Assembly: GCF_003991155.1 (NCBI RefSeq)
Contig: NZ_CP031294.1
DNA from: Escherichia coli
Lineage (GTDB): Bacteria; Pseudomonadota; Gammaproteobacteria; Enterobacterales; Enterobacteriaceae
DNA: 64,000 bases
Reading direction: 5' to 3' (one strand)
Below the pieces are notes generated by a model. It worked only from the letters and a program-made list of their open reading frames with translations, had not been told where the DNA came from and searched no databases. The number at the start of each line of letters is the position of its first letter. Position 1 is the stretch's first letter. Positions 1-64,000 of the stretch are shown here, one piece after another. The position numbers and the translations under genes were made by a program.

Positions 1-170
1 GACCACTTGTGGCCCTGTTTATTGGTGATCTGGATGTGGTAACGGTCATAGGTTTTGATATTGCGCTTCATCCATGCTTTAAACCCAGGCTTGTTGGCCT
101 CAATTAAATCCAGAGCCTGTTTTGTATTGCGCACCTTTAGATGCCAGTGGCGGCCAAAATGTTTGGCCAT
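1..170 (-). CDS. partial ORF running off window start (hypothetical, tail-module position after K)
   Basis: Open frame from ATG at 168-170 reading MAKHFGRHWHLKVRNTKQALDLIEANKPGFKAWMKRNIKTYDRYHIQITNKQGHKW with no stop before position 1; not in ORF track because truncated. Confidence 0.3.
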   Translation of the reverse strand, partial: MAKHFGRHWHLKVRNTKQALDLIEANKPGFKAWMKRNIKTYDRYHIQITNKQGHKW

Positions 171-193
171 AGGGCCGCCAAGCTGCACATGAA

Positions 194-1018
194 CTAACTC
201 AGACACGTCTCATCTCCCTTGAGCAAGTCTCTGTGACGCAAGTGATGCGTCGTATGTTTCTGATACATTCCGCCGTAATAAGCACGACAACTAAGACGGT
301 CGATCTGGTGATGAAGAATCATTCCATCGCCGATATAAACCGCGCAGTGATCTGGCATTTTCCCGTATTGAATAAAGAAGACGTCCCCACGTTGAGGCTC
401 TGTTCCAGGTGCAAGCCGTACCAATCCCTCGTTTCGGTAGTTCTGGTCGAGAATGTCGTTATCGCCGGTGTACCACGATGGAATATGCAGGTGTGCGTTC
501 GGGTTAAGCTCGACGTTAAACTCACGCTTCAAATAGTCCCGACACAACATCCAGCAATCGAATACGCCAAATACATACGGTCTACCCAGGTATGGCATTT
601 CGAAACCATCAGGTGTGATCACATTCATCTCGCTAAAATGGAAAGGGGCATCTCCCTCAACATTCTTGCGAATAGCCAGAATCATCCACGGAACTTCCGT
701 CGCTTCACAGCCTGCACGATCGGCATCAGATGCTTCTGCTGATTCATCAGTATGTGAATGCCAGATTGCGATTACGTCACCTGCATCCTCTGCCGCCATA
801 ATGTCGTCAACGTGCATTACAAAAGTGTTCTGCGGGTTCTCCGAAACATTTCGCGCTTCCATAAAGCGATATTTGTCGCCATTAGTTCTCACCAGAAAGC
901 CACACGCTTCATTAGGGTAGCGATTTATGGCGCAGAGATAGATTTGCTGCATAACATCAGAGCCAAGCTCAGGGATTGCTTTATTACCCATATCGCGTAG
1001 CTCCAATAAACCCGCCAA
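194..1018 (-). CDS. tail assembly protein, lambda gpK-like (MPN/JAMM + NlpC/P60)
   Basis: JAMM-type motif WHSHTDESAEASDAD and C-terminal Cys/His NlpC-like region; sits directly downstream of L-like gene as in lambda. Start uncertain (overlaps L ORF). Confidence 0.7.
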   Translation of the reverse strand: MAGLLELRDMGNKAIPELGSDVMQQIYLCAINRYPNEACGFLVRTNGDKYRFMEARNVSENPQNTFVMHVDDIMAAEDAGDVIAIWHSHTDESAEASDADRAGCEATEVPWMILAIRKNVEGDAPFHFSEMNVITPDGFEMPYLGRPYVFGVFDCWMLCRDYLKREFNVELNPNAHLHIPSWYTGDNDILDQNYRNEGLVRLAPGTEPQRGDVFFIQYGKMPDHCAVYIGDGMILHHQIDRLSCRAYYGGMYQKHTTHHLRHRDLLKGDETCLS

Positions 1019-1715
1019 AATGGATCACTCCGTTGGCAAAATAATTCCGACGCGCATTACAGGCGTCATAACGTTTTGTGCAGTAATCAGCACCAGACAT
1101 AGACGTCTGCTGGTTATTTTTGTCGAAATATGGACCGGTATAGCCGCATTCTGGCCCTCGGTATTTCCACGGGCAGGTGTTTTTAATGATCTGACGATAC
1201 GGCAGTTGCACCCCCATCAAATCGAACACACTGGACAATTCAAACTCGACAACCTGATGAGTTTCGAGAGTTTTCTGTTCGATAAACCACATTTCATCCG
1301 GGAAATGTTGGTTTGGATCTGCTGTTGGGTTGCCGTCTTTAAAATTAACGGCATCGAGGAAGCGAGCCAGCGTCATCTTGCGAATAATGCGGCAGCCAAC
1401 AAGATCGTCGTTCGCCTGAACTTCCGCAGAGACGGTTCCGGCAAAGTTCGATACCTGAATTTTTGGACGTGGCAACGTTCCCTGGCCAGTTTTGTCAAAG
1501 CCTGATGCTTTGATTGGCCACGGCTCGTATGTCACTCCTTGCCAGACGACCGGTTGCATCAGTTCGTTTGTTCCGGCGTGGAAGAATAACTTCCCCCCTG
1601 AAGTTGTGTTCGACATATCCAGTACGAACAACTCAATGAGTGCAGAGGGAGATAAGCTCTGAATATCAGCTTTAATTCCCATTGTTTCATCCTTGAAATA
1701 AGTAGGCGCTAACAT
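984..1715 (-). CDS. minor tail protein, lambda gpL-like
   Basis: 243 aa; C-terminal motif NTCPWKYRGPECGY...C...C...FGGF matches lambda L Fe-S cysteine cluster pattern; position M-L-K. Confidence 0.8.
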   Translation of the reverse strand: MLAPTYFKDETMGIKADIQSLSPSALIELFVLDMSNTTSGGKLFFHAGTNELMQPVVWQGVTYEPWPIKASGFDKTGQGTLPRPKIQVSNFAGTVSAEVQANDDLVGCRIIRKMTLARFLDAVNFKDGNPTADPNQHFPDEMWFIEQKTLETHQVVEFELSSVFDLMGVQLPYRQIIKNTCPWKYRGPECGYTGPYFDKNNQQTSMSGADYCTKRYDACNARRNYFANGVIHFGGFIGATRYG

Positions 1716-1764
1716 CCTGTCAGCGCCACAATGATAGTAAATTAGTACTTACTTATCCAGATAC

Positions 1765-2100
1765 TTAAGCCTCAAATACTTGTCTGAATGTAGCAGTTAA
1801 GACACAGTACCCCTGATATCGCTTGACCGTATGACTGTCACATACAACTACAATCCGTTTTCCTCTTGGATTAACCCAATAGAACGACTCAACGCCTGCT
1901 CGCTCAGTCAGGAAGTCATCGATTGCATTAATTTCGTTGTATGATCTGGTAAAGGTTAACGACCATTCTTCTTTAATACGATTAAGACCTTGAGCCTGTC
2001 GCTGCTCGTAGTCATCACCAAAATTAAGTACCGTTACATTCGGTTTTACGCTTTTTTCAGATTCGTAATCTGGATACCAATTAAACGTTTGTCTTTCCAT
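1765..2100 (-). CDS. minor tail protein, lambda gpM-like
   Basis: 111 aa, FGDDYEQR...GLN pattern as in lambda M; immediately downstream of tape measure gene. Confidence 0.7.
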   Translation of the reverse strand: MERQTFNWYPDYESEKSVKPNVTVLNFGDDYEQRQAQGLNRIKEEWSLTFTRSYNEINAIDDFLTERAGVESFYWVNPRGKRIVVVCDSHTVKRYQGYCVLTATFRQVFEA

Positions 2101-2142
2101 CTCACATCCTTGTGAGACTGCCCCGGTCGGGGCAGTCGATAG

Positions 2143-5100
2143 TTAGTTACGTTGAGTGTTTGGGTTGAGTGATCCGCCAGGGCGTTTCTCTTGAGCGATA
2201 GTCTCAAGCGCGATTGCTTTCATCCGTTGAGCGGCATTGTTCCATATGCTTTCTGTATCGCCGGATTCAGTTGTGCTACCGTCACTATGGACGTTGATCT
2301 CAATTGATACAGGAGAAAGAACATTTCCTCCTCCACTCATACCATCGGTACTGAGCGTTACAGGGATTGTTCGACCATCAGGCAATGGAACATACGCCTC
2401 ATTCATATCGCCTTCCCCAAACAACGCCAATTGAGGTGAGTTGGCGATACCGCCTTTCTGGTATGCCCGGAGCGGGATCACGCCGTCTTTTCCGAATATG
2501 CCACCATTTGCAAACTTCGGAATTGCAGGAATACCATTCGTGCCATCGGCAGCAGAACTGGTCAGATTGTTGAACCCGGAAGTTGAGCCAGAAGAACCGG
2601 ACATCAATCCATCGAATCCACCACCAGCCCATACTGAAACCAAACCAGATGCAACTGTCGCGCCGAAATTCAACCACTTATTACCAGAGCCGGAAGCATT
2701 AGCTCCAAGCATTGCAAACGCGGCAGACAGAGCGCCGGTAACAGAGCTGAGGTTCTGCATCGAGAAGATGGAGTCCTTCACTGCTTTTGTCTCAGCATCT
2801 TTGGCTTCGGTGCTATTAAATAGCCCTGATACCCAGCTACCAATCGCATTTGTTGCTGTGCCAATTGCGCTGGTGGTCTGCTGTGTCGTTTGCCCCAATC
2901 CAGTTACCGAACTGGACGTCTCCTTCGTGGCTTCTCCTACCGACTTGTCGCCATTAACAGTGTTGCTTATGCGCACACCTTGATTGGCAACTGCGGAAGC
3001 AACCCCGGTGAGCAAATTACCACTCTGTGAACTACCAGCTGCGGTGGTTCCCATCCCCAACATGTTCATTAGAGGCAGCGTGATCTGCGACTTCACGACC
3101 ATATTGGTGATATCTTTCAAAATGGACTGAGATAGGCTGGAGAAGCTCATCTTCCCGTTAATAACGAAATCAGTCAGGACATCAGTTAAGCCACTAAACA
3201 AATCAGTCCAGGTGCTTTCGATCTGCTCTGCCAGATTTTCGTATTCCAGTGCCAACTTCTGCGTCGCAGTCCCCGTCTCTTTAATAAGCGCGGTATTGCC
3301 AGCAGCAATCAGTTGATTGATTTTCTTTGTATAAAGCGCCACAACTTTAGGATCAGACGCCTTATCACGAAGTTCTATCAACGCTTTGAGATTGCGGTTG
3401 TAGGTGTCTTCGAAATCAGCAACTTTCTCTTCGCGAGACGGCGTATAGCCAGCACTAATAATGGAATCCGCCTCCGGTGCCCAAGTGGAGATCATCTGCT
3501 CAACATTGCGGCGATTAAACATCTCACGATATTCAGGTGTCGCATTTTTGAGGTCTTCAAGACGTTTTTTCGCCTTGTCGATCATCTCTTGAGTGATGAA
3601 CTCGTTAGGAACCGCATTAGCCAAATCTGTCAGCGATTTCGTTGTATCGCGAAGAGACTGATCAAACGATACCGTAGCCTTAGAGCTTTCACCCATTTGC
3701 CCCATAAGCTGATCGGCTTTGTCCAGAGCCTTCTGGTATCCGGCTGCCAGTTTCTGTTGCGCTGCCTGTTCCTTCTTGGCCGCACGCTGCGAGGCGTTAG
3801 CTGATCGTTGGGCTGCTTTCTCGGCAGCTGCTGCATCCTGTTCACGAGCTTTAGTAAGTGCGGCAATGGCTGCGGCACGCTCTTCATCGCTCATTTTCTC
3901 CAGAGAGCTGGCACTGGATGCTTTCTGCAAATTAAGCTGCGTCTTGAGTTGTTTAGGCCCAATAATCGGCTTACCTTCGAAGTCCATCATCGGAGTGCCG
4001 TCAGGCAAAGTACGCTGATAAGTCGCAGAATCCATCTGGTTTCGCATATATTGCGCCAACGCCTTCTGAGCAGCTTTATCAGTTGTACCTAACCCAAGAA
4101 CAGTCCCCTGGTTTGACATTACGCCCTTACCAGTTTTGGCCGCGTTATCTCTCTCGAACTCTGCCTGAGTAAGTTCCTGAGCAACGGCTTCCAAATGCTC
4201 CTGATAACCACGAATACTGCCTTGCAGTTTCTGGATTTGCTCGGTATTGCCATCCTTTTTGGCTTTTTCAAGCTGATCATTAAGAGTCGCGATTTGCTTC
4301 TCGGTCGCATTCTTACGAGAAGAAAGTGAATCAACCAGTTTTTGCGCAGGCTCCAGATAGCTTTTGTTTACCGTTTCACGTAACGGTGCCAATAGCTTGT
4401 TCTTTTCGTCATCTGAAAGTGAACCGTCATCATTGATTTTCTGGATCTTATCCAGAGCCTCCTGCCGGGCTTTCACGAATGTTGCCGCGAAAATCTGGTT
4501 TTCCGCTCGAATTTTCTCAATCTGAGATTCGGCAGCCTCTTTAGCCAAACGCTTTGCTACAGCGCCGTCACCAAGAGCTATCGTGCCGGTTATCTTTTGA
4601 TACTCTTCCTGATTTTTTTTCAGGCGTGCTTCGATGTCAGCCTTCGACTCTTTGTGAGTAATAACACCGGCAGAGTTAGATACGTAATTAACACCCTCAC
4701 CAGTTTTTAATGCTCGTTGATCAGCAAGAATCTGCTTTTCGAGCTTTTCTGCGCGGTCGGCCATTTGTGCACGTTTGGCCGCCGTCATCGCCTCTGGTAT
4801 TTTCCTAATCTCGTCAACGACCTTTGAAGTTTCGCTGCGGAGCATGGTCATGTACGTGATTAGGCCAGCAACAGCTACAGTGGCAACTGTAAATGCTGCC
4901 CCTATAGGGTTTGCTGCAATGAACGCCGTTAATCCAGCAAAAGCGCCTTTAAGCCCCGTAATCGCCCCACGGATGGCGAAAATAAGAGAGGGGATCGGAG
5001 CCAGCCCCATACGTGCCGCACGATTGAATCGGGTTACTGCTGTAGCGCCGAGGTTAAATGGAGTCTGTATGGCGGTCGCCATCGTGGCAAAGGTGCTAAC

Positions 5101-6735
5101 CATCTGGCTGCCTGCGCCAACTACCCCCATGATCCCTGCTCGCATCAGTTTGAACGCAACCATCGCGGCCACGACCTTACCGAGATTAATTACCAGCTCT
5201 TGGTTCTTTGCTAACCATTGAGCAAGCTGACGCAACCCATCGATTGCCGTCGTTAACCCCGAGCCTAAAGAATTGGCAAACGAAATCCCTTCGGCGCTAT
5301 TCATGATTGAAGCCAGTTCTTTCATCCCCTTCGATAGAGAATCCAGATATCCGGCCTGACCAACCCGATCAGCAAATAACGTGAATGACGTCTGAAGTTG
5401 CGCCAGCGCACCTGTGTAGGTTTGCATCATGTCTTTCGCTGCGTTCTCATTCTCCGCACGCAGACCAACAAACATCAGAGACAACGCCTGTTTTGCCTCA
5501 ACCGTACCGCTGGCAACGGCTTTAGTCAGTTCCCCCATAGTGATGCCTGCGGCGTCTGCCATTGCCTGCATCGCGTTAGGAACGGCTTCACCTAATTGCT
5601 GACGTAGCTCTTCCATTGACACAACGCCCTTACCGGACATCTGCTGAACGGCCACAGCCGCACGTTTCAACAGCTCACTATCACCACCAAAACGAGCAAC
5701 GGAGTCCACCAGCGCCTTCAGAGAACCATCGGTTGGATCTAAGCCAGCAGAACGAAACTTCACGAAGGAATCTGTTAACGCCTGCATCGCGAACGGCGCA
5801 TTTTGCGCCATGTCTACGATGTACTTCATATCATCAGCGGCAGCCTGGCCCGGGTTGGACTTCTCCTTATTCAACCCTCGAAGCATCACCCGCATACGTT
5901 CCATTTCGGCCGCAGCTTCAACAATAGGCTTCTGCCACCCAAACATGATGTCAGTAACCGTTCTGGCTGCATCTCCGATCTCGCCAAGCAGGAAAATGTT
6001 GCCACGAAGGCCAGAGAACATACCTCCTTCGTTACTTTTACCGCTATGGCCAGAAGCGCCGCTACGCCGCCCGCTACCACCATCGCCACTTCCAGATGTA
6101 CGAACGCGTACCGGCTTGCTAATCAGTTGCTGACGTCCGATAACTTCGTCCATCTGCTCACGAACCTTTTTCAGTCCCTCGGCAGCCTGACTCGTTGTGA
6201 CACCCCAATTACTGAGTCGCTTCGTCGTGGTATTAAGGCGCGTATTCATGCCACTCACGGACGCAGAGGCTTCTTTGGCCTCCGTACCAAAGCGGCTTGC
6301 GCTTTTGCTTGCATAGGTCGCCCAATCAGAGAAATCATTTAGCTCTGATTGCACTTTACGTAATGACGCGGTGAGTTTATCTACTGAAGAAGTTGTCGTA
6401 TCGACGCGCTCAATCAGGGCTTTAAGACCAGAATTGAGGCTGGTGATGTTGCCACGCATTTTACGCGTAGCATCTGAAGCAAGCTCAAAACCGGCAGCTA
6501 CATCCTGTAGTTTATCTGCCGTAGAATCGAGCTTGCTTTCCAGAACGCCAATGATACGGGCGACCGAACCCAAAGAGCGTTCAAAGGTTTGGATTTTTTG
6601 AGCAGGCTTTGTTACCTGCTCACCAAATCGAGTAAGCAGTTTCCCCGCACGATCGATTGACGCTGTAAACTGTTTGTCTTCCAGCGACAGGATAAACTCT
6701 ACGTTTTGTGACATTCCCTTGTCATCCTCTGCCAA
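2143..6735 (-). CDS. tail tape measure protein
   Basis: 1530-aa ORF, long alpha-helical/coiled-coil Ala/Gln-rich regions, hydrophobic segments, located between G/GT chaperone and M/L/K genes. Confidence 0.85.
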   Translation of the reverse strand: MAEDDKGMSQNVEFILSLEDKQFTASIDRAGKLLTRFGEQVTKPAQKIQTFERSLGSVARIIGVLESKLDSTADKLQDVAAGFELASDATRKMRGNITSLNSGLKALIERVDTTTSSVDKLTASLRKVQSELNDFSDWATYASKSASRFGTEAKEASASVSGMNTRLNTTTKRLSNWGVTTSQAAEGLKKVREQMDEVIGRQQLISKPVRVRTSGSGDGGSGRRSGASGHSGKSNEGGMFSGLRGNIFLLGEIGDAARTVTDIMFGWQKPIVEAAAEMERMRVMLRGLNKEKSNPGQAAADDMKYIVDMAQNAPFAMQALTDSFVKFRSAGLDPTDGSLKALVDSVARFGGDSELLKRAAVAVQQMSGKGVVSMEELRQQLGEAVPNAMQAMADAAGITMGELTKAVASGTVEAKQALSLMFVGLRAENENAAKDMMQTYTGALAQLQTSFTLFADRVGQAGYLDSLSKGMKELASIMNSAEGISFANSLGSGLTTAIDGLRQLAQWLAKNQELVINLGKVVAAMVAFKLMRAGIMGVVGAGSQMVSTFATMATAIQTPFNLGATAVTRFNRAARMGLAPIPSLIFAIRGAITGLKGAFAGLTAFIAANPIGAAFTVATVAVAGLITYMTMLRSETSKVVDEIRKIPEAMTAAKRAQMADRAEKLEKQILADQRALKTGEGVNYVSNSAGVITHKESKADIEARLKKNQEEYQKITGTIALGDGAVAKRLAKEAAESQIEKIRAENQIFAATFVKARQEALDKIQKINDDGSLSDDEKNKLLAPLRETVNKSYLEPAQKLVDSLSSRKNATEKQIATLNDQLEKAKKDGNTEQIQKLQGSIRGYQEHLEAVAQELTQAEFERDNAAKTGKGVMSNQGTVLGLGTTDKAAQKALAQYMRNQMDSATYQRTLPDGTPMMDFEGKPIIGPKQLKTQLNLQKASSASSLEKMSDEERAAAIAALTKAREQDAAAAEKAAQRSANASQRAAKKEQAAQQKLAAGYQKALDKADQLMGQMGESSKATVSFDQSLRDTTKSLTDLANAVPNEFITQEMIDKAKKRLEDLKNATPEYREMFNRRNVEQMISTWAPEADSIISAGYTPSREEKVADFEDTYNRNLKALIELRDKASDPKVVALYTKKINQLIAAGNTALIKETGTATQKLALEYENLAEQIESTWTDLFSGLTDVLTDFVINGKMSFSSLSQSILKDITNMVVKSQITLPLMNMLGMGTTAAGSSQSGNLLTGVASAVANQGVRISNTVNGDKSVGEATKETSSSVTGLGQTTQQTTSAIGTATNAIGSWVSGLFNSTEAKDAETKAVKDSIFSMQNLSSVTGALSAAFAMLGANASGSGNKWLNFGATVASGLVSVWAGGGFDGLMSGSSGSTSGFNNLTSSAADGTNGIPAIPKFANGGIFGKDGVIPLRAYQKGGIANSPQLALFGEGDMNEAYVPLPDGRTIPVTLSTDGMSGGGNVLSPVSIEINVHSDGSTTESGDTESIWNNAAQRMKAIALETIAQEKRPGGSLNPNTQRN

Positions 6736-7108
6736 ATATTTGCATCAGTTGCTCTTTGGCGTCAGGGTCTGCCTTATCCTGGCTTGGATCGTAGACTTTA
6801 TCTGTTACGACTGGTCTTCCAATCCTGAGTTGCAAACCCTCCATGAACGCCTTCACAGCCTCGCCATCCGCCTGGGACGCACGAGCGACTTGTAAGTTGC
6901 GGACATCCTCTTCCGCACGCAGACGGTCTATATTGCGACTGAGCATCCAGAACATCGTGAGAGGAACGTTCAGTAGCTCTAATGGCGACACGGCGTAGTG
7001 AGCAACTACACGACTGAAATAGAATCCGAGATCTATTGAGACGGTCCTTGTCCCGGATTCATCGCGGGAAATTACTTTGCCCCTTCGCCAGCCGCTTTTT
7101 CGTTTTCT
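6722..7108 (-). CDS. tail assembly chaperone T-frame extension (putative -1 frameshift product GT)
   Basis: Frame is -1 relative to G ORF, open from 7108 down to stop at 6722, overlaps G 3' end and tape measure start; canonical arrangement upstream of tape measure. Confidence 0.5.
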   Translation of the reverse strand, partial: RKRKSGWRRGKVISRDESGTRTVSIDLGFYFSRVVAHYAVSPLELLNVPLTMFWMLSRNIDRLRAEEDVRNLQVARASQADGEAVKAFMEGLQLRIGRPVVTDKVYDPSQDKADPDAKEQLMQIFGRG

Positions 7109-7389
7109 TCATCAATCACTTCCATAGCGAAGGTGAAGATCTGCTGGAGTTGCGGAACAGTCAGTTTTTCAAGAACTTCGTCAGGTACTGAAGGGATAAC
7201 CTTACGAACCAGATCTGCATAAGCTGTCACTTGCTCAACAGGAGACATGTTCATGAGATCTTTGCCTTCCATCTGCTTGATGGAAACGAACAGACCTACC
7301 GTCATTTCAACGATGGGATATTCCTGACCGCCAAATTTGATGCTTTTCTTCGGAGGCAGAATGGAATCGAGATCGAGTAATTTGGTCAT
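7072..7389 (-). CDS. tail assembly chaperone (gpG-like)
   Basis: 105-aa acidic protein between major tail protein and tape measure genes; overlapped by -1 frame ORF. Confidence 0.6.
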   Translation of the reverse strand: MTKLLDLDSILPPKKSIKFGGQEYPIVEMTVGLFVSIKQMEGKDLMNMSPVEQVTAYADLVRKVIPSVPDEVLEKLTVPQLQQIFTFAMEVIDEENEKAAGEGAK

Positions 7390-7444
7390 TGGTTAAAATC
7401 CTTTTAAAAGAGAGGCCCATCCTGAGCCTCTGCTTAATTACTGA

Positions 7445-8191
7445 TTAATCTGCGGGGTTAATCGTTACTGACTTAGTTGCCTTCTTACCACCGCTATTGC
7501 TGGTGAAGGAGATATTTGTAGAACCCTGCGCCACACCACGTACCAGACCCGTTTGATCTACCGTGGCCTTTTCCTGGTCTTCGGATTCCCAAACACCGGT
7601 TTTGTCTGCGGCATCAGCTGGAGTGATTTCGGCTGTCAGTTGCACAGTTTCTCCAGCTTTTACGGTTGGAGATTCCGGTGAGATCGACACAGTTTTTACC
7701 GGTTTAGGACCGCTCATTTTGCCCAGAACGCCTTCATCATCCGGGTATGCGCTGAACTGAACAGAGAACACACGAACATCATCAGACTGGTAGGTCATAG
7801 TGAAGTTGCCCGCGGTTGCCGCTTTCGGGATGGTCAACACATAGTCGGTGGTGTCCTGCGGAGTCAGAACCAGCTCCTTCGCCACATCAATCAGGTTAAC
7901 GCCCTGTGCAGATGTGATCGTGACAGAGTTGTCATCTTCGCTCAGAGTAGAACCAGGCATCAGGTCAACCATGTTTTGGAGTACAGACTCAGCCAGAGGC
8001 GCGGTGATGGTAATGTTGCGCCCCTGAACTAATTCGGAAATTACGGTCTGCCCCAACTGATCGACGGTGACTTTCAGCGTTTCAGTGGCTACTTCAACCT
8101 GAACACCACCTTTGGTGTAACCCAAATCCACACCACCAAACGACACCTTACAGGCACCAAGTTTGATGTTTTTTACATGGGTATTAGACAT
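7445..8191 (-). CDS. major tail protein with C-terminal Ig-like (Big_2) domain
   Basis: C-terminal segment ...VKAGETVQLTAEITPADAADKTGVWESEDQEKATVDQTGLVRGVAQGSTNISFTS is a Big_2-type Ig fold as in lambda gpV; start set at ATG 8189-8191 which has AAGGAG RBS (ORF track start 8227 lacks RBS). Confidence 0.7.
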   Translation of the reverse strand: MSNTHVKNIKLGACKVSFGGVDLGYTKGGVQVEVATETLKVTVDQLGQTVISELVQGRNITITAPLAESVLQNMVDLMPGSTLSEDDNSVTITSAQGVNLIDVAKELVLTPQDTTDYVLTIPKAATAGNFTMTYQSDDVRVFSVQFSAYPDDEGVLGKMSGPKPVKTVSISPESPTVKAGETVQLTAEITPADAADKTGVWESEDQEKATVDQTGLVRGVAQGSTNISFTSNSGGKKATKSVTINPAD

Positions 8192-8265
8192 TGATGGAAA
8201 ACTCCTTTTTCCGTTAATTCTACGCATTCATTGCGCTAATAGTAAGTATATACTTACTAATTGAG

Positions 8266-8649
8266 TTAATTCAATAAATAGCCAGCAAATTCAACAGGAA
8301 TGCCTGCTTCTATTAATGCCCCATCATTTTTGGGATAAATGATTGGCATCGCCATCGGTCGTACAAGTCGAAAATAAACACCACCAGATTCCGTTTCCTC
8401 TACTGGAAACATCTCAATGATTTTATGGGCTTTCTCAACCGTCGTAGTAATTGACGAACCACGCACAATGATTGTGAATGATTCGTGATAAAAGCCCTGT
8501 AGCTCATGATCGATGCTGATGCCGGTATTTGGGTTAATAAGCAGGACGCCAGATTTCACATTGGCAGGCAAGTAGTGACAGAAAATGTCAGTCCCGACCG
8601 TGCCAATCTTTGCCTTCTGCATCAAACTTGCAAACGCTTCAATAAACAC
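8266..8649 (-). CDS. hypothetical head-tail/tail completion protein
   Basis: Position between head-tail genes and major tail gene; start placed at GTG 8647-8649 preceded by GAGAGG, avoiding overlap with upstream ORF. Confidence 0.4.
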   Translation of the reverse strand: MFIEAFASLMQKAKIGTVGTDIFCHYLPANVKSGVLLINPNTGISIDHELQGFYHESFTIIVRGSSITTTVEKAHKIIEMFPVEETESGGVYFRLVRPMAMPIIYPKNDGALIEAGIPVEFAGYLLN

Positions 8650-8650
8650 A

Positions 8651-9124
8651 TTAACCTCTCGTAAATCCGGCTTTTCTGGCAGCCTCAAGAATCGCTTCTG
8701 AGAACTGCTTCTCGCTAATTTCCACCGCTCTTTCCAGAAAGTGTGGCCCAACACGGGGTTTAACACCGGCAATTGGTGGGTTTGTCACGTTCTTCATTCG
8801 AGAAAGATAACCGAGTCGGTATTTACCCAGCTCCATGTACTTAGCATAGTCACCTACTTCTACGCCCGGATGCCCCTGACGTGGTTTTGCTCCAGACACA
8901 GAAAGCTCAATACGCAGCCCTGAATAACCTTCTTTAATCACCCTGGCAAAGATGGCTGTCTCCAGAGATCCGGTTTCCAGCGGGGCCATTGCACGGCTGA
9001 GACGCTCAACCAAACGCGCCAGCTTTTCCATGTCCCGGATAAGATATCGCTTAAATGCTTTCTGGCTGTTGTTGAGTCGATTCCCCGCACGTTTGAACTG
9101 ATGCGCATCGTATTTCAGACCCAT
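8651..9124 (-). CDS. hypothetical head-tail joining protein
   Basis: 157-aa ORF in structural operon, translationally coupled to neighbours. Confidence 0.4.
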   Translation of the reverse strand: MGLKYDAHQFKRAGNRLNNSQKAFKRYLIRDMEKLARLVERLSRAMAPLETGSLETAIFARVIKEGYSGLRIELSVSGAKPRQGHPGVEVGDYAKYMELGKYRLGYLSRMKNVTNPPIAGVKPRVGPHFLERAVEISEKQFSEAILEAARKAGFTRG

Positions 9125-9555
9125 ATATTCGCCCCTACTTCAAGATGCCCAGGTCTTCCTCGTAGCCCCCAGCGGCGATGAACACTGGACACCTTTAATT
9201 TTTGACCTTCAAGGATCAGCACATCATCAAGTTGTACAGCCGCTTCTAAAGGGACAACTAACACAGCATCAAACAGCTCCAGACTCGCCTTACCACGACT
9301 ACCAGAGCTATCAGCACGAACTGACGATTTCTCATTACTCTGTTCGAACTTAACCACGCCGACATTCGTCTTCCTGACGAATTGTAATTGCGCCTCGCCG
9401 TAAACGTTCTTTGCGCCAAAGCGGTAGATCGCAATTTCTGTTTGCCACGAAATATTCATGCTCTCTCTCTGTTGTTGTCGGTCGCTCTCATTACTGGCCA
9501 AAAACCCTTTCGACCAAAAGTAAATAATGCGACTGGCGTTACGCACGGCGAACAA
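9115..9555 (-). CDS. hypothetical head-tail joining protein
   Basis: 146-aa ORF, 10-bp overlap with downstream gene; structural operon context. Confidence 0.4.
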   Translation of the reverse strand: MFAVRNASRIIYFWSKGFLASNESDRQQQRESMNISWQTEIAIYRFGAKNVYGEAQLQFVRKTNVGVVKFEQSNEKSSVRADSSGSRGKASLELFDAVLVVPLEAAVQLDDVLILEGQKLKVSSVHRRWGLRGRPGHLEVGANIWV

Positions 9556-10372
9556 TCATACGGTTGTTGATGTAACTGACCAGCAAGCGCCAGGTACTGC
9601 GAGCCACATGAACGTTTGCAGCTTTACCGGTACGGTACATGTTGGTTGTTTCACCGATTGACTCTGACAAAATGCCATCCTCTCGTGCTGCGGCAACATC
9701 ATTGCCATTTGCGATCTCACACGCTTCGTTGACAACGGCAAGCATCAACGCTTCTTTGAAGTAGTCAGGGAACTCTTCAAACTTCTCCTGCGTCATCTTT
9801 TCCCAATCGACTAAATCATGCCGGTACGCTCCATCTGCTCCCCACGGAATGTCATACACATTCAGCATATTTTGAGGGCGATCGTATCGGTCAAAGTCGA
9901 TACGTAGAATTTTGCGGATTGAGAACGGTAAAGTTTTAATTCGTCTGGTAGCCTCAATGAGACGCTTGCGCATTAAGCCTTCACCATCCGACAGCAAAGT
10001 GTCCCCATTCAGCATATCGATCGCCTGCATTTGAGCATCAGCGACAGTTGCAAACGACTGTTCTGGTATCGACAGTTCAAAACTATTCAGCAGAACATAC
10101 ATTTGCCGCTCTTCATGCGTCAGACCCGATGCAACAGCCTTCACAATGACGTACCGCAGATCGCGTTCTTTCTCAGAGAGCTGGTTATATTCAGCCGACA
10201 CGACAACCGGAATCGACATTTGACCGCTGGTAATTTCTAGCGGCTCGCCATCAACGAGAATAGCCCCGGTGCTGTCCTTTACTGTGTAGGTAGCAGATTC
10301 GATATCCAGCACGTTGAAGGCAAATGAAAGGGAAACAGCTTCACCGCTACGATACGAGTCGATCTGCGCCAT
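9539..10372 (-). CDS. hypothetical structural protein
   Basis: 277-aa ORF between decoration-like gene and head-tail genes. Confidence 0.4.
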   Translation of the reverse strand: MAQIDSYRSGEAVSLSFAFNVLDIESATYTVKDSTGAILVDGEPLEITSGQMSIPVVVSAEYNQLSEKERDLRYVIVKAVASGLTHEERQMYVLLNSFELSIPEQSFATVADAQMQAIDMLNGDTLLSDGEGLMRKRLIEATRRIKTLPFSIRKILRIDFDRYDRPQNMLNVYDIPWGADGAYRHDLVDWEKMTQEKFEEFPDYFKEALMLAVVNEACEIANGNDVAAAREDGILSESIGETTNMYRTGKAANVHVARSTWRLLVSYINNRMIVRRA

Positions 10373-10806
10373 TACTCACCGCCTTGTGCTTTCAGGATGC
10401 CTTCAATCATCTCGACAATTCCTTTCGCTTTGACACCAACCTGATTACCAATCACACGTAGACCGGCAATGCCTTCATTGTCTGCAATTGACTCCAACTC
10501 TTCTCGTGTGAAAGTCTGGATCTGTTTGGCCGGTTCATCTGGTGTCCCACGTTTCATTGGCACAATGTCAGGTGCTGCTGGCTCGGTAATCAGGTCTGCG
10601 GTCAACTCGCCACGATCACTGTATGCGGCAGACGGAGAAACATTTTTGCCCTCGACTGTTGATGCTCGCATTGAGGCACAAATCCTTTGCTGATCGATAA
10701 AAGGCAACTCCGCTACGGACACCCCGTTCTCGAACTGAACGCCGCACAACATTCCCGAATAACCGGAAAATTGCGGTTCTAATAAAACAATTTTTGCTGG
10801 TTTCAT
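10372..10806 (-). CDS. hypothetical structural protein
   Basis: 144-aa ORF; 1-bp overlap (coupled) with downstream gene. Confidence 0.4.
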   Translation of the reverse strand: MKPAKIVLLEPQFSGYSGMLCGVQFENGVSVAELPFIDQQRICASMRASTVEGKNVSPSAAYSDRGELTADLITEPAAPDIVPMKRGTPDEPAKQIQTFTREELESIADNEGIAGLRVIGNQVGVKAKGIVEMIEGILKAQGGE

Positions 10807-10850
10807 AACGCATTCTCTCTACATGGGCGGCTTTCGCCGCCCAATATTGA

Positions 10851-11771
10851 TTATTCCTGTGCAGCAGTGACTTCTACGGTCGCTGTCGCTTTGTGGCTAC
10901 CATCTTGGGTAGTAACCTCGATTGTGGCAGTACCAGCCGCAACGCCAGTTACAACACCGGTTTCGCTATCCACCGTTGCAAACTCGGTATTTTTGGATTC
11001 CCAAGTAACGGTTTTATTTGTTGCTCCTGCCGGCTCGACATTTGCGGTCAGCTGAACAGTTTTGTTTGCCTCAACGGTTGTGCTATTTGGGTCGATTTCG
11101 ACGCCGGTAACAGCCACAACAGGCGCAGTTACTTCCACCGTTGCAGTTCCCTTTTTGCTGCCATCTTGGGAAACGATCTCAATCGTCGCAGTGCCAACTT
11201 CTACACCAGTAACGTTCCCGCTCTGGTCTACCGTTGCCTTGTCTTCATTTTTGGAAGACCAAGTAACTGCCTTATTCGTCGCATTTGACGGCTGAACATT
11301 CGCTTTCAGACTGACTGATTTCCCTTTCTCAACAGAGGTTGAGTCTGGCGTTACCGTTACGGATTGAACGGCTACCGGATTTACGGTGACTTCCACTGAC
11401 GCGGAAAGCTGGGTTTCCTGATCAGTTGCGGTAATTTTCACTTTGCCTGGTGCTACGCCAGTTACTAATCCAGTGCCGTTGACGGTTGCAATTTGATCAT
11501 TGGCTGACTTCCAGGTGAATGAACTGGCACTCTTACCCATAGTAATACCTGCACTAAGTTGAACAGTTTTCCCAACCAAAACTGACGGTGAAGCCGGGGT
11601 TATGTTTACGGATTGGGAGAAGGGAACCGCCTGCAAACAAGCAGATAGCTGACTTTGTTGTCGCTCGGTTAAAGGTTCATCGGAGATAGAATTGGTAAAT
11701 CCGGCACGGCACATATGCCCCGTAAAATCCGAAAATGCCTCTTCCGTAATCTTCATCTTTTGTTCTGGCAT
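10851..11771 (-). CDS. Ig-like (three Big_2 repeats) protein, capsid decoration candidate
   Basis: Three tandem ~80-aa repeats with TV...G.V.G...G.ATI..T.DG motif typical of Big_2 domains; directly downstream of capsid gene. Confidence 0.55.
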   Translation of the reverse strand: MPEQKMKITEEAFSDFTGHMCRAGFTNSISDEPLTERQQSQLSACLQAVPFSQSVNITPASPSVLVGKTVQLSAGITMGKSASSFTWKSANDQIATVNGTGLVTGVAPGKVKITATDQETQLSASVEVTVNPVAVQSVTVTPDSTSVEKGKSVSLKANVQPSNATNKAVTWSSKNEDKATVDQSGNVTGVEVGTATIEIVSQDGSKKGTATVEVTAPVVAVTGVEIDPNSTTVEANKTVQLTANVEPAGATNKTVTWESKNTEFATVDSETGVVTGVAAGTATIEVTTQDGSHKATATVEVTAAQE

Positions 11772-11844
11772 TTCTCGCTCCTACAAAAAGGGTGGGCGTA
11801 TAGCCCACCCTTTAACATAGATAATTACTTATCTACTTCACTGA

Positions 11845-12720
11845 TTAAATTTTTACATTGGTCAGTGCAGCGATAGCCTTATCGTGCTTATTCGCCAGAG
11901 AGCAGTACCACTTCACACGGGTACGTACTGCGTCTTTGTTCTGTACAGTACCAATGTTTTCAACAACGATACCTGCGTTGTCGCCGCCATACAGACCAGT
12001 AACGCCGTTCTCTTCTGACAGATGCAGGCAGTAGATGCTTGCTTTGCCAGAATCGGTCGGGATGAAGTCGTTGATGATGAACGGAACGCCGTTATGACAC
12101 AGCATCGGACGACCGAAGTTCTCCATCATGATTTCAGACGGACCTACGTTTACTGTACGCAGCAGCGCACGGTAAGCACGCAGGTGCTCTGAACGCATCA
12201 TGATGCAGTCAGCACCAAGATCTTTCACCGCATCGACCAGTTCGTCGAACATAGAGAAAGTCATAGATGCACCGGCGATATCGATCTTCTGATCTGCGTG
12301 CATCAGGCGTGGAATGCCGTCAAACGCCTTGTTGTTGGAGCTGGAGTCACCCAAAATCAGGTTGCGACGGAACGCACGAGCCAGACCTTTAACTTTCTGA
12401 CGAACCTGAATAGCCAACTGGTTGTTGGTGTCGGCCATAGTGGTCGCCAGGAATTTATCAACGTCTACGTCACCAGCCAGAATACGCAGTTTCGCAACGC
12501 ATTCTTCGAAGGTTGCTGCACCTTCAGGGATGGTGTCGTTAACGTCGATGAAGGTAGCTTCACTCAGCGTTTTTTCACGGTTGTACAGATATGCCTTTGA
12601 ATTAATTTTCATAAAAGGCAGGATGGCAAACAGGTCATCGCGATCGATGATAGTTTCGATCACACCCTGTTCAAGTTCGTTGTTAGACAGCTTTTCAGCT
12701 TCTTCACGCAGTAATGGCAT
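11845..12720 (-). CDS. major capsid protein (candidate)
   Basis: 291-aa ORF immediately after scaffold-like gene and portal; followed by a hairpin terminator at ~11786-11812. Confidence 0.55.
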   Translation of the reverse strand: MPLLREEAEKLSNNELEQGVIETIIDRDDLFAILPFMKINSKAYLYNREKTLSEATFIDVNDTIPEGAATFEECVAKLRILAGDVDVDKFLATTMADTNNQLAIQVRQKVKGLARAFRRNLILGDSSSNNKAFDGIPRLMHADQKIDIAGASMTFSMFDELVDAVKDLGADCIMMRSEHLRAYRALLRTVNVGPSEIMMENFGRPMLCHNGVPFIINDFIPTDSGKASIYCLHLSEENGVTGLYGGDNAGIVVENIGTVQNKDAVRTRVKWYCSLANKHDKAIAALTNVKI

Positions 12721-12745
12721 CTATCAATTCCCTTTGATTTAGATG

Positions 12746-13633
12746 TTACTTAAGTCCAATTTTCCCCAGACCGGAGGCCAACTTATCCATAGTCGACTTG
12801 TTCTTCGGTTGGGATATTGTGTAGGTCGATTTGGAATGTGAGCCTACACCCTGCTTGGCTTCGCTACGCATCAATGCGTCAGCTTCCGGATCTGCCCGCA
12901 CAATGCGTTCAATCGCGGATTCAAACGGCAACGGCTTACCTTCACCGTCAACCAGAACAGCTCGTTCTTTGTGACCTGCCGGTTTGTCATAACCCACTAC
13001 GCTACCGTCTTCACCCACTTCAAAATGAGAACCGTAGATCACGCGGGCTTTTGCCGGGGTCATCAGAACTTTGTCACGTAGGAAGAGAGAGTTACTGAAG
13101 GAAGCGCCCACGGTCATCTCGACTAATTGAGATTTCAGTGATGCGTTTTCACTTTCCAGTGCTGCATAACGTTCGTCACGCTGTGCCAGCTCTGCCTGGT
13201 GTGCTTCGATCATCTGTTTTTTAACAGCATCGAACTCACCACGACGCTCCAGTTCAGCTTGCTCCGCCTCACGACGTGCGTTTTCTGCGGCCTGTTCAGC
13301 TTCTAAAAGCTGGCGAGCACGAGCCGGATCGATATCACCGTACTGAGCAAGCTGATCGGCCAATGTGCGCTCTTTCTCTTTGCGCTTCATGTTCTCCTTC
13401 AGCAGTTCAGCACCAGCTTTCTTGGTTTTACGAAGTTCGGCCAGTAACTCTTCCTGAGTCATGCCAGCGTATTCGTCATCGCCCTTCGGCTGCTCTTTTT
13501 GTTCACCCTGTTTGTCAGGATCTTGTGTACTCTGCTCATTATCAGCAGCTACACCGCCAGCGCCTCCACGCTCATGCGCTTCAGCGACATCCATCAGACC
13601 ACGACGGGCCAAAAGCATTTGCCACAGATTCAT
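12746..13633 (-). CDS. scaffolding protein (candidate)
   Basis: 295 aa, highly charged coiled-coil (EAEQAAENARREAEQAELERR...), between portal and capsid genes. Confidence 0.55.
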   Translation of the reverse strand: MNLWQMLLARRGLMDVAEAHERGGAGGVAADNEQSTQDPDKQGEQKEQPKGDDEYAGMTQEELLAELRKTKKAGAELLKENMKRKEKERTLADQLAQYGDIDPARARQLLEAEQAAENARREAEQAELERRGEFDAVKKQMIEAHQAELAQRDERYAALESENASLKSQLVEMTVGASFSNSLFLRDKVLMTPAKARVIYGSHFEVGEDGSVVGYDKPAGHKERAVLVDGEGKPLPFESAIERIVRADPEADALMRSEAKQGVGSHSKSTYTISQPKNKSTMDKLASGLGKIGLK

Positions 13634-13654
13634 AAAAATTCCTTTTGTTACTTA

Positions 13655-15229
13655 TCACTCGTTCTCTTGAGTAGATGAGTCCCCATTCCCTCGGGGTTGA
13701 TCTTGCCCGCTTTCTTGGGCTGCACCACGATCATAAGTAAGTACTGACTTATTTTCAAGGGTATTTAGATCATTTTTTGGAGGAAAATTCAAGAGATCTT
13801 TATCAAATTCCTTTTTCATCGCCTCAGTAATGTTCGGGAAAATCTTCTCAATAAGCATTTCCATCTGGTGACGACGTACAGAGTCCGGTGCCTGAAGTAA
13901 TGACAGTTTCTCGGCAACAGAAAATTCATCAGTAAGGCCACGAATATCGAAACTTTCTGGATATGCAATTAAAGAGTGGTCTTCGTCCAGATCTACCCCC
14001 ATCCATTTCGCAACCAGTAGCATGATTTGGCGTTCAGCCCTTTCCAGACGCTCTGCTTTTGTGACAAGCAAGCTATTTACACGCTGGAAGTCATACATTT
14101 TTGCGGCACCAGATGAATTATCGATTCCCTGTGCGTTGTCCTGCTTCGTTCGCTCACCAGCTACACCAACTGAATGGTAGATTTCGTTAATCACCGTCTT
14201 AATCGTAGTGATGATCATCTGAGCTTGTTTCGGGTCTGGTGACAGATAAAACGGCTGGTTTCCACCTTCAGAATCGTAGGTGAAGACTCGCTTTGTGCCC
14301 ATTTCAAGCACTTTAGTGTGGTTTTCATCACCAGGTAAAAGCGACTGTACCGGTATAGCCAACTGGCTAAATGTCTGATCCTGAATAATGGCATCAAGGT
14401 TTGACAGATAGTTTGCAACCGCACGATCAAGATAAGCGATATCATCGATCAACGATGGGCTGAAATACGGTGATTCACTTTCTCCAATACAATCAACAGG
14501 AAACACAGGAACTACGCCGAGATTATGCTCACCGCTATCCTCTAAAATAACTTTTGCCTGACGGCGACCTGCTCCACCAGCGCCCTTCTTCACTTCCTCA
14601 CGGAACAGATACCACTCGTTTTGTGTCCACAGACGATAACGTTGGTATTCCTGACCTGTAGAAGTAAAAGGATCTGCGTCATCACGAGCGACTTCCACAA
14701 TTAACGCCCACAACATATTCCCGTCGTCGTCCCATGCCACATCCAGCATTTGCTGAGGTGAAATCCAGTAGGCGTAGGCGCGAGCATCTTTCTTTTTCTC
14801 GTCAGCTACTGACTCAACATCACCACTCATCGTGCTATCGACAACAACCCATATGCGACCGTAAATAGACGACTGCAAATCAATAGCGGCCATAAATGAG
14901 TCAATAGAGGCATTCTGGCGAGTCGCACGTTTCCAGAAATTGCGGATCTGCTCTGGTGCCTCTTCGATATTTCTATGAATGTCTTCTTTAAAGAGATATT
15001 TGTTGATGAGGTTTACCACCTCACGAGTGTGGTTGAAGCGATAAGCACGTTCAACTCGCTCCTTAAACTCCTGATCTCCCTCTTTAAAGTAACGAAAGAT
15101 ATTGTCTGTAAACCAACCACGCCCGCCAGCGTAAGTGCTGGCGAGGAAGTCCCAATGTTCTTTTTTCTTTTCGTATTCCGGGTGGCGTCGCGCCACCAGA
15201 TCCTTAATTTGTTTGTCGTTCAATTCCAT
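13655..15229 (-). CDS. portal protein
   Basis: 524-aa ORF directly downstream of large terminase; size and acidic C-terminus typical of portal proteins. Confidence 0.7.
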   Translation of the reverse strand: MELNDKQIKDLVARRHPEYEKKKEHWDFLASTYAGGRGWFTDNIFRYFKEGDQEFKERVERAYRFNHTREVVNLINKYLFKEDIHRNIEEAPEQIRNFWKRATRQNASIDSFMAAIDLQSSIYGRIWVVVDSTMSGDVESVADEKKKDARAYAYWISPQQMLDVAWDDDGNMLWALIVEVARDDADPFTSTGQEYQRYRLWTQNEWYLFREEVKKGAGGAGRRQAKVILEDSGEHNLGVVPVFPVDCIGESESPYFSPSLIDDIAYLDRAVANYLSNLDAIIQDQTFSQLAIPVQSLLPGDENHTKVLEMGTKRVFTYDSEGGNQPFYLSPDPKQAQMIITTIKTVINEIYHSVGVAGERTKQDNAQGIDNSSGAAKMYDFQRVNSLLVTKAERLERAERQIMLLVAKWMGVDLDEDHSLIAYPESFDIRGLTDEFSVAEKLSLLQAPDSVRRHQMEMLIEKIFPNITEAMKKEFDKDLLNFPPKNDLNTLENKSVLTYDRGAAQESGQDQPRGNGDSSTQENE

Positions 15230-15255
15230 TTGAATAACCTTAGATAATTACTTAC

Positions 15256-16512
15256 CTATCGAGAACCACCAAGAATAACACGGTTTTTGACTGGATACCT
15301 ACGATGTACTGGATAGCCCAATGCGTCTGCACTATGCTCAATGCCACCTGTCTTATCCATATCTCGTGTTCCAGGCTTGTAGATGACTTTTTCCAGTGAA
15401 TCAATCAAATGCTTGCACTTCGGATCGATATACAGCCGGATATCTCCAGATGCGGTCATCAGCATTCGGTTAACAGCATTAACACGATCCGCAATTGGCG
15501 GGTGCTTTTTCGAATAATCGACACGTAAGAATCCCTTCTCTTTGAATATGTCGACGTCAGACTCCCCGCGAGCATGTTGGCGATAAGCACCTGCCGGATC
15601 TGGAAATACCGTTATCTGTGATTTCCAGCGCCAGAAGCGTCTCTCAAGCTCATCACAAACCTCTGCCGTGTTAGAGGAAAAGAGCACCAATTCATCAATT
15701 GCCCATAGCTCACCATTTGGCTGAGGTTGCAAAATTACTGAAGACATCGGGTCAATGTTGAAGTCCTGCCCTACCCATATAGGCAACCGAGGGTTGAACT
15801 GAAGCGGTTTTACATGCACGTTACGATCGAACGGGTAGTAAACGCGCCCGGACATGTTCTCAAAGCTCGCCAGGTACTCCTGAGCGAACGATTTCGGGTC
15901 CATATCGTTCTTAGCAGCTTCAATTTCCGCCGTAGGTACAAACGGAGAATCGGCAGTTACAAACTGCCAGCTCTTCCACTGTCCCTTTCTTTGCAGCTCT
16001 ACGTTCTGGCCTATAGTCCACAGTTTGTGAAATTCCGAGAAGCCTTTTGGCGTACCAATGATCAGTGCACCGCCGCGTGTCGATGAAAGAGTAGGTCGTA
16101 ACACCTTGTACCAGGTGTCAGCCTTCATATCCTGAAATTCATCAAGCACTACAAAATGCAACGCTACGCCGCGCAGAGTGTCAGGCTTATCAGCACCTTT
16201 GAGGGCGATCTCCGAACCGTTCTTCAACACGATTGTCATCGTGGTGTCGTTCTTTTTCCTAACCCACTTACGAGGCAGAACTTCCTGTAGATCGTCCCAC
16301 AAAATCTGGCGAGCCATCTGGTAAGTAGGAGCGACATACCAGACTCTTTGCTTTTTTTCCTTTGCCGCCGCACGAATAATAGTGGAGATCGACAACCGGG
16401 ATTTTCCCCAGCGTCGACCAGCACAAACAACTTTAAATCGATGCGGAGACTGGAAGACTTTCATCTGTCCAGAATGCAGTTGCACAAGACTGAGCGAGGA
16501 CGGGATTGCCAT
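15256..16512 (-). CDS. terminase large subunit
   Basis: Walker A CAGRRWGKS, Walker B VVLDEF, C-terminal nuclease-like domain; 418 aa. Confidence 0.9.
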   Translation of the reverse strand: MAIPSSLSLVQLHSGQMKVFQSPHRFKVVCAGRRWGKSRLSISTIIRAAAKEKKQRVWYVAPTYQMARQILWDDLQEVLPRKWVRKKNDTTMTIVLKNGSEIALKGADKPDTLRGVALHFVVLDEFQDMKADTWYKVLRPTLSSTRGGALIIGTPKGFSEFHKLWTIGQNVELQRKGQWKSWQFVTADSPFVPTAEIEAAKNDMDPKSFAQEYLASFENMSGRVYYPFDRNVHVKPLQFNPRLPIWVGQDFNIDPMSSVILQPQPNGELWAIDELVLFSSNTAEVCDELERRFWRWKSQITVFPDPAGAYRQHARGESDVDIFKEKGFLRVDYSKKHPPIADRVNAVNRMLMTASGDIRLYIDPKCKHLIDSLEKVIYKPGTRDMDKTGGIEHSADALGYPVHRRYPVKNRVILGGSR

Positions 16513-17144
16513 TATTCGTCCTCCCCTTCACTTCCATCATCTGTCGCATCAAATTCGCTTAGAGCTTCTTCTTCCAACGTCTCAAGCAATTCGTCATCGA
16601 TGATTTCAGGCTCGTCGTCTTCCTGACGTAATTTCGCCACCTGGGAAGGCGTAAGCTCACCAAATACCAGGTTCGGAATTTCTTCCTCGTCATTTTCCGC
16701 ATGATCCATGCCCAATGCTTTGGACGAAACTTCAAAGCATTTTGCAAGGGTATTACTGGCTCTCTGTAAGCTCTTGAGAGAATCCTCAATCGCCCCTAAA
16801 GGCTTACCCTCACGTTTGGCCGTAGTGACTTCGACCATCACCATCTGCCCCAACGCATACGCCCAGCCGTCATAACGTGTACGACGTTCTTCTATCTTTT
16901 CCGCACGGGCTTTAGCGCGAAGCTCTGCGTCAGATTTAAGAGACTCACGAACCATCTTCCCAACAGAGTCCGCGCCTTTCTCTAATCCTCGCTTTTTGAA
17001 ATGTCTGGAGAGTGTTTCACGACGAATGCCGTACTCTTCCTCCAGCTTTGAGAGTGTATATTCGCCTGACGTCCATTTGGCTTCAGCTTCGGCCCACTCC
17101 GCTGGTGTCAGGCGAGTTTTTACCTCGTCTTTTTCGACCGTCAT
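16512..17144 (-). CDS. terminase small subunit (candidate)
   Basis: 210 aa, N-terminal HTH-like region, acidic C-terminus, 1-bp overlap with TerL start. Confidence 0.6.
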   Translation of the reverse strand: MTVEKDEVKTRLTPAEWAEAEAKWTSGEYTLSKLEEEYGIRRETLSRHFKKRGLEKGADSVGKMVRESLKSDAELRAKARAEKIEERRTRYDGWAYALGQMVMVEVTTAKREGKPLGAIEDSLKSLQRASNTLAKCFEVSSKALGMDHAENDEEEIPNLVFGELTPSQVAKLRQEDDEPEIIDDELLETLEEEALSEFDATDDGSEGEDE

Positions 17145-17256
17145 AGATCCCTCTAAAACACACAGAGCGCGTCCATGCGCTCTAAAACAACTTGTTTACT
17201 GCATCTGCTAACCAACTTGTTTTCTGGGGTGTTTAATTAGGTCTGGCATGTCTTAC

Positions 17257-17316
17257 GAAGCCTGCTTCCGTATATATTTAATAAGTTACTTATTATTTAT
17301 ATATACAGATGCAGGT
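17257..17316. promoter_or_regulatory. hairpin-flanked AT-rich intergenic element (copy 1) upstream of terminase operon
   Basis: Arms cctgcttccgtatatat / atatatacagatgcagg flank palindrome aataagttacttatt; near-identical copy at 47551-47610. Confidence 0.5.
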
Positions 17317-17339
17317 CTTTAAATAAGCTCCCAGACCGA

Positions 17340-17606
17340 TTACATCACCAGTAACTTCGCTTTGGCTCGACCTAAAGTGGTTAACCCAAGAGTCCGGCGG
17401 TGATAGCGATTGTCACTGCGTTGGCGCGTATGCCCTTTCTCCACCAGCCCCTTTTTTATCAGAGCGCGAATTGAGAACTGGATACTTTGCTTGGTTGTCT
17501 TGTACGGCAAAACTTCAAGCAATTCGTCCAGGTCAAGTAGATGACCTCGCTCATAACCGAGATTGAGCGTTTTGATGATGTCCTTTTGTTTGTCGGTTAA
17601 CGTCAT
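17340..17606 (-). CDS. small DNA-binding protein (winged-helix-like), hypothetical
   Basis: 88 aa, basic, helix-turn-helix-like segment; last gene of ParB/ATPase operon. Confidence 0.35.
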   Translation of the reverse strand: MTLTDKQKDIIKTLNLGYERGHLLDLDELLEVLPYKTTKQSIQFSIRALIKKGLVEKGHTRQRSDNRYHRRTLGLTTLGRAKAKLLVM

Positions 17607-17615
17607 GGCAAATCC

Positions 17616-18506
17616 TTATGCCGGTAAAGCAATTTCTAACGGTTTATCCAAAGGTTGTTTGTCGAATGCCAGCAGTGGCAGCGTGTCAGGCAGTCGACGG
17701 CCAAAGTCAGGGTTTCGGTACACACCATACAACGGAGACGTAAAGCTCAGGTTGTGAATGTCCTTGAGCAGCTTCACAATGCTGGCCTCGTCCACCAGAC
17801 TGTCGGCAATGTCCTGAATCGTCGTGCCACGATTCCGCCCAGCTTTTGCCAGGGAACTGTTCTTATGGTAGTCCGCCACCAAATCGCGCAGCGCACGGCG
17901 ACGACGAGACTCGCTCATAGCGAACAACTCTTTGACGATCGCCTCGTTATCACCCGGGTCGGAGCGGAAATGGCGCTGGAACACACGCAGTGCACTTTCA
18001 TAGCTCTTCGGTCGCTCAGGGCGGATGAACTTAAACCCTGCTTTCATGGCGAAGGGATTGTATTTGCTCATCGAGGACTGGATCTCAATGATTGGCCGGT
18101 CATGCATCCTGCTAACCAGGTTAATCATTCTATAAGAGACGCCTACGCCACGATACTGAGTATCCACAACTGAGCGACTGATCACCGCAAAGTTGTTATT
18201 CACGTACCGACCCCAGTACTGGTTAGCCACGGTGGTATTAGTGGTTGGTTTCAACTTAGGAAACATGCGGTGGCGAGGTGCCAACAGTAGTTTCGGGTAA
18301 GCCATAACCACGACGCCCACCAGACGGTCATCAAGTTCGCAGCGATAGTAAGTTGGCGCGAAAGGTTTGCCGTCTGTTTTGTAGTGAAGCGACTTAAGAG
18401 CGTGCCAGTCCTCTACAGTTCCCTTTGTAACAGTCATTCGCTCCAGAAAGTCCAGATGACGCGGAAACTCTTCAGGGCGGTAGCGTTTAATGATGATGTC
18501 CGTCAT
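17616..18506 (-). CDS. hypothetical protein with possible GNAT-like acyltransferase motif
   Basis: 296 aa; segment VVDTQYRGVGVSYRMINLV resembles GNAT motif A (Q/R-x-x-G-x-G/A); weak. Confidence 0.3.
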   Translation of the reverse strand: MTDIIIKRYRPEEFPRHLDFLERMTVTKGTVEDWHALKSLHYKTDGKPFAPTYYRCELDDRLVGVVVMAYPKLLLAPRHRMFPKLKPTTNTTVANQYWGRYVNNNFAVISRSVVDTQYRGVGVSYRMINLVSRMHDRPIIEIQSSMSKYNPFAMKAGFKFIRPERPKSYESALRVFQRHFRSDPGDNEAIVKELFAMSESRRRRALRDLVADYHKNSSLAKAGRNRGTTIQDIADSLVDEASIVKLLKDIHNLSFTSPLYGVYRNPDFGRRLPDTLPLLAFDKQPLDKPLEIALPA

Positions 18507-19168
18507 GAATGGACCTCATCATGACTACCATTGTGATATTCCACCTTCACGCGTTCTTTGTAGTGCTTGGTGATCTGCATATCAGGGCGCAGCGCGTTCT
18601 TCAGGTCTTCGTGAGTCGTCGCCACCATTACCGTCGCACCAACCTTTCGAGCGGCACGCTGGAGGTTAGACGCCACAACCTGAGCGGTTACACGGTCGAG
18701 AACAGCGCCGAACTCGTCAGCAGCCCATACTTTAGCGCCTGACTCAATCAGTTTGGCAATCTTGAGACGATATTTCTGGCCGTCTGACATTTCAGAAGGC
18801 TTGCGAACAAACAGATATGCATCGTTCAGACCAGCCATAGATAACAACCCAAGCGCATCACTGGTCGTTTTGCCCAACTGATCGATGACGTTAACCTCAT
18901 TATCGAAGGTAAAATCATCGATGGAGGCTACAGACAGCCCTTCATCCTTCATCTGTCGTTGCAACTCGCGCAGCACAACGGATTTGCCGGAACCGGATTG
19001 GCCGGTGATGTACACCACATCGCCCTGCTTCACTTCCAGCTCCAGATTGTCGTAAAGCGTCCACTCTTTTTCGTCCAGGCCAAGCCCGAACGACTCAGCG
19101 ATTTCCAACGTGCGCGTGGTTTTATTTACGCGTGTCTGAAACGATACGTTGATGATGTATTTGCTCAT
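18503..19168 (-). CDS. ABC-type ATPase (stand-alone nucleotide-binding domain)
   Basis: Walker A GQSGSGKS, signature-like SDGQKYRL, Walker B VWAADEF, H-loop ATTHE. Confidence 0.6.
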   Translation of the reverse strand: MSKYIINVSFQTRVNKTTRTLEIAESFGLGLDEKEWTLYDNLELEVKQGDVVYITGQSGSGKSVVLRELQRQMKDEGLSVASIDDFTFDNEVNVIDQLGKTTSDALGLLSMAGLNDAYLFVRKPSEMSDGQKYRLKIAKLIESGAKVWAADEFGAVLDRVTAQVVASNLQRAARKVGATVMVATTHEDLKNALRPDMQITKHYKERVKVEYHNGSHDEVHS

Positions 19169-19866
19169 GCAGCCATCTCCCCGGAAGAGATCTTCTCCGC
19201 ATATGCCACAAATGCGTCTACCCCGCTTTCTCCCGTCATTTCTTCCATATGGGCAAGCAAATCACCAACAACAATGGCAGAGCCAGCAGGGAGCGTTTTA
19301 AAGCCCAATACGTCGACAACACGTACTTCTTCCGCTGCAACTTCACGACTGATCTCGGTGTGTTCATCCTTCTGTCGTTTAGTTTCTTCGCCAAGATCGA
19401 TAACTAGCGAGTCGGTGTCCATTTCTTCTGTCATACTGCCAACGAGAACATTCAACTCACGCTCTTCAAAGCCGAAAACCTCGATATCGTCCAGAACAAG
19501 CGACTCAAGCTCTTTCTGTAGCTTAATTGCATCGTAATCAATGCTGGCAAGTCGGTTATCTTCAAGGCGCTTCGCACGAACCTCGTCATCACTGAGATCA
19601 TCGCGAACAATAACCGGTACGCGCTCAAGTCCAGCAAAAATTGCAGCCTCACGGCGGCCGTGGCCAGTAATAATTACGTCGTTCTTATCGACCGTAATTG
19701 GCTGGTCAAATCCGCGCTTTTTAATGGCTGCGGCTAGATCTCGGATCTGCTGTTCATCATGCTTTTTGGCATTCATCTCATAGGGAATAAGATCTGCCGG
19801 GTCGCGATATACGATTTCAAACTTTTTGGTCATTACATACGCTCCTTGTAGTAGTCGACCAGCCAC
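19165..19866 (-). CDS. ParB-like nuclease domain protein
   Basis: N-terminal ParB/Srx-type motif ITGHGRREAA; acidic C-terminus. Confidence 0.55.
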   Translation of the reverse strand: MAGRLLQGAYVMTKKFEIVYRDPADLIPYEMNAKKHDEQQIRDLAAAIKKRGFDQPITVDKNDVIITGHGRREAAIFAGLERVPVIVRDDLSDDEVRAKRLEDNRLASIDYDAIKLQKELESLVLDDIEVFGFEERELNVLVGSMTEEMDTDSLVIDLGEETKRQKDEHTEISREVAAEEVRVVDVLGFKTLPAGSAIVVGDLLAHMEEMTGESGVDAFVAYAEKISSGEMAA

Positions 19867-20531
19867 ACCAGAGCCTCACCAGCGTTCTCCATTTCATTAC
19901 CGGTGTTAATAGCCTGCTCTTTGATGATGTTTTTTATGGTTTCTGCAACACGATCTGACGCATCGAAAGTTACTTTGAAGCGCATGGTCTGATGTTCCGC
20001 ACCCACACGTTCGGTTTTCTCTCGTTTGTCGGTATCGACAGGCTCATCACTACCACGAGACAACGCCTCCAGTGCTTCAAGGTCGATTGCCGCCTCTTTT
20101 GCTAAAACCATCGAGATTTCGTCGTCATACGGAGCGATTTCAGACAGTTGATAGTCAAGTTCTGACTGAATTTCTTCAATGAAGCGTTGCAATGCGATTT
20201 GGTCGTCTTCACCGTATCGCTCGTTGTCCACCAGTGACATCTGTTTAGCTACGACATCGCTAATTTTGCCCACAGAAAGCACCGGAACCGTTGAAATTCC
20301 TTGCTCAATAGCAGCACGCCAGCGATGTTCGCCGCCGAGGATTTCAAAAAATCCATCTTCAAGTTCACGAGCCAAAATTGGCTTAAAAAAGCCCAATTTT
20401 TCGATAGAACCTTTCAGTTTTTCAAAATTCTGCGCACCAACCGAATTGGTGTTCCAGGTATTCGGGCGAAGGTTGGCAACATCAACCTGCAAAATCGTGA
20501 TTTTTACATCCATTTTATTGCTACAATCCAC
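19833..20531 (-). CDS. ParB-like nuclease domain protein
   Basis: N-terminal ParB-type motif LGGEHRWRAA. Confidence 0.55.
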   Translation of the reverse strand: MDCSNKMDVKITILQVDVANLRPNTWNTNSVGAQNFEKLKGSIEKLGFFKPILARELEDGFFEILGGEHRWRAAIEQGISTVPVLSVGKISDVVAKQMSLVDNERYGEDDQIALQRFIEEIQSELDYQLSEIAPYDDEISMVLAKEAAIDLEALEALSRGSDEPVDTDKREKTERVGAEHQTMRFKVTFDASDRVAETIKNIIKEQAINTGNEMENAGEALVWLVDYYKERM

Positions 20532-20595
20532 TAAGTAATCACTTACTTATTATAATAGCCAAATAACATACAAAAGGCACTAAGGAAAGAGGTTT

Positions 20596-22155
20596 ATGAC
20601 TGTTCGGATTGTATCTAACGCAGTAAATGCGCTTATTTCTGGCGCAGATGACAAGGTAAAGCAACTGGTGCAGCAAATGTTGAGCTACGAAGTCGAGACT
20701 GGCGACTGGAAGGGCACAAGCACGATGTTCAACTGGAGTAAAAACTCGTTCCCTGCTGGCTTTGCCAAGCCTGTAGCGGCGAACTTGAACAAGGCGGGCA
20801 TCAAATGTGTTCATATCCGCAAAGACAAAGCCCCGGCGCTTGGTAAACCAAATCCTGCGGTTAACCCATTCCCATACAATCCTGATTATGCGTATCAGGA
20901 TCAGACTGTGGAAACACTGGTTCGAGAGGGAATGATGATTGCGCAGATCGCTACTGGTGGCGGGAAATCTAACGTTGCCTGCAAAGCAGCTGCACGTATC
21001 GGTCGAATGACATTATTTTTAACAACCCGCTCTGTTCTGATGTTTCAAATGGCCGAAAACTTCCAGAGATCCATCGACTACCGCGCCGAAAATGGCGAAC
21101 CGTGGTTAAAAGACCAAAAGGTTGGAGTCATTGGCTCGGGTGAGTTCCAGGTATCACGACATATCAACGTCGCTACAGTTCAAACTCTTGCAAGTTTCCT
21201 CGAAGAACCACCACGCGATGCAACACCAGATAAGAAAAGCTACCACCTCAAACGTCGGGAGTTGGTGAAACGCTTCCTTTCAAGTGTCTCTCTTCTTATT
21301 CTGGAAGAGGCGCATGAGTCTTCAGGCTCAAATTTCTATGACATCGCCAGATTATGTGTGAACGCAGACTATCGTCTGGCGCTTACAGCCACGCCGTTCA
21401 TGAAGGATTCGACGGAAGCCAACATGCGCCTGATGGCGGTGGCCGGGCGAATTGAAATTAAAGTCACAGAAAAGTACCTGATTGATCGAGGCATTCTGGC
21501 AAAGCCGTACTTCCTTTATCATAAAGTTGCCTACAAGCCAGACGAGGCCAGAATCAAGGCCGAACTTGCCAACAAACACCTCAATTTTAGAGTTGGTATG
21601 AGCACCGCCTACCAAAAGGCTTATCAGTTGGGGATCGTGTATAATTTGGGACGTAACGAGGCCATAGTGCGCGAGGCATTGCTTTATAAGCAACATTCAC
21701 TCAACTGCATGACTCTGGTTCGTCTTAAACGCCACGGGCAAATCCTGATGGAGATGATGAAGGAGTCAGGTCTTAAAGTTGATTTCATCTATGGGGAATC
21801 TAACCAGACGACAAGGCAAGCAAAGCTGAATAGTTTAGCGTCTGGTGAAATAGATGTTTTAATAGGCTCGACTATTCTGGATGTTGGTGTTGATGTGCCA
21901 AGCGTTGGTGCGGTCATTCTTGCTGGTGGTGGGAAAGCAGAAGTTGAAATGAGACAGCGTGTCGGTCGTGGCTTACGAGCCAAAAAAAATCAGGCAAACG
22001 TGTGTTTTATCACCGATTTCATTGACATTAGCAACAAATACCTGTTGTCTCACTCTTATGAGCGAAAACACATCATCGACACCACACCTGGCTTTGCAGA
22101 AGGTGTATTGCCTATTGATGGAGCATTCGATTTTGGAGTTCTGAAACGAGATTAG
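20596..22155 (+). CDS. SF2 DNA/RNA helicase
   Basis: Walker A ATGGGKS, motif II LEEAH, motif III TATP, motif VI QRVGRGLR. Confidence 0.8.
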   Translation: MTVRIVSNAVNALISGADDKVKQLVQQMLSYEVETGDWKGTSTMFNWSKNSFPAGFAKPVAANLNKAGIKCVHIRKDKAPALGKPNPAVNPFPYNPDYAYQDQTVETLVREGMMIAQIATGGGKSNVACKAAARIGRMTLFLTTRSVLMFQMAENFQRSIDYRAENGEPWLKDQKVGVIGSGEFQVSRHINVATVQTLASFLEEPPRDATPDKKSYHLKRRELVKRFLSSVSLLILEEAHESSGSNFYDIARLCVNADYRLALTATPFMKDSTEANMRLMAVAGRIEIKVTEKYLIDRGILAKPYFLYHKVAYKPDEARIKAELANKHLNFRVGMSTAYQKAYQLGIVYNLGRNEAIVREALLYKQHSLNCMTLVRLKRHGQILMEMMKESGLKVDFIYGESNQTTRQAKLNSLASGEIDVLIGSTILDVGVDVPSVGAVILAGGGKAEVEMRQRVGRGLRAKKNQANVCFITDFIDISNKYLLSHSYERKHIIDTTPGFAEGVLPIDGAFDFGVLKRD

Positions 22156-22157
22156 TT

Positions 22158-22436
22158 ATGAGTGAAAAGAAAACAACTTACTGTCAGGTAGCATTGTCTG
22201 ATAAGGCCAATGACAAACTTGGAAAGTTTCAAGTGAAACTAAAAGAAAAAAATATCAAAATGTCTAAGGCTGAAGTCATAAATACCATTCTGGAACAATT
22301 GACAATGGCCGACTTTGACAAGGTTATATCTTCTGTCGGGGCTTCCGCTAAGACTCGTGAGAAAATCATGCGTATCTATGAGAACTCTAATATGACAAAG
22401 GAAGATCTCAAAACGCTATTAAGCAGATTAAAATAA
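22158..22436 (+). CDS. small hypothetical protein
   Basis: 92-aa lysine-rich ORF, 3 bp after helicase stop. Confidence 0.4.
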   Translation: MSEKKTTYCQVALSDKANDKLGKFQVKLKEKNIKMSKAEVINTILEQLTMADFDKVISSVGASAKTREKIMRIYENSNMTKEDLKTLLSRLK

Positions 22437-22462
22437 TCACGCTATCAATTAGGGAGACAAAG

Positions 22463-22927
22463 ATGAAGTCTCCCATACTGTTCACTTTCTGTTCTAAAAC
22501 TATCATGAAATACTCGCTTCTCCCTCTACTAACGTTACCAGTGTTGATGCTTGCCGCGTGCCAATCACACCCAATATCAATCCATGACGCCAAACCAGCA
22601 CCGCAGGCCAAAGTGTTCAAGTATCAAAGCGCAGCGCCAGCTACGTTGGTGGTAATGAGAGACACAGGTTTTGTAGGAGCTGGATGTGATGCTTCCATTT
22701 TCATCAACGGCGAAACTGTCGCAAAACTGGCTACAGGCGAAAAAGCGACTTTCCATTTAAATGCCGGAGAATTAATTGTGGGTGCATCTCTTGAAGGTGC
22801 AGGTTTATGTGCTCTAAACCCCGCTCGTCAAGAGCGAGAAACGACTCTGAAGAATGGAGACACAAAAGCGTTCAGGGTGTTTACCAGCAATTCTGGTGAC
22901 ATCGACATTCTGCCAACAACTCTGTGA
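22463..22927 (+). CDS. lipoprotein (predicted)
   Basis: GGGAGA RBS; signal peptide ending in lipobox LAAC; 154 aa. Confidence 0.55.
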   Translation: MKSPILFTFCSKTIMKYSLLPLLTLPVLMLAACQSHPISIHDAKPAPQAKVFKYQSAAPATLVVMRDTGFVGAGCDASIFINGETVAKLATGEKATFHLNAGELIVGASLEGAGLCALNPARQERETTLKNGDTKAFRVFTSNSGDIDILPTTL

Positions 22928-22931
22928 TGAC

Positions 22932-23456
22932 ATGACAACCAAAGATATTACCTACGGTATCCAAGCTGAACTCTGGCCGCGAGATTACACTAACGTTGAA
23001 AAACTACTGATGTTCTGGCGCAGAGAACAAATTCCTGTAAGGGTCACTCTCGAAGATGGCCAGGCGTTTTGCATGTACGTTTATGGCCTCATGCCATCTC
23101 GTAACAAAGTTGACCTTTGCCCAGCCCCTTTTGACAAAGAAAATCGTATAAGGCTCCCACTTGAACGCATTAGTACAATTGAATCAGGTGTGGTTGACAG
23201 TATCGCTCACGATTTCAAAGGTCGACTAACAGTTCACCCTGATTATGTCGATAATCGGCCATCACGCCGCGATTTTTTTGCAATTTGCAACCAAGCCTAC
23301 AAAGCAAACAAATCTATAAGGGTGTACATGGCGGATGGCCGTGAAATTGAGGGGGTGTCAGCAGGCGCAGATGCTTGTCAGGTTACACTACGTGTCGAGA
23401 ACGGTAGAAAAATAGTTGTTTTGTTCGATTGGGTTGAACGAATTTTGCCTTTTTGA
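22932..23456 (+). CDS. hypothetical protein
   Basis: Start placed at ATG 22932 (MTTKDITYG), same frame as ORF 22854..23456 but after lipoprotein stop. Confidence 0.4.
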   Translation: MTTKDITYGIQAELWPRDYTNVEKLLMFWRREQIPVRVTLEDGQAFCMYVYGLMPSRNKVDLCPAPFDKENRIRLPLERISTIESGVVDSIAHDFKGRLTVHPDYVDNRPSRRDFFAICNQAYKANKSIRVYMADGREIEGVSAGADACQVTLRVENGRKIVVLFDWVERILPF

Positions 23457-23459
23457 GTT

Positions 23460-23768
23460 ATGAAATCGATATTGTTACCACCATTATTTTTACTTTGCTC
23501 AGTTGCGGCAAATGCAATGGACTATAAGCCTGTCATTCAGTCGCTGATGAATGACGTGTGCTCAACGTCTCAGAATGTATCAGTTTGCATGTATCAATTT
23601 TCGGCAGCCGTAAAAGCAGGAAAAGCGATAGGCGAGAATGTGGAACTGTGTAAGAAAGTGGCAAATGAAGAACGGGCAATGTTGGATTGCGAATCTAGCG
23701 AGTCATCGGCACAGTTCGTTGATGCGCTATTTGACACCAATCGTAAGGCTGTAGAGTCTGTTCAATAA
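23460..23768 (+). CDS. secreted small protein (signal peptide)
   Basis: N-terminus MKSILLPPLFLLCSVAANA is a Sec signal; 102 aa. Confidence 0.5.
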   Translation: MKSILLPPLFLLCSVAANAMDYKPVIQSLMNDVCSTSQNVSVCMYQFSAAVKAGKAIGENVELCKKVANEERAMLDCESSESSAQFVDALFDTNRKAVESVQ

Positions 23769-23945
23769 ATCTATAAGGTTAATAACCGGCTAAGTCCGGT
23801 TATTATTTTTCACATCACTTCTTTATATCTACAAATCAAATAACCTAAATATATATAAGGTCTAAAGCCGCAATCAATTATTTATTTAGGGAACACCTTC
23901 GACGATCTCGCTTTTATTTCTAGGACTTTCATCCCTGCAAAAAAT

Positions 23946-23995
23946 TTAAAAAAAAACACTTGCAATCTTTTTTCGCATATCGATAATTGAACTCG
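23946..23995 (+). promoter_or_regulatory. strong sigma70-type promoter with A-tract UP element
   Basis: aaaaaatttaaaaaaaaacac TTGCAA-16 bp-GATAAT; ~55 bp upstream of ATG at 24053. Confidence 0.6.
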
Positions 23996-24052
23996 TCGAA
24001 AGCGAAGACGCTAACGACAATAAATTTTAAATTTACATAAGGAAAAATTATC

Positions 24053-24703
24053 ATGGCTAACATTATCATTTCTAAAAAATCCATCATTGAAGCTGCTTCC
24101 ATTGTATCCGATGAACTGCGCGAAAAAGCAGATCTGGCAACTCAAACATATAACGAACATTATAAAAATGGTACGCACACTAAAGCAGACAAAGCAAATA
24201 TGCAAGCTGCGACCACTAAACTTGCTTACTTCATCAACAACGTCGTAAACGCAGTAGAAGACGAAAAATTATGCTCTGTTTTCTACTATGCGATTAAAGC
24301 AAGCAAACAAGCGCCAGAAGTATTTTTCCGTGATGCAATGACTAATAGTTATTCTCTGGAAAAACTGGTTTATCTGGTTAAATCAATTAAATCTGGTAAA
24401 TGCGTTTATTCCATCGCTGATATGTCTGGATCTCGTGTATTCGCTTTAATCGATATGATTAACGACGAGATCGACACGTTCACTAATGGCGCTGTTTTCG
24501 ATTTAATGAATGAAGCTAAAAAAGCGTGTGAAATTAAATTGGACGCTGGTTATACTCAAGCCAACCAGTTGATCAATCTTTGCGAACGTCTTGGACTTGT
24601 TGAAAAAGTCAAAGGAGCTGGGAGCGCGAAAGCTGGTACTCAGCAATATCGCTTCATTAAAAATGATTTCTACAATTATTTAGCTGATGCTTTCAAAGCG
24701 TAA
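24053..24703 (+). CDS. hypothetical protein, probably highly expressed
   Basis: 216 aa, optimal-codon bias (ctg, cgc, ggt, gct, atc), strong promoter upstream, hairpin terminator just downstream. Confidence 0.55.
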   Translation: MANIIISKKSIIEAASIVSDELREKADLATQTYNEHYKNGTHTKADKANMQAATTKLAYFINNVVNAVEDEKLCSVFYYAIKASKQAPEVFFRDAMTNSYSLEKLVYLVKSIKSGKCVYSIADMSGSRVFALIDMINDEIDTFTNGAVFDLMNEAKKACEIKLDAGYTQANQLINLCERLGLVEKVKGAGSAKAGTQQYRFIKNDFYNYLADAFKA

Positions 24704-24751
24704 TTAATGGAATCAAGCGCCCACTATGGGCGCTTTAAAGGAGCTTTGAAA

Positions 24752-24955
24752 ATGGTCAGCTATGACAAGATCCGCGCGGAATATCGCGCAAAGTATCGCG
24801 CTTATAAACTAGAATTAATCGATGATTTAATCGCGCAACGCGACCAATTAAATTTTACGTTTTCTGATTTGCTTAACAGCAAGCGAGATTGCAAGCGCAA
24901 ACGTGAATACTTACGTTTAAGCGCATTAATCGGAAAACTTCAAAATTCTATTTAA
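24752..24955 (+). CDS. small basic hypothetical protein
   Basis: Start moved to ATG 24752 with AAGGAG RBS; ORF-track start 24707 overlaps a terminator hairpin. Confidence 0.4.
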   Translation: MVSYDKIRAEYRAKYRAYKLELIDDLIAQRDQLNFTFSDLLNSKRDCKRKREYLRLSALIGKLQNSI

Positions 24956-24975
24956 TTTTTTTAAGGAGCTTAATC

Positions 24976-25206
24976 ATGTTTGTTCTTATCGCTGGCGTTA
25001 ACGTCCATAACGAATATTATGTTAATCGCATCGCTGGGATCGCTGGTTACGCTGGGCGCGCAGTCGAGTTTATCGATGAAACAACGCGTAAAATTGATTT
25101 ATTGAGCGACCAGGAGCGAAAAAAAGCAGACGTGAACGACGCTGATATATTTTTAATGTTAAAAGCGTTTGTAGAAATGGGATTTAAAATCAGTTTACAC
25201 AAATAA
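24976..25206 (+). CDS. small hypothetical protein
   Basis: 76 aa, AAGGAG RBS. Confidence 0.45.
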   Translation: MFVLIAGVNVHNEYYVNRIAGIAGYAGRAVEFIDETTRKIDLLSDQERKKADVNDADIFLMLKAFVEMGFKISLHK

Positions 25207-25212
25207 AATCGA

Positions 25213-25240
25213 GCGCCCACTATGGGCGCTTTTTTCGTTT
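25213..25240 (+). terminator. rho-independent terminator
   Basis: gcgcccactatgggcgc hairpin followed by tttttt. Confidence 0.75.
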
Positions 25241-25257
25241 CCAATACTTCCACAATA

Positions 25258-25285
25258 ACGCGCCATTGATGGCGCGTTTTTTATT
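25258..25285 (+). terminator. rho-independent terminator (second of tandem pair)
   Basis: cgcgccattgatggcgcg hairpin followed by ttttttatt. Confidence 0.75.
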
Positions 25286-25823
25286 GTCTTTAACTCACTC
25301 CAACAACATAAAAATAAGCGCCAAAATAACGCCATAAACGCGCTTTTATATCCTTACCAGTACATACCCATTACTTAACACATTAACGCGCTTAAAACGC
25401 GTTATATTGCGCTATAGCGTATGGTTAATCATTGGCTTTTAGTCTTGCTATGTGATCCGCGTTTATTTGTCGGCGCGGATCGGCATTTTGTTTTGTTCCG
25501 TATCCGCTCGCGTATTATGTGCGCGTGATTTTTCACATAATCACACCACTTAATCACGTATGTGATTATGCTACGAAAGAAATCTGGATGTCTCAGGCGA
25601 CGAAAGTCATCATAATTTTCCCCGCTCGCCTGTCCGACAACCGCTGGTTGGATTCCACCAGCTTCCCGATGTTTTTTTCTACATAAAGGCGAATGCAGCC
25701 GTTTCCCGAAAAAATCCTGGCCGTTTCCCGTCGGCTCATGAATACGTTCCTCGCCGTTTCTGAAAATTTCCCTGCGGCAGCTGGTGGCTATAGAGAAAGG
25801 GCCGTTTCTGGCCCTCTTCTCAG

Positions 25824-26306
25824 TTACACGCCATCAAGGATGTGGATGCGGTTGCTTGCGTATACATTCAGCATAAAGTTAGCGCAAAACAGTTTCCATG
25901 TATCAACGCCAGCGGTATACGTAATGTTTTTGCATTTAATCGCATTGTTGGCGATCCGCATCCCCTGCGATACTGCTTCATCGTCGGAAAATTTGAACGA
26001 CGATTGAGTTTTAATCCAGACAGAAATCTGCGTAGCGAACTCAATCAGCTTGGACTGGCAGAATCGCCCGGAGCGCACCGGAAAGACGAACGTTCCGAAT
26101 CCAGAATTTACCACATATGCTTTCTCAAATACCCGCGAGTAACGACGATTGCCAATGATGTCGCGTGCAATAATGCATTTTTCTTGTGCTGACAGTTCTA
26201 CCGTCTCATTGTCGCGCCATGCACCAAGTACTCGTTTTTCAATGTCAGAGAACGTTACAGCGATATTGCCATGTGCGGGTGCGTTTACAGTAGCGATAAA
26301 ATTCAT
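25824..26306 (-). CDS. hypothetical early protein
   Basis: 160 aa; AGGA RBS; motif-A leader directly upstream (26326-26362). Confidence 0.5.
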   Translation of the reverse strand: MNFIATVNAPAHGNIAVTFSDIEKRVLGAWRDNETVELSAQEKCIIARDIIGNRRYSRVFEKAYVVNSGFGTFVFPVRSGRFCQSKLIEFATQISVWIKTQSSFKFSDDEAVSQGMRIANNAIKCKNITYTAGVDTWKLFCANFMLNVYASNRIHILDGV

Positions 26307-26510
26307 GATTAATTCCTTATCGTAAATAACAAATTGTTTTCTTGTTGGTGTTAATTATCGTTGTACGAATAAGGCGTCAAAGTGGAAAGTTGCGGTAGCC
26401 GGACGGGAACAGGTGGGTTTGTCGGTTGCCTGGAGGTAAGAGGTTGGTGTTTTTAGCCTGCGGGAAACAGGATGGTCATTTAAGGCCACCAGCATTGGTG
26501 GCCTTAATCT

Positions 26511-26791
26511 TTAGTGGAGCAGACCGATGTCGATGGTATCCCCTGAATCATCCACACGGATCATCAGCATGGCAAAGGCGTTTAGTGGATAGCTTGCGTG
26601 CCATTCAGGGAAGCGGTCATCTCGCATGAAGTCGGCAATGTCGTAAACGCATCCCTCAAAGTGGAAGAATCGCGTGCTTACCTGCTCGTCATAATCCACA
26701 TGATCCATTTCTTGCTGTTCTGTTTCCGGCAAGTCCAGCCATGATTCAAGAAATACATTTTGTGCTTTAGGGGTAATGGTGAAATCAGTCA
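26511..26791 (-). CDS. small highly acidic protein
   Basis: ~93 aa with ~19 Asp/Glu vs ~5 Lys/Arg; start at ATG 26789-26791 (ORF-track upstream extension runs through promoter motif). Confidence 0.5.
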
Positions 26792-27127
26792 TGAGCATAT
26801 CCTCACTGCGTAAACATGTTGTTTTCTTGTTGGTGTAATTATCGCAGTGTAGATAAGGCATAAAAGAAGTTAATACAGGCTGAATACACAAGAAAGGTTC
26901 TGGAAGTTGATAGCCAGGTTTCAAACTAACCTTCGGTTATTAAAAGTCATTTAAGACCACCAATGCTGGTGGCCTTAATAATTATCGCCCGATTACGCTA
27001 AGGATCTTTTCCTCAACTGATTTGTTGTTGCGACTAAACTGCCTTGCGTATCTGATGACAGAAGAGGCGTTTTGCTTTCTGACCATCTCGGCTCTTTCCT
27101 TCAGGCGTTTCTTGAAATCGCCCATAT

Positions 27128-27502
27128 TTACCACCAGGCGCAGAAGGTCAGTCTGTTATTGTGAAAGTCGTGGTTCTTAATCAGATCTTCCACAAGCTCT
27201 TTCAACTCCCCCACATCATGCCAGTAACCTTCATCGTACTCCTGACTGCCGAAGAAAAAACCTTCCCGGGTAGGCAAGTACTCTTCGCAATTACTTTCGT
27301 TTATGTGCATCAAATGAGCCTTCAGAAAACAAATGTCATTCATCGTTAATTCTAAAAGCTCACAATTTTCGACTTCACCTACGTTGCGCTCCATCCACCC
27401 AACGAGCGCATTGAACTTACGGAAGTAAGCAACCTGCTTTCTGGATGCCTCGTTATTCAGATCGTTTTTAGGCTGTGTCTCGATATAGATATCAAGTCCC
27501 AT
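27128..27502 (-). CDS. hypothetical early protein
   Basis: Start placed at ATG 27500-27502 (MGLDIYIETQ) with AAGGAA RBS. Confidence 0.45.
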   Translation of the reverse strand: MGLDIYIETQPKNDLNNEASRKQVAYFRKFNALVGWMERNVGEVENCELLELTMNDICFLKAHLMHINESNCEEYLPTREGFFFGSQEYDEGYWHDVGELKELVEDLIKNHDFHNNRLTFCAWW

Positions 27503-27619
27503 GATGGTTTCCTTATTAAGTTGCTTCAGTGAAATCATTTTCACAAATCAGATAAGGCAGAAAACAAATTGTTATCGGGCATAAGAAAATGGCGCGGTTT
27601 ACGCGCCATTCAAAGAGGA

Positions 27620-28015
27620 TTAAGCGAATACGCTTTCAGGGATTAAGGTGTCAGCAGGAATGCCGGAGGTAATGCGCAGGCCGTACTGACCAATCCAGGT
27701 AGTGTTGGTATTCAGGCTGGAGGCGAATACGGTGTTAACCATATTCATCATGGTTTCAAACACCTCTTCATCAACCTGGCGGAAGTAGTTCTCGATTTTC
27801 AGCAGCAGCGGGTCAGTTGCATCGAAAATAGACTGGTATTGAGTCGCGTACTCGCCGCCGGAGGCATCACCTTTACGCACGATCGTACTGGCCTGGACTT
27901 CGGCACCAGTTTCGGTGTTGTACGTAACAACGGTGATTTTTGCCACATTCTTACCTTCGGCGGTTTCAGAGGCATAGTAAACATCAACTGTCAGTTTTTC
28001 GCGTTTAACGGTCAT
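27620..28015 (-). CDS. hypothetical early protein
   Basis: Start placed at internal ATG (MTVKREKL) with GGAGAG RBS; terminator hairpin downstream at ~27572-27598. Confidence 0.45.
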   Translation of the reverse strand: MTVKREKLTVDVYYASETAEGKNVAKITVVTYNTETGAEVQASTIVRKGDASGGEYATQYQSIFDATDPLLLKIENYFRQVDEEVFETMMNMVNTVFASSLNTNTTWIGQYGLRITSGIPADTLIPESVFA

Positions 28016-28141
28016 TTCACTCTCCGTAGTGTTTTGGTTATTTTTATATTCTATGATCGTAAGTATGTACTTACAATACAAAAAAGCCCCGTAAGGATGG
28101 CGGGGCTGTCGTACTGTCGACTAATTACCACTTGCACATTA

Positions 28142-28453
28142 TCAGGCTATTGCCATCACTGATGCTCTCTGAATCTCTTGCTGGGCCACGCGGTTAACTT
28201 CCATCAAAGCCAGTTCGAGCTGATGTTCCGGCCACATTCTTTGAAATGCCACCCAGCCTTTTCCACGCTGGCGACGAACATTCATTACATAACGAGTAAA
28301 GGTGTATTTATCGAAAGACACCGCTGTTTCACGGAACAGACGAATAGAGGTTCCATTGGCAACGATGTCCAGCAAAGTTAATTGAGCAACCAGCGCAGGC
28401 TTCTCTTTTCTCTTCTGGTCTTTGTCCAGACCAAGAACCAATGATTTTTTCAT
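28142..28453 (-). CDS. hypothetical early protein
   Basis: Start at ATG 28451-28453 (MKKSLVLGL), GGAG RBS, motif-A leader at 28465-28490. Confidence 0.45.
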   Translation of the reverse strand: MKKSLVLGLDKDQKRKEKPALVAQLTLLDIVANGTSIRLFRETAVSFDKYTFTRYVMNVRRQRGKGWVAFQRMWPEHQLELALMEVNRVAQQEIQRASVMAIA

Positions 28454-28606
28454 CACAACTCCGTAAACAACTTGTTTTCTCAATGGCGTAAATAATACCA
28501 GTAAGAAAACGGCTACAAAGCATATTGATCAGGTGCATGAGCGATATGCAGGTTCTTCCCTGCGGCTATAGAGAAATTAAGCCAGCATTGCTGGCTTTGG
28601 TTAGGT

Positions 28607-28936
28607 TTACTCGAATACTTCAAGAAACTCCTGAACGTCCCAATGCTGGACAAGGTGAAGATAGACCTTAGAAATAACATCATTCTCGCTATCGCATGTG
28701 AAGTAGTACTTCTGGCTGCGGTTGTATGTGTCCACACAAAATTCGCTCATATCCATAAAGTCAGCATCTTCACCCATGTCGCAAATCATCAAAGCAGGTG
28801 CGTCATCACGAGTCATCAGCTCAAGCACCCACCGCGAATTGATCAGAGTGGAAGACCAACCTTCTAACTCATAAAACTGATCAAACTCTTTTTGAGTTAA
28901 TTTCTTGATTTGGTTGATGTCGATATTTGCAAACAT
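28607..28936 (-). CDS. hypothetical early protein
   Basis: Start at ATG 28934-28936 (MFANIDINQ), AGGA RBS, motif-A leader at 28948-28983. Confidence 0.45.
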   Translation of the reverse strand: MFANIDINQIKKLTQKEFDQFYELEGWSSTLINSRWVLELMTRDDAPALMICDMGEDADFMDMSEFCVDTYNRSQKYYFTCDSENDVISKVYLHLVQHWDVQEFLEVFE

Positions 28937-30490
28937 AAAGCAATCCTTAAACAACATGTTTTCTTGATGGTGTTATTATCGCAATAACGCACAGGTGAAA
29001 AAGGATTTTATTCCGGTGAATGTGGTTTTGGCAGTGAGTTTTCAGGTTCAGTACCGAGTACACTTTTTACATTATTCTGATTTAGTGGCCGAAGGTGGCT
29101 GGTGGGCAGAATAATCCTCTCCCCGAAAACCTACTGAAATCGATTGTGACCCGTTGGCTGTCTGGCACAATTACGCTGTAACTGGGCATTCAGAGGGAAT
29201 CCAGCGGTAAGTAAGTTCGCCTGCACGTGAGCGCCTCTCTTCTTCCCGCACATTACAGGTGGGTAGCCGCAACTCTCCCTCTCGCTATACCGGTACGCCG
29301 CCGTTCCTGAACCGGCATCGAGCCTTCTCCCGAAATCCACACAGGCAACTCGACCGTTTCCCTGAAAACCTCCAGCCGTTCCCCGAAGGCAACCCAGCCG
29401 TTTCTGTAGCGGGATGCAACCTTTTCCCTGTATGGACCGAAGGCTGACCGTAGGGGTGTTACGGGGGATAAAATCAGGAGTTGAATAAATACGAAAAAGG
29501 AGGCGACACCCCTCCTTCTCTCCCCACTTATACATACCTGGCTTCTTCGCTATACATGTTGTGTTTTATTCGTGTTTTATCTGTCTCAACCTCTCTATGG
29601 ACGTTAATACTCACTCCTTCCAGAACGTTCTATACGGCGACTAATTCTGTTGGTGAATTGGGTGTGTTGTTCTCTCTGTCGGTGTATGTGGTTTCGTTCG
29701 TTTTGCGGTGGTTCTTCTATGGGGTGTTCTCGTCGTTTTGGTGATTGTTCTTCTCCGTGTATGGAGTAATGGCAGGTGGGCGATTCCTTTCGTTATTGTG
29801 TTTGAGTTGTTTGTCTGGAGTGCGTGAAGGGCTTTTGTAGTTATTCGTGTGTTGGGTAATGGCGTTTCCCGTGATTGTTCTGTTTCGTGTCTTTTGGGAT
29901 TGAGAGAAACCTTGCGGTTACAGGCTTCGTTGGGGTTTCAGTGATTCTGGTGTTTCTTCGCTGTTTGGGTAATGGCGTGTCGTGGGTATCGCGCGTATGG
30001 AAGTTTCGAATTGCCTGTGAAAGTTAGGTTGGTTGTCCGGTAGCCTGAGAAGAAGAGGTGGGTCTTTTCGGTAGCCTGCCATAAAGAGGTTGGTTGTTTT
30101 TGGTAATGGCATATGTGTTATTTAGTTGTTTTGTTATGCCTGAAAATAAGTTGTTTATATGGTTATGTAACGCAACGGGAACGATTTTGAGCGTGTGTTT
30201 TTGTTGGTAGTGTGTTGGGTCGTCTGTGGTGAAAATTGGACGCTGTGGCGCTGTCTGCTGCGTAGAATTACGGGTATAAGCAGTGATGTGTGAAAACGTC
30301 AATTTTTTAGACCAAATCGGGTGAAAGCGTTGATGTTTCGTTGATCTGTTATTCAGTTGTTTTCTTATTGGTATAAACAACTGTAACCTATTGATATTTA
30401 AGGATGTGATTCCAGGCATGGAAGGGGAGTAGTGGCGATCAACGGATTCTTATAGAAAAGAATCAAATTGTGACCGCCATTATCAATGTT

Positions 30491-31225
30491 TTACTTAGTT
30501 TTGTTTAGCAGAGAGAGAATTTCATCACTAATTTCACTCGCCTGTTTGATAGCCAATGCAGTTACCTCTTCTATGGTTGGTGACTGTTGATGCTCATATT
30601 TGGTTTCGGTTATGACAATGTGTTCTTCACCAGAATTTGCGCATAGTGCCGCATTGACGATAAGGTTTGAGTAAGAATTTAGCAGAGCACTGTTGATGAA
30701 CGCTTTCACGGTATTACTGTCTGCACCAAATACATCTTTTCTGACCGCTTCAGCCTCACAGCGAACCCCTGCAGCAACATCGTGAAGAACATGTATGGCC
30801 TTGGAGCTTGTTTGTTCACAGTACTCAATCATTATTGTCGAATTGTTCTGTTCAACAAACGATCTGATGCCTGACGATTTACCCATAGCATCGAAGGCAG
30901 CGTGACCCGCACTAGTAGAGATATCTTCATAGAGTTCTTCATCGCTATCTTTTTCTTCAGGTGTCGAGGTGTCTTCATCGTCGTAATAGATATTGCCTTT
31001 AATCAGTGTCTTGGACACTTGATATAAACAATAAGAAACGAGATTTAAGCATTGGATTTTAGCTGTATTGTCCTTTGTCGCCTCGCTATTCAGTTCTTTC
31101 GCTTCTTCAGTAAGGCTGTTGATAAGACTTTGTATTTTTTCCAACGCGTTAGGTGCACACTCCGCGTTGTCCATAAAGAATTTATAACCAGTCCCAGGGA
31201 TTTCTAAACTTTTCAACTTTTTCAT
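30491..31225 (-). CDS. hypothetical protein (AT-rich gene)
   Basis: 244-aa ORF with ATG start; AT-rich composition distinct from neighbours. Confidence 0.45.
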   Translation of the reverse strand: MKKLKSLEIPGTGYKFFMDNAECAPNALEKIQSLINSLTEEAKELNSEATKDNTAKIQCLNLVSYCLYQVSKTLIKGNIYYDDEDTSTPEEKDSDEELYEDISTSAGHAAFDAMGKSSGIRSFVEQNNSTIMIEYCEQTSSKAIHVLHDVAAGVRCEAEAVRKDVFGADSNTVKAFINSALLNSYSNLIVNAALCANSGEEHIVITETKYEHQQSPTIEEVTALAIKQASEISDEILSLLNKTK

Positions 31226-31270
31226 TTCTTTGATAATCCTAAAAACAAACTACCAATGCTTTAATATCTG

Positions 31271-31570
31271 TTACCAGTTCCAGCACTCAAGCCCTTCAAC
31301 GACCGGCGCACCACAATCAAAATGTACAGAGTCAAAGCCTACATCAAGTACTTTCTGAATGTTAGCAATCGCGCCTTCGGATATACCATATCGACGCAAG
31401 TCCTCTTTCCAGACATCATCCTGTAACCCAGCGTGGACAATACAACCGCCGTCAATTTGTGAAACCCAATCCAGCTCATTGCTTGCGATCATGAATCGGC
31501 GAGCATCTTCCTCTGATGTATGAGATGAGCTGATCAATGCCACCTGGTAGGCTTGGGTAATGTTCAACAT
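31271..31570 (-). CDS. hypothetical early protein
   Basis: 99 aa, GGAG RBS, motif-A leader at 31583-31617. Confidence 0.45.
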   Translation of the reverse strand: MLNITQAYQVALISSSHTSEEDARRFMIASNELDWVSQIDGGCIVHAGLQDDVWKEDLRRYGISEGAIANIQKVLDVGFDSVHFDCGAPVVEGLECWNW

Positions 31571-31685
31571 TTCAACAACTCCGAAACAATTTGTTTTCTT
31601 ATGTGGCTTATTATCTCAATCAACAAAAGGTAGAAAACAAATTGTTTTAGGGTTTGTTAAAGTCAGAAGGGGTTGTGTCTATATG

Positions 31686-31716
31686 AAAATGCCCAGCGTG
31701 TTGCCGGGCATTGCGA
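31686..31716 (-). terminator. metG rho-independent terminator (candidate)
   Basis: On minus strand gcccggcaacacgctgggca hairpin followed by tttt, just after metG stop. Confidence 0.5.
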
Positions 31717-31731
31717 ACAGAGGTTGTTTAA

Positions 31732-33765
31732 TTACTTAACCTGGTGGCCTGGTTTAGCACCAGCATCCGGGCTTAACAGGAAGATATCTTTCCCGCCGGG
31801 GCCAGCAGCCATCACCATGCCTTCGGAGATACCGAAGCGCATTTTACGCGGAGCCAGGTTAGCCACCATAATGGTGTGACGACCAATCAGTGCCTGTGGG
31901 TCTGGATAAGCAGAACGGATGCCTGAGAAGACATTACGCTTTTCACCACCGAGATCCAGTGTCAGACGCAGCAGTTTGTCAGAACCTTCGACAAACTCCG
32001 CGTTTTCAATCAGCGCCACACGCAGGTCAACTTTGGCGAAGTCGTCAAAGGTGATGGTTTCCTGAATCGGGTCGTCAGCCAGTGGGCCAGTTACCGGTGC
32101 AGCTGTGGCTTTCACTTCTTCTTTGGATGCTTCCACCAGTGCTTCCACCTGTTTCATATCGATACGGTTATACAATGCCTTGAACGGATTCACTTTATGG
32201 CCCAGCAGCGGTTGCTGGATACCATCCCAGGTCAGTTCTGTATTCAGGAATGCTTCTGCACGTTCAGTCAGTTTCGGCAGTACCGGTTTCAAGTACGTCA
32301 TCAGCACGCGGAACAGGTTAATGCCCATAGAGCAAATCGCCTGCAGATCGGCATCGCGTCCTTCCTGCTTCGCCACCACCCACGGAGCCTGTTCATCGAC
32401 ATATCGGTTAGCCAGGTCAGCCAATGCCATGATTTCACGGATAGCTTTACCAAATTCGCGGCTTTCCCATGCTTCGCCAATCACTTCAGCGGCATCAGTA
32501 AAGGTTTTGTACAGTTGCGGGTCAGCCAGTTCGCTTGCCAGCACGCCGTCAAAACGCTTGTTGATAAAGCCTGCATTACGGGAGGCCAGGTTAACCACTT
32601 TGTTCACGATATCGGCATTCACGCGCTGAACGAAATCCTCCAGGTTGAGATCGATATCATCAATGCGCGAAGAGAGTTTCGCAGTGTAGTAGTAACGCAG
32701 GCTGTCGGCGTCAAAATGATTCAGCCAGGTGCTGGCTTTAATAAAGGTGCCGCGAGACTTGGACATCTTCGCGCCGTTCACCGTCACATAGCCGTGAACA
32801 AACAGGTTGGTCGGCTTGCGGAAGTTGCTGCCTTCCAGCATGGCAGGCCAGAACAGGCTGTGGAAGTAAACAATATCTTTACCGATGAAGTGGTACAGCT
32901 CGGCTGTGGAGTCTTTCTTCCAGTATTCATCGAAGCTGGTGGTATCGCCGCGCTTGTCGCACAGATTCTTGAAGGAACCCATGTAGCCAATCGGCGCGTC
33001 CAGCCAGACGTAGAAATATTTGCCCGGCGCGTTCGGAATTTCAAAACCGAAGTAAGGCGCATCGCGGGAGATATCCCACTGTTGCAGGCCGGATTCAAAC
33101 CACTCCTGCATTTTGTTCGCCACCTGCTCCTGCAACGCACCGCTGCGGGTCCATGCCTGCAACATTTCGCTGAAAGAGGGCAGATCAAAGAAGAAGTGTT
33201 CGGAATCACGCATTACCGGGGTAGCGCCAGAAACCACCGATTTCGGCTCGATCAATTCAGTCGGGCTATATGTTGCGCCGCAGACTTCACAGTTATCGCC
33301 GTATTGATCTGGCGCTTTACATTTCGGGCAGGTGCCTTTCACAAAACGATCCGGCAGGAACATGCCTTTTTCCGGGTCGTACAACTGAGAGATAGTGCGG
33401 TTTTTAATAAAACCGTTCTCTTTCAGGCGAGTATAGATAAGCTCAGACAGCTGGCGGTTCTCTTCGCTGTGCGTCGAGTGATAGTTGTCATAGCTGATGT
33501 TAAAGCCTGCGAAATCAGTCTGGTGTTCCTGACTCATTTCGCCAATCATCTGCTCCGGTGTGATACCAAGCTGCTGTGCTTTCAGCATGATCGGCGTACC
33601 GTGGGCATCGTCGGCACAGATGAAATTAACCTCGTGGCCGCGCATTCGCTGGTAACGAACCCAGACATCAGCCTGGATGTGCTCCAGCATATGGCCGAGG
33701 TGGATTGAGCCGTTAGCGTACGGCAGCGCGCACGTCACCAGAATTTTCTTCGCGACTTGGGTCAT
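31732..33765 (-). CDS. metG: methionyl-tRNA synthetase
   Basis: 677-aa product [29 protein letters not shown]... recalled as essentially E. coli MetG (HIGH motif, KMSKS, C-terminal tRNA-binding domain); start at ATG 33763-33765, ORF-track upstream extension rejected. Confidence 0.97.
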
Positions 33766-33922
33766 AGTAGGCATTACTTCTTTGTAGTGAAAAGGGGCTT
33801 GATAGTAACAAAATGGCCTTATGTCTGCCATGTGATAACAGCATTTCTCATAAATGATTAAATGTCGTAGCTGGAGTACACTACAAGGCGACAATTGCGC
33901 AAATTAAAATAAAGGAGACGGG

Positions 33923-35023
33923 ATGAGCGAGTCCAAATCGCCGGATGCCCTGAGAGCAATGGTAGCCGGTACGCTGGCTAATTTTCAGCACCCAACCCTG
34001 AAACACAACCTGACTACGCTTAAAGCGTTACACCATGTTGCGTTGATGGATGACACACTGCATGTCGAACTAATCATGCCTTTCGTGTGGAATAAGCCTT
34101 TTGAAGACCTGAAAGAGCAATGTAGTGGTGATCTGCTCCGTATCACTGGCGCAAAGGCTATTGACTGGAAGCTGTCGTACAACATTGCCACGCTTAAGCG
34201 CGTCAAAAACCAACCAGGCATTAATGGCGTTAAGAACATTATCGCCGTCAGCTCAGGCAAGGGCGGCGTGGGTAAATCCTCCACGGCGGTAAACCTGGCA
34301 CTGGCGTTGGCTGCTGAAGGTGCGAAAGTTGGTATTTTGGATGCCGATATCTATGGTCCATCAATTCCAACCATGCTGGGCGCGGAAAACCAACGTCCAA
34401 CCTCACCTGACGGTACTCACATGGCACCTATCATGTCTCATGGCCTGGCAACCAACTCTATTGGTTATCTGGTCACCGACGACAATGCAATGGTGTGGCG
34501 TGGACCGATGGCCAGCAAGGCGCTGATGCAGATGTTGCAGGAAACTCTATGGCCTGATCTGGACTATCTCGTTCTCGATATGCCGCCGGGCACTGGTGAT
34601 ATTCAGTTGACGCTGGCGCAGAACATTCCTGTAACTGGTGCGGTTGTGGTAACTACGCCGCAAGACATCGCGCTGATCGATGCGAAGAAAGGCATTGTGA
34701 TGTTCGAAAAAGTCGAAGTGCCGGTACTGGGTATCGTCGAAAACATGAGTGTGCATATTTGCAGTAACTGCGGTCATCACGAGCCAATTTTTGGCACCGG
34801 TGGCGCACAGAAACTGGCCGAGAAATACAACACGCAGTTGTTAGGCCAAATGCCACTTCATATCTCTCTTCGTGAAGATCTGGATAACGGAACACCAACC
34901 GTTATTAGTCGTCCAGATAGCGAATTTACGGCTATTTATCGTGACCTCGCAGATCGCGTTGCCGCCCAAATGTATTGGCAAGGTGAAGTAATACCTGGCG
35001 AAATCGCATTCCGCGCAGTGTGA
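33923..35023 (+). CDS. apbC: Fe-S cluster carrier ATPase ApbC/Mrp
   Basis: 366 aa; P-loop SSGKGGVGKSSTAVNLALALA; CxxC motif ICSNCGHHEP; divergent from metG as in Escherichia chromosome. Confidence 0.95.
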   Translation: MSESKSPDALRAMVAGTLANFQHPTLKHNLTTLKALHHVALMDDTLHVELIMPFVWNKPFEDLKEQCSGDLLRITGAKAIDWKLSYNIATLKRVKNQPGINGVKNIIAVSSGKGGVGKSSTAVNLALALAAEGAKVGILDADIYGPSIPTMLGAENQRPTSPDGTHMAPIMSHGLATNSIGYLVTDDNAMVWRGPMASKALMQMLQETLWPDLDYLVLDMPPGTGDIQLTLAQNIPVTGAVVVTTPQDIALIDAKKGIVMFEKVEVPVLGIVENMSVHICSNCGHHEPIFGTGGAQKLAEKYNTQLLGQMPLHISLREDLDNGTPTVISRPDSEFTAIYRDLADRVAAQMYWQGEVIPGEIAFRAV

Positions 35024-35059
35024 TAAAAGGCGGTGCATTGCACCGCCTAATCAGTTCTC

Positions 35060-35449
35060 CTACATCACGGGACAATCATCAAACTCGCCACTTCTTGCGT
35101 CGTTGATAATGTGAGTGATCACACCAAACACGGCATTGCTGCCCGTGCATCCATCGTCATCCTTTGGCAATGCTTCCTTCTTACCGGTTCTTAAATCCTC
35201 CAGATGCTGACGTGGGTACTTCCGGTATCTTTTTACGCGATATTCCCCATCCAGAGCGCATACAAGCAGAGAACCATCAACCGGGGTAAGTGAGGAATCG
35301 ACCACCAGCAATGCACCCTGTAATATTCCCTCACGATGATGACTATCAGCTGCCCTCATGAAGTAGGTCGCTGAAGGATGTCTAATTATCTGCTGATCAA
35401 GAGAAATACGGCTCTCAGCATAATCCGCCGCAGGAGAAGGGAAGCCCAT
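35060..35449 (-). CDS. UmuD/ImpA-like S24 peptidase (translesion synthesis accessory), orphan
   Basis: FPSPAADYAE...HPSATYFMRA...VDGEYRVKRY...AVFGVITHII aligns with UmuD; no umuC-like gene follows. Confidence 0.7.
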   Translation of the reverse strand: MGFPSPAADYAESRISLDQQIIRHPSATYFMRAADSHHREGILQGALLVVDSSLTPVDGSLLVCALDGEYRVKRYRKYPRQHLEDLRTGKKEALPKDDDGCTGSNAVFGVITHIINDARSGEFDDCPVM

Positions 35450-35467
35450 AGCGTTTTCACCTCAGAG

Positions 35468-35487
35468 TACTGTTTATCCATACAGTA
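35468..35487. promoter_or_regulatory. LexA (SOS) box
   Basis: tactgtttatccatacagta = CTGT-N8-ACAG palindrome, 19 bp upstream of umuD-like start. Confidence 0.7.
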
Positions 35488-35547
35488 TACATTAAAGATG
35501 CTTGAAGTGTGCAATAGCGCGATGCTTTGCGCTCGTCTGGTGGCGCG

Positions 35548-35799
35548 TTATTTTTTGGCTATATCTTCTTTCTGATATACCGGATCGTTTCCTTTTGGCA
35601 GCAGGAGGCTTAACTGCCGGTAGTGCCGTAGCCGTTCCATGAAATAGGTGCGCAGGTTCTCAGGTTGCTCACGGGCTACCTGTTCCGCTATGACGGGTAT
35701 GTTCAATCGCTCTTTGTAGGCAACCCCCCTGGCAGCCAGGTCAACGTTAACTTTATTCCTTTCTTCCTGGCTTTTGGCTGCTATGTTCCAGTTGCTCAT
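35548..35799 (-). CDS. small hypothetical protein upstream of umuD-like gene
   Basis: 83-aa ORF; no confident family assignment. Confidence 0.35.
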
Positions 35800-36151
35800 G
35801 TTTAAGGCTCACATTTCCAGATGGTATTCTGAACACCCGTACCAGGCGCAAGATGAGGGTTAGCGTTCGCGCTATGCAGATATACAGCTTTAGACTTTCC
35901 GTATTGCTGACAGGCTTTATCTGCGTTTTTTGGCAGGCTATCCAAGCCAATACCAGCCATCGAACTGGATGCTAACCTTTTCACCGTCATTGTATTGCAC
36001 CATCGCACACCCAGACATAGCTAAAATCGCACCGACAATACCGCTTTTCCAAAAAGCTCTAATTAGGTCATTCGTTACCTAATGTCCGAACTGCTAAAGC
36101 ATCCAAGTTGCTGTAGAATCACATCCAATTACTTAAACCTGAAATAAGTGG

Positions 36152-37710
36152 ATGAAAATGACAAGTATTCAACAACGTGCAGAGCTTCATCGCCAGATCT
36201 GGCAAATTGCTAACGATGTCAGGGGTTCAGTCGATGGATGGGATTTTAAGCAGTACGTTTTGGGCGCGCTTTTTTACCGTTTTATCAGCGAAAATTTTTC
36301 CAGTTATATTGAAGCCGGTGATGACAGTATCTGTTATGCGAAACTGGATGACAGCGTAATTACTGATGACATTAAAGACGATGCCATCAAAACTAAAGGC
36401 TACTTCATCTACCCCAGTCAGCTTTTCTGCAACGTAGCTGCGAAAGCAAATACTAATGACAGACTGAATGCAGATTTAAACAGCATCTTCGTTGCTATCG
36501 AAAGTTCTGCTTACGGTTATCCTTCAGAAGCTGACATCAAAGGTTTGTTTGCTGATTTCGATACCACCAGTAACCGCCTGGGTAACACCGTTAAAGATAA
36601 AAATGCCCGCTTGGCTGCGGTTCTGAAAGGGGTTGAAGGGCTAAAACTTGGTGACTTCCATGAACATCAGATTGACCTGTTCGGTGACGCCTATGAGTTC
36701 CTGATTTCTAACTATGCGGCGAATGCCGGTAAGTCCGGCGGCGAGTTCTTTACACCGCAGCACGTCTCTAAGCTGATTGCACAACTGGCTATGCACGGGC
36801 AGACCCACGTTAACAAAATCTACGACCCGGCAGCAGGCTCCGGTTCGCTGTTGTTGCAGGCGAAAAAACAGTTTGATGACCATATCATCGAAGAAGGTTT
36901 TTTTGGTCAGGAAATCAACCATACGACCTATAACCTGGCGCGTATGAACATGTTTTTGCACAACATCAACTACGACAAGTTTGATATCAAGCTGGGTAAT
37001 ACACTGACTGAGCCGCACTTCAGAGATGAAAAACCGTTTGATGCCATCGTTTCTAACCCGCCGTATTCGGTGAAATGGATTGGCAGCGATGACCCGACGC
37101 TGATTAACGATGAACGTTTTGCCCCGGCTGGCGTTCTGGCCCCCAAATCCAAAGCTGACTTTGCGTTTGTATTACATGCGCTGAACTATCTTTCGGCCAA
37201 AGGTCGCGCTGCGATTGTCTGCTTCCCAGGCATTTTTTACCGTGGCGGCGCGGAGCAGAAAATCCGTCAGTATCTGGTCGACAATAACTATGTCGAAACC
37301 GTGATTTCACTGGCACCGAATCTGTTCTTTGGCACCACTATTGCCGTCAATATTCTGGTGCTGTCTAAACATAAAACGGATACCAAAGTTCAGTTTATTG
37401 ATGCCAGCGAACTGTTCAAAAAAGAGACTAACAACAACATTCTGACCGATGCTCATATCGAACAGATTATGCAGGTATTTGCCAGCAAGGAAGATGTTGC
37501 TCATCTGGCGAAATCTGTTGCGTTTGAGACTGTTGTCGCGAATGACTATAACCTGTCGGTGAGCAGCTATGTGGAAGCGAAAGATACTCGCGAAATTATC
37601 GATATCGCTGAGCTGAATGCTGAGCTGAAAACCACGGTCAGCAAAATCGACCAGTTGCGTAAAGATATTGATGCGATTGTTGCTGAGATTGAAGGTAGCG
37701 AGGTACAGGC

Positions 37711-37714
<4 letters not shown>
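36152..37714 (+). CDS. hsdM: Type I restriction-modification methyltransferase subunit (Type IC, EcoR124 family)
   Basis: 520 aa; N-terminus [26 protein letters not shown] recalled as EcoR124-family HsdM; AdoMet motif [10 protein letters not shown]; NPPY catalytic motif. Confidence 0.95.
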
Positions 37715-38970
<1,256 letters not shown>

Positions 38971-39091
38971 TTGACCATTGCTACCGACCGGATCACCTTA
39001 ACATCCGGTCTATATAGAGACTATTTTTTACACGCCGGAAGTCGCCCTTAAAGCCCTTCCGGCCCTTGCCAGACGGCACAAAGGATGCGCT

Positions 39092-42000
39092 ATGACTCAT
39101 CAGACACACACCATTGCTGAATCCAATAACTTTATCGTTCTTGATAAGTACATCAAAGCCGAGCAAACAGGCGACAGCTACCAGAGCGAATCGGACCTGG
39201 AACGTGAACTGATTCAGGATCTGCGGAATCAGGGCTATGAATTTATTTCCGTAAAATCTCAGTCGGCGATGCTGGCCAACGTTCGGGAACAGCTTCAGAG
39301 CCTCAATGGTGTGATGTTTAATGACAGCGAGTGGCGGCGCTTCACGGAGCAGTATCTGGACAACCCCAGCGATGGTATTCTGGATAAAACCCGTAAAATC
39401 CATATCGACTATATCTGCGACTTTATTTTTGACGACGGGCGACTTGAGAACATCTATTTGATAGATAAAAAGAATCTCATGCGCAATAAGGTGCAGATTA
39501 TCCAGCAGTTTGAACAGACGGGTTCTCATGCTAACCGTTATGACGTCACGATCCTGGTTAATGGTTTACCGCTGGTGCAAATCGAACTAAAAAAACGCGG
39601 GGTGGCGATTCGTGAGGCTTTCAACCAGATACATCGTTACAGTAAAGAGAGTTTTAACAGCGAAAATTCCCTGTTTAAGTATCTGCAACTGTTTGTCATT
39701 TCTAACGGCACCGATACCCGTTATTTTGCCAACACGACAAAGCGCGATAAAAACAGTTTTGACTTCACCATGAATTGGGCGAAATCAGACAACACGCTGA
39801 TTAAAGACCTCAAAGACTTTACCGCTACCTTTTTCCAGAAACATACTCTGCTGAATGTTCTGGTGAACTACAGCGTTTTTGACAGTAGTCAGACGCTACT
39901 GGTGATGCGACCGTACCAGATTGCCGCCACCGAGCGCATTCTGTGGAAAATTAAGAGTTCCTTTACAGCGAAGAACTGGTCAAAACCGGAAAGCGGTGGG
40001 TATATCTGGCATACTACCGGTTCTGGTAAAACCCTCACCAGCTTTAAAGCCGCGCGTCTGGCAACAGAGCTGGACTTTATTGATAAAGTCTTCTTTGTGG
40101 TCGACAGGAAAGACCTCGATTACCAGACCATGAAGGAATATCAGCGTTTTTCGCCAGACAGCGTCAACGGCTCGGAAAATACCGCAGGCCTTAAACGAAA
40201 TCTGGATAAGGACGATAACAAAATTATCGTCACTACTATTCAGAAACTCAATAACCTGATGAAAGCAGAAAGCGACCTGCCTGTATATAATCAGCAAGTG
40301 GTGTTTATATTTGATGAATGCCACCGCAGCCAGTTTGGAGAAGCGCAGAAAAACCTGAAGAAGAAATTCAAACGCTATTATCAGTTTGGTTTTACCGGCA
40401 CCCCTATTTTCCCGGAAAACGCTTTAGGCTCAGAAACGACCGCCAGCGTATTTGGTCGTGAATTGCATTCGTATGTAATTACCGATGCGATTCGTGATGA
40501 AAAAGTGCTCAAATTCAAGGTGGACTACAACGATGTGCGGCCACAGTTTAAATCTTTAGAGACAGAAACCGACGAGAAAAAACTGAGTGCGGCTGAAAAT
40601 CAGCAGGCATTTCTTCATCCCATGCGTATACAGGAAATTACGCAATATATTCTGAATAACTTCCGCCAGAAGACCCACCGTACTTTCCCAGGTTCCAAAG
40701 GCTTTAATGCCATGCTGGCAGTGAGTAGCGTGGATGCCGCGAAAGCCTATTACGCGACGTTTAAACGGTTACAAGAGGAAGCAGCTAATAAATCGGCTAC
40801 CTATAAACCGCTGCGTGTTGCAACAATCTTCTCCTTTGCCGCCAATGAAGAACAAAATGCCATTGGTGAAATTTCCGATGAAACTTTTGATACCAGCGCA
40901 ATGGACAGCAGTGCTAAAGAGTTTCTTGACGCTGCAATTCGTGAGTATAACAGCTATTTTAAAACTAACTTCAGCACCGACAGTAACGGTTTTCAGAACT
41001 ACTATCGTGATTTAGCCCAACGGGTTAAAAATCAGGATATCGATCTGTTAATTGTCGTTGGGATGTTTTTAACCGGCTTCGACGCTCCAACATTGAACAC
41101 GCTATTCGTCGATAAAAACTTGCGTTTTCACGGCCTGATGCAGGCATTCTCCCGTACCAACCGCATTTATGACGCTACTAAAACCTTCGGTAACATCGTC
41201 ACTTTTCGGGATCTGGAACGCTCAACCATTGATGCCATAACGCTGTTTGGTGATAAAAATACTAAAAATGTGGTGTTAGAAAAGAGTTATGCTGAGTATA
41301 TGGAAGGCTTTACAGATGCTGCCACTGGTGAAGCTAAACGCGGCTTTATGGCAGTAGTTTCAGAACTGGAACAACGGTTCCCTGACCCTGCCAGTATTGA
41401 AAGTGAAAAACAGAAGAAAGACTTCGTAAAACTGTTTGGTGAATACCTGCGTGCCGAGAACATCCTGCAAAACTATGATGAATTTGCCACGCTGAAAGCC
41501 CTGCAACAAATCGATCTTAGCGATCCTGTTGCGGTAGAAAAATTCAAAGCAGAACATTATGTGGATGATGAAAAGTTCGCTGAATTGCAAACAATTCGTC
41601 TCCCTGCTGAACGCAAGATTCAGGATTATCGTTCTGCCTATAACGATATTCGCGACTGGCAGCGCCGTGAGAAAGAAGCTGAGAAAAAAGAGAAATCAAC
41701 CACTGACTGGGATGACGTAGTTTTTGAGGTCGATTTGCTGAAGTCTCAGGAAATAAACCTGGATTATATCCTTGGACTGATTTTCGAACACAACAGACAA
41801 AATAAAGGCAAGGGCGAAATGATCGAAGAGGTCAAACGCTTAATTCGTTCAAGCCTGGGGAACCGGGCGAAAGAGGGCCTGGTGGTCGATTTTATTCAGC
41901 AAACGAACCTGGATGATTTACCAGACAAAGCCAGTATCATTGAGGCATTCTTTACGTTTGCTCAACGCGAACAGCAACGTGAAGCAGAAGCATTGATAAA

Positions 42001-42208
42001 AGAAGAAAATCTCAATGAAGAGGCGGCGAAACGCTATATTCGCACGTCTTTAAAACGCGAATACGCCACCGAAAATGGCACAGAATTAAACGAGACATTA
42101 CCAAAACTTAGTCCGTTAAACCCGCAATATAAAACGAAAAAACAGACCGTTTTCCAGAAAATCGTCACGTTTATTGAAAAGTTCAAAGGAGTAGGTGGGC
42201 AGATATAG
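39092..42208 (+). CDS. hsdR: Type I R-M restriction endonuclease/translocase subunit
   Basis: 1038 aa, same length as EcoR124I HsdR; SF2 helicase motifs (GSGKT, FDECH), N-terminal nuclease region. Confidence 0.95.
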
Positions 42209-42266
42209 TGTATTAATCTGAACCAGATCTGGCAGACATCTGTGCAAATTGCAGATAGCTGTCAGA

Positions 42267-42677
42267 TCAAACCATCGTAGGGATGTTTGTATCCACTTTG
42301 AACTCAGGTACACCAACGAACTCTTTAACCTTCATCTGGTAGCCGGTTCTGTCAGTTTTGATGACTTCCTGTTTGCCCTCTATAAACTGCTCACGCCACT
42401 CGTCGCGACGGGAAGCTGGCATGATCAGCAAAACGTTAGTCATATCCGTGACCTTCCTCCAGTACTCGGCCCAAATATTCTGTTTCACCCATTCCAGATC
42501 GACTTTATCCAGCCAAGCTCGATTCAAACGTGAGCGTTCTTCATCTGGTCGATGGTTTAGTCTCAGCAGGCGATTAATCATGTTGTGGCGTTCGTCGCCA
42601 TAAACGAAGTCGTGTACCTGATACATGAAGGCGATCTCTTTCTCGCACTCGGCCACGATTTCGTGGATGACATTCAT
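42267..42677 (-). CDS. hypothetical protein convergent with hsdR
   Basis: 136-aa ORF with AGGA RBS; no family recognised. Confidence 0.4.
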   Translation of the reverse strand: MNVIHEIVAECEKEIAFMYQVHDFVYGDERHNMINRLLRLNHRPDEERSRLNRAWLDKVDLEWVKQNIWAEYWRKVTDMTNVLLIMPASRRDEWREQFIEGKQEVIKTDRTGYQMKVKEFVGVPEFKVDTNIPTMV

Positions 42678-42681
42678 TTCC

Positions 42682-42712
42682 TGCCGATAGTCGATAGTCG
42701 ATAGTCGATAGC
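42682..42712. repeat. 7-bp tandem repeat (gatagtc/ctatcga x4) immediately upstream of RBS of 42267..42677
   Basis: ccgatagtcgatagtcgatagtcgatagc read directly. Confidence 0.85.
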
Positions 42713-42860
42713 AGCGTTTGAGTTGGGATCGTCGATGATGGAAAGGGCTGTATTCATAATAGCACCATTAAGAAGTGATTTGTTTAATGGTGCTATTATT
42801 TCAAAAATGAAAAGGTACTAAATAGAAATAAACAGGCAATCCTTCAAATAAAGGCATTGG

Positions 42861-43532
42861 CTAATCATACTTGGAGGTATTTATCACCAGAATTTTGTTT
42901 GTATAAATCTTCTTAATATCCCATGTGACATTACCGGAATACCATTGACCGTTATATACTTGGTTTCCAGTTGCACCTGTCATTGTTACATAGACAGGTC
43001 TGTCGTAATCGGTTCGTCTATAGTTATATACTCCAACCATAGCAGGCATTACCGCACATGGATACCCCATATCTATTGTAAATTGAGGGTCAGAAATAGT
43101 GATAAGTTTCGCATCAAGGGGCATCATCTCACCGTGATACACCATTGCGCCTGCGCTGTTATACATGGCAATGCCATAGCCAGAATGTGGTAACACCATA
43201 TCAGAAAAAGCATAAACTGTTATTGTTCCGGGGCTACCATTTACCTGATGCAATCTGAGAGCATTGTATCCGTTACTATGTTCATGAATAAACATCATGT
43301 TCGCCTTATTACTGCTTTTTATGAAAAAAAAACATGATTTGTTTGATGGGATTGATGTTTGAAAAACAGAACCTTTAGATGTAGACATTGTCCCTTTATT
43401 AATCAGATTTTGCGGAGTAAATTCAGGACTCATCCACAAACTTCCATCTGATTGAGTAATTGACATCCCGAACATAATTATCCCCAGTATGTGTATATGT
43501 AAGAACCAAGCCCCGTATATAAATTTGACCAA
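42861..43532 (-). CDS. Tyr/Asn/Gly-rich hypothetical protein (TTG start; possibly 3' part of a frameshifted gene)
   Basis: 223-aa ORF with TTG start, AT-rich; overlaps upstream 93-aa ORF in a different frame. Confidence 0.3.
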   Translation of the reverse strand: MVKFIYGAWFLHIHILGIIMFGMSITQSDGSLWMSPEFTPQNLINKGTMSTSKGSVFQTSIPSNKSCFFFIKSSNKANMMFIHEHSNGYNALRLHQVNGSPGTITVYAFSDMVLPHSGYGIAMYNSAGAMVYHGEMMPLDAKLITISDPQFTIDMGYPCAVMPAMVGVYNYRRTDYDRPVYVTMTGATGNQVYNGQWYSGNVTWDIKKIYTNKILVINTSKYD

Positions 43533-43759
43533 CTAACCGTATTTCCATTAATAGTAACATTTGGAACAGGTAAATTGATGTAGTTGTCGTTGTTAAGAGG
43601 CATTAATGACCACACGGCATGTAGTGATTTACCCGGTGGCGGATTAGAGTACGTCTTAGAGCCTGATGACGCCGTAAATCGATCAAGAAAAAAAATAGGT
43701 GTAAGGAAGCCAGTAACGTTAATTCCTTTATTGTTGTAAATCCCTGTACCGTATGCCAT
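43478..43759 (-). CDS. Tyr/Asn-rich hypothetical protein (possibly 5' part of same gene)
   Basis: 93 aa, ATG start with AAGGGTG RBS; similar composition to downstream ORF. Confidence 0.35.
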   Translation of the reverse strand: MAYGTGIYNNKGINVTGFLTPIFFLDRFTASSGSKTYSNPPPGKSLHAVWSLMPLNNDNYINLPVPNVTINGNTVSWSNLYTGLGSYIYTYWG

Positions 43760-43774
43760 TTTTCACCCTTGTTT

Positions 43775-43798
43775 TTATCAACACAATATGGCCGATCA
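43775..43798. terminator. hairpin (atatggccg-atcatg-cggccatat) at boundary of cargo block and phage early genes
   Basis: Perfect 9-bp inverted repeat; no clear T-tract, so terminator function uncertain. Confidence 0.4.
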
Positions 43799-43813
43799 TG
43801 CGGCCATATCAGA

Positions 43814-44383
43814 TCAATTAGAGCTTTGAAAGACTTTGTGTGGTTGTGTTGCGAGGTTATGTCGATGGCTTAACTCACGCATCATGTCTTCAAGGCGACT
43901 CTTTGTGTCGTCGAGTTGGTCGGCCATTGCTCCCAAAAGCTGACGAACGGCCATAGGATCATCGCTGTTTAGTGATGGCATTTTATAACCCGCCTGAGAA
44001 GACATAAGATTGAACGCAGACATCAACATCGTTAGAGAGGATTTAAGCCCAGCAATTTCACGATCTTTGCTGGCAATAATCGTCTCACTCTTGTTAGTGT
44101 CATCAGTTCGTTGAGTCTCGCTCACCATATCCAAAGTCGCCTGCAACTTATCAGCGCGCTCTTTTTCAGCAAGATAATGAACACCGAAATGATGTGCTAA
44201 AGCTACAACCTGAGTTGGCTCTTCAAAGGTGGACTCAAAATTAAGTGCTGTAACCACTCTCTCAAATATGGAAACGTCTTCTATTCCTCGAAGAATGGCT
44301 AACATTTTGACCAGTTCATTAGCATCCATTTCTTCGAATAAGGCGTTTTGTTCATCAGCTATCGCTTTGCATTTCTTGCACAT
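43814..44383 (-). CDS. hypothetical early protein
   Basis: 189 aa; conserved RBS context AGGAAAAACACATG; motif-A leader at 44401-44435. Confidence 0.5.
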   Translation of the reverse strand: MCKKCKAIADEQNALFEEMDANELVKMLAILRGIEDVSIFERVVTALNFESTFEEPTQVVALAHHFGVHYLAEKERADKLQATLDMVSETQRTDDTNKSETIIASKDREIAGLKSSLTMLMSAFNLMSSQAGYKMPSLNSDDPMAVRQLLGAMADQLDDTKSRLEDMMRELSHRHNLATQPHKVFQSSN

Positions 44384-44680
44384 GTGTTTTTCCTAATTCT
44401 TAAACAAGTTGTTTTCTTATTGGCTTTATTGTGATGTGGCATAAAAGGGGAGCAAGCTAAACGTAAAGGTGCAAACTCTCTATTTCGGTCAACGAAACAC
44501 AAGGGCCATTTGGCCCTTGTTATTAACACGTTGCTTTACGGACTAGCGGATAAGCGAAGTAGATCGCCAGACCAATGAGGACGCCATCAGAAATGACAGA
44601 CATCATCTTTCCCGTAAAATCCACCAACACCGCCATCACCAGAAGAGCAATGACGATCACAAGCCGGAATCTCTCAAGCA

Positions 44681-45106
44681 TTAGAGATAAGCATCCAGTG
44701 ACAACTGAAGCGCCTGGGCGATCTTTTTCAGTGCCTGCTCTTCTTGTTCACCAATGCCATCCTGATCGGCAATATCAAGGCACAGACACAGAACATCGAC
44801 CGCCTCTGGAGTACCCGCAATATCAGACAGCTCACGAATAGCCTGTGCATTAGCAGAACGAGGGGACGCTTCGTAACGAGCACGGATATTGGCGCTCATT
44901 TGGGCAATTTCACCAGCAAACGGAGAAAACGCAGGCAGAGCTGCAATTGTCTTCTCAAGAATGGCAATTTCTTTTGCGTCACATGTGCCGTCGGCATAGG
45001 AGATCATGTACGCGCCCCACACGGTGGCCTCAACCGCATCACGGTTCTCCATTTTTTTGACTTCGATAACTGCTTTACGAGTTTTCTTTTTGAAGAAACC
45101 TAACAT
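44681..45106 (-). CDS. hypothetical early protein (possible TerB-like fold)
   Basis: 141 aa; conserved RBS context; motif-A leader at 45128-45160; TerB assignment is weak pattern recognition only. Confidence 0.4.
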   Translation of the reverse strand: MLGFFKKKTRKAVIEVKKMENRDAVEATVWGAYMISYADGTCDAKEIAILEKTIAALPAFSPFAGEIAQMSANIRARYEASPRSANAQAIRELSDIAGTPEAVDVLCLCLDIADQDGIGEQEEQALKKIAQALQLSLDAYL

Positions 45107-45199
45107 GTGTTTTCCTTTTGTTATTTGTCAAAACAAGTTGTTTTATAGTTTCATAAATTGCTTACGCAAAGATGGTCAATGCATATGCACTAACAGCCG

Positions 45200-45388
45200 T
45201 CAGAAATAACCAAGTACCGAACCGACTGGAAAAACAAAAATCCCAACTACACGAGCCAAGGTCATGCCAGCCTGAAACTGGAGATCGCCAGAGCAAACAA
45301 GTTTTATAATGTTCGATACCCAACCGGCGGCCATGAGGGCAAGAATTGCCAGCCAAATTTTTCCAAAGTGATTTGAAAACCAGTTCAT
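45200..45388 (-). CDS. small membrane protein (two predicted TM helices)
   Basis: 62 aa, hydrophobic stretches IWLAILALMAAGWV and VVGIFVFPVGSVLGYF. Confidence 0.4.
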   Translation of the reverse strand: MNWFSNHFGKIWLAILALMAAGWVSNIIKLVCSGDLQFQAGMTLARVVGIFVFPVGSVLGYF

Positions 45389-45636
45389 ACAACCGCCTTA
45401 GTCACAGCATGATCCTGAGTAACCGGATGAACTTGAGGTATCGCATCCACCGTCATCCCATCCAGAGTGACAGGACGCTCTACTGGAGTGGTGGTAATTG
45501 TCGTCGACGGAGGTGTGGTGATGGATGAACCCGGCATCAAAAGGCTCTGGCCGGCTGGAACGGCTACCGTCGCCAGTGAAACTATAATGAGAACGTAGGC
45601 CATTGGTTTCAGCCTCTTTCTTTGAAAATTTTCCAT
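45385..45636 (-). CDS. small secreted protein candidate
   Basis: Signal-like MAYVLIIVSLATVAVPAG; 4-bp overlap with downstream gene; fully embedded in another frame of ORF 45398..45892. Confidence 0.3.
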   Translation of the reverse strand: MENFQRKRLKPMAYVLIIVSLATVAVPAGQSLLMPGSSITTPPSTTITTTPVERPVTLDGMTVDAIPQVHPVTQDHAVTKAVV

Positions 45637-45892
45637 TCGAACTGTCCTTGTTGTTTTTCTCCTTCACTAAAGGCCGTGTACTTTTCGCTTCGCGTGAAGA
45701 ACCAGAGGCAACAATCGCCCCCACGTTCGCAACAACTGACGCTTGATTATCTAAACGTTCATTCAGCAACCGAACGGTAGTCTCTAGTTCATCAAGACGT
45801 GACATAACACGACCGCTAAACAATTCGGCCAAAATTTGACGTAAAGAACGAGGACGTTTAGTTGCAGAAGTGAAATAGGTTTGACGTGCCAT
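45398..45892 (-). CDS. hypothetical protein (N-terminal part plausible, C-terminal low complexity)
   Basis: 164-aa ORF; C-terminal third Ser/Gly/His-rich; overlaps 45385..45636. Confidence 0.3.
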   Translation of the reverse strand: MARQTYFTSATKRPRSLRQILAELFSGRVMSRLDELETTVRLLNERLDNQASVVANVGAIVASGSSREAKSTRPLVKEKNNKDSSNGKFSKKEAETNGLRSHYSFTGDGSRSSRPEPFDAGFIHHHTSVDDNYHHSSRASCHSGWDDGGCDTSSSSGYSGSCCD

Positions 45893-46037
45893 GTGGACTC
45901 CATCCAGTGTCAGAAAGAGTTGCGGCTGGCGATTGCCAGCCGCCTTTCTCGTTCCATCCTGGAACTGTGTCTTACCGACACATTGTCATCCTGACGCTGA
46001 TAAGATACATGATTTAAAATGATAGGTAAACACTTAC

Positions 46038-46682
46038 TTACCACTTGTTATAAACAAAACCAATATCTTTCTTGTGAGGCATATCTGCTGCTGAAAAAGC
46101 TGCGATCTTCGCGAGTCGATCACATATTTCATTTTCACGATGCCCGGCGTGACCTTTAACCCACTTCCAGCGAACATTATGTCGACTTGCGGCCTCATCC
46201 AGACGTTTCCACAGATCAACATTCTTTACCGGTTTTTTATCAGAAGTCATCCATCCATTACGTTTCCACCATTTCATCCACTGTGTCATGCCGTTTTTCA
46301 GATACTGGCTATCAGAGTACAAAATAACGTTGCATGGATATTTCAAACGCTCCAGCCCGATAAGTGCGCCCATCATCTCCATGCGGTTATTGGTGGTGCT
46401 ATGAAAACCATCTGAGAACTCGCGTTCCTCACCACGATACTGGAGAACGATACCGTAACCGCCCGGGCCACCCGGATTTTTAAGGCAAGAGCCATCACTA
46501 AAGATTTTCACGGTTTTGAGCTGGGGATTGAACTCTACGACAGGCGTTGTGGGATTGGTGCGGGGAGAATTTTTGTTTTTGGCTTTTTTGCGAGTTTTTG
46601 CTTGCGATCGGGCTGGTGTCTTCGTCGTCATATAAACTCCTGAATCAAGCGCCGCGCCGATTTTTTCCTCGCGCGTGCGCAC
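46038..46682 (-). CDS. rnhA: ribonuclease H (RNase HI family)
   Basis: C-terminal region [12 protein letters not shown]...[16 protein letters not shown]...[26 protein letters not shown]...[16 protein letters not shown] matches RNase HI; basic N-terminal extension. Confidence 0.85.
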
Positions 46683-47214
46683 ACGCGTGCGTGTTAATAA
46701 TTATTAAAATAAACAAATTACTTCCCAGAACAGGTTTTTTATAAACCTGAACTGAACGAACGAAGTGAGTGAAGTTCACCTCGAACGAAGTGAGAGGTTG
46801 TCTTTTCAGGTAATACTCTCCCAGGGAGGTGAGTATAAAATTCCTCACCAACCTGGTCGTTTCATAACCTGAAAAGCTATGGTCTAAGTCTACTGCCAGC
46901 TTAGACTTGGGAAGTTATGGATGACAGCACCCCAGAACCGAGATCTTCCCACACTTTATGAAGGGGAGTACTGGATTCAACCTCTCGAAACACCCCAGAC
47001 TCGACAATCATAAAGTGACCCTTGTCTCTGCTCACTTTGGTTCCCCCTTCCCCGACACCTAAACGGCACCGGTTCTACGCTGGTAGTGAGCTTTTTTAAA
47101 CCTGACGCCAGTGACGCTTACCCCCACCCATCAGGTCGAGTCTCCAGTCTACGACTGGAAACTATCAGATCTTAGCACTTACAATTCACTTTATGAATAG
47201 TTTGTACTTATCTA

Positions 47215-47469
47215 TCATTTCGATTGATTATTTTTTCGACCATGTAGTTGAACATTCAAGGCAAACACCTCGTTGATCAACTCACCTAAAAGCTGTTCAA
47301 CAAGTTCGCGATGCTCCCCAAGATGCAAGCACTTAATTGCCCATTCGTACAAGTTGAAAGCCTGCTCACGATCTTTCATCATTTCACGAGCCTGGGCCAG
47401 AAAATCGCTCTCTACGAGCGCAACGACATTAGTCGGATATGACATGTTGGTTTCCTTAAAGTGGTTCAT
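47215..47469 (-). CDS. small hypothetical protein
   Basis: 84-aa ORF downstream of hairpin element copy 2. Confidence 0.4.
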   Translation of the reverse strand: MNHFKETNMSYPTNVVALVESDFLAQAREMMKDREQAFNLYEWAIKCLHLGEHRELVEQLLGELINEVFALNVQLHGRKNNQSK

Positions 47470-47550
47470 AAAATCGATTTTAAAGCGTCTGGGAAGGGGT
47501 TCTAGTGGATTCTGTAGTGGTGTTCAGGTCTGGGAGTCTCTGATATAAAA

Positions 47551-47610
47551 CAGCCTGCTTCCGTATATTAATAATTAATATGTAGTTATTTATATATACA
47601 GAAGCAGGCT
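47551..47610. promoter_or_regulatory. hairpin-flanked AT-rich intergenic element (copy 2)
   Basis: agcctgcttccgtatat ... atatatacagaagcaggct; near-identical to 17257-17316. Confidence 0.5.
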
Positions 47611-47631
47611 AATTACAGACGCCAGAACAAA

Positions 47632-48225
47632 CTAAGCAGCCTTCTTTGATGGTCTTTTTTTCCTGATCACATTCGCAGGATCATACCCTCCCAGACTTTT
47701 CATGACGTCCAAAGGGATCTTGCTTATAGAGTGCCCAGCGTCCTGACAGAATCCTCGAAAAACAACGAGCATACTGCCACCGGGGTTGATGTTTACTTCT
47801 ACCTGACCCAAATTGACGTCAGGCTCGACAAACGCTACGCGGCCACCAGACAGAATAATCGTCTCATTCGCACACTCTGTTGCACGCTCATACCACTTTG
47901 TATCGAGGGATTGAGGAATTAGCATCACTGTTGTAACTCCGCGAGCCTGCTCACGTATAGCCGCATCAATCCAGGGGGAGATTTTGGAGTAGGGTGGATT
48001 GAGGAAGGCAATTGTACCTGGCTGTCCCCATTCAGATTTCAAAGCATCACGCTCAACGCCTATGAAATTAGGCAGCTTCGCATTGTCCTTGTTGCAGGCA
48101 ACGTCAACATCAAATGTCACTCCAAGATAACGTTGAATGGCAGAAAACAGCCAGTCAGGTGTTCTCCAGAGGTCACGAAGAGAGTTGTCGCGCTTTCGCT
48201 GTTTGATTTTTTCGGCTGCAATCAT
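47632..48225 (-). CDS. DNA N6-adenine methyltransferase (phage Dam-like, orphan)
   Basis: NPPY catalytic motif (AFLNPPYSKISPWIDAA); 197 aa; no adjacent restriction gene. Confidence 0.7.
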   Translation of the reverse strand: MIAAEKIKQRKRDNSLRDLWRTPDWLFSAIQRYLGVTFDVDVACNKDNAKLPNFIGVERDALKSEWGQPGTIAFLNPPYSKISPWIDAAIREQARGVTTVMLIPQSLDTKWYERATECANETIILSGGRVAFVEPDVNLGQVEVNINPGGSMLVVFRGFCQDAGHSISKIPLDVMKSLGGYDPANVIRKKRPSKKAA

Positions 48226-48408
48226 CTTCTTTCTCGATAGGTAAGTGATTACCTATTTTTGCATTTGATTTTATGTCTGACAATCAAATAAAACGCGCCA
48301 GAAATGCAAACGAGAAGCTCTCTGGCGCGTTTTTGTGGTGCTGGATATGTGATTGGCTTACCCAGCACTATAAAGCTCTCTATGGGCTTTATTTTCAGTA
48401 GGGGGACG

Positions 48409-49218
48409 TCATCCAATAGTGTACTCCGCTACAAACTTCTTAACGATCGGTGATTCTTCGTTCAATGTTAGATTTCCACCGTCTCTAACGGCAATTCCTG
48501 TCGCTGGAAATACAGCCATCATTTGCCCAGCCTGAGTTGACGCAGTGTTAAGCGGATACGGTTTTTCTGGATTGCTCATTAAAGCAATCTTAATACTATT
48601 ACTTGTAGCCTTCTTTTCTGTGAGAAGGTGTCTCATGGAAATTACCGTGTAAACACTAATATCTGGACCTCCGCTAAACCAATTAAGAAGGTTTAATATC
48701 TTATCCTTTGCTTTGACAGGCGCGTTTTCGTAAGCGTCTAAGAAAATATCTGTTTCTAAGCCTGCTTTATTGAAAAACGAATCATCTTTATCACTTAAAG
48801 TAAAACGAGGACCTCTTGCAGTACGCGCTTTTTTATTTGTGTTGCTATCATTTGACTGTTGAACTTTTAATTCATCATTAACATCAACACACTCTTCAAC
48901 CTCAATCAATCCCAATTGTTCTGGCTCGTTTTCGGCAGATTCAACACTTTCAGCGTTAATTACGTTTATAGGCTCATGCGCTAACTCCAACTCATTTAAA
49001 GCAGAGCTGAAATCACCTGCTTTTTCTTCATTGAACAGTTCTTCGGCAACATCATCAGAACTCATGGCTACGCCAGCATCGAGGCCGAGCAGCAGATCGT
49101 CAATATCATCAGTATTTTCAACCTGTGCGGCTTTTTTTACTGGCTCATCAAGTGATTGCAACATGGCTGTCAGCTCGTCCAGATCATCATTTGCCATTAC
49201 ATTTTCAACCGAACTCAT
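48409..49218 (-). CDS. hypothetical protein with highly acidic N-terminal half
   Basis: 269-aa ORF; Asp/Glu-rich first ~110 residues. Confidence 0.4.
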   Translation of the reverse strand: MSSVENVMANDDLDELTAMLQSLDEPVKKAAQVENTDDIDDLLLGLDAGVAMSSDDVAEELFNEEKAGDFSSALNELELAHEPINVINAESVESAENEPEQLGLIEVEECVDVNDELKVQQSNDSNTNKKARTARGPRFTLSDKDDSFFNKAGLETDIFLDAYENAPVKAKDKILNLLNWFSGGPDISVYTVISMRHLLTEKKATSNSIKIALMSNPEKPYPLNTASTQAGQMMAVFPATGIAVRDGGNLTLNEESPIVKKFVAEYTIG

Positions 49219-49378
49219 GTAAGTCTCCTTCTGCTTGGTTACATTTGCGTTTCGATAGCTACATTTTGACTAAACCTATCAGGCGGAAAAGTATTAAATA
49301 CAGGCAGGAAATGATTGAAAGGCGGCTGTTCTTTAAAAGAAAGCCTGCTTTAAACTCTCTTTAAAGCAGGCTTTTGTT

Positions 49379-49933
49379 TTACACAATTTCAGAGGGTAAT
49401 TTAAAAAGTCCGTACTTATTACGTGCCTTAAAGAAGCATTGCATCATTAAGTTTGTGTCATATAAGGCACTATGTGCTTTAGTATGATCGTACATAAAGC
49501 CAAGAGAGAAGGCCAACTCTTCAAGGCGGGGACGTTTACCGTCTTCTGTGGCCCACAGGGAAAATAGAGTGTCAATCAATGGGATGTCTGGAAGCGAAAA
49601 ACCGTAACTTTTCAGCTCATGCCTAATAAACGGAATATCGAACGCTTCGCCGTTGTGGGCTATCCAAATATCGGAAGAAGAGAGATACGAAGCGACAGAT
49701 GAAGCGTGATCGGCTAGTAACGGCTCGGCGGCTAAATCTTCAAGACTGATGCCGTGTACCGCTTGCGCTTTCGGATCGATACTGCGACGCGGGTTGAACC
49801 GCATTACAAAACTATCAACCATTGTCTGTGTCTCCAGTTCATAGCGGGTAATTGCGATTTCAATAATTTTATGACCAGCAAGGAAATCCAGTCCCGTAGA
49901 CTCGATATCGATGCCTGCAACAATCGTTGTCAT
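49379..49933 (-). CDS. DnaQ-like 3'-5' exonuclease (DEDD family)
   Basis: Exo I GIDIESTG, Exo II AHNGEAFD, Exo III HSALYD. Confidence 0.8.
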   Translation of the reverse strand: MTTIVAGIDIESTGLDFLAGHKIIEIAITRYELETQTMVDSFVMRFNPRRSIDPKAQAVHGISLEDLAAEPLLADHASSVASYLSSSDIWIAHNGEAFDIPFIRHELKSYGFSLPDIPLIDTLFSLWATEDGKRPRLEELAFSLGFMYDHTKAHSALYDTNLMMQCFFKARNKYGLFKLPSEIV

Positions 49934-49942
49934 CAGAACTCC

Positions 49943-50362
49943 TTACAACTTCTTAGCGCCCTTAAGTAGTGCGCTACGTACAAATTGAGCCGCTTTTTTC
50001 AAAGTTTCTTCACTGGTTTCACAGACAATCGGATCTTTCCACTTACCTGACGCAGTGTTGAGAATATTGATTTGGTTGCTATCCAGACAAACAGAGATAT
50101 AAAGCACCGTGCCACCAGCCAGCATCAAATGCATAGGAAACAGAGGCTTTTTACTGTCTTCACTGAACTGAGACATGGCGATGTTAATGGCTTCACCTAC
50201 TTGTGCGCCAACAAGCCCCTGCGCAGTTTCGAATATGGCACGAATAGCCAGACGAGCCTCTCGATCGGTCATAAGCGACCGGGAATGTTCGTCCGCTACA
50301 CGAATCAAAGCCTCTGTTGTTTTCCGATCCAGTTCATCTTCAAGCAACATTTCACTAAACAT
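49943..50362 (-). CDS. hypothetical protein
   Basis: 139-aa ORF in replication/nucleotide-metabolism operon. Confidence 0.4.
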   Translation of the reverse strand: MFSEMLLEDELDRKTTEALIRVADEHSRSLMTDREARLAIRAIFETAQGLVGAQVGEAINIAMSQFSEDSKKPLFPMHLMLAGGTVLYISVCLDSNQINILNTASGKWKDPIVCETSEETLKKAAQFVRSALLKGAKKL

Positions 50363-50423
50363 TTTTTATCCTTAACCCATTTTGAGAGTTTTATTGTCGC
50401 AATGTCGAAGAGGCGAACAATTT

Positions 50424-51068
50424 CTAATGAACGGTCACTCGGCCACAGAACCGGTTTTCTATCTTTTCTACAGCGTTATCTAGCATTCTCATCACTGATC
50501 TGGCTCTTGCTTCAACCGTGCGATATCGGTTGGAAACGACGAAGGTTTGCAGATCTCCCCTTTGCGGATGCAGGTGAATTTTTGTCAGTTCCCCGCACAT
50601 CAACGCATCAATACGAGCGACATACAGACGGTCTAATGATGCTCGTTGTGATCGCAAGTAATCTCGCTCTGAGAGAGCGACTCCCGGGCGTAAGCCAGCA
50701 ATGGCGTTAAAGTTTGAAATAGCAGTTTTGTGGCAAAACTTTTCGATATCGAGGGCTAACTCAATACACCGATCTTCATTTGTATGGCCGACCAAATCCA
50801 ACGTGTAGGCCATAACATCAGCAGGTGTGCGATCGATAACAAAGCCTTCAACACCACGCGTAAGTAGCTCTATATGCTTTGCTATTTCCATTTGAATCTG
50901 AAGCCGCTCATATAGAGGCATAGACTCACCTACTCGAACACCGAGGCGGCTCATCAAACTTCCGACACCAGCATCCACGTAAGGGATTCCGTAATGTTTG
51001 TCGATATATTTAGCCAGGGTTGTTTTCCCACTGCCCTGAGCACCAGTGATCCCAATCCGGTAATCCAT
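50424..51068 (-). CDS. deoxynucleoside monophosphate kinase (P-loop)
   Basis: Walker A GAQGSGKTT; FVIDRTP motif; coupled to DHFR gene. Confidence 0.65.
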   Translation of the reverse strand: MDYRIGITGAQGSGKTTLAKYIDKHYGIPYVDAGVGSLMSRLGVRVGESMPLYERLQIQMEIAKHIELLTRGVEGFVIDRTPADVMAYTLDLVGHTNEDRCIELALDIEKFCHKTAISNFNAIAGLRPGVALSERDYLRSQRASLDRLYVARIDALMCGELTKIHLHPQRGDLQTFVVSNRYRTVEARARSVMRMLDNAVEKIENRFCGRVTVH

Positions 51069-51544
51069 TACGACCTTCTGTATACGATCTGCGAAAAGCC
51101 AGGCTCTTCCTCGCTGGCTCGTTGGGTATAAGCTGTTTCAACAGGCACAAAGCCTAAGTTACGCATCATGCTTGCCGGGAAGAATGCATCGGCGTTTGGT
51201 ACATCAACGCCGATGTGGGAGAGCCAAATCTCTTCAACATGCGGCATGAATAGCGAGTAAATTTGTTCCCCGCCAATCACCCACACAGGCTCTGGTAATC
51301 GCAACACATCATCCACACCAGCAGGGTAGAATCCATTTGGTACAAAGCCATGAGAGCGCGTCAAAACGAGGTTATGACGCTCTGGAAGAGGGCGTTTGAG
51401 ACTTTCCATCGTTTTACGCCCCATAACGACAGTGGCGTTTTTGGTGAGTCTCTTAAATAGCTTCAGATCGGTAGAACAACGCCAGGGGAGTTCATTCGCT
51501 ATGCCGATCTCATAGTTACGGCCAACAGCAGCGATCATCTTCAT
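51068..51544 (-). CDS. dihydrofolate reductase
   Basis: 158 aa; MIAAVGRNYEIGIANELPW, VVMGRKT motifs characteristic of DHFR. Confidence 0.85.
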   Translation of the reverse strand: MKMIAAVGRNYEIGIANELPWRCSTDLKLFKRLTKNATVVMGRKTMESLKRPLPERHNLVLTRSHGFVPNGFYPAGVDDVLRLPEPVWVIGGEQIYSLFMPHVEEIWLSHIGVDVPNADAFFPASMMRNLGFVPVETAYTQRASEEEPGFSQIVYRRS

Positions 51545-51954
51545 TTGCTCACCTCATAGATGACCGGTCGATGGTGAGAGTCGGCTAAAGCGGCACGGAG
51601 TCGAGGATCGTGCACCAGCGCAGCGATAAGCAGATCGCCTTTATGCTCCGCTAATGTGCGCTTAATATGCTTCTCATAACTGGTGCCATTCGGTACGAGA
51701 TGAAGCCAGTCATAATCAACGCCAAAATCTTTCAGCCATCGTTTAGTTGGCGCTTCAAGAGTTTCAGAGCGGCTACTGATAAGCACCACTTCAGCCCCTG
51801 AGCGAGCAAAACCACGCAACATACGGCTGGTGGGGAAAATGAGTTCATCACCGGCAATGAGCTGGCCTGCATCCGCGTCAGATACTGATTTACGATGGCT
51901 GGCATTTGCCAGCACACCTTCAATTTCGCATAAGACATACATACCTCTTGCCAT
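51541..51954 (-). CDS. hypothetical protein between thyA and DHFR genes
   Basis: Start moved to internal ATG (MARGMYVL) to avoid overlap with thyA. Confidence 0.35.
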   Translation of the reverse strand: MARGMYVLCEIEGVLANASHRKSVSDADAGQLIAGDELIFPTSRMLRGFARSGAEVVLISSRSETLEAPTKRWLKDFGVDYDWLHLVPNGTSYEKHIKRTLAEHKGDLLIAALVHDPRLRAALADSHHRPVIYEVSK

Positions 51955-51955
51955 A

Positions 51956-53059
51956 TCACACCGCCACTGGAACCTTGATCCACGGTAGAGGGTCATAGCC
52001 AAGAATTAAAACCTCGTCCCATTTGAAATCATCCAACTCTGACCATTCATGAGGGAAAATAACGACCGGATCTGAATGCTCTGGAGCCTGTCGTTTCATT
52101 AGCTCACACACACCTTCCATGTGGTTGTTGTACAAATGCACGTCAAAGCCAAAATGCACAAATGCACCGGCCATGTGACCCGTAATCTTCGCGAGAAAAT
52201 GAGTGAGAATGCCATAGCCAGCAATATTGAATGGCATACCAACAAAAGTGTCTACGCTACGCTGTACGAGGCAGGAGTTGAGGATGCGTTTGGGGATTCC
52301 AAGTTCATCCAGTTCAGCTTCAGTAACACTGCCGTCCATATCCAGATCGTATAGCATCTTGGTGTAGATAGACTCGTAACCGAGGCGACTGTGTTGAAGA
52401 CCAATGTCAGTTGCCATCGTTAAACGGGTTTCAAAATCCAGCTCACGACTCCACAAAGAGAAGACAAAGTGGCAAGGTGGCAGTTTCATATCCTCAAGCT
52501 CGCCTACGTTCCATGCGTTAAGCATGATGCGACGATCGGTAGGGTTCGTGCGCAGTGTATCGACAATACGCTGTAGCTGATCGATTTCACGGGACAGCAC
52601 TACGCGATCTTCACTGATACCCAGGTATCCCTCGACTTTGTACCCGCGTTCACGGAAAGTAGCGATCTTGCTCAGATATTCACTATGGCTCACGATGCGG
52701 GTATCTTCCCATCGACGCCACTGCTTACCGTAAACCGGCCCCAAATCGCCATTCTCATCGGCCCATGCATCCCAAATCTTAACGCCGTTATCCTTGAGAA
52801 ATTGGATGTTGCCCGTGCCTTTCAGATACCACTCAAGTTCGACAAGTAGTGGCTTAAGATTTACCGCCTTTCCAGAAATAAGCGGCACAGTCCCACCAGT
52901 AAGCATGTAGTAAGAGGGAACGTAGCAGGTGCTTAAAGTACCAGTGCCTGTGCGATCATCAGCCTGCACGCCGCTTTTAAGCACCGTCTCAATAACTTTT
53001 GCATACGATGCGTTTGTTACCTGACCGTTCGTATGCTCTCGATTCAAAAGGAGTGACAC
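51956..53059 (-). CDS. thyA: thymidylate synthase (ThyA family) with two insertions
   Basis: DRTGTGT, IWDAWADENGDLGPVYGKQWR, catalytic PPCH, PFNIAGY motifs; GTG start; 367 aa vs ~264 aa for E. coli ThyA. Confidence 0.9.
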   Translation of the reverse strand: MSLLLNREHTNGQVTNASYAKVIETVLKSGVQADDRTGTGTLSTCYVPSYYMLTGGTVPLISGKAVNLKPLLVELEWYLKGTGNIQFLKDNGVKIWDAWADENGDLGPVYGKQWRRWEDTRIVSHSEYLSKIATFRERGYKVEGYLGISEDRVVLSREIDQLQRIVDTLRTNPTDRRIMLNAWNVGELEDMKLPPCHFVFSLWSRELDFETRLTMATDIGLQHSRLGYESIYTKMLYDLDMDGSVTEAELDELGIPKRILNSCLVQRSVDTFVGMPFNIAGYGILTHFLAKITGHMAGAFVHFGFDVHLYNNHMEGVCELMKRQAPEHSDPVVIFPHEWSELDDFKWDEVLILGYDPLPWIKVPVAV

Positions 53060-53229
53060 AAAAACCTCACAAAGATAAGTAATTACTTATTCATCGTGTG
53101 AGTTTACATTCATTGAGAGAACAAGACCAGACAGATAAAAAAATGGTGGCCATAGGCCACCAAAACGAATAGTCATTCCAGAGTTTTATTACGCATGTTA
53201 AATATACACAGATAGATAACTACCTACAA

Positions 53230-54099
53230 TTATTTTTTGATCATTCCGTACATTGCTGAGGCTTTAGCTTGCTCAACAAAGGAGGATAAATCGACATCAC
53301 TATAGGTTGGAGACTTCAGAATCTTTCCATCGGAAATTCGAAAACCGATCATCTTATCGGTGCCATCAGCATGGCGGAATCCCAGATCTGAAGAGTCGTA
53401 TTTGCAGTTGGCCACAGCCTGGCGACGTTCCTCAACATCAGCAGGCCATAATTTTGTCATGTTAGACCGATGAATTTCGCCAACCAGCTCGACGACATTG
53501 ATACCGAGGAAATCAGCCAGTCGATAAGTCATCATGCACGCCACATAGATTTTGTTCATTACACGGCGCAGTTCCTGAATCAGCTCAGAATCCTTAACAG
53601 TCTTCTTCTCAAGTTTATCTGCCAGCTCTTCGAGCATACATGACGCCTCACGAGCTTCCTGAAATGGCATTGCCATATCATCGAAAACAGTGTTACCGGG
53701 CACAAAAATTGTCTGCATAAAGCGATCAATGCTCTGTTCCTGCGTGTAATAGGTCATGCCGGTAGAAATACCACCTTTGATGGCGACCATCGTACCAACA
53801 CCAACGTATAAAAAGTCGGCCATTGCATCCAGCAGTTGCTCAATATCCCCATTCATTGCGGCTGGAATACCTTCCACTACAGCTTCTTCATGAATCAGGC
53901 TTGCACGGAGACGAAGCAGCTCTGGTGTCGGCATAACGCGTCTCGGATGCTGGAAGAGTTCATGAAACTGATCGACCATCTTGTAAATACTTTCAGTGGC
54001 TACACCATGGCCTTCATGCAACTCATATGGTTCTGGCTTAAATCCAATGAGTCGATCGGTGGCAAGTTTCAGGTGGTCAGTCAGTTTGGTAAAGTTCAT
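53230..54099 (-). CDS. MazG-like nucleotide pyrophosphohydrolase domain protein (candidate)
   Basis: EExxE...DxxD pattern (LIHEEAVVEG...DIEQLLDAMAD); start moved to ATG 54097-54099 with AAGGA RBS. Confidence 0.4.
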   Translation of the reverse strand: MNFTKLTDHLKLATDRLIGFKPEPYELHEGHGVATESIYKMVDQFHELFQHPRRVMPTPELLRLRASLIHEEAVVEGIPAAMNGDIEQLLDAMADFLYVGVGTMVAIKGGISTGMTYYTQEQSIDRFMQTIFVPGNTVFDDMAMPFQEAREASCMLEELADKLEKKTVKDSELIQELRRVMNKIYVACMMTYRLADFLGINVVELVGEIHRSNMTKLWPADVEERRQAVANCKYDSSDLGFRHADGTDKMIGFRISDGKILKSPTYSDVDLSSFVEQAKASAMYGMIKK

Positions 54100-54176
54100 G
54101 CTAGTTTTGTTCCTTCTTAATTCTTGTGATCCATTGTGGCCCAGCGTTGCCAGGCCACATAATGCTTTGTATCGGT

Positions 54177-55319
54177 TTACAGGTCTGCAAACTGGCTTAG
54201 AGAAGCCTTGTCCACGGTAGAATCGATCTGACCTACCAGATATGTGCTTTGCTCTGCCTCTTGTGGTGCAATTTGCAGTGTGTCGGTTAACAACCACTTG
54301 TTCATCCAGACCAGCGGATCAGTGGTAACTTCTGGAAATAAAGCCTTCAGGCCAAGACGATTCATAGCCAGATTGGTTCGGTATTTTACATAGGTCTTCA
54401 GAATATCCGCGTTTAAACCAATCATCGAACCGTCTTTGAAGAGATAGTCTGCCCAGTTCATTTCTTGTTCGGCGACTGATTTCATGGTGTCGTAAATGAC
54501 GTTTTCTTCATCAGCAGCAATCTCTTTCCACAATAAACCTTCGCGACCGGTACGCATGAAGCGGATCATGCGTTCAGTTCCTTCGCAATGCAGAGCTTCA
54601 TCACGGGCAATAAAGCGCATAATTTTGGTGTTACCCTCAAGCAACTTCCGTTCGCCAAAGGCAAACGTACATGCAAAACTTACATAGAAACGGATCGCCT
54701 CAAGCGCATTAATGGACACTAACGTGCGGAAAAGCTGACGGTGCAAAGGATATGGCTCCCAGCCATATTCATTTACGTACAGACGCTCAAATTCCTTCTC
54801 GCCTAACGACTGGCGATCGCAGGTCATCCCATAAAGCCTGTCATATTCAGCAGAGATACTGATGGCTCGGTTGATGATTTCTTCATCCGTAACAATACCG
54901 TCAAAAACAATACTCGGATCGTCCACCATGCCACGAATAATGTGGGTGTAGCTGCGGCTATGGATAGTCTCAGAGAAAGACCACGTTTCAACCCACGTTT
55001 CCAGTTCAGGAATAGAGATAAGCGGCAGCAGAGTTGCGTTTGGGCTACGTCCCTGAACTGAATCGAGCAACGTTTGATAACGGAGATTACTCAGGAAAAT
55101 GTGGCGTTCGTGGTCCCGCAGCTTCGTATTGAAGTCGATGCGATCGCTCGAAATATCAACTTCTTCCGGCCGCCAGAAGAAAGACAATTGACGTTCAATC
55201 AACTTTTCAAAATCACGGTATTTTTGTTGATCGTAACGAGCCACGTTGACAGATTGTCCGAGGAACATAGGCTCTTTGGTTGCATCATTAGCACCCAAAC
55301 GGAACGTTGAATATGACAT
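54177..55319 (-). CDS. nrdB: ribonucleotide reductase class Ia beta subunit
   Basis: 380 aa, strongly similar to E. coli NrdB ([20 protein letters not shown]..., C-terminal YLVGQIDS). Confidence 0.95.
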
Positions 55320-55425
55320 GTGTTTTTCCTTTTTCTTTTTTGGTGCGTTTAAACAGGTTGTTATCTTATGTGTTTAAACAAGGCTTACAAATCAAAGAGA
55401 AGGTGGGGATATCCCCCACCATATG

Positions 55426-57741
55426 TCAGATTTTGCAGGCTCCGTCGCACTCATCTTCTGGCTCGACGGCTACAGCTTGCGTCAGTGGATTCTGCGGTTC
55501 GTCGTCATCACGCTTTCCTGCCCCATCTCTGGTGTTGTGGTAGTAAAGCGTTTTAACTCCCATCTTGTAGGCGAGAAGCAAATCTGACAGTAGCGTCATC
55601 ATTGGGACTTTATCGCCTTCAAAGCGAGAAGGGTCATAGTTGGTATTGGCTGAAATAGCCTGGTCAAAGAACTTCTGGATGATCGCCACCTTTGTCAGAT
55701 AGCCGCGGTTGTCCGGCATATCCCACAGGTATTCATACTGTTCCTTCAGTTTTTCAAACTCAGGCACGACCATCTTAACGATGCCGTCCTTAGAAGATTT
55801 CACCGACACCGGTCCACGAGGCGGTTCGATGCCGTTGGTGGAATTAGTGATCTGGCTGGAAGTCTCGCATGGCATTTGTGCCGTCAGTGTGGAGTTGCGA
55901 AGGCCGTATTTTGCAATACGTTCACGCAGTTCTTCCCACGGCATCTTTAACTCAAAGTTGGTTTCGCCACTTTCGTCTAATGAAGAACGGTAATGGTCGA
56001 TCGGCAACTGACCAATTGCGTACTTGGTCTGCTCAAACCAGTCACACTCACCTTTTGCTTCAGCAAGTCGGCAGCTGGCATCAAGAAGGTAATACTGGAT
56101 AGCTTCGAACGTTTCATGCACCAGTTTATTGCCAGCGGTATCAGAATAACGAACGCCATTCTTTGCCAGGTAATAAGCAAAGTTGGTTACACCAATTCCC
56201 AAGCTACGACGAGCTTTGGCAGGCACTTCGGCTGCCTCCATCGGATAGTCTTGATAATCCAGTAACGAATCCAGTGCAGCAACGGCATAGAACGCCACCT
56301 CTTTAAGAGACTCCAGTGAACGGATGGCTCCGAGGTTAAAAGCGGATAAAGTGCATAGCGCGATCTCACCGTTCGGGTCGTCGGTAAATGCCAGTGGACG
56401 AGTGGGTAGAGTGATCTCCATGCACAGGTTTGACTGGCGAACAGGTGCAAGAGCAGGAATGAAAGCGCCATGCTCGTTAATATGATCGACGTTCGCAATA
56501 TAAATTCGGCCCGTGGACGCTCGTTCCTGCATCAGAGATGAGAACAGCTCAATGGCAGGTACTGACTTCTTGCGAATTGAATCATCGGCTTCGTATTTAT
56601 GGTACAGCTTTTCAAACAGATCCTGGTCTGTGAAGAAGGCTTCGTACATATCAGGCACATCATGCGGGCTGAACAGAGTGATGTTCTCGCTTCTGACGAG
56701 TCGACGGTACATTAGACGGTTACTCATGACGCCGTAATCAAGATGGCGAACGCGGTTTTCATCAATACCACGGTTATTTTTCACCACCAGCAGACTTTCA
56801 ACTTCAAGATGCCAGATCGGGTAAAACGCTGTTGCTGCGCCACCACGAACACCACCTTGCGAGCAAGATTTAACAGCAGTCTGGAAATGCTTCAGGAATG
56901 GAATAACTCCGGTATGGGTGGCTTCACCATTGCGGATCTCACTGCCCAGCGCACGGATACGGCCAAAACCAATACCAATTCCAGCACGACGTGAAACGTA
57001 GTCGATAATTGCGGCTGAAGCTGCACTAATCCCTTTCAGACTATCGCCAGACTCAATCAGCACACAACTGGAGAACTGACGGGTTGGAGTACGGACGCCG
57101 GCCATGATTGGTGTGGGCAGAGACAGTTTGAACGTACTTGTAACGTCATAGAAACCTTTGACCATCTCCATACGTGTTTTGCCCGCGCAGTCGTCTTCCC
57201 AATTCTGGAACAGACACATGCCCACCAGCATATAGATATGTTGCGGGCCTTCGTGAATCTCACCAGTAACACGGTTTTGAACGAGGTATTTGCTTTGCAA
57301 CTGCACCGTAGCTGCATAGCCAAAAAGATCGTCACGTTTAGGCTTAATGTAATTGCCGAGTTCTTCGATCTCTTCAAATGAATAATGTGTCAGCAAATCC
57401 TTGTCATAAACGCCCTTGTTAACGTTCTTGACAATGTGTTGGTAGAAGTTCGGATAGTCGTAACGACCGAAGGCATCTTTGCGGATTTTAAAAATGTTCA
57501 GGCGGGCAGCCACCTGCGAGTAATTTGGTGCATCTGGTGAGATCAAATCAGCGGCAGATTTAACCAAAGCCTCATGCAACTGGCTGGTGGTAATCCCATC
57601 AAAAATGCTGGCCGCAGCTCCCATTGCTACAGCGGATGCGCTTACACCTCGAATGCCTTCTACGCCATACATTACGACGCGGTTGTATTTTTCTTCGGAT
57701 AACGGCTCTGTTTGGCCGTTACGTTTTACGATGCTTATCAT
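55426..57741 (-). CDS. nrdA: ribonucleotide reductase class Ia alpha subunit
   Basis: 771 aa, ATP-cone N-terminus, SLPTPIMAGVRTPTRQFSSCVLIE, NLCMEI, C-terminal CxxxxC tail. Confidence 0.95.
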   Translation of the reverse strand: MISIVKRNGQTEPLSEEKYNRVVMYGVEGIRGVSASAVAMGAAASIFDGITTSQLHEALVKSAADLISPDAPNYSQVAARLNIFKIRKDAFGRYDYPNFYQHIVKNVNKGVYDKDLLTHYSFEEIEELGNYIKPKRDDLFGYAATVQLQSKYLVQNRVTGEIHEGPQHIYMLVGMCLFQNWEDDCAGKTRMEMVKGFYDVTSTFKLSLPTPIMAGVRTPTRQFSSCVLIESGDSLKGISAASAAIIDYVSRRAGIGIGFGRIRALGSEIRNGEATHTGVIPFLKHFQTAVKSCSQGGVRGGAATAFYPIWHLEVESLLVVKNNRGIDENRVRHLDYGVMSNRLMYRRLVRSENITLFSPHDVPDMYEAFFTDQDLFEKLYHKYEADDSIRKKSVPAIELFSSLMQERASTGRIYIANVDHINEHGAFIPALAPVRQSNLCMEITLPTRPLAFTDDPNGEIALCTLSAFNLGAIRSLESLKEVAFYAVAALDSLLDYQDYPMEAAEVPAKARRSLGIGVTNFAYYLAKNGVRYSDTAGNKLVHETFEAIQYYLLDASCRLAEAKGECDWFEQTKYAIGQLPIDHYRSSLDESGETNFELKMPWEELRERIAKYGLRNSTLTAQMPCETSSQITNSTNGIEPPRGPVSVKSSKDGIVKMVVPEFEKLKEQYEYLWDMPDNRGYLTKVAIIQKFFDQAISANTNYDPSRFEGDKVPMMTLLSDLLLAYKMGVKTLYYHNTRDGAGKRDDDEPQNPLTQAVAVEPEDECDGACKI

Positions 57742-57756
57742 GTATCACCAAATAAA

Positions 57757-57782
57757 GAGGGCCACTATATTTAGTGGCCCAT
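57757..57782 (-). terminator. hairpin terminator candidate between resolvase-like gene and nrdA
   Basis: gggccacta-aatat-agtggccc followed by T-rich run on minus strand. Confidence 0.45.
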
Positions 57783-57814
57783 GTTAATAGATAAGCACTT
57801 ACCTATCAATGAGA

Positions 57815-58384
57815 TCAAATGAGAGACTTGAGAACATCGCGCACCTGGCGAAACTGATCTGTTTGCATACCGGTATGGATGGCAGCCACCGCATCAGCCA
57901 AATGTTCGTTTTTGTTCACGAGAACATCCTGTCCAGATTGCTTACGACGCAGCCACGGTGCTTTAGGGTGTTTTTTCGTAGCCCACTGGATAATCTCTTC
58001 TTTCGATGTAGTAAGTTTATTGCCAACAAAATGCTTGATTTCGTTTGGAGTGACCTGGATCAATGGCTTATCCACACACGCAAGTACACCGATACAAATA
58101 CCGTAAGACGTCTGCGAACGAGAGTTTTGGCTTCCAACCGGTAGTTCACAAAAAACCATATTCGCCTTATCAATGATTGGCTTCGCAACACGCCATATTT
58201 CACTGGCACGGCGCAGATCGTCACTGTTCACACGAACGGTCTTTTTGTTACTCCCCGCTTTAGTCTCAACAAGAGTAAGGCCGTGAATCTCAAGTTCGTC
58301 CGTTTCAAGGTCTAAAGTGCCCACAGCAAGCCCAAAGTTGCTCATAGAGGGATCAACACCAACTACGCTGATTTTTTTACTCAT
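57815..58384 (-). CDS. RuvC-like Holliday junction resolvase (candidate)
   Basis: N-terminal VVGVDPS and downstream acidic residues in RuvC-like spacing; 189 aa. Confidence 0.5.
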   Translation of the reverse strand: MSKKISVVGVDPSMSNFGLAVGTLDLETDELEIHGLTLVETKAGSNKKTVRVNSDDLRRASEIWRVAKPIIDKANMVFCELPVGSQNSRSQTSYGICIGVLACVDKPLIQVTPNEIKHFVGNKLTTSKEEIIQWATKKHPKAPWLRRKQSGQDVLVNKNEHLADAVAAIHTGMQTDQFRQVRDVLKSLI

Positions 58385-58393
58385 ATAGTCTCC

Positions 58394-59137
58394 TTACCAT
58401 GTTCCCCATAGAGGGTTTTCCAATAATCTCGCCTCCAACGAATTGGTTACTATTGCCGTTTGCAACGTTGGTTGGGGATAGTTTGCAAAGTCTGAATACT
58501 CATTTTCCTGCGTGACACGTTTATCTACGGCATGTTTAACGCCACTTGCTATGAAATGACGCATGATGCCCAACAGCCTCCGACTGTCTGCACTATCGTT
58601 TGCTAAAACATGAGGGAGCTGAAGTTCGATTTCTACCATTTCTCCATACTTACCAACAAACTGTAGTTTGTCCGCACTGTACTTTTTATCCCTCCTTTGG
58701 ATAAGGAAACCAGTAAAAGCATCACCTGGCGATGCCAAACTATCCACCCGCTTATTGGCAAGTCGAATAAGGTTCGTGAAAGCCATACAGTGATGCGCAC
58801 CCATTCCCCCAAAGAACCCTTCGCTATTAATGTTAAGATCTTCAGTTTCATGGGATGCAATAAATCCAGGCCCGACGTTGGGAAGATATCCCCCCTCAAC
58901 AAAAGGATTAATCAGGATCGGCGCAATACATCCAGGTGGTAGTGATTTCAAACTTTGCATCAATGGTGTCTCGGATATTAGACCAAGCAACGCGGCGAAT
59001 TGTACTCCGTCAATATTGTTGCTGCCCCACAGAATACGTGGAGCCGAACCATTGGAAGTATGCCCATTGATCAGTTTTATCGACTGCATCACTGCAAATA
59101 CCTGCAAAAACTGCGAGCGGCTTAATTTAAACGACAT
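58394..59137 (-). CDS. hypothetical protein
   Basis: 247-aa ORF overlapping SbcC-like gene start by 11 bp. Confidence 0.4.
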   Translation of the reverse strand: MSFKLSRSQFLQVFAVMQSIKLINGHTSNGSAPRILWGSNNIDGVQFAALLGLISETPLMQSLKSLPPGCIAPILINPFVEGGYLPNVGPGFIASHETEDLNINSEGFFGGMGAHHCMAFTNLIRLANKRVDSLASPGDAFTGFLIQRRDKKYSADKLQFVGKYGEMVEIELQLPHVLANDSADSRRLLGIMRHFIASGVKHAVDKRVTQENEYSDFANYPQPTLQTAIVTNSLEARLLENPLWGTW

Positions 59138-61043
59138 AGCTGCGCCCCTCTTTAACTTCCAGCGTAATAGTTTCCCGGAACCATGACTTCATCTCTTTAT
59201 GGGAGATAATCAGCACAGTACCTCGCTCGCGAGCTTTGGACTCCAGAATACCCATGAGGCGTTCAAGACCGGCTGTATCGAGTGCATCGTCAATTTCGTC
59301 GCCGATAAACAAATCGATGTTTTTACTCGCCCGGTTACTAACCAGATCCTGCAATGCCAAAGAACACGCAATGCGAACCTTCCGCTTCTCACCACCAGAG
59401 AGGGTTTGGAACGACTTACTTGAACCTTTCTTCTGCACACTAATGTTGAATATGTCGCGATACTCACCTTTTTTAGTGGTATCCATCGTCGACCACTCAG
59501 CAGTAATATTCCCGTCAGACAACGTATTGAGATACTCGGCAGTGCGTGTATTCAGGAAAGGCGTAACAGACGTCAAAATATGAGAACGCACCCCGGCAGG
59601 AGAGTAGACCTGACGAGCTTTTTCCAATAGCAACGTTTGTTCCTGAATAGCCTTCAACTCATCTTTTAAGGACTTGAAGGTAGACTTACTGGATACCAGG
59701 TTATCTTCGTGTCTGGCGATAAGAGCAATAAACGGATTAATCTCTTTTGATATACGATCGACCTCAGTACGAGCACGAGTCACAAGAGACTCAATAGCAA
59801 CAACCTCCTTCTCACGATGACGCAAAGATGAGAGTTGTTTCGTAAGCTCTTCAATCCGGGCAATGATAGCCGTTACATCAGGTGTCGTTTTAACAAGGGC
59901 AGACTCAATGCTTAACGCTTTCTCAAGATTCGTTTTGTGTTTAGCCATTGCCTCTGCAAGTGTCTTCGCCTGACCAATTTCCTGACGTGCTTGTTCAATG
60001 AAATTCTCCTTCACCGTTGATAGATCTTCTTCGCAGTAGGCTTTGCCACAAGTAGGGCATGGTGATCCCACTTTAGTACCAACCTCTTCTGCTTTGGTCT
60101 TAAAATTACGCGCGCGGTTCATTGCATCAGCCTGACTATTTTCTGTAGCTTTGATGCTTGCCCGAATATCAGTTATCGCACCACGAACTTTGAGCAACTT
60201 GGCGTCATGTTCTTCTTTTGAGGCTAACTTTTTGCGCTCACTTTCGATTGCCTTCTCGGTATCACGTATCTGTTCGGGAAGAGTGCGGATCTCAAGTTCA
60301 ACTTCCGTTAACTCAACTTCGGCACTGGCCAGCCCAGCCAGGGCATCGTCATAACGTTTAGAACGCTCTTGCTCCCATGATTCAGAGGAGGCTTTCGCTG
60401 ACTCAATTTCTGACTGTGTTGCCTCAATGGTCGAGATTGTCGACTCCAATTTGGTTTTAACCACATCCATACGTGCGGCAGCTGCATTAGCTCGCTCACG
60501 AGCAATAGCGTAGGCGCGTGTCAGTCTGTCAACGCCAGCGGCTTCTTCTACGATGGTTTTGAGGTTTTTGTCGGACATTCCAGGTAAATCTGGCATAGCT
60601 TCTTGGCTCGCATAGATGGAAGCCATGAAAACCTCTTTAGATGCACCGATCAGACGCTCGACGAACTCCTGCGTCAGCGCATCTTTGCCTTTCGTCATAT
60701 CGCCATCTTCACCACGAACGATAAGACGATTTTTGAACTCTTTGTGTTTACGGTGACGAATGATTGCGTATCTCTTGCCTTCATCCTCGATGGTTACTGC
60801 AACACGACAGTTCTTTTCATGGTCGGTAGACAACACATCGTCACCCTTCACACCATGAGCTGTTTCGCCATAAAGACACCACATCAGGCTATTCATTAGA
60901 GTTGACTTTCCAGAGCCATTACTTGATGCGGAACTATCATCACTATTAACACCCTGAATGAGCACTAAACCACGCTGATCTAACTCGACCTCCGCGCTGG
61001 CGATAGCCATAAAATTCTCAACCTGGAGCTTTAAAAACTTCAT
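59127..61043 (-). CDS. SbcC/Rad50-like recombination ATPase
   Basis: N-terminal Walker A GVNSDDSSASSNGSGKST, central coiled coil with CPTCGK zinc hook, C-terminal signature/Walker B region. Confidence 0.8.
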   Translation of the reverse strand: MKFLKLQVENFMAIASAEVELDQRGLVLIQGVNSDDSSASSNGSGKSTLMNSLMWCLYGETAHGVKGDDVLSTDHEKNCRVAVTIEDEGKRYAIIRHRKHKEFKNRLIVRGEDGDMTKGKDALTQEFVERLIGASKEVFMASIYASQEAMPDLPGMSDKNLKTIVEEAAGVDRLTRAYAIARERANAAAARMDVVKTKLESTISTIEATQSEIESAKASSESWEQERSKRYDDALAGLASAEVELTEVELEIRTLPEQIRDTEKAIESERKKLASKEEHDAKLLKVRGAITDIRASIKATENSQADAMNRARNFKTKAEEVGTKVGSPCPTCGKAYCEEDLSTVKENFIEQARQEIGQAKTLAEAMAKHKTNLEKALSIESALVKTTPDVTAIIARIEELTKQLSSLRHREKEVVAIESLVTRARTEVDRISKEINPFIALIARHEDNLVSSKSTFKSLKDELKAIQEQTLLLEKARQVYSPAGVRSHILTSVTPFLNTRTAEYLNTLSDGNITAEWSTMDTTKKGEYRDIFNISVQKKGSSKSFQTLSGGEKRKVRIACSLALQDLVSNRASKNIDLFIGDEIDDALDTAGLERLMGILESKARERGTVLIISHKEMKSWFRETITLEVKEGRSYVV

Positions 61044-61272
61044 ATAACACCTCTGATACCGTGTGTTAGCTTTTGGCCTTCTTTCAATCTGAACTCCGTA
61101 TGCGCCGGGAAGGATCTGCGCCTCAATACGCCTTTTCTTGTTAACCTTCCAAGATAAAACGCTACGGGATTTCCTTGTGGCGGGTAGGGCTTGTGAAACA
61201 TCACCGTCTGGCCTCGTTCAAGTCTTTTCATCGTGATGGCAAAGTCTCGAAAGCTCCCATAACGACTTTGCT

Positions 61273-62358
61273 TCACACAGCCTCCGAACTCTCCGCTTCG
61301 GTGAGGATTTCCTGACACAAAATATCCAACTTGCTCAGATCAAATCCGCCGTCAGTATCGTGGACAATCTTGCAATAAGCAGATACCGACTCTCCCAAGC
61401 TATCGATTTTGCTGGTTTCCGTTGTGCTTGCTGTCCCTTCCATCATTGATGACTTACGGATGAAGTTGCACACGACACCTTTTGCGCCCATTGTTTTGAG
61501 GATATTCTGGTACTTAATGCCTTCTTCATCGTTCTCAATTACGGCGCGGAAACGCACGTAGTTGCCGCGAATTTGGTCATCGGCAACATAATCTTCCAGG
61601 TTAATGAATTTAGGCGCACTGGTTTCGTAGTGACTGAAACTGCCGTCCGGGTTTACGATCATGTAACCAGCCAGAGATCCAACATCTCCCCAATTTTGAT
61701 GGGTCAGTGCACCGACACTGATAACTCCAGGAATGACCTCTTTGTGGTTGTGGTAATGCCCACTAAGCACGAGACGAAAGCCGATATCCTTTAACTCCTG
61801 CGCATCGATACCGACGTCAGGCATTGTTGGAATGGCTTTGTTAATGGATGTATGGATAACAACGTCATGATTATCACCTTCTACGCTCTTACGTAATGCT
61901 TTCAGATCGCTGATAAGCTCCGCATGATTGTTACGCCAGCTAATCAGGTGGACAGTCACATCACCAATTTTTATTGAGTGTGGGCGCTTGCCACATACGA
62001 TTACCACGCCGATAGAACTCAGCGATGCTGCTGCGTTGGCGCTATATACTGAATCGTTGGTTTCAAGATCGTGATTACCGGCCAGCATTACTACTGTCAG
62101 ATCAAGCTCGTTGATAATCCACTTGTACGTTTCAGTTACGTAATGCAAAACAGAAGGGGACACAGTTCCTCGGACGTGAAATGTATCACCGGCAACCAAC
62201 ATGTACTTACAACCGGCCTTCTTCATGGCGATGGCTGCTTCTTTCGTTGCTTCCAACTGTATTTCAAGTCTGGAGTTAAGCCCCTCAGCGTTCGTCGTGG
62301 AGAACGCATCCCATTTGTGGTAGTGGCAGTCAGAAATGACGCCGTATGGCAAAGTCAT
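61273..62358 (-). CDS. SbcD/Mre11-like nuclease
   Basis: Calcineurin-like phosphoesterase motifs (SDCHYH, AGDTFH, GNHD). Confidence 0.8.
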   Translation of the reverse strand: MTLPYGVISDCHYHKWDAFSTTNAEGLNSRLEIQLEATKEAAIAMKKAGCKYMLVAGDTFHVRGTVSPSVLHYVTETYKWIINELDLTVVMLAGNHDLETNDSVYSANAAASLSSIGVVIVCGKRPHSIKIGDVTVHLISWRNNHAELISDLKALRKSVEGDNHDVVIHTSINKAIPTMPDVGIDAQELKDIGFRLVLSGHYHNHKEVIPGVISVGALTHQNWGDVGSLAGYMIVNPDGSFSHYETSAPKFINLEDYVADDQIRGNYVRFRAVIENDEEGIKYQNILKTMGAKGVVCNFIRKSSMMEGTASTTETSKIDSLGESVSAYCKIVHDTDGGFDLSKLDILCQEILTEAESSEAV

Positions 62359-62612
62359 GTGTTTTTCCTTTGTGGTTATTTTGATACAAATTCTAAGAGC
62401 AATGAGGAGGTAAACAACTATGCATAACGGTATGTTAGGAATGAAACGAGCGCCTTAATATACAAAATATATAAGTAAGTATATACCTATTTATCGTGGC
62501 GCAACTTTGCTTGTCTGTATGACTAAAAATAAGACAGGATCACTGTAGAACGCTATGAGAGCTATTTTGAGGGGGCGTAGATTCTATCTACGCCAATATA
62601 CGATCTGGAGGG

Positions 62613-63257
62613 TTACAGCGCGTCAGTGGGCTTTTTACGCGCTGCATTTATGCTTATGACGCCAGCTTTAGGACGTGGATCGACAAGGTTCAGTTCTTCT
62701 TCGCTATGGTATTCAAGGTCGAACTCACGTTTTACATGTCTGATGTAGATTGCAGTGAGCAGGCTATCTTTGGTCAGGAAGTGTCCGTAGGATTTGCGGA
62801 TCACTTCTTCAACCTTCTCGATTTTCTCACCACCCATGCAGAGGTGATTAAACCAGCTGTGTTTCCGCAACATCTCGTCAACTGGGCCTGAGTAAACCTT
62901 GTCTACTTTCCCAAAACGAATGATTTTTCCTGTATCTGCGGATACAAGGCAAATCAGTTTGTCTGGTGATAAACGATCTCGCCACGTTACTCCTGAACGG
63001 AGTGTGTTGAAGTAGGGCGCATCCAATCCGATGATCGGTTTACGAAATGCGAGCAATGGAACGTACCTGATACAACTATTCAAATGAAAGTTCACACCAG
63101 CCTTATCAAGTTTAATTCTGGTTTCGTAGATCGGGCACTTCGCCGCTATACCGCAGATATCACAAAGTAACTTCTGCTTATTCAGGTTGGAATTTGATTC
63201 GATAGTGTAGGAGCCGTCCTCAAGACGACGAACCCAGCGCGTGCGTTTTAGATCCAT
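62613..63257 (-). CDS. hypothetical protein adjacent to iteron origin (Cys-rich N-terminus)
   Basis: 214-aa ORF; CDICG...C motif; start 50-200 bp from iteron array 1. Confidence 0.4.
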   Translation of the reverse strand: MDLKRTRWVRRLEDGSYTIESNSNLNKQKLLCDICGIAAKCPIYETRIKLDKAGVNFHLNSCIRYVPLLAFRKPIIGLDAPYFNTLRSGVTWRDRLSPDKLICLVSADTGKIIRFGKVDKVYSGPVDEMLRKHSWFNHLCMGGEKIEKVEEVIRKSYGHFLTKDSLLTAIYIRHVKREFDLEYHSEEELNLVDPRPKAGVISINAARKKPTDAL

Positions 63258-63354
63258 AATCGTTTTTTCAGTAGTTATTGGCCGATGCTACGATAACTCA
63301 TTAGGCATACCTTAATCTGCATTTGCCTGTTTTACTTATCCCAGTTATCCACTG

Positions 63355-63430
63355 GATAGATCCAAATAAGAGATCCCAAGTAAGATCAAATAGAAGATCC
63401 AAAGAGATCCCCGATCGCCTCTAGCCGTTG
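63355..63430. promoter_or_regulatory. DnaA-box-like site plus cluster of six GATC sites
   Basis: ttatccact followed by agatcc/agatccc/agatca/agatcc/agatcccc/cgatcg within ~65 bp. Confidence 0.6.
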
Positions 63431-63454
63431 CGGTTACTGGTCTGAAAGGGTGTT

Positions 63455-63568
63455 GCCATCCACTATGGAGAGCAAAGAAACCTCTGTAGAGAGCTGAATA
63501 ACCGCTATGAAGAGTAAAACAACCACTCTGGAGAGCTGTATATATCCACTGTAGAGAGTAGAGCACAT
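63455..63568. repeat. iteron array 1 (five ~22-bp direct repeats, core CCACTNTAGAGAG)
   Basis: atccactatggagag, cctctgtagagag, ccgctatgaagag, ccactctggagag, ccactgtagagag at ~22-bp spacing. Confidence 0.8.
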
Positions 63569-63716
63569 TGTCTTTTATGGATAACTTAATGACTTAATTC
63601 TTCATTAACATACTGATATACATAGATATATTTTAAACTCTACTCTTAGTCATGATTCTTATGTCCTTAAATATCCACAGAAGAGTAGAGTTACCTGTTC
63701 TTGAAATCCTCTGATT

Positions 63717-63725
63717 TTTATCCAC
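63717..63725. promoter_or_regulatory. consensus DnaA box TTATCCACA
   Basis: Exact 9-mer read in sequence, preceding GATC-containing repeats and iteron array 2. Confidence 0.6.
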
Positions 63726-63837
63726 AGGCCCGATCCAGTAATTCAGATCACAAAGAGAACCAAAGAGACCCATAAAGACCCAATAAGATCCCCGCCCACC
63801 TCAAACCGTTGTGCCATCTGCCTTCAGACATGATCGA

Positions 63838-63960
63838 TATCCACTATAGAGAGCGAATAATCCACTATAGGGAGCAAAGCAACCACTATAGAGAGGAGAA
63901 AAACCACTATAGACGGTAGGATAACCGCTGTGATGAGTGCTACTATCCACTGTAATCAGC
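63838..63960. repeat. iteron array 2 (six ~21-bp direct repeats, core CCACTATAGAGAG)
   Basis: ccactatagagag, ccactatagggag, ccactatagagag, ccactatagacgg, ccgctgtgatgag, ccactgtaatcag. Confidence 0.8.
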
Positions 63961-64000
63961 AAAGGCCACCAAAGCCGTCGAATAACAAGAGACATTTGGA

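Follow-up and report, generated by a model that had tools for sequence, protein, structure and literature searches.

Positions 17340-20513 on the minus strand of the window (the whole stretch of Escherichia coli DNA that was analysed, 64,000 nucleotides from GCF_003991155.1, NZ_CP031294.1) carry five genes which form an invariant block opening the packaging operon in this phage lineage. In order, the block encodes two ParB-like proteins (ParB1 and ParB2), an ABC-type ATPase without a membrane partner, a GNAT-fold protein and a MarR-like winged-helix protein (wHTH). Our tentative reading, to which we give somewhat less than an even chance, is that the products of the five genes form a single DNA-directed enzyme complex, most likely marking or processing phage DNA prior to packaging. 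The first-pass annotation of this DNA had offered three roles, namely a non-canonical partition module, a DNA-modification module or an exclusion system, and we infer that the evidence favors the second. Overall that earlier interpretation is partly supported. It missed that the ATPase and the GNAT-fold protein are one split enzyme, that ParB–ABC–GNAT single polypeptides occur, and that the five-gene block is already present in public phage records, where it stands without explanation.

Gene layout and conservation of the block

Each of the five ORFs was found at the place claimed for it, between a divergent UvsW-like helicase gene on one side and, on the other, TerS-like, TerL and portal, the next three genes downstream. 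Gene starts were taken from the annotation of the near-identical phages Cyrano and PhiR41_1 (Table 1). ParB1 and ParB2 overlap by 1 nt (TAATG), the ParB2/ABC and ABC/GNAT junctions each overlap by 4 nt (ATGA), and the GNAT and wHTH genes are separated by a 9-nt spacer containing an AAGGA ribosome-binding site. Because of these overlaps and the short spacer, the earlier description of five coupled genes between the helicase and the terminase is confirmed. The host element is an SSU5-like phage-plasmid; the window shares 99.1% identity with Escherichia phage Cyrano, and SSU5 itself shows 85% identity over the module.

Table 1. Positions of the module genes and adjoining features in the window
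Feature	Position	Strand	Comment
TerL	15256-16512	-	TerS-like gene and TerL always directly downstream of module
TerS-like gene	16512-17144	-	phrog_867
wHTH–TerS intergenic gap, 195 nt	17145-17339	.	
MarR/PadR-like winged-helix protein, 88 aa	17340-17606	-	phrog_900
GNAT-fold acyltransferase-like protein, 296 aa	17616-18506	-	
ABC-type ATPase, soluble, 221 aa	18503-19168	-	Pfam ABC_tran
ParB2	19165-19833	-	longest ORF to 19866
ParB1	19833-20513	-	longest ORF to 20531, GTG start
Divergent promoter region, helicase–ParB1	20514-20595	.	
UvsW/SF2-type helicase, divergent	20596-22155	+	always directly upstream of module

A co-occurrence check of the five genes, proposed with the first-pass annotation, gave the same order in every related locus with enough flank. 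The arrangement helicase, ParB1-ParB2-ABC-GNAT-wHTH, gap, TerS-TerL-portal held without exception in ~80 diverse IMG/VR loci and two bacterial contigs, at GNAT identity as low as ~44%, and is far from chance. Nickievirus phages that have long terminal repeats and are predicted to be virulent carry the module too; tRNA genes lie near it in phage nickie. The module also recurs in Gram-positive prophages and in lytic actinophages. In unrelated phages of Gordonia, Leptospira and Streptococcus, ParB is likewise followed by ABC–GNAT and then the terminase: an ABC–GNAT gene lies directly upstream of the terminase, with a ParB2-like gene before it, in Gordonia Sisko, Leptospira LE4, Streptococcus phiNIH1.1 and locus L013, and in Rhodococcus Jace it lies ~3 kb upstream of terS. 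Other homologs are placed in replication modules (L008, L010, L179 and P12024S). In phiNIH1.1 the GNAT part looks disrupted, which suggests that the module is dispensable there.

The presence of TerS and TerL directly downstream in every lineage member, together with the terminase-side position in unrelated phages, speaks for a packaging accessory, in which a ParB/Srx nuclease-type pair and an ATPase would aid the terminase either by recognition or cleavage of the packaging site or by clearing branched concatemers. Such a role would resemble that of the HNH proteins beside terminases, and a palindromic promoter/operator motif (described below) is common to the module, the terminase operon and other minus-strand blocks. 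ParB/Srx proteins are able to nick DNA, according to work cited in PMC12839542. Nevertheless, many fused homologs are found far from a terminase, in replication modules or on PolB, DnaA-like or TFIIB-like proteins, and it is not obvious what an intact, conserved GNAT that binds acyl-CoA would do in DNA cleavage. The five proteins show no homology to TerS, TerL, portal or HNH proteins, the ATPase giving only marginal P-loop matches (E above 0.002), and contig ends are unenriched in the wHTH–TerS gap (4/45). We consider a packaging accessory unlikely, though worth keeping in mind. Confident homology to known packaging or partition proteins, named beforehand as a finding that would overturn the first interpretation, was absent for all five proteins.

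The ABC ATPase and the GNAT-fold protein

The ATPase has the sequence features of an ABC nucleotide-binding domain: Walker A (GQSGSGKS), signature (MSDGQ), Walker B (AADEF) and H-loop (TTHED), all of which are invariant among 73 homologs. No permease partner is present, as the operon holds no membrane protein, and among the NCBIfam transporter models only generic ABC nucleotide-binding domains were matched, all far below cut-offs. A role as an ABC transporter was rejected, there being no permease and the homologs being fused to GNAT, ParB or PolB instead. The GNAT-fold protein contains motif A (RGVGVS, within the R/Q-x-x-G-x-G/A/S pattern of the superfamily), motif B (YNPFAMKAGF) and a family-specific LHYK motif, along with a ~90-aa helical insertion at ~residues 165-255. 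Motifs A and B are kept in the family and its fused relatives and are conserved in fused and stand-alone forms alike. The intact catalytic motifs of both proteins indicate that they are under selection.

Comparison with fused proteins argues that the two belong together. In phmmer, the ATPase matched fused ABC–GNAT proteins in their N-halves at E 1e-40 to 1e-64, and the whole GNAT protein aligned in Foldseek to the C-half of ~470-497 aa proteins described as ABC ATPase or ABC-ATPase/acetyltransferase. Additionally, phrog_11143 matches both proteins, and the gene order equals the domain order, ABC then GNAT. These alignments show that the ATPase and GNAT protein are a split form of an enzyme that is widespread in viruses as a fused ABC–GNAT protein, each corresponding to one half of it; source annotations name the fused proteins COG2401/MK0520 type. 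A profile of the GNAT family found 956 cluster representatives, and the best 150 of these included 54 ABC–GNAT, 4 ParB–ABC–GNAT, 5 X–ABC–GNAT and 6 ABC–GNAT–X proteins. ParB–ABC–GNAT single polypeptides are represented by P0314, P0342, P0344 and P0345, while PolB is fused to ABC–GNAT in P0324 and P0295, and further partners are a DnaA-like and a TFIIB-like domain. All of these fusion partners are DNA-associated.

Genes adjoining the homologs were also compared. DNA methylases flank the triple-fusion gene P0342, and in Streptococcus prophages the ABC gene has annotated DNA methylase genes next to it. A formyltransferase adjoins the homolog gp29 of the Mu-like phage phiE255, which is located after the tail fibres, the position occupied by mom in Mu. 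An aspartate decarboxylase is encoded near the homolog in Jace, a methyltransferase-like gene lies nearby in Sisko, and an ASCH-domain protein is among the neighbors in phiNIH1.1. The neighbors in phiE255, Jace, Sisko and P0342 suggest tailoring chemistry.

The nearest structural neighbors of the GNAT protein are protein N-acetyltransferases (Naa10/50/60 and RimI) or small-molecule acetyltransferases, with Mom no closer. The former would suit a DNA-tethered protein acetyltransferase, in which the ParBs carry ABC–GNAT to DNA and the target is a DNA-bound protein. Possible targets are nucleoid proteins of the host, polymerase or restriction complexes, and phage proteins of replication or packaging, and the phage could in this way take over the host or move from replication on to packaging; the PolB, DnaA-like and TFIIB-like fusions could then reflect acetylation of those machines. 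We find this rather improbable: the structural matches are generic to the GNAT fold, the other fusions of ParB2-type domains are to DNA methyltransferases, whose substrate is DNA itself, and no candidate protein substrate co-varies with the module.

The combination of an ATPase, a GNAT and an extra helical element resembles the architecture of TmcA, and could be taken to indicate an RNA or tRNA acyltransferase, an ATP-dependent GNAT similar to the ac4C writers TmcA/NAT10. The ASCH protein of phiNIH1.1, a Sisko gene annotated as 'tRNA-methyltransferase' and the tRNA genes of nickie would be consistent with such an activity. However, the fusion partners are all DNA-binding or DNA-replication proteins, the ATPase is of the ABC type as opposed to the helicase type of TmcA, and the ASCH gene shows no co-distribution with the module across the lineage, leaving an RNA substrate quite improbable.

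ABC ATPases and ParB-like domains are common in many defence systems, and PADLOC returned weak matches to the mad3, mad8 and PtuA ATPases. These matches amount to generic P-loop similarity and no system architecture fits; moreover, the module is an invariant core block with conserved synteny, as opposed to a variable accessory island. A search of PADLOC-DB 2.0 gave no defined system, only the MTase_II ParB domain and the mad3/mad8/PtuA P-loop, with zero matches for GNAT. The earlier statement that no recognised defence architecture is present thus stands, the similarity being to generic ATPases or ParB-methylases alone, and the proposed exclusion system found no support. There seems little chance that the block is a defence, superinfection exclusion or anti-defence factor that acts without DNA modification.

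The ParB-like proteins, the winged-helix protein and the palindromes

Profile searches of the kind suggested by the first-pass annotation identified ABC_tran in the ATPase, a MarR-type match for the wHTH and ParB_N (PF02195) in both ParBs (Pfam, E 6.8e-13 and 3e-8). Each ParB consists of an NTP-binding domain and a C-terminal helical hairpin. In ParB1, the ParB/Srx NTP-binding domain covers ~residues 1-118 and is followed by a poorly ordered helical middle, an acidic disordered linker and the hairpin. The family motifs are GGEHR and DNxRYGxDD for ParB1 and NxKxH, GHGR and DN for ParB2; GGEHR and GHGR, each invariant in its own family, provide the GxxR-type nucleotide-binding loop of the ParB fold. 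Relative to GERRxRA/ENxxR, the canonical CTPase motifs of the CTP-dependent ParB/Noc/KorB clamps, the sequences of ParB1 (GGEHRWRA and DNERYG) and ParB2 (GHGRREA and EDNR) are related but not canonical. Because of this deviation, CTP use is putative.

Alignment of the two families with hhalign gave 99.1% probability across 194 columns, and ParB1 and ParB2 are full-length paralogs. ParB2 matched phrog_930 (E 1e-112), phrog_620 (2e-39), phrog_498, a ParB-methyltransferase (5e-32), and the N-domain of PADLOC MTase_II (2.7e-17), its best cross-family matches being the N-domains of ParB–DNA methyltransferases. Additionally, the ParB2 HMM matched the ParB adjoining the ABC gene in phiNIH1.1 (E 7e-37). 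By these profile matches, ParB2 corresponds to the ParB domain found in fusions with ABC–GNAT and with phage DNA methyltransferases. An HTH DNA-binding domain was not detectable in either protein, Pfam finding ParB_N alone and PDB profile matches ending at ~residue 100-134. Together, the fusions and the ParB architecture describe a ParB-fold NTPase lacking its own DNA-binding domain and physically coupled to an enzyme.

Two ParB_N proteins on a phage-plasmid could point to a non-canonical module for plasmid partition or segregation, as had been offered. That annotation had itself found no ParA in the operon, and this was borne out, with none in or adjoining it; an Mrp/MinD-like ATPase (33923-35023) lies 14 kb away and in E. 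coli members only. A cognate ParA, a central ParB HTH that reads parS and restriction to segregating replicons, three features of type I ParABS, were not found. The ParB domain is fused to enzymes in relatives, and the module is present in predicted virulent Nickievirus, in Gram-positive prophages and in lytic actinophages. Since virulent relatives carry the module and Cyrano has a separately annotated parA cassette elsewhere, a partition role is contradicted; it is largely refuted by distribution, and we give it hardly any credence.

The wHTH family profile (29 homologs) matched the MarR-type regulator ST1710 (2EB7) at E 1.6e-6 over the helix-wing region, including the recognition helix and beta-hairpin wing of MarR/PadR-type proteins, and weakly matched MarR, PadR, LexA, Lrs14 and AspA. 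In related loci the wHTH gene directly follows the GNAT gene, its position being kept while its sequence is fast-evolving. The protein is a candidate site-specific adaptor or regulator.

The region between the helicase and ParB1 genes has a TATAAT-like hexamer and, after it, the palindrome TAAGTAAGTGATTACT (20532-20549), which lies ~20-40 nt ahead of the ParB1 start, and a TAAGTMA-N4-TKACT motif occurs upstream of ParB1 in 31/52 related loci. The wHTH–TerS gap contains an AT-rich palindrome (17261-17315) and, at 17163-17184, a GC hairpin with a T-run; the second exact copy of ATAATAAGTAA is also located here (17286-17296). This gap probably combines a terminator with the promoter/operator of the terminase operon. 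Related loci usually have a gap at this point as well (median 176 nt, range -52 to 1211), and the palindrome family was found within it in 25/52. When parS repeats were sought, one palindrome was found upstream of ParB1, with a related element before TerS; across the window the motif occurs at ~6 sites and precedes other gene blocks too. Because the palindromes are genome-wide, they may simply be promoter or operator elements, and their distribution looks more like that of promoter/operator sites. A link between the wHTH and the palindromes is a guess.

Proposed mechanism and comparison with known systems

Our best reading of the module, reached by analogy, is a ParB-loaded, ATP-dependent acyltransferase on phage DNA, given its likeness to ParB–methyltransferase fusions, ParB-dependent 5mYOX and DpdB–DpdA. 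The NTP-binding domains of ParB1 and ParB2 would form a putative nucleotide-gated subunit for DNA loading or sliding, possibly as a heterodimer held together by the C-terminal helical hairpins. Because the ParBs lack an HTH of their own, the MarR-like wHTH may give site recognition, for example at the TAAGTMA-N4-TKACT palindromes. Contact between the ParBs and ABC–GNAT is suggested by the fusions. ATP-driven dimerisation of the ABC domains would engage DNA and offer the target to the GNAT active site, where an acyl-CoA-type donor would give up its acyl group. The likeliest target would be the replicated phage DNA itself, and the product would be a covalent base mark which is set before packaging and protects against restriction.

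Weighing against a DNA mark, the GNAT fold does not reveal its substrate, and the repeated terminase-side position fits a packaging role equally. No report of a modified base in the phage genome, or of the enzyme modifying DNA, was found in literature searches. It is conceivable, at a level of confidence well short of even, that this ParB-loaded ABC–GNAT 'DNA acyltransferase' constitutes an unrecognised class of machine, widespread in tailed phages and sometimes fused to DNA polymerase, which places an acyl mark (e.g. N-acetyl, other acyl or aminoacyl) on the bases of replicated phage DNA prior to packaging. If true, its range would extend over tailed phages of Proteobacteria, Firmicutes, Actinobacteria and Spirochaetes, and possibly archaeal viruses.

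Several known systems share parts of this design. In comparison with ParABS, KorB–KorA and pNOB8 AspA–ParB–ParA, the module is without ParA, has no HTH detected in its ParBs, occurs in non-plasmid phages and is fused to enzymes in relatives. Still, the wHTH could act as a site-specific adaptor similar to AspA, and the palindromes across several operons resemble KorB operators. Mom of phage Mu (PDB 8BV8) has a GNAT fold and modifies adenine in the phage's own DNA late in infection; it has no specific sequence relationship with the module GNAT and acts without an ABC ATPase or ParB. TmcA/NAT10 likewise joins an ATPase to a GNAT and needs ATP hydrolysis to acetylate a nucleic-acid base, but its ATPase is helicase-like, its substrate is RNA, and it is not among the top structural matches of the module GNAT. 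The fused ABC-ATPase/acetyltransferases (phrog_11143) are direct homologs of the module pair, in both halves and in the same order, the differences being that the module enzyme is split over two overlapping genes and that its GNAT has a longer helical insertion.

The clade E 5mYOX thymine dioxygenases have a ParB as obligatory partner, composed of an NTP-binding and a C-terminal domain with no DNA-binding domain, and 5mYOX–ParB clusters are often near terminase genes (bioRxiv 10.1101/2025.08.14.668559). That system uses an Fe/2OG dioxygenase and one ParB, compared with ABC–GNAT and two ParBs here, and its DNA modification is demonstrated where that of the module is inferred. In 7-deazaguanine DNA modification, the ParB-like ATPase DpdB supports the DNA transglycosylase DpdA, its activity being stimulated by the enzyme–DNA complex (PMC10164549). 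A ParB-fold NTPase thus backs a base-modifying enzyme, as proposed for the module; DpdB differs in its DGQQR motif, its C-terminal domain, its transglycosylase partner and its place in a cellular system resembling restriction-modification. Lastly, the phage and plasmid ParB–DNA methyltransferase fusions (phrog_498; PADLOC MTase_II PDLC03229) contain the same type of ParB N-domain as ParB2 (NxK/RxH … GHxR … DN), joined, as in the module, to a nucleic-acid-modifying effector. Their effector is a SAM methyltransferase, while the module has an ABC ATPase and a GNAT, keeps its parts separate, and adds a second ParB paralog and the wHTH.

Locus layout and regulatory DNA

The five ORFs of the module are consecutive on the minus strand (17340-20531), and gene starts were taken from the annotation of the near-identical phages Cyrano and PhiR41_1. 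Three of the gene junctions read TAATG, ATGA and ATGA, and the fourth is a spacer of 9 nt that contains the ribosome-binding site AAGGA; the five genes are therefore translationally coupled. The first-pass annotation had described coupled genes for two ParB-like proteins, a stand-alone ABC-type ATPase, a GNAT-like protein and a small wHTH protein between a divergent helicase and the terminase. The ORFs and junction sequences confirmed this arrangement, and all five protein descriptions proved right (Pfam ParB_N twice, ABC motifs, GNAT motifs and a wHTH profile). A 195-nt gap 3' of the module is followed by a TerS-like gene, TerL, portal and structural genes, all on the minus strand. Over the module, identity is 99.1% with Escherichia phage Cyrano and ~98.5% with other SSU5-like elements from E. 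coli, and it falls to 85% with Salmonella phage SSU5 and ~81% with Klebsiella phage-plasmids; these values mark the window as an SSU5-type phage-plasmid. In public records the module genes go by uninformative or misleading names, among them 'ParB protein', 'ABC transporter', 'MK0520 protein' and 'DNA modification methylase'.

Coordinates of the module and of other features in the window
Feature	Position	Strand	Remark
ParB1	19833-20513	minus	
ParB2	19165-19833	minus	
ABC-type ATPase	18503-19168	minus	
GNAT-like protein	17616-18506	minus	
88-aa protein (wHTH)	17340-17606	minus	
UvsW/SF2-type helicase	20596-22155	plus	upstream of module, beyond 82-nt divergent promoter region
Gap before TerS	17145-17339		195 nt
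GC hairpin + T-run	17163-17184		terminator-like; in gap
AT-rich palindrome	17261-17315		55 nt; in gap
11-mer, copy 1	20543-20553		upstream of ParB1
11-mer, copy 2	17286-17296		upstream of TerS
TAAGTMA-N4-TKACT sites	1736-1751, 8241-8258, 13734-13751, 20532-20549, 46023-46040, 53076-53091 (and 17286-17296)		
Mrp/MinD-like P-loop ATPase	33923-35023	plus	366 aa
Protein labelled MetRS	31732-33831	minus	699 aa
Three large genes	36152-42208	plus	520, 419, 1038 aa
Second small P-loop protein	50424-51068	minus	214 aa
ASCH-domain protein	62613-63257	minus	

An exact 11-mer, ATAATAAGTAA, has only two copies in the 64 kb, one upstream of ParB1 and the other upstream of TerS, and forms part of a family of palindromes, TAAGTMA-N4-TKACT. 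Members of this family are ~50-80x denser in the two corresponding intergenic regions of related phages (3.3 and 1.9 per kb) than in coding DNA of the same loci (0.04 per kb). The window itself holds about six sites, mostly just 5' of minus-strand gene blocks (10 matches versus 0.92 expected), and distantly related phages keep the motif in the corresponding intergenic regions. The palindrome probably serves as an operator or promoter across the lineage, and its recurrence suggests common regulation of the module and the structural and packaging genes. In the public sequences of SSU5 and Cyrano, the record break falls within the AT-rich palindrome, 62 nt past the wHTH gene. Physical genome ends in the wHTH-TerS gap were considered and rejected, as only 4 of 45 truncated contigs end there, no more than expected by chance; the start of the Nican01 record at TerL is conventional.

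Elsewhere in the window, the first of three large plus-strand genes is DNA-methyltransferase-like (phrog_6380) and the others match PHROGs 2668 and 3830 of unknown function. By coordinate mapping, Cyrano seems to have other genes at this position (DUF4942, Ead/Ea22-like), and the three may lie in a variable region and make up a cassette for restriction-modification or defence. The 699-aa protein, which by coordinate mapping carries the Cyrano label 'Methionyl-tRNA synthetase MetRS', matches only unknown-function PHROGs (phrog_8598), and this annotation looks doubtful. Additionally, a second small P-loop protein in a nucleotide-metabolism cluster, labelled 'ABC transporter ATP-binding protein' in Cyrano, has only weak PHROG matches (clamp-loader and thymidylate-kinase-like) and is probably a nucleotide kinase rather than an ABC protein.

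The ParB, ABC, GNAT and wHTH proteins

Both ParB1 (Pfam E 6.8e-13) and ParB2 (Pfam E 3e-8) have a ParB N-terminal domain and align to Spo0J, ParB, Noc and KorB solely over the nucleotide-binding domains. They are full-length paralogs of each other (profile-profile hhalign probability 99.1%, 194 columns), with family-invariant motifs GGEHR and DNxRYGxDD in ParB1 and NxKxH, GHGR and DN in ParB2. The AlphaFold model of ParB1 (pLDDT 82.5) predicts four regions: the N-domain (~1-118) and the C-terminal helical hairpin are confident, and between them lie a helical stretch of poor order and an acidic, disordered linker. No HTH was detected in either ParB. The 88-aa protein evolves fast in sequence, and a profile built from 29 homologs hits MarR-type winged-helix regulators (2EB7, E 1.6e-6) in the part that spans the recognition helix and the wing.

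The ABC ATPase carries a complete ABC motif set that is invariant across 73 homologs, and it scores far under the cut-off of every curated transporter model. A word-indexed homolog search with the ATPase returned near-identical enterobacterial proteins only and was uninformative on distant architectures. The GNAT-like protein gave nothing significant in Pfam or PDB sequence searches; its GNAT fold, broken by a helical insertion of ~90 residues, emerged only in the predicted structure. The protein has conserved A (RGVGVS) and B (YNPFAMKAGF) motifs. A GNAT of this kind could also act as an RNA/tRNA acyltransferase, a reading we regard as very unlikely.

An exhaustive GNAT-family profile search yielded 956 cluster representatives. 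Among the best 150 of these 956, ABC-GNAT fusions were the most frequent architecture (54), followed by stand-alone GNATs and fragments (38 each), ABC-GNAT-X (6), X-ABC-GNAT (5), ParB-ABC-GNAT (4) and GNAT-X (3). In the ABC-GNAT fusions, the N-terminal half is what the ATPase of the window matches (E 1e-40 to 1e-64), and with Foldseek the whole GNAT protein aligns to the C-terminal half of ~470-497-aa proteins described as ABC ATPase or ABC-ATPase/acetyltransferase. The domain order in the fusions is the gene order in the window. We show here, by homology, that the ABC and GNAT proteins correspond to one predicted split enzyme. The nearest families of the ParB domain in the triple fusions are phrog_620 and phrog_498; since ParB2 lies close to both (E 2e-39 and E 5e-32, respectively) and ParB1 much farther away, ParB2-ABC-GNAT of the window is the counterpart of the single-chain fusion, with ParB1 as an additional paralog. 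From the fusions we infer that ParB2, and by paralogy also ParB1, is a physical partner of ABC-GNAT.

All identified fusion partners are DNA-binding or replication modules. The viral protein P0324 (1260 aa; loci L010, L011 and L012, 8001-11783) is a family-B DNA polymerase, with exonuclease and polymerase domains, fused to ABC-GNAT and occurs in many metagenomes (35 index blocks). Other viral homologs carry a family-B DNA polymerase (P0295), a DnaA-like domain (P0323) or a TFIIB-like domain (P0274). As far as these architectures indicate, ParB, ABC and GNAT are a single functional unit that is fused, split or sometimes joined to a DNA polymerase. We rejected a transporter reading of the ATPase, since it has no permease partner and its fusion partners are DNA proteins. 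That the GNAT acetylates proteins while tethered to DNA appears quite unlikely.

Distribution and genomic context

A first scan of viral contigs gave only loci 78-100% identical and was rerun with divergent-first alignment. The resulting lineage survey covered 80 diverse contigs from IMG/VR, whose GNATs are 44-100% identical to that of phage nickie, along with two bacterial contigs and phages of Rhizobium and Pseudomonas. Co-occurrence of the five-gene order had been proposed as a check by the first-pass annotation, and every surveyed locus with enough flank has the same order: helicase on the opposite strand, ParB1, ParB2, ABC, GNAT and wHTH, the gap, then TerS, TerL and portal. The sole interruptions are small ORFs between ParB2, ABC and GNAT.

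Several phages unrelated to the lineage also have ABC-GNAT, preceded by a ParB2-like gene, directly upstream of the terminase: a Mu-F-type prophage (locus L013), Gordonia phage Sisko (genes 1-2-3-4), Leptospira phage LE4 (gp14-gp15) and Streptococcus pyogenes phage phiNIH1.1 (ParB E 7e-37 against the ParB2 HMM). The same pair is gp85-gp86 of Rhodococcus phage Jace, with terS ~3 kb downstream. A role as packaging accessory seems unlikely, as no homology of the module proteins to known packaging protein families was found. In phiNIH1.1 (locus L183, 4983-6052), an ORF of 89 aa that lacks annotation and carries GNAT motif A (YQGVGLG) comes after the ABC gene p25, and the ABC-GNAT gene of this phage may be frameshifted, split or mis-annotated.

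The fused enzyme is found elsewhere in replication modules, beside DnaB, primase, PolB, RFC-like, RecA/RadA and Mre11-like genes. Tailoring-type neighbours of the homologs include formyltransferase, aspartate decarboxylase, methyltransferases and ASCH domains. In the Mu-like phage phiE255, the ABC-GNAT homolog adjoins a formyltransferase and follows the tail-fibre genes, the position at which Mu carries mom. ASCH/PUA-like domains can bind or hydrolyse modified bases. The window encodes one ASCH-domain protein, a second lies directly after the ParB-ABC-GNAT genes of phiNIH1.1 (L183, 6113-6490), and the ASCH protein and the module may be functionally linked. As a co-distributed 'reader', the ASCH gene was rejected as uninformative: its distribution in the lineage does not follow that of the module, being present in enterobacterial members and only weakly in one Nickievirus.

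Function of the module and comparison with known systems

We consider it probable that the module encodes one DNA-directed ParB-ABC-GNAT complex that does not serve partition. The first-pass annotation had seen no classic ParA/ParB pair, which holds, and had offered a non-canonical partition module as one option, which is contradicted: the module lacks ParA and a detectable HTH, and it is core in relatives predicted to be virulent. Nickievirus phages, members of the module-bearing lineage, are predicted to be virulent and have long terminal repeats (PMC11256456). In Cyrano, moreover, a parA followed by a small gene is annotated separately, outside this window. Partition is thus extremely improbable. 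The only ParA-like gene in the window, the Mrp/MinD-like P-loop ATPase ('MinD' in Cyrano, also found in a few unrelated phages), was rejected as a ParA partner because no ParB lies next to it and, within the SSU5 group, only the E. coli members carry it. Defence or anti-defence is likewise highly improbable: PADLOC gave generic matches only and no system, in keeping with the earlier statement that this is not a recognised defence architecture.

Covalent DNA modification by the module, also among the options of the first-pass annotation, is the reading we favour, tentatively; that it takes the form of an ATP-driven DNA acyltransferase is rather doubtful. In such a mechanism, ABC and GNAT would together form one enzyme, partnered physically by ParB2 and, by paralogy, ParB1. 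The ParB N-domains would work as a nucleotide-gated module for DNA loading or sliding, the ParBs would probably be kept dimeric by their C-terminal hairpins, and the wHTH may supply site specificity. ATP-dependent closure of the ABC dimer would engage DNA, and the GNAT site would move an acyl group, most plausibly to a base of replicated phage DNA before packaging.

To our reading of the searchable literature, neither the module nor the fused family has been described, while the module sequence itself is already known and annotated and its component folds are known. Clinical Enterobacteriaceae commonly carry SSU5-type phage-plasmids, and resistance genes (KPC, OXA-48) appear in the names of some of the records analysed. 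The sole 'ParB' annotations of these elements are routinely taken as partition genes and the ATPase as an 'ABC transporter'; both are wrong. Retention of ParB, ABC and GNAT at the replication/packaging junction of many unrelated phages points to a large uncharacterised phage system.

Several known systems offer precedents for the proposed ParB role. Phage ParBs without a DNA-binding domain are nevertheless required for thymine dioxygenase activity (bioRxiv 10.1101/2025.08.14.668559), and DpdB, a ParB-fold ATPase, assists the DNA transglycosylase DpdA (PMC10164549). ParB-methyltransferase fusions, which ParB2 resembles most, are a third. In pNOB8, AspA confers site specificity on an HTH-less ParB, and by analogy the wHTH of the module may act likewise. 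The principle that a ParB-fold NTPase aids a DNA-modifying enzyme is emerging; new are the ABC-GNAT effector, the duplication of ParB and the fusions to a polymerase. If DNA is modified, acyl transfer driven by an ABC ATPase would join the phage DNA-modification repertoire and extend the emerging rule that ParB-fold NTPases are loaders for DNA-modifying enzymes.

What the first reader, a model, noticed from the sequence alone, without database searches (positions are those of the whole stretch)
22463..23768. Lipoprotein and secreted-protein genes downstream of the helicase: superinfection-exclusion candidates
Phage-encoded lipoproteins (T5 Llp, phi80 Cor) block the phage's own receptor. Here a lipobox protein and a signal-peptide protein are encoded outside the structural and lysis context.
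Basis: inference. Interest (0 to 1): 0.4.

Follow-up and report, generated by a model that had tools for sequence, protein, structure and literature searches.

The report
Swappable envelope-protein genes on a phage-plasmid
The two exported proteins are exchangeable cargo that plausibly protects the carrier cell from phages, but they are unrelated to the known receptor-blocking lipoproteins and their function is untested.

Summary
The window is an SSU5/pHCM2-type phage-plasmid of E. coli. The finding's coordinates match ORF boundaries exactly, but they hold three translationally coupled + strand genes, not two.

- **Lipoprotein (22463/22505..22927):** lipobox LAAC, phrog_890, modelled as a beta-sandwich with a conserved Cys pair.
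- **FljA-family gene (22932..23456):** full-length match to Pfam Flag1_repress (1.5e-84). It is core to the whole phage-plasmid group.
- **Periplasmic protein (23460..23768):** 102 aa, signal peptide ending ANA|M, four Cys, helical.

A terminator follows at 23780..23805.

The two exported proteins are accessory. In 93 related loci, the positions beside the conserved FljA-like gene hold at least five unrelated exported-protein families. In a close relative (phage Cyrano in E. coli LF82), this region is transcribed in lysogens about as strongly as the repressor. Lipoprotein relatives sit in moron positions of temperate phages.

Evidence against an Llp/Cor-type blocker of the phage's own receptor:
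- The mature domain has no homology to Llp or Cor.
- SSU5 has a real cor gene beside its tail fibres.
- Elements with 99.8% identical J proteins carry different proteins in this slot.

Verdict: plausible but unproven phage-exclusion or lysogenic-conversion cargo, of modest interest.

The parts
20596..22155 (+). DEAD/DEAH-box (UvsW-like) helicase, first gene of the operon
   Evidence: ORF. RefSeq and Cyrano annotations. Only generic SF2 helicase matches in PADLOC.
22158..22436 (+). Conserved 92-aa protein of unknown function (phrog_1466). It marks the upstream border of the variable slot.
   Evidence: phrog_1466 at 1.4e-45. Its Cyrano orthologue CYRAN_117 is 12-fold above background in LF82 lysogens.
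22463..22927 (+). Outer-membrane lipoprotein precursor. The ORF starts at 22463; the conserved start is at 22505, giving 140 aa. Lipobox LAAC lies at 22550..22561. The mature part is about 121 aa.
   Evidence: phrog_890 'lipoprotein' at 8.8e-52. Homologues are mostly 140 aa. A profile search found 1432 cluster representatives of about 140 aa. AlphaFold model pLDDT 92, eight-strand sandwich. Lipobox-like motif in all 65 (63 by regex, 2 by eye); among the 63 regex-scored, +2 is never Asp and 61 have two more Cys.
22932..23456 (+). FljA-family (phase-1 flagellin repressor type) RNA-binding regulator, 174 aa. This is the conserved centre of the slot.
   Evidence: Pfam PF03614 at 1.5e-84 over profile positions 1-170 of 170; phrog_1444 at 1.9e-100. 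35% identical over full length to an fljA next to a flagellin gene. Found in 834 PLSDB records. dN/dS 0.08-0.15.
23460..23768 (+). Small periplasmic protein precursor, 102 aa. Signal peptide residues 1-19 (nt 23460..23516), cleavage at ANA|M. The mature part is 83 aa with four Cys.
   Evidence: phrog_9536 at 5.8e-55 over residues 20-102. Only 12 close homologues, all on SSU5-type elements. A paralogous 99-aa family exists. AlphaFold pLDDT 71, three helices. Only generic helical-hairpin fold matches.
23780..23812 (+). Intrinsic-terminator-like hairpin with a T-run, closing the operon
   Evidence: Ten-pair stem TAATAACCGG/CCGGTTATTA followed by TTTTT.

Best explanation
**Shown.** The interval is the distal end of the helicase operon of an SSU5/pHCM2-type phage-plasmid. 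It holds three translationally coupled genes:
- an outer-membrane lipoprotein of the phrog_890 family, modelled as a beta-sandwich with two conserved non-lipid Cys;
- a core FljA-family regulator;
- a small periplasmic helical protein with four Cys.

The lipoprotein and the periplasmic protein are exchangeable cargo. In related elements, the positions beside the conserved FljA-like gene are occupied by at least five unrelated families of exported proteins.

**Inferred from a relative's RNA-seq.** The cassette is expressed while the element resides as a plasmid prophage.

**Inferred, untested.** The exported proteins change the envelope of the carrier cell. The most likely pay-off is protection against incoming phages. 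They would act from the periplasmic side of the outer membrane, for example on an outer-membrane or periplasmic component needed for adsorption or DNA entry. This would be a general or heterotypic exclusion function. It would not be a plug matched to the element's own receptor-binding protein.
For: **Identity of the element.** 100% identity to plasmid NZ_OW849379.1 and 98.9% to Escherichia phage CMS-2020a.

**Gene anatomy and export signals.**

**Operon structure.**
- Gaps of 2-4 nt between stop and start codons.
- One terminator after the last gene.

**Accessory nature.**
- The FljA-like gene is in 834 PLSDB records, the lipoprotein in 420 and the periplasmic protein in 258.
- 13 plasmid or phage loci and 80 IMG/VR loci show A-family lipoproteins (some at only 27% identity and inverted), a 266-aa lipoprotein, an SP196/197/213 family, an SP118 protein or a membrane protein in the slot.
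- 77 of the 80 IMG/VR loci have at least one exported-protein gene there.

**Lysogen expression in Cyrano.**
- log2 values are 7-9.9 for the helicase, the small gene, the slot lipoprotein and the FljA-like gene.
- Structural and lysis genes are at 2.5-5; the putative repressor is at 6.4-10.4.

**Family context in temperate phages.**
- Between tail genes K and I in mEp390, CharmingMan, phiAH14a, vB_Pae_CF53a and two metagenomic prophages.
- Directly behind a cI-like repressor in Vibrio phage Her.
- Next to PF14373 Imm_superinfect in one locus.

**Selection.** dN is 0.14-0.36 with saturated dS, indicating purifying selection.

**Experimental precedent.**
- Lipoproteins encoded in tail modules have been shown to exclude phages in the mEpimmI group (PMC11893012).
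- Curing a Klebsiella SSU5-like plasmid raised plating of three lytic phages 10-100-fold (PMC8969562).
Against: - No member of either protein family has been tested.
- No PADLOC match and no similarity to Llp or Cor beyond the signal peptide.
- The lipoprotein family also occurs in apparently non-phage chromosomal settings. Its ancestral role may therefore have nothing to do with phages.
- The Klebsiella curing phenotype also lowered electroporation efficiency. That points to an intracellular defence rather than an envelope block, and the responsible gene is unknown.
- Lysogen expression is shown only for a relative whose slot holds a different lipoprotein.
- No separate promoter was detected for the cassette.
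Confidence: 0.4

Rival explanations
1. The lipoprotein, perhaps with the periplasmic protein, is an Llp/Cor-type exclusion factor. It binds and inactivates the receptor used by this phage-plasmid's own virions, protecting lysogens and newly released progeny.
For: - It is an outer-membrane lipoprotein expressed from an early or maintenance operon.
- Relatives sit inside tail modules, next to the J gene, in lambdoid phages.
- The window's element lacks the Cor gene that SSU5 and pEC881_2 carry, so another gene could fill that role.
Against: - No homology to Llp or Cor in the mature domain.
- The gene lies about 23 kb from the J and fibre genes.
- SSU5 has both this lipoprotein and Cor.
- Elements with 97.9-99.8% identical J proteins (C-terminal 300 aa 99.7-100% identical) carry unrelated slot proteins. 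pEC881_2 has a ~97% identical fibre tip yet carries an unrelated slot protein; APEC, whose fibre tip is also ~97% identical, carries a divergent (59% identical) member of the same lipoprotein family.
- The SSU5 receptor is LPS core, not a protein.
Confidence: 0.12
2. The two exported proteins are lysogenic-conversion cargo with a benefit unrelated to phages. Examples would be envelope stress tolerance, serum or bile resistance, or host colonisation, in the manner of lambda Bor or Lom.
For: - The lipoprotein family is large (1432 cluster representatives) and also occurs in housekeeping-like chromosomal neighbourhoods.
- The slot lipoprotein and the FljA-like gene of Cyrano are more strongly expressed in cell-culture medium and inside macrophages than in LB.
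- The cassette is kept on pMT1 of Y. pestis and pHCM2 of S. Typhi.
- The carbohydrate-binding-module-like fold is compatible with binding envelope glycans.
Against: - No similarity to Bor/Iss, Lom/Ail or any virulence family.
- The turnover of unrelated exported proteins in one slot is more typical of arms-race genes.
- Phage-borne members sit in tail modules or behind repressors.
Confidence: 0.25
3. The exported proteins work together with the FljA-like regulator as one module, by analogy with fljB-fljA. The regulator would silence a host or phage mRNA for a surface component while its operon partners supply or guard an alternative.
For: - Translational coupling of all three genes.
- An exported-protein gene lies beside the FljA-like gene in 77 of 80 IMG/VR loci, despite complete family turnover.
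- The periplasmic protein or its paralogue is always directly downstream of the FljA-like gene.
- The FljA-like gene is strongly conserved (dN/dS about 0.1) even in non-motile Klebsiella and Y. pestis, so its target is probably not only flagellin.
Against: - The neighbours belong to unrelated families and are sometimes on the opposite strand or on the other side of the regulator. This argues for a permissive insertion site rather than a functional unit.
- Two complete loci and one truncated locus have no slot gene at all.
- No fliC-leader-like sequence is present in the window.
- No experimental data exist.
Confidence: 0.1
4. The genes are neutral or decaying hitch-hikers with no current function.
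For: They are absent from many related elements without obvious consequence.
Against: - Intact ORFs with conserved export signals and Cys pattern across hosts.
- dN of 0.14-0.22 with saturated synonymous sites.
- Transcription of the region in lysogens.
Confidence: 0.05

Closest known systems
T5 Llp (lytic conversion lipoprotein, blocks FhuA)
   Same: A phage-encoded outer-membrane lipoprotein made early. It may work like Llp in the broad sense of changing the envelope to keep phages out.
   Different: - Llp is about 60 aa when mature, is encoded next to the receptor-binding protein gene and co-varies with it.
- Here the mature protein is about 121 aa with a different fold.
- Only the signal peptide aligns (E = 0.28 to 8a60_B).
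- The gene is about 23 kb from J and the fibre and does not co-vary with J.
Cor (phi80, N15, HK022; SSU5_025)
   Same: A prophage lipoprotein proposed or shown to exclude phages. The SSU5 group itself uses this family.
   Different: - Cor is about 60 aa when mature and sits after the tail-fibre genes.
- The profile comparison aligns only 24 signal-peptide columns.
- SSU5 has Cor as well as this lipoprotein.
- The window's element has no Cor.
mEpimmI Lpp021 / Lpp010 exclusion lipoproteins (PMC11893012)
   Same: Short lipoproteins in exchangeable sequence types inside temperate coliphages. They have been shown experimentally to exclude phages that use OmpA or LamB.
   Different: - Not detectably homologous: no mEp021-type phage appeared in the tblastn search.
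- They are located in the structural gene cluster, not in a replication operon.
Lambda-type morons (bor, lom)
   Same: Accessory envelope proteins expressed from a prophage, variably present among relatives, and followed by a terminator.
   Different: - No sequence similarity.
- No promoter of its own was detected.
- The genes are translationally coupled within the helicase operon.
Salmonella FljA (fljBA operon), for the middle gene
   Same: Full-length member of Pfam PF03614, 35% identical to a plasmid fljA that follows a flagellin gene. Like fljA, it is the downstream partner of a gene for an exported protein.
   Different: - No flagellin gene is nearby.
- It is conserved on elements of non-motile hosts.
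- Its target is unknown.
TssJ and other transthyretin-like lipoproteins (structural resemblance only)
   Different: No sequence similarity and no type VI secretion genes. The similarity is at the level of a common fold.

Membership tests
Bacterial lipoprotein (Lgt/LspA/Lnt pathway) | Signal peptide ending in a lipobox [LVI][ASTVI][GAS]C with an invariant Cys | tested here: met
   MKYSLLPLLTLPVLMLAAC. The Cys is invariant and a lipobox-like motif is present in all 65 aligned relatives (63 by regular expression, 2 by eye).
Bacterial lipoprotein (Lgt/LspA/Lnt pathway) | The +2 residue is not Asp, so Lol sorts the protein to the outer membrane (E. coli rule, established knowledge) | tested here: met
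   +2 is Gln here. In 63 relatives it is Ala, Ser, Gln, Phe, Gly, Met or Thr, never Asp.
Bacterial lipoprotein (Lgt/LspA/Lnt pathway) | Actual lipidation and membrane localisation | not testable with these tools
   Needs globomycin or palmitate labelling and membrane fractionation.
PHROG 890 ('lipoprotein') | Significant full-length match to the family profile | tested here: met
   E = 8.8e-52 over profile positions 6-136 of 136.
Pfam DUF2846 (PF11008) | Score at or above the gathering threshold (34.3 bits) | tested here: not met
   17.8-18.1 bits. Only 14 of 65 relatives match at E <= 0.01.
T5 Llp | Sequence similarity of the mature domain | tested here: not met
T5 Llp | Gene adjacent to, and co-varying with, the receptor-binding protein gene | tested here: not met
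   J and the fibre lie about 23-32 kb away. J is 97.9-99.8% identical in elements with unrelated slot proteins.
Cor | Sequence similarity to Cor proteins | tested here: not met
   hhalign against SSU5 Cor aligns only 24 signal-peptide columns, probability 40%. tblastn with Cor finds nothing in the window.
Cor | Location directly after the tail-fibre genes | tested here: not met
   SSU5_025 lies there in SSU5. The equivalent gap in the window's element is empty.
Llp / Cor (function) | Blocks adsorption or DNA entry of the cognate phage | not testable with these tools
   Needs adsorption and plating assays.
FljA / Pfam Flag1_repress (middle gene) | Full-length match above the gathering threshold | tested here: met
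   282.4 bits against a 24-bit cut-off, profile positions 1-170 of 170. 35% identity to an annotated fljA, E = 2e-34.
FljA / Pfam Flag1_repress (middle gene) | Encoded downstream of an alternative flagellin gene (fljB-fljA arrangement) | tested here: not met
   The upstream gene is a lipoprotein. There is no flagellin gene in the region.
FljA / Pfam Flag1_repress (middle gene) | Binds the fliC mRNA leader and blocks its translation | tested here: inconclusive
   No fliC-leader-like sequence on the element: the best matches are 12-mers with E about 0.5. Action on host fliC cannot be tested here.
Sec-dependent secreted protein (signal peptidase I) for the third gene | Positively charged n-region, hydrophobic core and a small-x-small cleavage motif | tested here: met
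   MKSILLPPLFLLCSVAANA|M. The same layout occurs in all 9 aligned homologues. This was judged by inspection; no dedicated predictor was available.
Pfam PF26829 (ValRS_modifier) for the third gene | Match to the family profile | tested here: inconclusive
   Only the 99-aa paralogue carries a precomputed 'weak' hit. The model is not in the local Pfam copy. The window protein has no hit on record.
Moron (Hendrix definition) | Variably present between otherwise closely related phages | tested here: met
Moron (Hendrix definition) | Own promoter and terminator (an independent transcription unit) | tested here: inconclusive
   A terminator is present at 23780..23805. No + strand promoter-like site lies between 22100 and 22500. 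The genes are translationally coupled to their neighbours.
Moron (Hendrix definition) | Expressed from the repressed prophage | tested here: inconclusive
   Shown for the orthologous region of Cyrano, which has a different slot lipoprotein. Not shown for this element.

The most novel reading that the evidence does not exclude
SSU5-type phage-plasmids carry a conserved FljA-family post-transcriptional repressor that is permanently paired with a swap-slot for exported proteins. The unit would be a surface-remodelling switch. The regulator would silence a host mRNA for an envelope or flagellar component (possibly a phage receptor). Its translationally coupled partners would install or guard an alternative. 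That would be a new, regulator-plus-effector form of superinfection exclusion, active even in non-motile hosts.
Probability: 0.1. Interest if true: 0.7.

Novelty: new member of a known kind. Interest (0 to 1): 0.35.

Why it matters
SSU5/pHCM2/pMT1-type phage-plasmids are common in clinical E. coli, Klebsiella, Salmonella Typhi and Y. pestis. Their accessory content is barely characterised.

If the slot proteins exclude phages, they would affect phage-therapy host ranges. They would also add an uncharacterised lipoprotein family (phrog_890, more than 1400 sequence clusters, recurrent in temperate phages of Escherichia, Pseudomonas, Vibrio and Ralstonia) to the known exclusion repertoire.

The overlooked FljA-like gene is conserved even in non-motile hosts. 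It is a cheap, directly testable lead on how these elements talk to their hosts.

If the proteins do nothing to phages, the locus is ordinary lysogenic-conversion cargo.

Tried and rejected
- **Known exclusion or defence families.**
  - PADLOC, Pfam, NCBIfam and PDB sequence searches gave nothing for either exported protein.
  - Homology to Llp and Cor was rejected.
- **Fold searches.**
  - The lipoprotein matched only generic transthyretin-like sandwiches and weak viral matches.
  - The periplasmic protein matched only generic helical hairpins such as small Tim proteins.
  - The afdb50 library was not available.
- **Strict pairing of the periplasmic protein with A-family lipoproteins.** It looked true in 13 loci (4 of 6 against 0 of 7). 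In 80 IMG/VR loci it turned out to be only a tendency (26 of 41 against 4 of 32), and this is not corrected for relatedness.
- **fliC mRNA leader-like target on the element.** The search found only chance 12-mers.
- **Wider context sampling of the lipoprotein family.**
  - Four further look-ups hit short contigs.
  - The share of phage-borne versus chromosomal members therefore remains unknown.
- **Composition.** It gave no sign of foreign origin.
- **Rfam.** Nothing above threshold in 20000..25500.
- **Literature.** Searches found no functional work on these genes or on the FljA-like gene of phage-plasmids.
Full report
**What the window is.** The region 20500..24800 is 100% identical to E. 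coli plasmid NZ_OW849379.1 and 98.9% identical to Escherichia phage CMS-2020a. It is related to phage Cyrano (94%) and Salmonella phage SSU5 (79%). It is therefore an SSU5/pHCM2/pMT1-type phage-plasmid. The structural genes lie on the minus strand at about 200..17000. Two ParB-like genes and an ABC-type ATPase gene follow. A divergent + strand operon starts with a DEAD-box helicase at 20596..22155.

**Checking the observation.** The finding's coordinates are exactly the outer limits of two ORFs.

The first ORF, 22463..22927, encodes 154 aa.
- Most homologues are 140 aa and begin at the Met encoded at 22505.
- A good Shine-Dalgarno sequence precedes 22463 and none precedes 22505. The 14-residue extension is not conserved.
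- Both starts give the same mature protein, because cleavage is before Cys19 of the lipobox L-A-A-C (nt 22550..22561).
- In a 65-sequence alignment reaching 27-30% identity, the lipid Cys is invariant. All 65 members have a lipobox-like motif (63 by regular expression, 2 by eye).
- Among the 63 scored by regex, the +2 residue is never Asp and 61 have exactly two more Cys.
- By the E. coli sorting rule, this predicts an outer-membrane lipoprotein in an oxidising compartment.

The last ORF, 23460..23768, encodes 102 aa.
- It begins MKSILLPPLFLLCSVAANA|MDYK, and this layout is kept in all nine aligned homologues. Three of its four Cys are invariant; the fourth is lost in one of the nine.
- RefSeq starts it at a TTG at 23472, which cuts off the n-region.

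Both features are real and far beyond chance.

**What was missed.** Between the two genes lies a third gene, 22932..23456 (174 aa).
- It matches the whole Pfam profile Flag1_repress (FljA), positions 1-170 of 170, at 282 bits against a 24-bit cut-off. It also matches phrog_1444 at 1.9e-100.
- It is 35% identical over its full length to an fljA gene that follows a flagellin gene on a Salmonella linear plasmid.
- The three genes are separated by 4 and 3 nt (stop 22925-27 then ATG 22932; stop 23454-56 then ATG 23460). A ten-pair hairpin with a T-run follows at 23780..23805.
- No + strand promoter-like site was found just upstream of the lipoprotein gene.
- The simplest reading is one operon: helicase, a 92-aa protein (phrog_1466), lipoprotein, FljA-like, periplasmic protein, terminator.

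**The lipoprotein.**
- It matches phrog_890 ('lipoprotein', 8.8e-52). It matches Pfam DUF2846 only weakly (18 bits against a cut-off of 34.3).
- Close relatives are confined to phage-plasmids of about 110 kb. A profile search of 1.8 billion cluster representatives found 1432 proteins at E <= 0.001, almost all about 140 aa.
- With that alignment, AlphaFold gives a confident model (pLDDT 92) of an eight-strand beta-sandwich.
- The fold therefore does not name a function.

**Where relatives of the lipoprotein sit.** tblastn against 50,697 phage records gives 60 hits. Those whose context I examined are temperate or prophage-derived, infecting Vibrio anguillarum, Pseudomonas and E. coli; I did not check the lifestyle of the remaining records, including the Salmonella and Ralstonia hits.
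- In mEp390, CharmingMan, phiAH14a, vB_Pae_CF53a and two metagenomic prophages, the gene is inserted between the lambda-type tail genes K and I. In HK639 it follows the tape-measure gene.
- In one of these loci it lies beside a PF14373 superinfection-immunity gene.
- In Vibrio phage Her it lies directly behind the cI-like repressor on the same strand.
- These are classic moron positions.
- At least one member lies among housekeeping-like genes of a Pseudomonas-type chromosome. I could not measure what fraction is phage-borne.

**The periplasmic protein.**
- It matches only phrog_9536 (unknown function). It has 12 close homologues, all on SSU5-type elements.
- A profile search adds one paralogous 99-aa family, which occupies the same position in other phage-plasmids. 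That family carries a precomputed weak hit to PF26829 (ValRS_modifier), which I could not verify.
- The AlphaFold model is moderate (pLDDT 71) and shows three helices. Cys34/Cys43 and Cys64/Cys77 flank the two inter-helix turns.

**The slot.**
- By tblastn against PLSDB, the FljA-like gene occurs in 834 plasmid records. These include 345 from Klebsiella and 62 from Y. pestis, both non-motile. The lipoprotein occurs in 420 records and the periplasmic protein in 258.
- I compared the interval between the conserved 92-aa gene and the conserved 216-aa gene in 13 plasmid or phage loci and 80 IMG/VR loci.
- The FljA-like gene is always there. Around it are:
  - A-family lipoproteins, including a 59% identical form and a 27% identical, inverted form in Klebsiella (hhalign probability 99.7%);
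  - an unrelated 266-aa lipoprotein, as in Cyrano;
  - a family of signal-peptide proteins of about 196-213 aa;
  - a 118-aa signal-peptide protein;
  - a membrane protein;
  - two families of cytoplasmic proteins.
- 77 of the 80 IMG/VR loci have at least one exported-protein gene beside the FljA-like gene.
- The periplasmic protein or its paralogue, when present, is always directly downstream of the FljA-like gene.
- It is more frequent with A-family lipoproteins (26 of 41 against 4 of 32), but the pairing is not strict and the counts are not corrected for relatedness.
- Between this element and SSU5 or pHCM2, synonymous sites are saturated in the lipoprotein, the periplasmic protein and the 92-aa gene. 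The FljA-like and 216-aa genes have dS of about 1-1.5 and dN/dS of about 0.1.
- This fits exchange of old alleles under purifying selection.

**Expression.** There are no data for this element. For Cyrano in E. coli LF82, the flanks are about 94-99% identical and the J protein is 99.8% identical. The RNA-seq table of PMC9928086 gives these log2 values:
- helicase: 5.0-8.4;
- 92-aa gene: 6.3-9.9;
- slot lipoprotein: 4.7-9.4;
- FljA-like gene: 4.2-8.1;
- most structural and lysis genes: about 2.5-5;
- putative repressor: 6.4-10.4.

The region is therefore on in lysogens of a close relative.

**Testing the Llp/Cor reading.**
1. The family profile matches T5 Llp (8a60_B) only over the signal peptide (E = 0.28). 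It aligns with SSU5 Cor over only 24 signal-peptide columns.
2. SSU5 has an annotated Cor gene (SSU5_025) in the canonical place after its tail-fibre genes, in addition to the lipoprotein studied here. pEC881_2 has an unannotated Cor homologue. The window's element has none.
3. On the full plasmid, J and the side fibre lie 23-32 kb from the slot.
4. The J protein of this element is 99.8% identical to Cyrano's, 99.7% to that of an APEC plasmid and 97.9% to that of pEC881_2. The C-terminal 300 residues are 99.7-100% identical. Yet Cyrano and pEC881_2 carry slot proteins of unrelated families, and the APEC plasmid carries a divergent (59% identical) member of the same family.
5. The fibre tip of this element is 97% identical to those of pEC881_2 and the APEC plasmid, yet pEC881_2's slot protein is unrelated to this element's and the APEC plasmid's is a divergent member of the same family.
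6. The only receptor known in the group is LPS core oligosaccharide, for SSU5.

A plug matched to the phage's own receptor is therefore unlikely, though four comparisons cannot exclude it.

**What it most likely does.**
- Shown: two exported proteins encoded as exchangeable, selectively maintained cargo at the end of an operon. The operon is active in the plasmid-prophage state of a relative.
- Inferred: they act in the envelope of the carrier cell.
- I rate general or heterotypic phage exclusion from the periplasmic side of the outer membrane as the single most likely function (about 0.4). The reasons are the turnover of unrelated exported proteins in one slot, the moron positions of relatives, and experimental precedents:
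  - tail-module lipoproteins of mEpimmI phages exclude OmpA- or LamB-dependent phages (PMC11893012);
  - curing an SSU5-like plasmid from K. pneumoniae raised plating of three lytic phages 10-100-fold (PMC8969562).
- The curing result also affected electroporation, so it may reflect an intracellular defence encoded elsewhere on the plasmid.
- Rivals:
  - lysogenic conversion unrelated to phages (0.25);
  - a functional unit with the FljA-like regulator (0.1);
  - no function (0.05).

**Comparison with what is known, and novelty.**
- The proteins are already in databases as hypothetical proteins, and the lipoprotein family is catalogued as phrog_890. Neither protein has a tested function.
- They fail the membership tests for Llp, Cor and DUF2846. 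They pass those for lipoprotein, Sec-secreted protein and, in part, moron.
- I file the finding as a new member of a known kind: prophage accessory envelope proteins.
- Two things seem not to have been described in the papers I could search:
  - the conserved FljA-family gene at the centre of a swap-slot for exported proteins;
  - its conservation in non-motile hosts.
- That is the most interesting lead here, and it was not part of the original finding.

**Verdict.** Interest is 0.35.

Noticed in passing
window 22932..23456: A full-length FljA-family (phase-1 flagellin repressor) gene is core to SSU5-type phage-plasmids. It is present in 834 PLSDB records, including non-motile Klebsiella and Y. 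pestis pMT1. It has dN/dS of about 0.1 and no flagellin gene nearby. Its target is unknown, and I found no paper discussing it.
   Followed up: partly
window 22158..22436: A conserved 92-aa protein (phrog_1466) lies directly after the helicase. Its Cyrano orthologue CYRAN_117 is among the most transcribed phage-plasmid genes in LF82 lysogens (12-fold above background). Its function is unknown.
   Followed up: partly
window 42861..43759 (minus strand), next to 39092..42208: Two genes are 27-30% identical to SSU5_024 ('membrane associated protein') and SSU5_023 ('outer membrane protein'). In SSU5 these sit between the tail-fibre adhesin and Cor. Here the pair lies beside an HsdR-like type I restriction subunit, far from the tail genes.
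   Followed up: no
L036 14231..14464 (SSU5); L034 5396..5608 minus strand (pEC881_2): SSU5 carries an annotated Cor exclusion gene right after its tail-fibre genes. pEC881_2 has an unannotated homologue (59% identity). The window's element has an empty gap at that position.
   Followed up: yes
L015 2899..3336 (minus strand); L114-L119: In Klebsiella phage-plasmids the same lipoprotein family occupies the slot at only 27% identity and in inverted orientation. In five IMG/VR loci it lies downstream instead of upstream of the FljA-like gene.
   Followed up: yes
L002 3970..4569, L019 2073..2612, L020 2438..3052, L021 2968..3492, L023 2874..3422: Two families of cytoplasmic proteins of unknown function (about 180-200 aa each) also come and go in the slot. 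They have no Pfam or PADLOC match.
   Followed up: no
L003 3940..3965; L016/L017 just after the 92-aa gene: SSU5, pMT1 and pHCM2 have a GC-rich hairpin between the 92-aa gene and the lipoprotein gene. The window lacks it and instead has a Shine-Dalgarno sequence plus an upstream ATG at 22463. Read-through into the cassette may therefore differ between elements.
   Followed up: no
window 23460..23768 and homologous positions in PLSDB records: The periplasmic-protein gene is started at TTG 23472 in RefSeq, which truncates the signal peptide. It is left unannotated in many Klebsiella and Salmonella plasmid records that encode it.
   Followed up: partly
window 22463..23768 compared with L003, L015, L017: Synonymous sites are saturated in the lipoprotein, periplasmic-protein and 92-aa genes. 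They are not saturated in the FljA-like and 216-aa genes of the same element pairs. This suggests cassette exchange of old alleles.
   Followed up: partly
window 25219..25285 (minus strand): A weak Rfam match to the Hfq-regulated sRNA Hrs1 (25.7 bits against a gathering score of 56.4, E = 0.08). It is probably chance.
   Followed up: no

Follow-up and report, generated by a model that had tools for sequence, protein, structure and literature searches.

Two arrays of phased direct repeats, putative protein-binding sites, in non-coding DNA of an SSU5-like phage-plasmid

The 64,000-nucleotide stretch of Escherichia coli DNA analyzed here (the window) belongs to an SSU5-like phage-plasmid with 98% identity to E. 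coli phage Cyrano/pLF82 and carries two arrays of short direct repeats, which we tentatively interpret as arrays of double-stranded DNA sites for a sequence-specific protein encoded by the element, with an origin-type role as the favored function. Both arrays lie in transcription-free spacers directly after intrinsic terminators and are linked neither to RepA nor to ParA. A phased repeat array is a familiar kind of element; the two arrays themselves are not described in the full-text literature searched, which also contains no description of cis-acting sites of SSU5-like elements besides RepA and its iterons, and no lytic origin, immunity operators or accessory maintenance sites for SSU5-like phage-plasmids. 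They appear to be the clearest putative protein-binding sites without an assigned role in the genome.

SSU5-like phage-plasmids are common, and of 5,426 complete E. coli genomes, 236 have the non-coding array locus on plasmids; the group is also present in Klebsiella, Salmonella, Enterobacter, Citrobacter and Cronobacter. According to the literature, resistance genes can ride on these elements. A candidate binder that can be put to the test is at hand, the arrays could be of use in typing or engineering, and they flank a hypervariable accessory block, so that their role would explain the replication, insulation or exchange of this block.

All copies share the core CCGTTTCC (extended form yCWG-CCGTTTCC-c), have the same orientation and are mostly spaced by 22 bp, with three copies plus one at 25698-25811 and six at 29300-29431. 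The sites are asymmetric and lack dyad symmetry. The first cluster and its surroundings comprise the following features:

25695..25765, plus strand: array 1, three phased units with core CWG-CCGTTTC-Y
25792..25821, minus strand: intrinsic terminator hairpin of gene 25824-26306(-), from RNA folding
25824..26306, minus strand: conserved 160-aa gene, phrog_1641, directly abutting array 1

The CC starts of array 1 are at 25699, 25721 and 25754, i.e., spaced by 22 and 33 bp. A preliminary description had counted four copies in this cluster, and their sequences are as it gave them (GCCGTTTCCCG at 25698 and 25720, GCCGTTTCTG at 25753 and 25801), but the fourth (25801-25811) is the loop, GTTTCT on the plus strand, of the terminator hairpin GGGCC-GTTTCT-GGCCC and has the lowest position weight matrix (PWM) score, 11.7. 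The stem of this hairpin shows a compensatory change between E. coli (GGGCC/GGCCC) and Klebsiella (GGGGC/GCCCC). Array 1 is located in a zone of convergent transcription, is shielded by four plus-strand terminators and has an AT-rich, repeat-rich spacer (25280-25450) nearby.

The second cluster is accompanied by a putative transcription unit on the minus strand:

29131..29535, minus strand: spurious ORF overlapping array 2 (CYRAN_104 in Cyrano; SSU5_109 in SSU5 is a similar call)
29297..29431, plus strand: array 2, six phased units, from motif and PWM scans
29494..29520, minus strand: intrinsic terminator ending an untranslated C/A-rich unit, ~65 bp upstream (minus sense) of array 2
29521..30302, minus strand: conserved sigma70-like promoter TTGACG-N17-TTATAC and ORF-less A+C-rich stretch

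Here, the cluster first reported as about five copies is real and holds six, with CC starts at 29301, 29323, 29354, 29376, 29398 and 29420 (spacing 22, 31, 22, 22 and 22 bp), the last four being exactly 22 bp apart. Upstream of it, the predicted promoter (30302-30273) is followed by ~750 nt of A+C-rich, ORF-less sequence, in which PGAP calls no gene, and then by the terminator; this ~750-nt unit is presumably transcribed from that promoter. The terminator is kept in relatives, and 10 of 12 relatives checked have the same promoter 806-936 bp upstream of array 2, the exceptions being L132, where the array was not called, and the truncated L041. In relatives, the A+C content downstream of the promoter is 64-73%. 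Only one AT-rich box adjoins array 2 (29468-29498; 31 bp, 81% AT), and it overlaps the T-tract of the terminator. The ORF at 29131-29535 is spurious: it has no Pfam or PHROG match and no homologs, is not called by PGAP and encodes a low-complexity translation, and its frame is unconserved, being interrupted in close relatives where a 22-bp unit is deleted.

The repeats are strongly enriched in the two clusters. GCCGTTYCYS has seven matches in the window, all on the plus strand and all within the clusters, whereas dinucleotide shuffles averaged 0.8 and never exceeded 3, and 8 of the 12 plus-strand matches to CCGTTYC fall inside the clusters. With the loose core CC[GT]T[TC][CT]C, up to 6 same-strand copies fall within 130 bp, whereas 300 shuffles gave at most 4 and typically 2. 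The preliminary description would have given up its reading had the motif been similarly dense throughout coding sequence; instead, the loose core occurs at 38 per kb in the clusters versus 0.35 per kb per strand elsewhere, a ~110-fold difference. A PWM trained on nine sites, with the lowest-scoring training site (13.8 bits) as cut-off, detected no sites beyond the two clusters in the window or the remaining Cyrano genome, a uniqueness that is partly circular because the matrix was trained on the same sites. No further motif clusters were found across the 108-kb genome. The information content is 0.6-0.9 bits at the positions next to the searched core, compared to 0.04-0.26 bits in the spacers.

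Comparison with related elements, as proposed in the preliminary description, traced both arrays through E. coli, Klebsiella and Salmonella SSU5 to distant relatives, with core and position unchanged, even where the neighboring winged-helix protein (see below) is just 53-62% identical. What varies among relatives is the spacer sequence and, in steps of whole units, the number of copies, but not the core. For example, array 2 has 3-7 units and lacks exactly one 22-bp unit in PhiR41_1 and CMS-2020a SCU-175 and ~53 bp in L041, while in array 1 of Klebsiella, SSU5 and IMG/VR relatives the units remain 22 and 33/34 bp apart. Overall, 143 of ~250 intervals measure 22 bp, and the others are mostly 31, 33, 34 or 44 bp, or 10, 12 or 24 bp in distant relatives. 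The intergenic location of both clusters was borne out, as a 99.9%-identical plasmid has no PGAP annotation within 25207-25823 or 28937-30490, and their bracketing of a group of small minus-strand genes holds in every relative examined. The distance between the arrays ranges from 1.5 to 4.2 kb and the gene content between them varies, the 160-aa gene being the sole conserved gene inside the block. Each array follows a minus-strand intrinsic terminator at a distance of 0-70 bp, in the same polarity to incoming RNA polymerase.

The idea of iteron or protein-binding arrays put forward in the preliminary description agrees with the direct repeats, helical phasing, core conservation and whole-unit indels, but the repeats are not RepA iterons. 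The latter are 21-bp repeats at 63358-63913, and a link to RepA was rejected because they differ in sequence and lie elsewhere; RepA itself (CYRAN_63) is encoded just past the window end, 34 kb from the arrays, and no gene between or beside the arrays has a Rep-family match. A centromere belonging to the annotated ParA operon was likewise rejected since the surroundings of parA contain no similar repeats; this operon lies at 29.3 kb in Cyrano, outside the window and ~65 kb away, with an 18-bp perfect inverted repeat downstream. Scans for DnaA and IHF sites detected no conserved ones beside the arrays, a GATC scan was uninformative, and whole-genome GC skew follows transcription and has no origin signature.

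Anatomy and conservation suggest that the phased sites probably build one multi-protomer complex per array. Each site would consist of an asymmetric ~12-bp core, yCWG-CCGTTTCC-c, and the sites are arranged head-to-tail at about one, two or three helical turns; bound protomers would therefore align on one face of the helix. Pfam and PHROG scans revealed no annotated DNA-binding family among the neighboring ORFs, and our best candidate for the binder comes from fold and synteny:

24053..24703, plus strand: candidate binder, 216 aa, phrog_1513, N-terminal helical bundle and C-terminal winged helix

The AF2 model of this protein (pLDDT 84) has H-b-H-H-b-b topology in residues 128-201, and its Foldseek matches are limited to winged-helix DNA binders, with weak E values of 0.01-0.2: Orc1/Cdc6, TubR (E 0.06), RTP, MukE and PadR/MarR. 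The best of them is Orc1/Cdc6 bound to origin DNA. At the sequence level there is no similarity to known initiators, and the family profile has zero matches to PDB sequences. The phrog_1513 family is restricted to SSU5-like elements, and wherever the locus has sufficient flank, its gene and array 1 are 0.7-1.4 kb apart. That this winged-helix protein binds the arrays is plausible, though uncertain. The 160-aa neighbor has a confident model and was dropped as a binder because it has no fold match. Other genes in the region encode an orphan ParA/MinD-like ATPase (33923-35023), two ParB_N proteins (19165-20531) and, 2 kb away, an FljA-like (Flag1_repress) protein. FljA is an mRNA-binding regulator, and its homolog was rejected as array binder as it would need plus-strand read-through of four terminators.

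As to function, we favor, as a possible though doubtful role, a bipartite origin-type cis-site in the manner of phage P4 ori/crr. Array 2, with its strong upstream promoter and putative long untranslated transcript, would be the initiating site of RepA-independent (lytic-phase) replication, and array 1, beside an AT-rich, repeat-rich 450-bp spacer, would be an auxiliary or pairing partner of array 2. In favor of such a role we count the element's own replication genes (helicase, primase, Pol III alpha, ligase, RNase H and UvsW/UvsY/gp32-type), with the RepA origin as the only annotated origin in Cyrano, the conserved unit of promoter, putative ~750-nt transcript and terminator that stops ~65 bp from array 2, the top match of the candidate binder to Orc1/Cdc6, and the fact that 22-bp-phased GCCGTTTCC iterons are true origin repeats in an unrelated phage family. 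RNA-based origins are documented in other extrachromosomal prophages (PMC7157519). Against an origin count the short core and flexible spacing, which suit Rep-type iterons no better than centromere or architectural arrays, the ~60 kb that separate the arrays from the helicase and primase genes, and the convergent transcription around array 1, an unusual setting for an origin. It is unlikely, if conceivable, that arrays, winged-helix protein and ~750-nt C/A-rich RNA together form an undescribed RepA-independent bipartite origin with its control, whose initiator would belong to a new family combining an Orc1/Cdc6-like lid with a winged helix. The GCCGTTTCC repeats, found in phage contigs of 30-45 kb, are palindromic 22-bp origin iterons within an O-like initiator gene; we rejected them as relatives of the arrays and regard the shared 9-mer as coincidental because the O-like initiator and the winged-helix protein are not related (hhalign probability 0.1).

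The conserved bracketing of the variable block would also fit protein-bound arrays that mark both edges of a hypervariable cassette block, either as transcriptional roadblocks or insulators or as anchors of an oligomer-bridged loop that silences the block in the plasmid state in the style of lambda OL-OR. We consider such boundary or silencing sites somewhat unlikely. The arrays sit just beyond minus-strand terminators with the same polarity, array 1 is additionally shielded by the plus-strand terminators, the block remains bracketed at 1.5 to 4.2 kb despite its changing genes, and the large N-terminal helical bundle modeled for the candidate protein could oligomerize. On the other hand, no promoter-like site is predicted to overlap either array, the cassettes in the block each have a promoter module of their own, whose operator-like sequence is different and palindromic, looping repressors seldom use asymmetric direct repeats, and we know of no phage-plasmid precedent for arrays of this kind.

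The short core, the helical-turn direct repeats in two clusters and the transcription-insulated positions also recall centromere-like partition sites, at which a small adaptor would couple the plasmid prophage to a segregation motor, and both the TubR match of the winged-helix protein and the presence of the orphan ATPase and the ParB_N proteins are consistent with this. Still, we deem partition rather improbable: neither the arrays nor the winged-helix gene adjoin an NTPase gene, the annotated ParA operon is distant and without such repeats, and ParB-type proteins usually target palindromic sites.

Action at the RNA level, with minus-strand (G/A)GAAACGG as sites of an RNA-binding protein, i.e., a CsrB-like GGA sponge or an FljA-like target, is very unlikely, even though GGA is present in 7 of 10 minus-strand copies, the terminator loop presents the motif in three lineages, array 2 may fall within a long leader of the first cassette and the FljA-like gene is a neighbor. 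AGA replaces GGA in about a quarter of the units, array 1 lies past one minus-strand and four plus-strand terminators, and helical-turn phasing would be meaningless for RNA. Folding z-scores (-0.26, +0.54 and -0.84) are non-significant for both arrays on both strands, the sole folding signal at the arrays being the terminator hairpin, and no relevant Rfam match was obtained at gathering or E-value thresholds. CsrB/RsmZ sponges have their own promoter and terminator and GGA in all looped repeats, and a CsrA sponge was rejected here because GGA varies and no transcript unit fits. Finally, the view that the repeats are not functional sites and arose by chance, as coding repeats within ORF 29131-29535 or from a decaying duplication can practically be dismissed despite the hypothetical CDSs drawn over array 2 in the Cyrano and SSU5 annotations, as the enrichment and a clustering reached by no shuffle, the 22-bp period, which is not divisible by 3 as expected of coding tandem repeats in a conserved frame, the unconserved ORF that lacks homologs and a PGAP call, and the cross-genus conservation of the core amid diverging spacers contradict this reading.

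Among known systems, the iterons of R6K gamma and the repA-flanking arrays of P1 incC/incA and RepFIB are likewise ~22-bp direct repeats of the same orientation in two clusters a few kb apart with whole-unit copy-number variation, and the dominant 22-bp period of the arrays agrees with the ~17-22 bp of tandem Rep iterons. In contrast to these, the arrays neither adjoin nor bracket a Rep gene, their core is only ~12 bp, and a DnaA box and a clear DNA-unwinding element (DUE) were not found at them. R1 parC/ParR, pBtoxis tubC/TubR and pB171 parC1/parC2, where a small adaptor is bound, also consist of short direct repeats spaced by helical turns and in some cases split into two clusters; TubR, one of the fold matches of our candidate, has a winged helix. 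Here, however, no cognate NTPase gene is adjacent, the neighbors lacking an ATPase/GTPase domain, and the ParA operon is elsewhere. Lambda OL/OR share the two clusters of at least three phased sites each, 2-4 kb apart and bracketing a gene block, but lambda operators are palindromic and overlap promoters, whereas the arrays are asymmetric direct repeats without an overlapping promoter. RNA-based mycobacteriophage prophage origins (PMC7157519) and ColE1-type origins resemble the locus, with its promoter and putative long untranslated transcript in a large non-coding region of a plasmid prophage. They differ in that the RNA here would be terminated ahead of the repeats and that the element also has a RepA origin. 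In phage P4, ori and crr are both bound by one protein, the alpha primase-helicase. The candidate binder of the arrays is instead a small winged-helix protein without an enzymatic domain, but P4, itself phage-plasmid-like, and the SSU5-like element have in common one short asymmetric motif in two clusters several kb apart.

Both repeat clusters were found where the preliminary description had placed them, as read from the sequence, and a motif scan supports their distinctness. The 64-kb window contains seven GCCGTTYCYS matches, all of them on the plus strand and within the clusters; shuffled sequence gave 0.8 on average and never more than 3. With a looser core, the biggest same-strand cluster comprises six copies in 130 bp (at most four in 300 dinucleotide shuffles), and the density is 38 per kb in the clusters versus 0.35 per kb elsewhere; the motif is thus not spread at similar density through coding DNA. 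Scanning the window and the remaining genome of Escherichia phage Cyrano (pLF82) with a PWM revealed no third cluster.

Repeat copies of the two arrays
25698 and 25720, plus strand: GCCGTTTCCCG, array 1
25753 and 25801, plus strand: GCCGTTTCTG, array 1
29301, 29323, 29354, 29376, 29398 and 29420 (CC starts), plus strand: six units of array 2, the last four exactly 22 bp apart

Array 2 therefore holds six units rather than about five, and while all four positions proposed for array 1 were recovered, only three of them are repeat units. The fourth copy is different in kind: it is the loop in the intrinsic terminator (GGGCC-GTTTCT-GGCCC) of gene 25824-26306 (minus strand), a hairpin that is kept in Klebsiella relatives by the compensatory change GGGGC...GCCCC.

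Every unit in both clusters has the same orientation. Alignment of 52 distinct units from seven divergent genomes showed 0.5-0.9 bits at positions -4 to -1 (C, C/T, A/G, G) and +7/+8 (C, C), although these were not forced by the search pattern, compared to 0.04-0.26 bits at spacer positions, indicating that the site is an asymmetric core of ~12 bp, yCWG-CCGTTTCC-c, within a variable spacer. Among 73 non-redundant arrays, 143 of ~250 unit-to-unit distances are 22 bp and the others cluster at 31, 33, 34, 38, 44 and 48 bp; the most distant relatives carry the same core at spacings of 10, 12, 24 and 26 bp. Thus, units mostly lie near whole helical turns from each other, with 38 and 48 bp as exceptions.

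Array 1 lies where genes 24976-25206 (plus strand) and 25824-26306 (minus strand) converge, within the 617-bp gap that separates them. Array 2 overlaps an ORF at 29131-29535 (minus strand), annotated as CYRAN_104 in Cyrano, which we do not accept as genuine: neither Pfam nor PHROG gave a match, its translation is low-complexity, and its frame is shifted in PhiR41_1 and one CMS-2020a plasmid, where exactly one 22-bp unit is missing. PGAP left 25207-25823 and 28937-30490 empty in a near-identical plasmid and annotated nothing in 28950-30050 in the sampled locus-carrying E. coli plasmids (12 listed out of 236). Both clusters are thus non-coding, bearing out the initial reading, and the array 2 locus comprises 1.55 kb without genes.

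Megablast of 25300-29700 matched Cyrano at 98.3% identity over the entire query, and further hits were SSU5-like phage-plasmids from E. coli and Klebsiella; the RefSeq plasmid pEC17CM6_2 is 99.9% identical. The Cyrano record is antiparallel to the window, which spans 60.8-108.4 kb and 1-16.4 kb of Cyrano. When IMG/VR was scanned for the exact pattern of two cores 22 bp apart, dozens of ~105-112 kb contigs with both arrays were retrieved. Both are also present in Salmonella phage SSU5 itself, in Klebsiella phage-plasmids, even though their array 2 region is not aligned by megablast, and in two distant relatives, which share only 30-62% identity in the neighbouring proteins. The number of units per array ranges from 3 to 7 among relatives, changing by whole units. 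As first proposed, the arrays bracket a block of small minus-strand genes, and they do so in all relatives compared, with block content and length varying (1.5-4.2 kb between arrays).

The IMG/VR contigs of an unrelated lambdoid phage family (30-45 kb) carry 22-bp palindromic iterons, ATTCGGCTCTTGAGCCGTTTCC, inside an O-like replication initiator gene, e.g., L049 7133-7290, L024 4886-4999 and similar loci. The 9-mer GCCGTTTCC which they have in common with our arrays is apparently a coincidence.

Within the variable block, a 55-nt module precedes four cassette genes (26328-26382, 26812-26866, 28466-28520 and 28950-29004) and places an operator-like palindrome, GTTATTGCGATAATAAC, at the promoter/RBS region, which suggests joint regulation of the small minus-strand genes by another repressor, one that binds dyads. 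A 28-bp palindrome, TTAAGGCCACCAGCATTGGTGGCCTTAA, flanks one cassette gene (26480-26507 and 26951-26978) as a bidirectional terminator-like hairpin with a Chi octamer. Chi octamers (GCTGGTGG) in opposite orientations also flank array 1 (25655, minus strand; 25780, plus strand), an arrangement shared by Klebsiella relatives (L004 4938 and 5082), and 25655-29105 contains 5 of the 18 Chi sites in the window. Further away, 22854-23456 (plus strand) encodes a homologue of FljA, the phase-1 flagellin repressor (Pfam Flag1_repress, E = 2.5e-84), which is conserved among SSU5-like elements and is probably a moron affecting host flagellin expression. At 18503-20531 (minus strand), a pair of neighbouring genes for ParB_N-domain proteins precedes one for a small ABC-type ATPase; the group runs divergently from a UvsW-like helicase gene, and every relative keeps this arrangement, even the distant ones.

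Going by predicted terminators, both arrays lie in transcription-quiet spacers. Array 1 begins at the terminator that closes the last cassette gene on the minus strand and is preceded on its other side by four plus-strand terminator-like hairpins (25211-25525), and array 2 begins ~65 bp past a strong minus-strand terminator (29520-29494) that ends a unit headed by a conserved promoter.

30302-30273, minus strand: sigma70-like promoter, TTGACG-N17-TTATAC

Downstream of it follow ~750 nt without an ORF, with an A+C content of 64-73% and an AT skew reaching -0.65 (plus strand). In E. coli, Klebsiella, SSU5 and one of the distant pair, this promoter is again upstream of array 2, at a distance of 806-936 bp, and the whole unit is kept in 10 of 12 relatives (L132 and the truncated L041 lack a promoter match). 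From its sequence, 29494-30302 (minus strand) looks like a long non-coding RNA gene; the predicted transcript would start near 30267 and have its 3' end near 29494. The Cyrano annotation puts two hypothetical CDSs over this unit; ORF 30024-30419 (minus strand; CYRAN_103), which contains the promoter, lacks a family match and goes uncalled by PGAP.

The A+C-rich stretch holds GCCATTACCCA repeats, and distant relatives have TTACCCACA or TTATCCACA, resembling a DnaA box. Five copies of a ~30-nt repeat with the rough minus-strand consensus ACCNACCTC-N8-CAGGCTACCG are divided between the start of this C/A-rich region (30034-30100) and the stretch upstream of gene 25824-26306 (26389-26482); Klebsiella relatives have this repeat as well. 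In the spacer left of array 1 (25207-25690), (A)TAACGC(GC) recurs about five times, alongside an inverted repeat ACATAATCACA...TGTGATTATGT, a 9-mer at 25529 fitting the DnaA-box pattern TTWTNCACA, and two minus-strand promoter-like sites at 25636-25565; this spacer may harbor another binding site or a small transcription unit of its own.

In both arrays, the sites are conserved, phased and of one orientation, and they are non-coding and devoid of RNA structure. The arrays are probably double-stranded DNA sites, each of which would load a row of protomers lined up along one face of the helix. By sequence, no gene in the neighbourhood could be assigned to a DNA-binding family. The protein encoded by 24053-24703 (plus strand), phrog_1513, has 216 aa, is identical to WP_001273881.1 and is found in SSU5-like elements only; wherever a locus has enough flank, its gene is 0.7-1.4 kb away from array 1. 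Its model (pLDDT 84) combines a five-helix N-terminal bundle with a C-terminal H-b-H-H-b-b winged helix, and Foldseek searches against the PDB returned only winged-helix DNA binders at high probability and weak E-values (0.01-0.2): Orc1/Cdc6 on origin DNA, MukE, TubR, RTP, CodY and PadR/MarR. Hardly any variation is seen across the family in the putative recognition helix (Y167-I174) or in the wing, consistent with the invariant DNA core. The 160-aa protein of 25824-26306 gave a confident model (pLDDT 91) and no structural match. Given fold and synteny, the winged-helix protein is our best candidate for the binder, and only a candidate.

What such binding would serve is less certain. Our first choice, a tentative one, is an origin-type bipartite site by analogy to P4 ori/crr. 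The element has its own replisome genes, yet only the RepA origin is annotated; an AT-rich, repeat-rich spacer adjoins array 1; and array 2 would always be coupled to a predicted promoter-driven, untranslated transcript, comparable to origins that a transcript activates or primes. Other plasmid prophages have documented RNA-based origins (PMC7157519). Against an origin speak the short core and flexible spacing, the lack of conserved DnaA/IHF boxes and of a clear unwinding element at the arrays, an uninformative GC skew, and the absence of sequence relation between the initiator candidate and known initiators. The plasmid origin itself is excluded, since RepA (CYRAN_63) lies just past the window end with iterons of its own.

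63358-63913: RepA iterons, 21-bp repeats, consensus CCACTATAGAGAGCGAAAAAA, plus 10-13-bp repeats, between the ASCH-domain gene and repA

This is consistent with the four iterons published downstream of repA in IncpKPHS1 plasmids (PMC6735626). The original proposal of iteron or protein-binding arrays is supported in part: the repeats are phased and oriented, whereas the RepA iterons lie elsewhere.

Second, and doubtful, are boundary or silencing arrays that would insulate or loop the variable block. Centromere-like sites, ranked third, appear improbable, as no NTPase is adjacent; the annotated ParA operon, at Cyrano 29.3 kb, does not adjoin the arrays and has no similar repeats. An RNA-level motif is very unlikely: no Rfam family matched the arrays, neither strand folded more stably than shuffled sequence (array 2, z = -0.26 and +0.54; array 1, z = -0.84 and -1.65, the last value due to the terminator), and a CsrA-type sponge is disfavored because about one quarter of the units, read on the minus strand as (G/A)GAAACGG, lack GGA.

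No description of these arrays was found in the searched full-text literature; elements of this family are widespread, with most of their cis-acting sites uncharted, although arrays of this kind are familiar. Without an adjacent Rep gene or partition NTPase gene, they would nevertheless work like iterons or centromere repeats, and we file them among the phased, putatively protein-binding repeat arrays of mobile elements.
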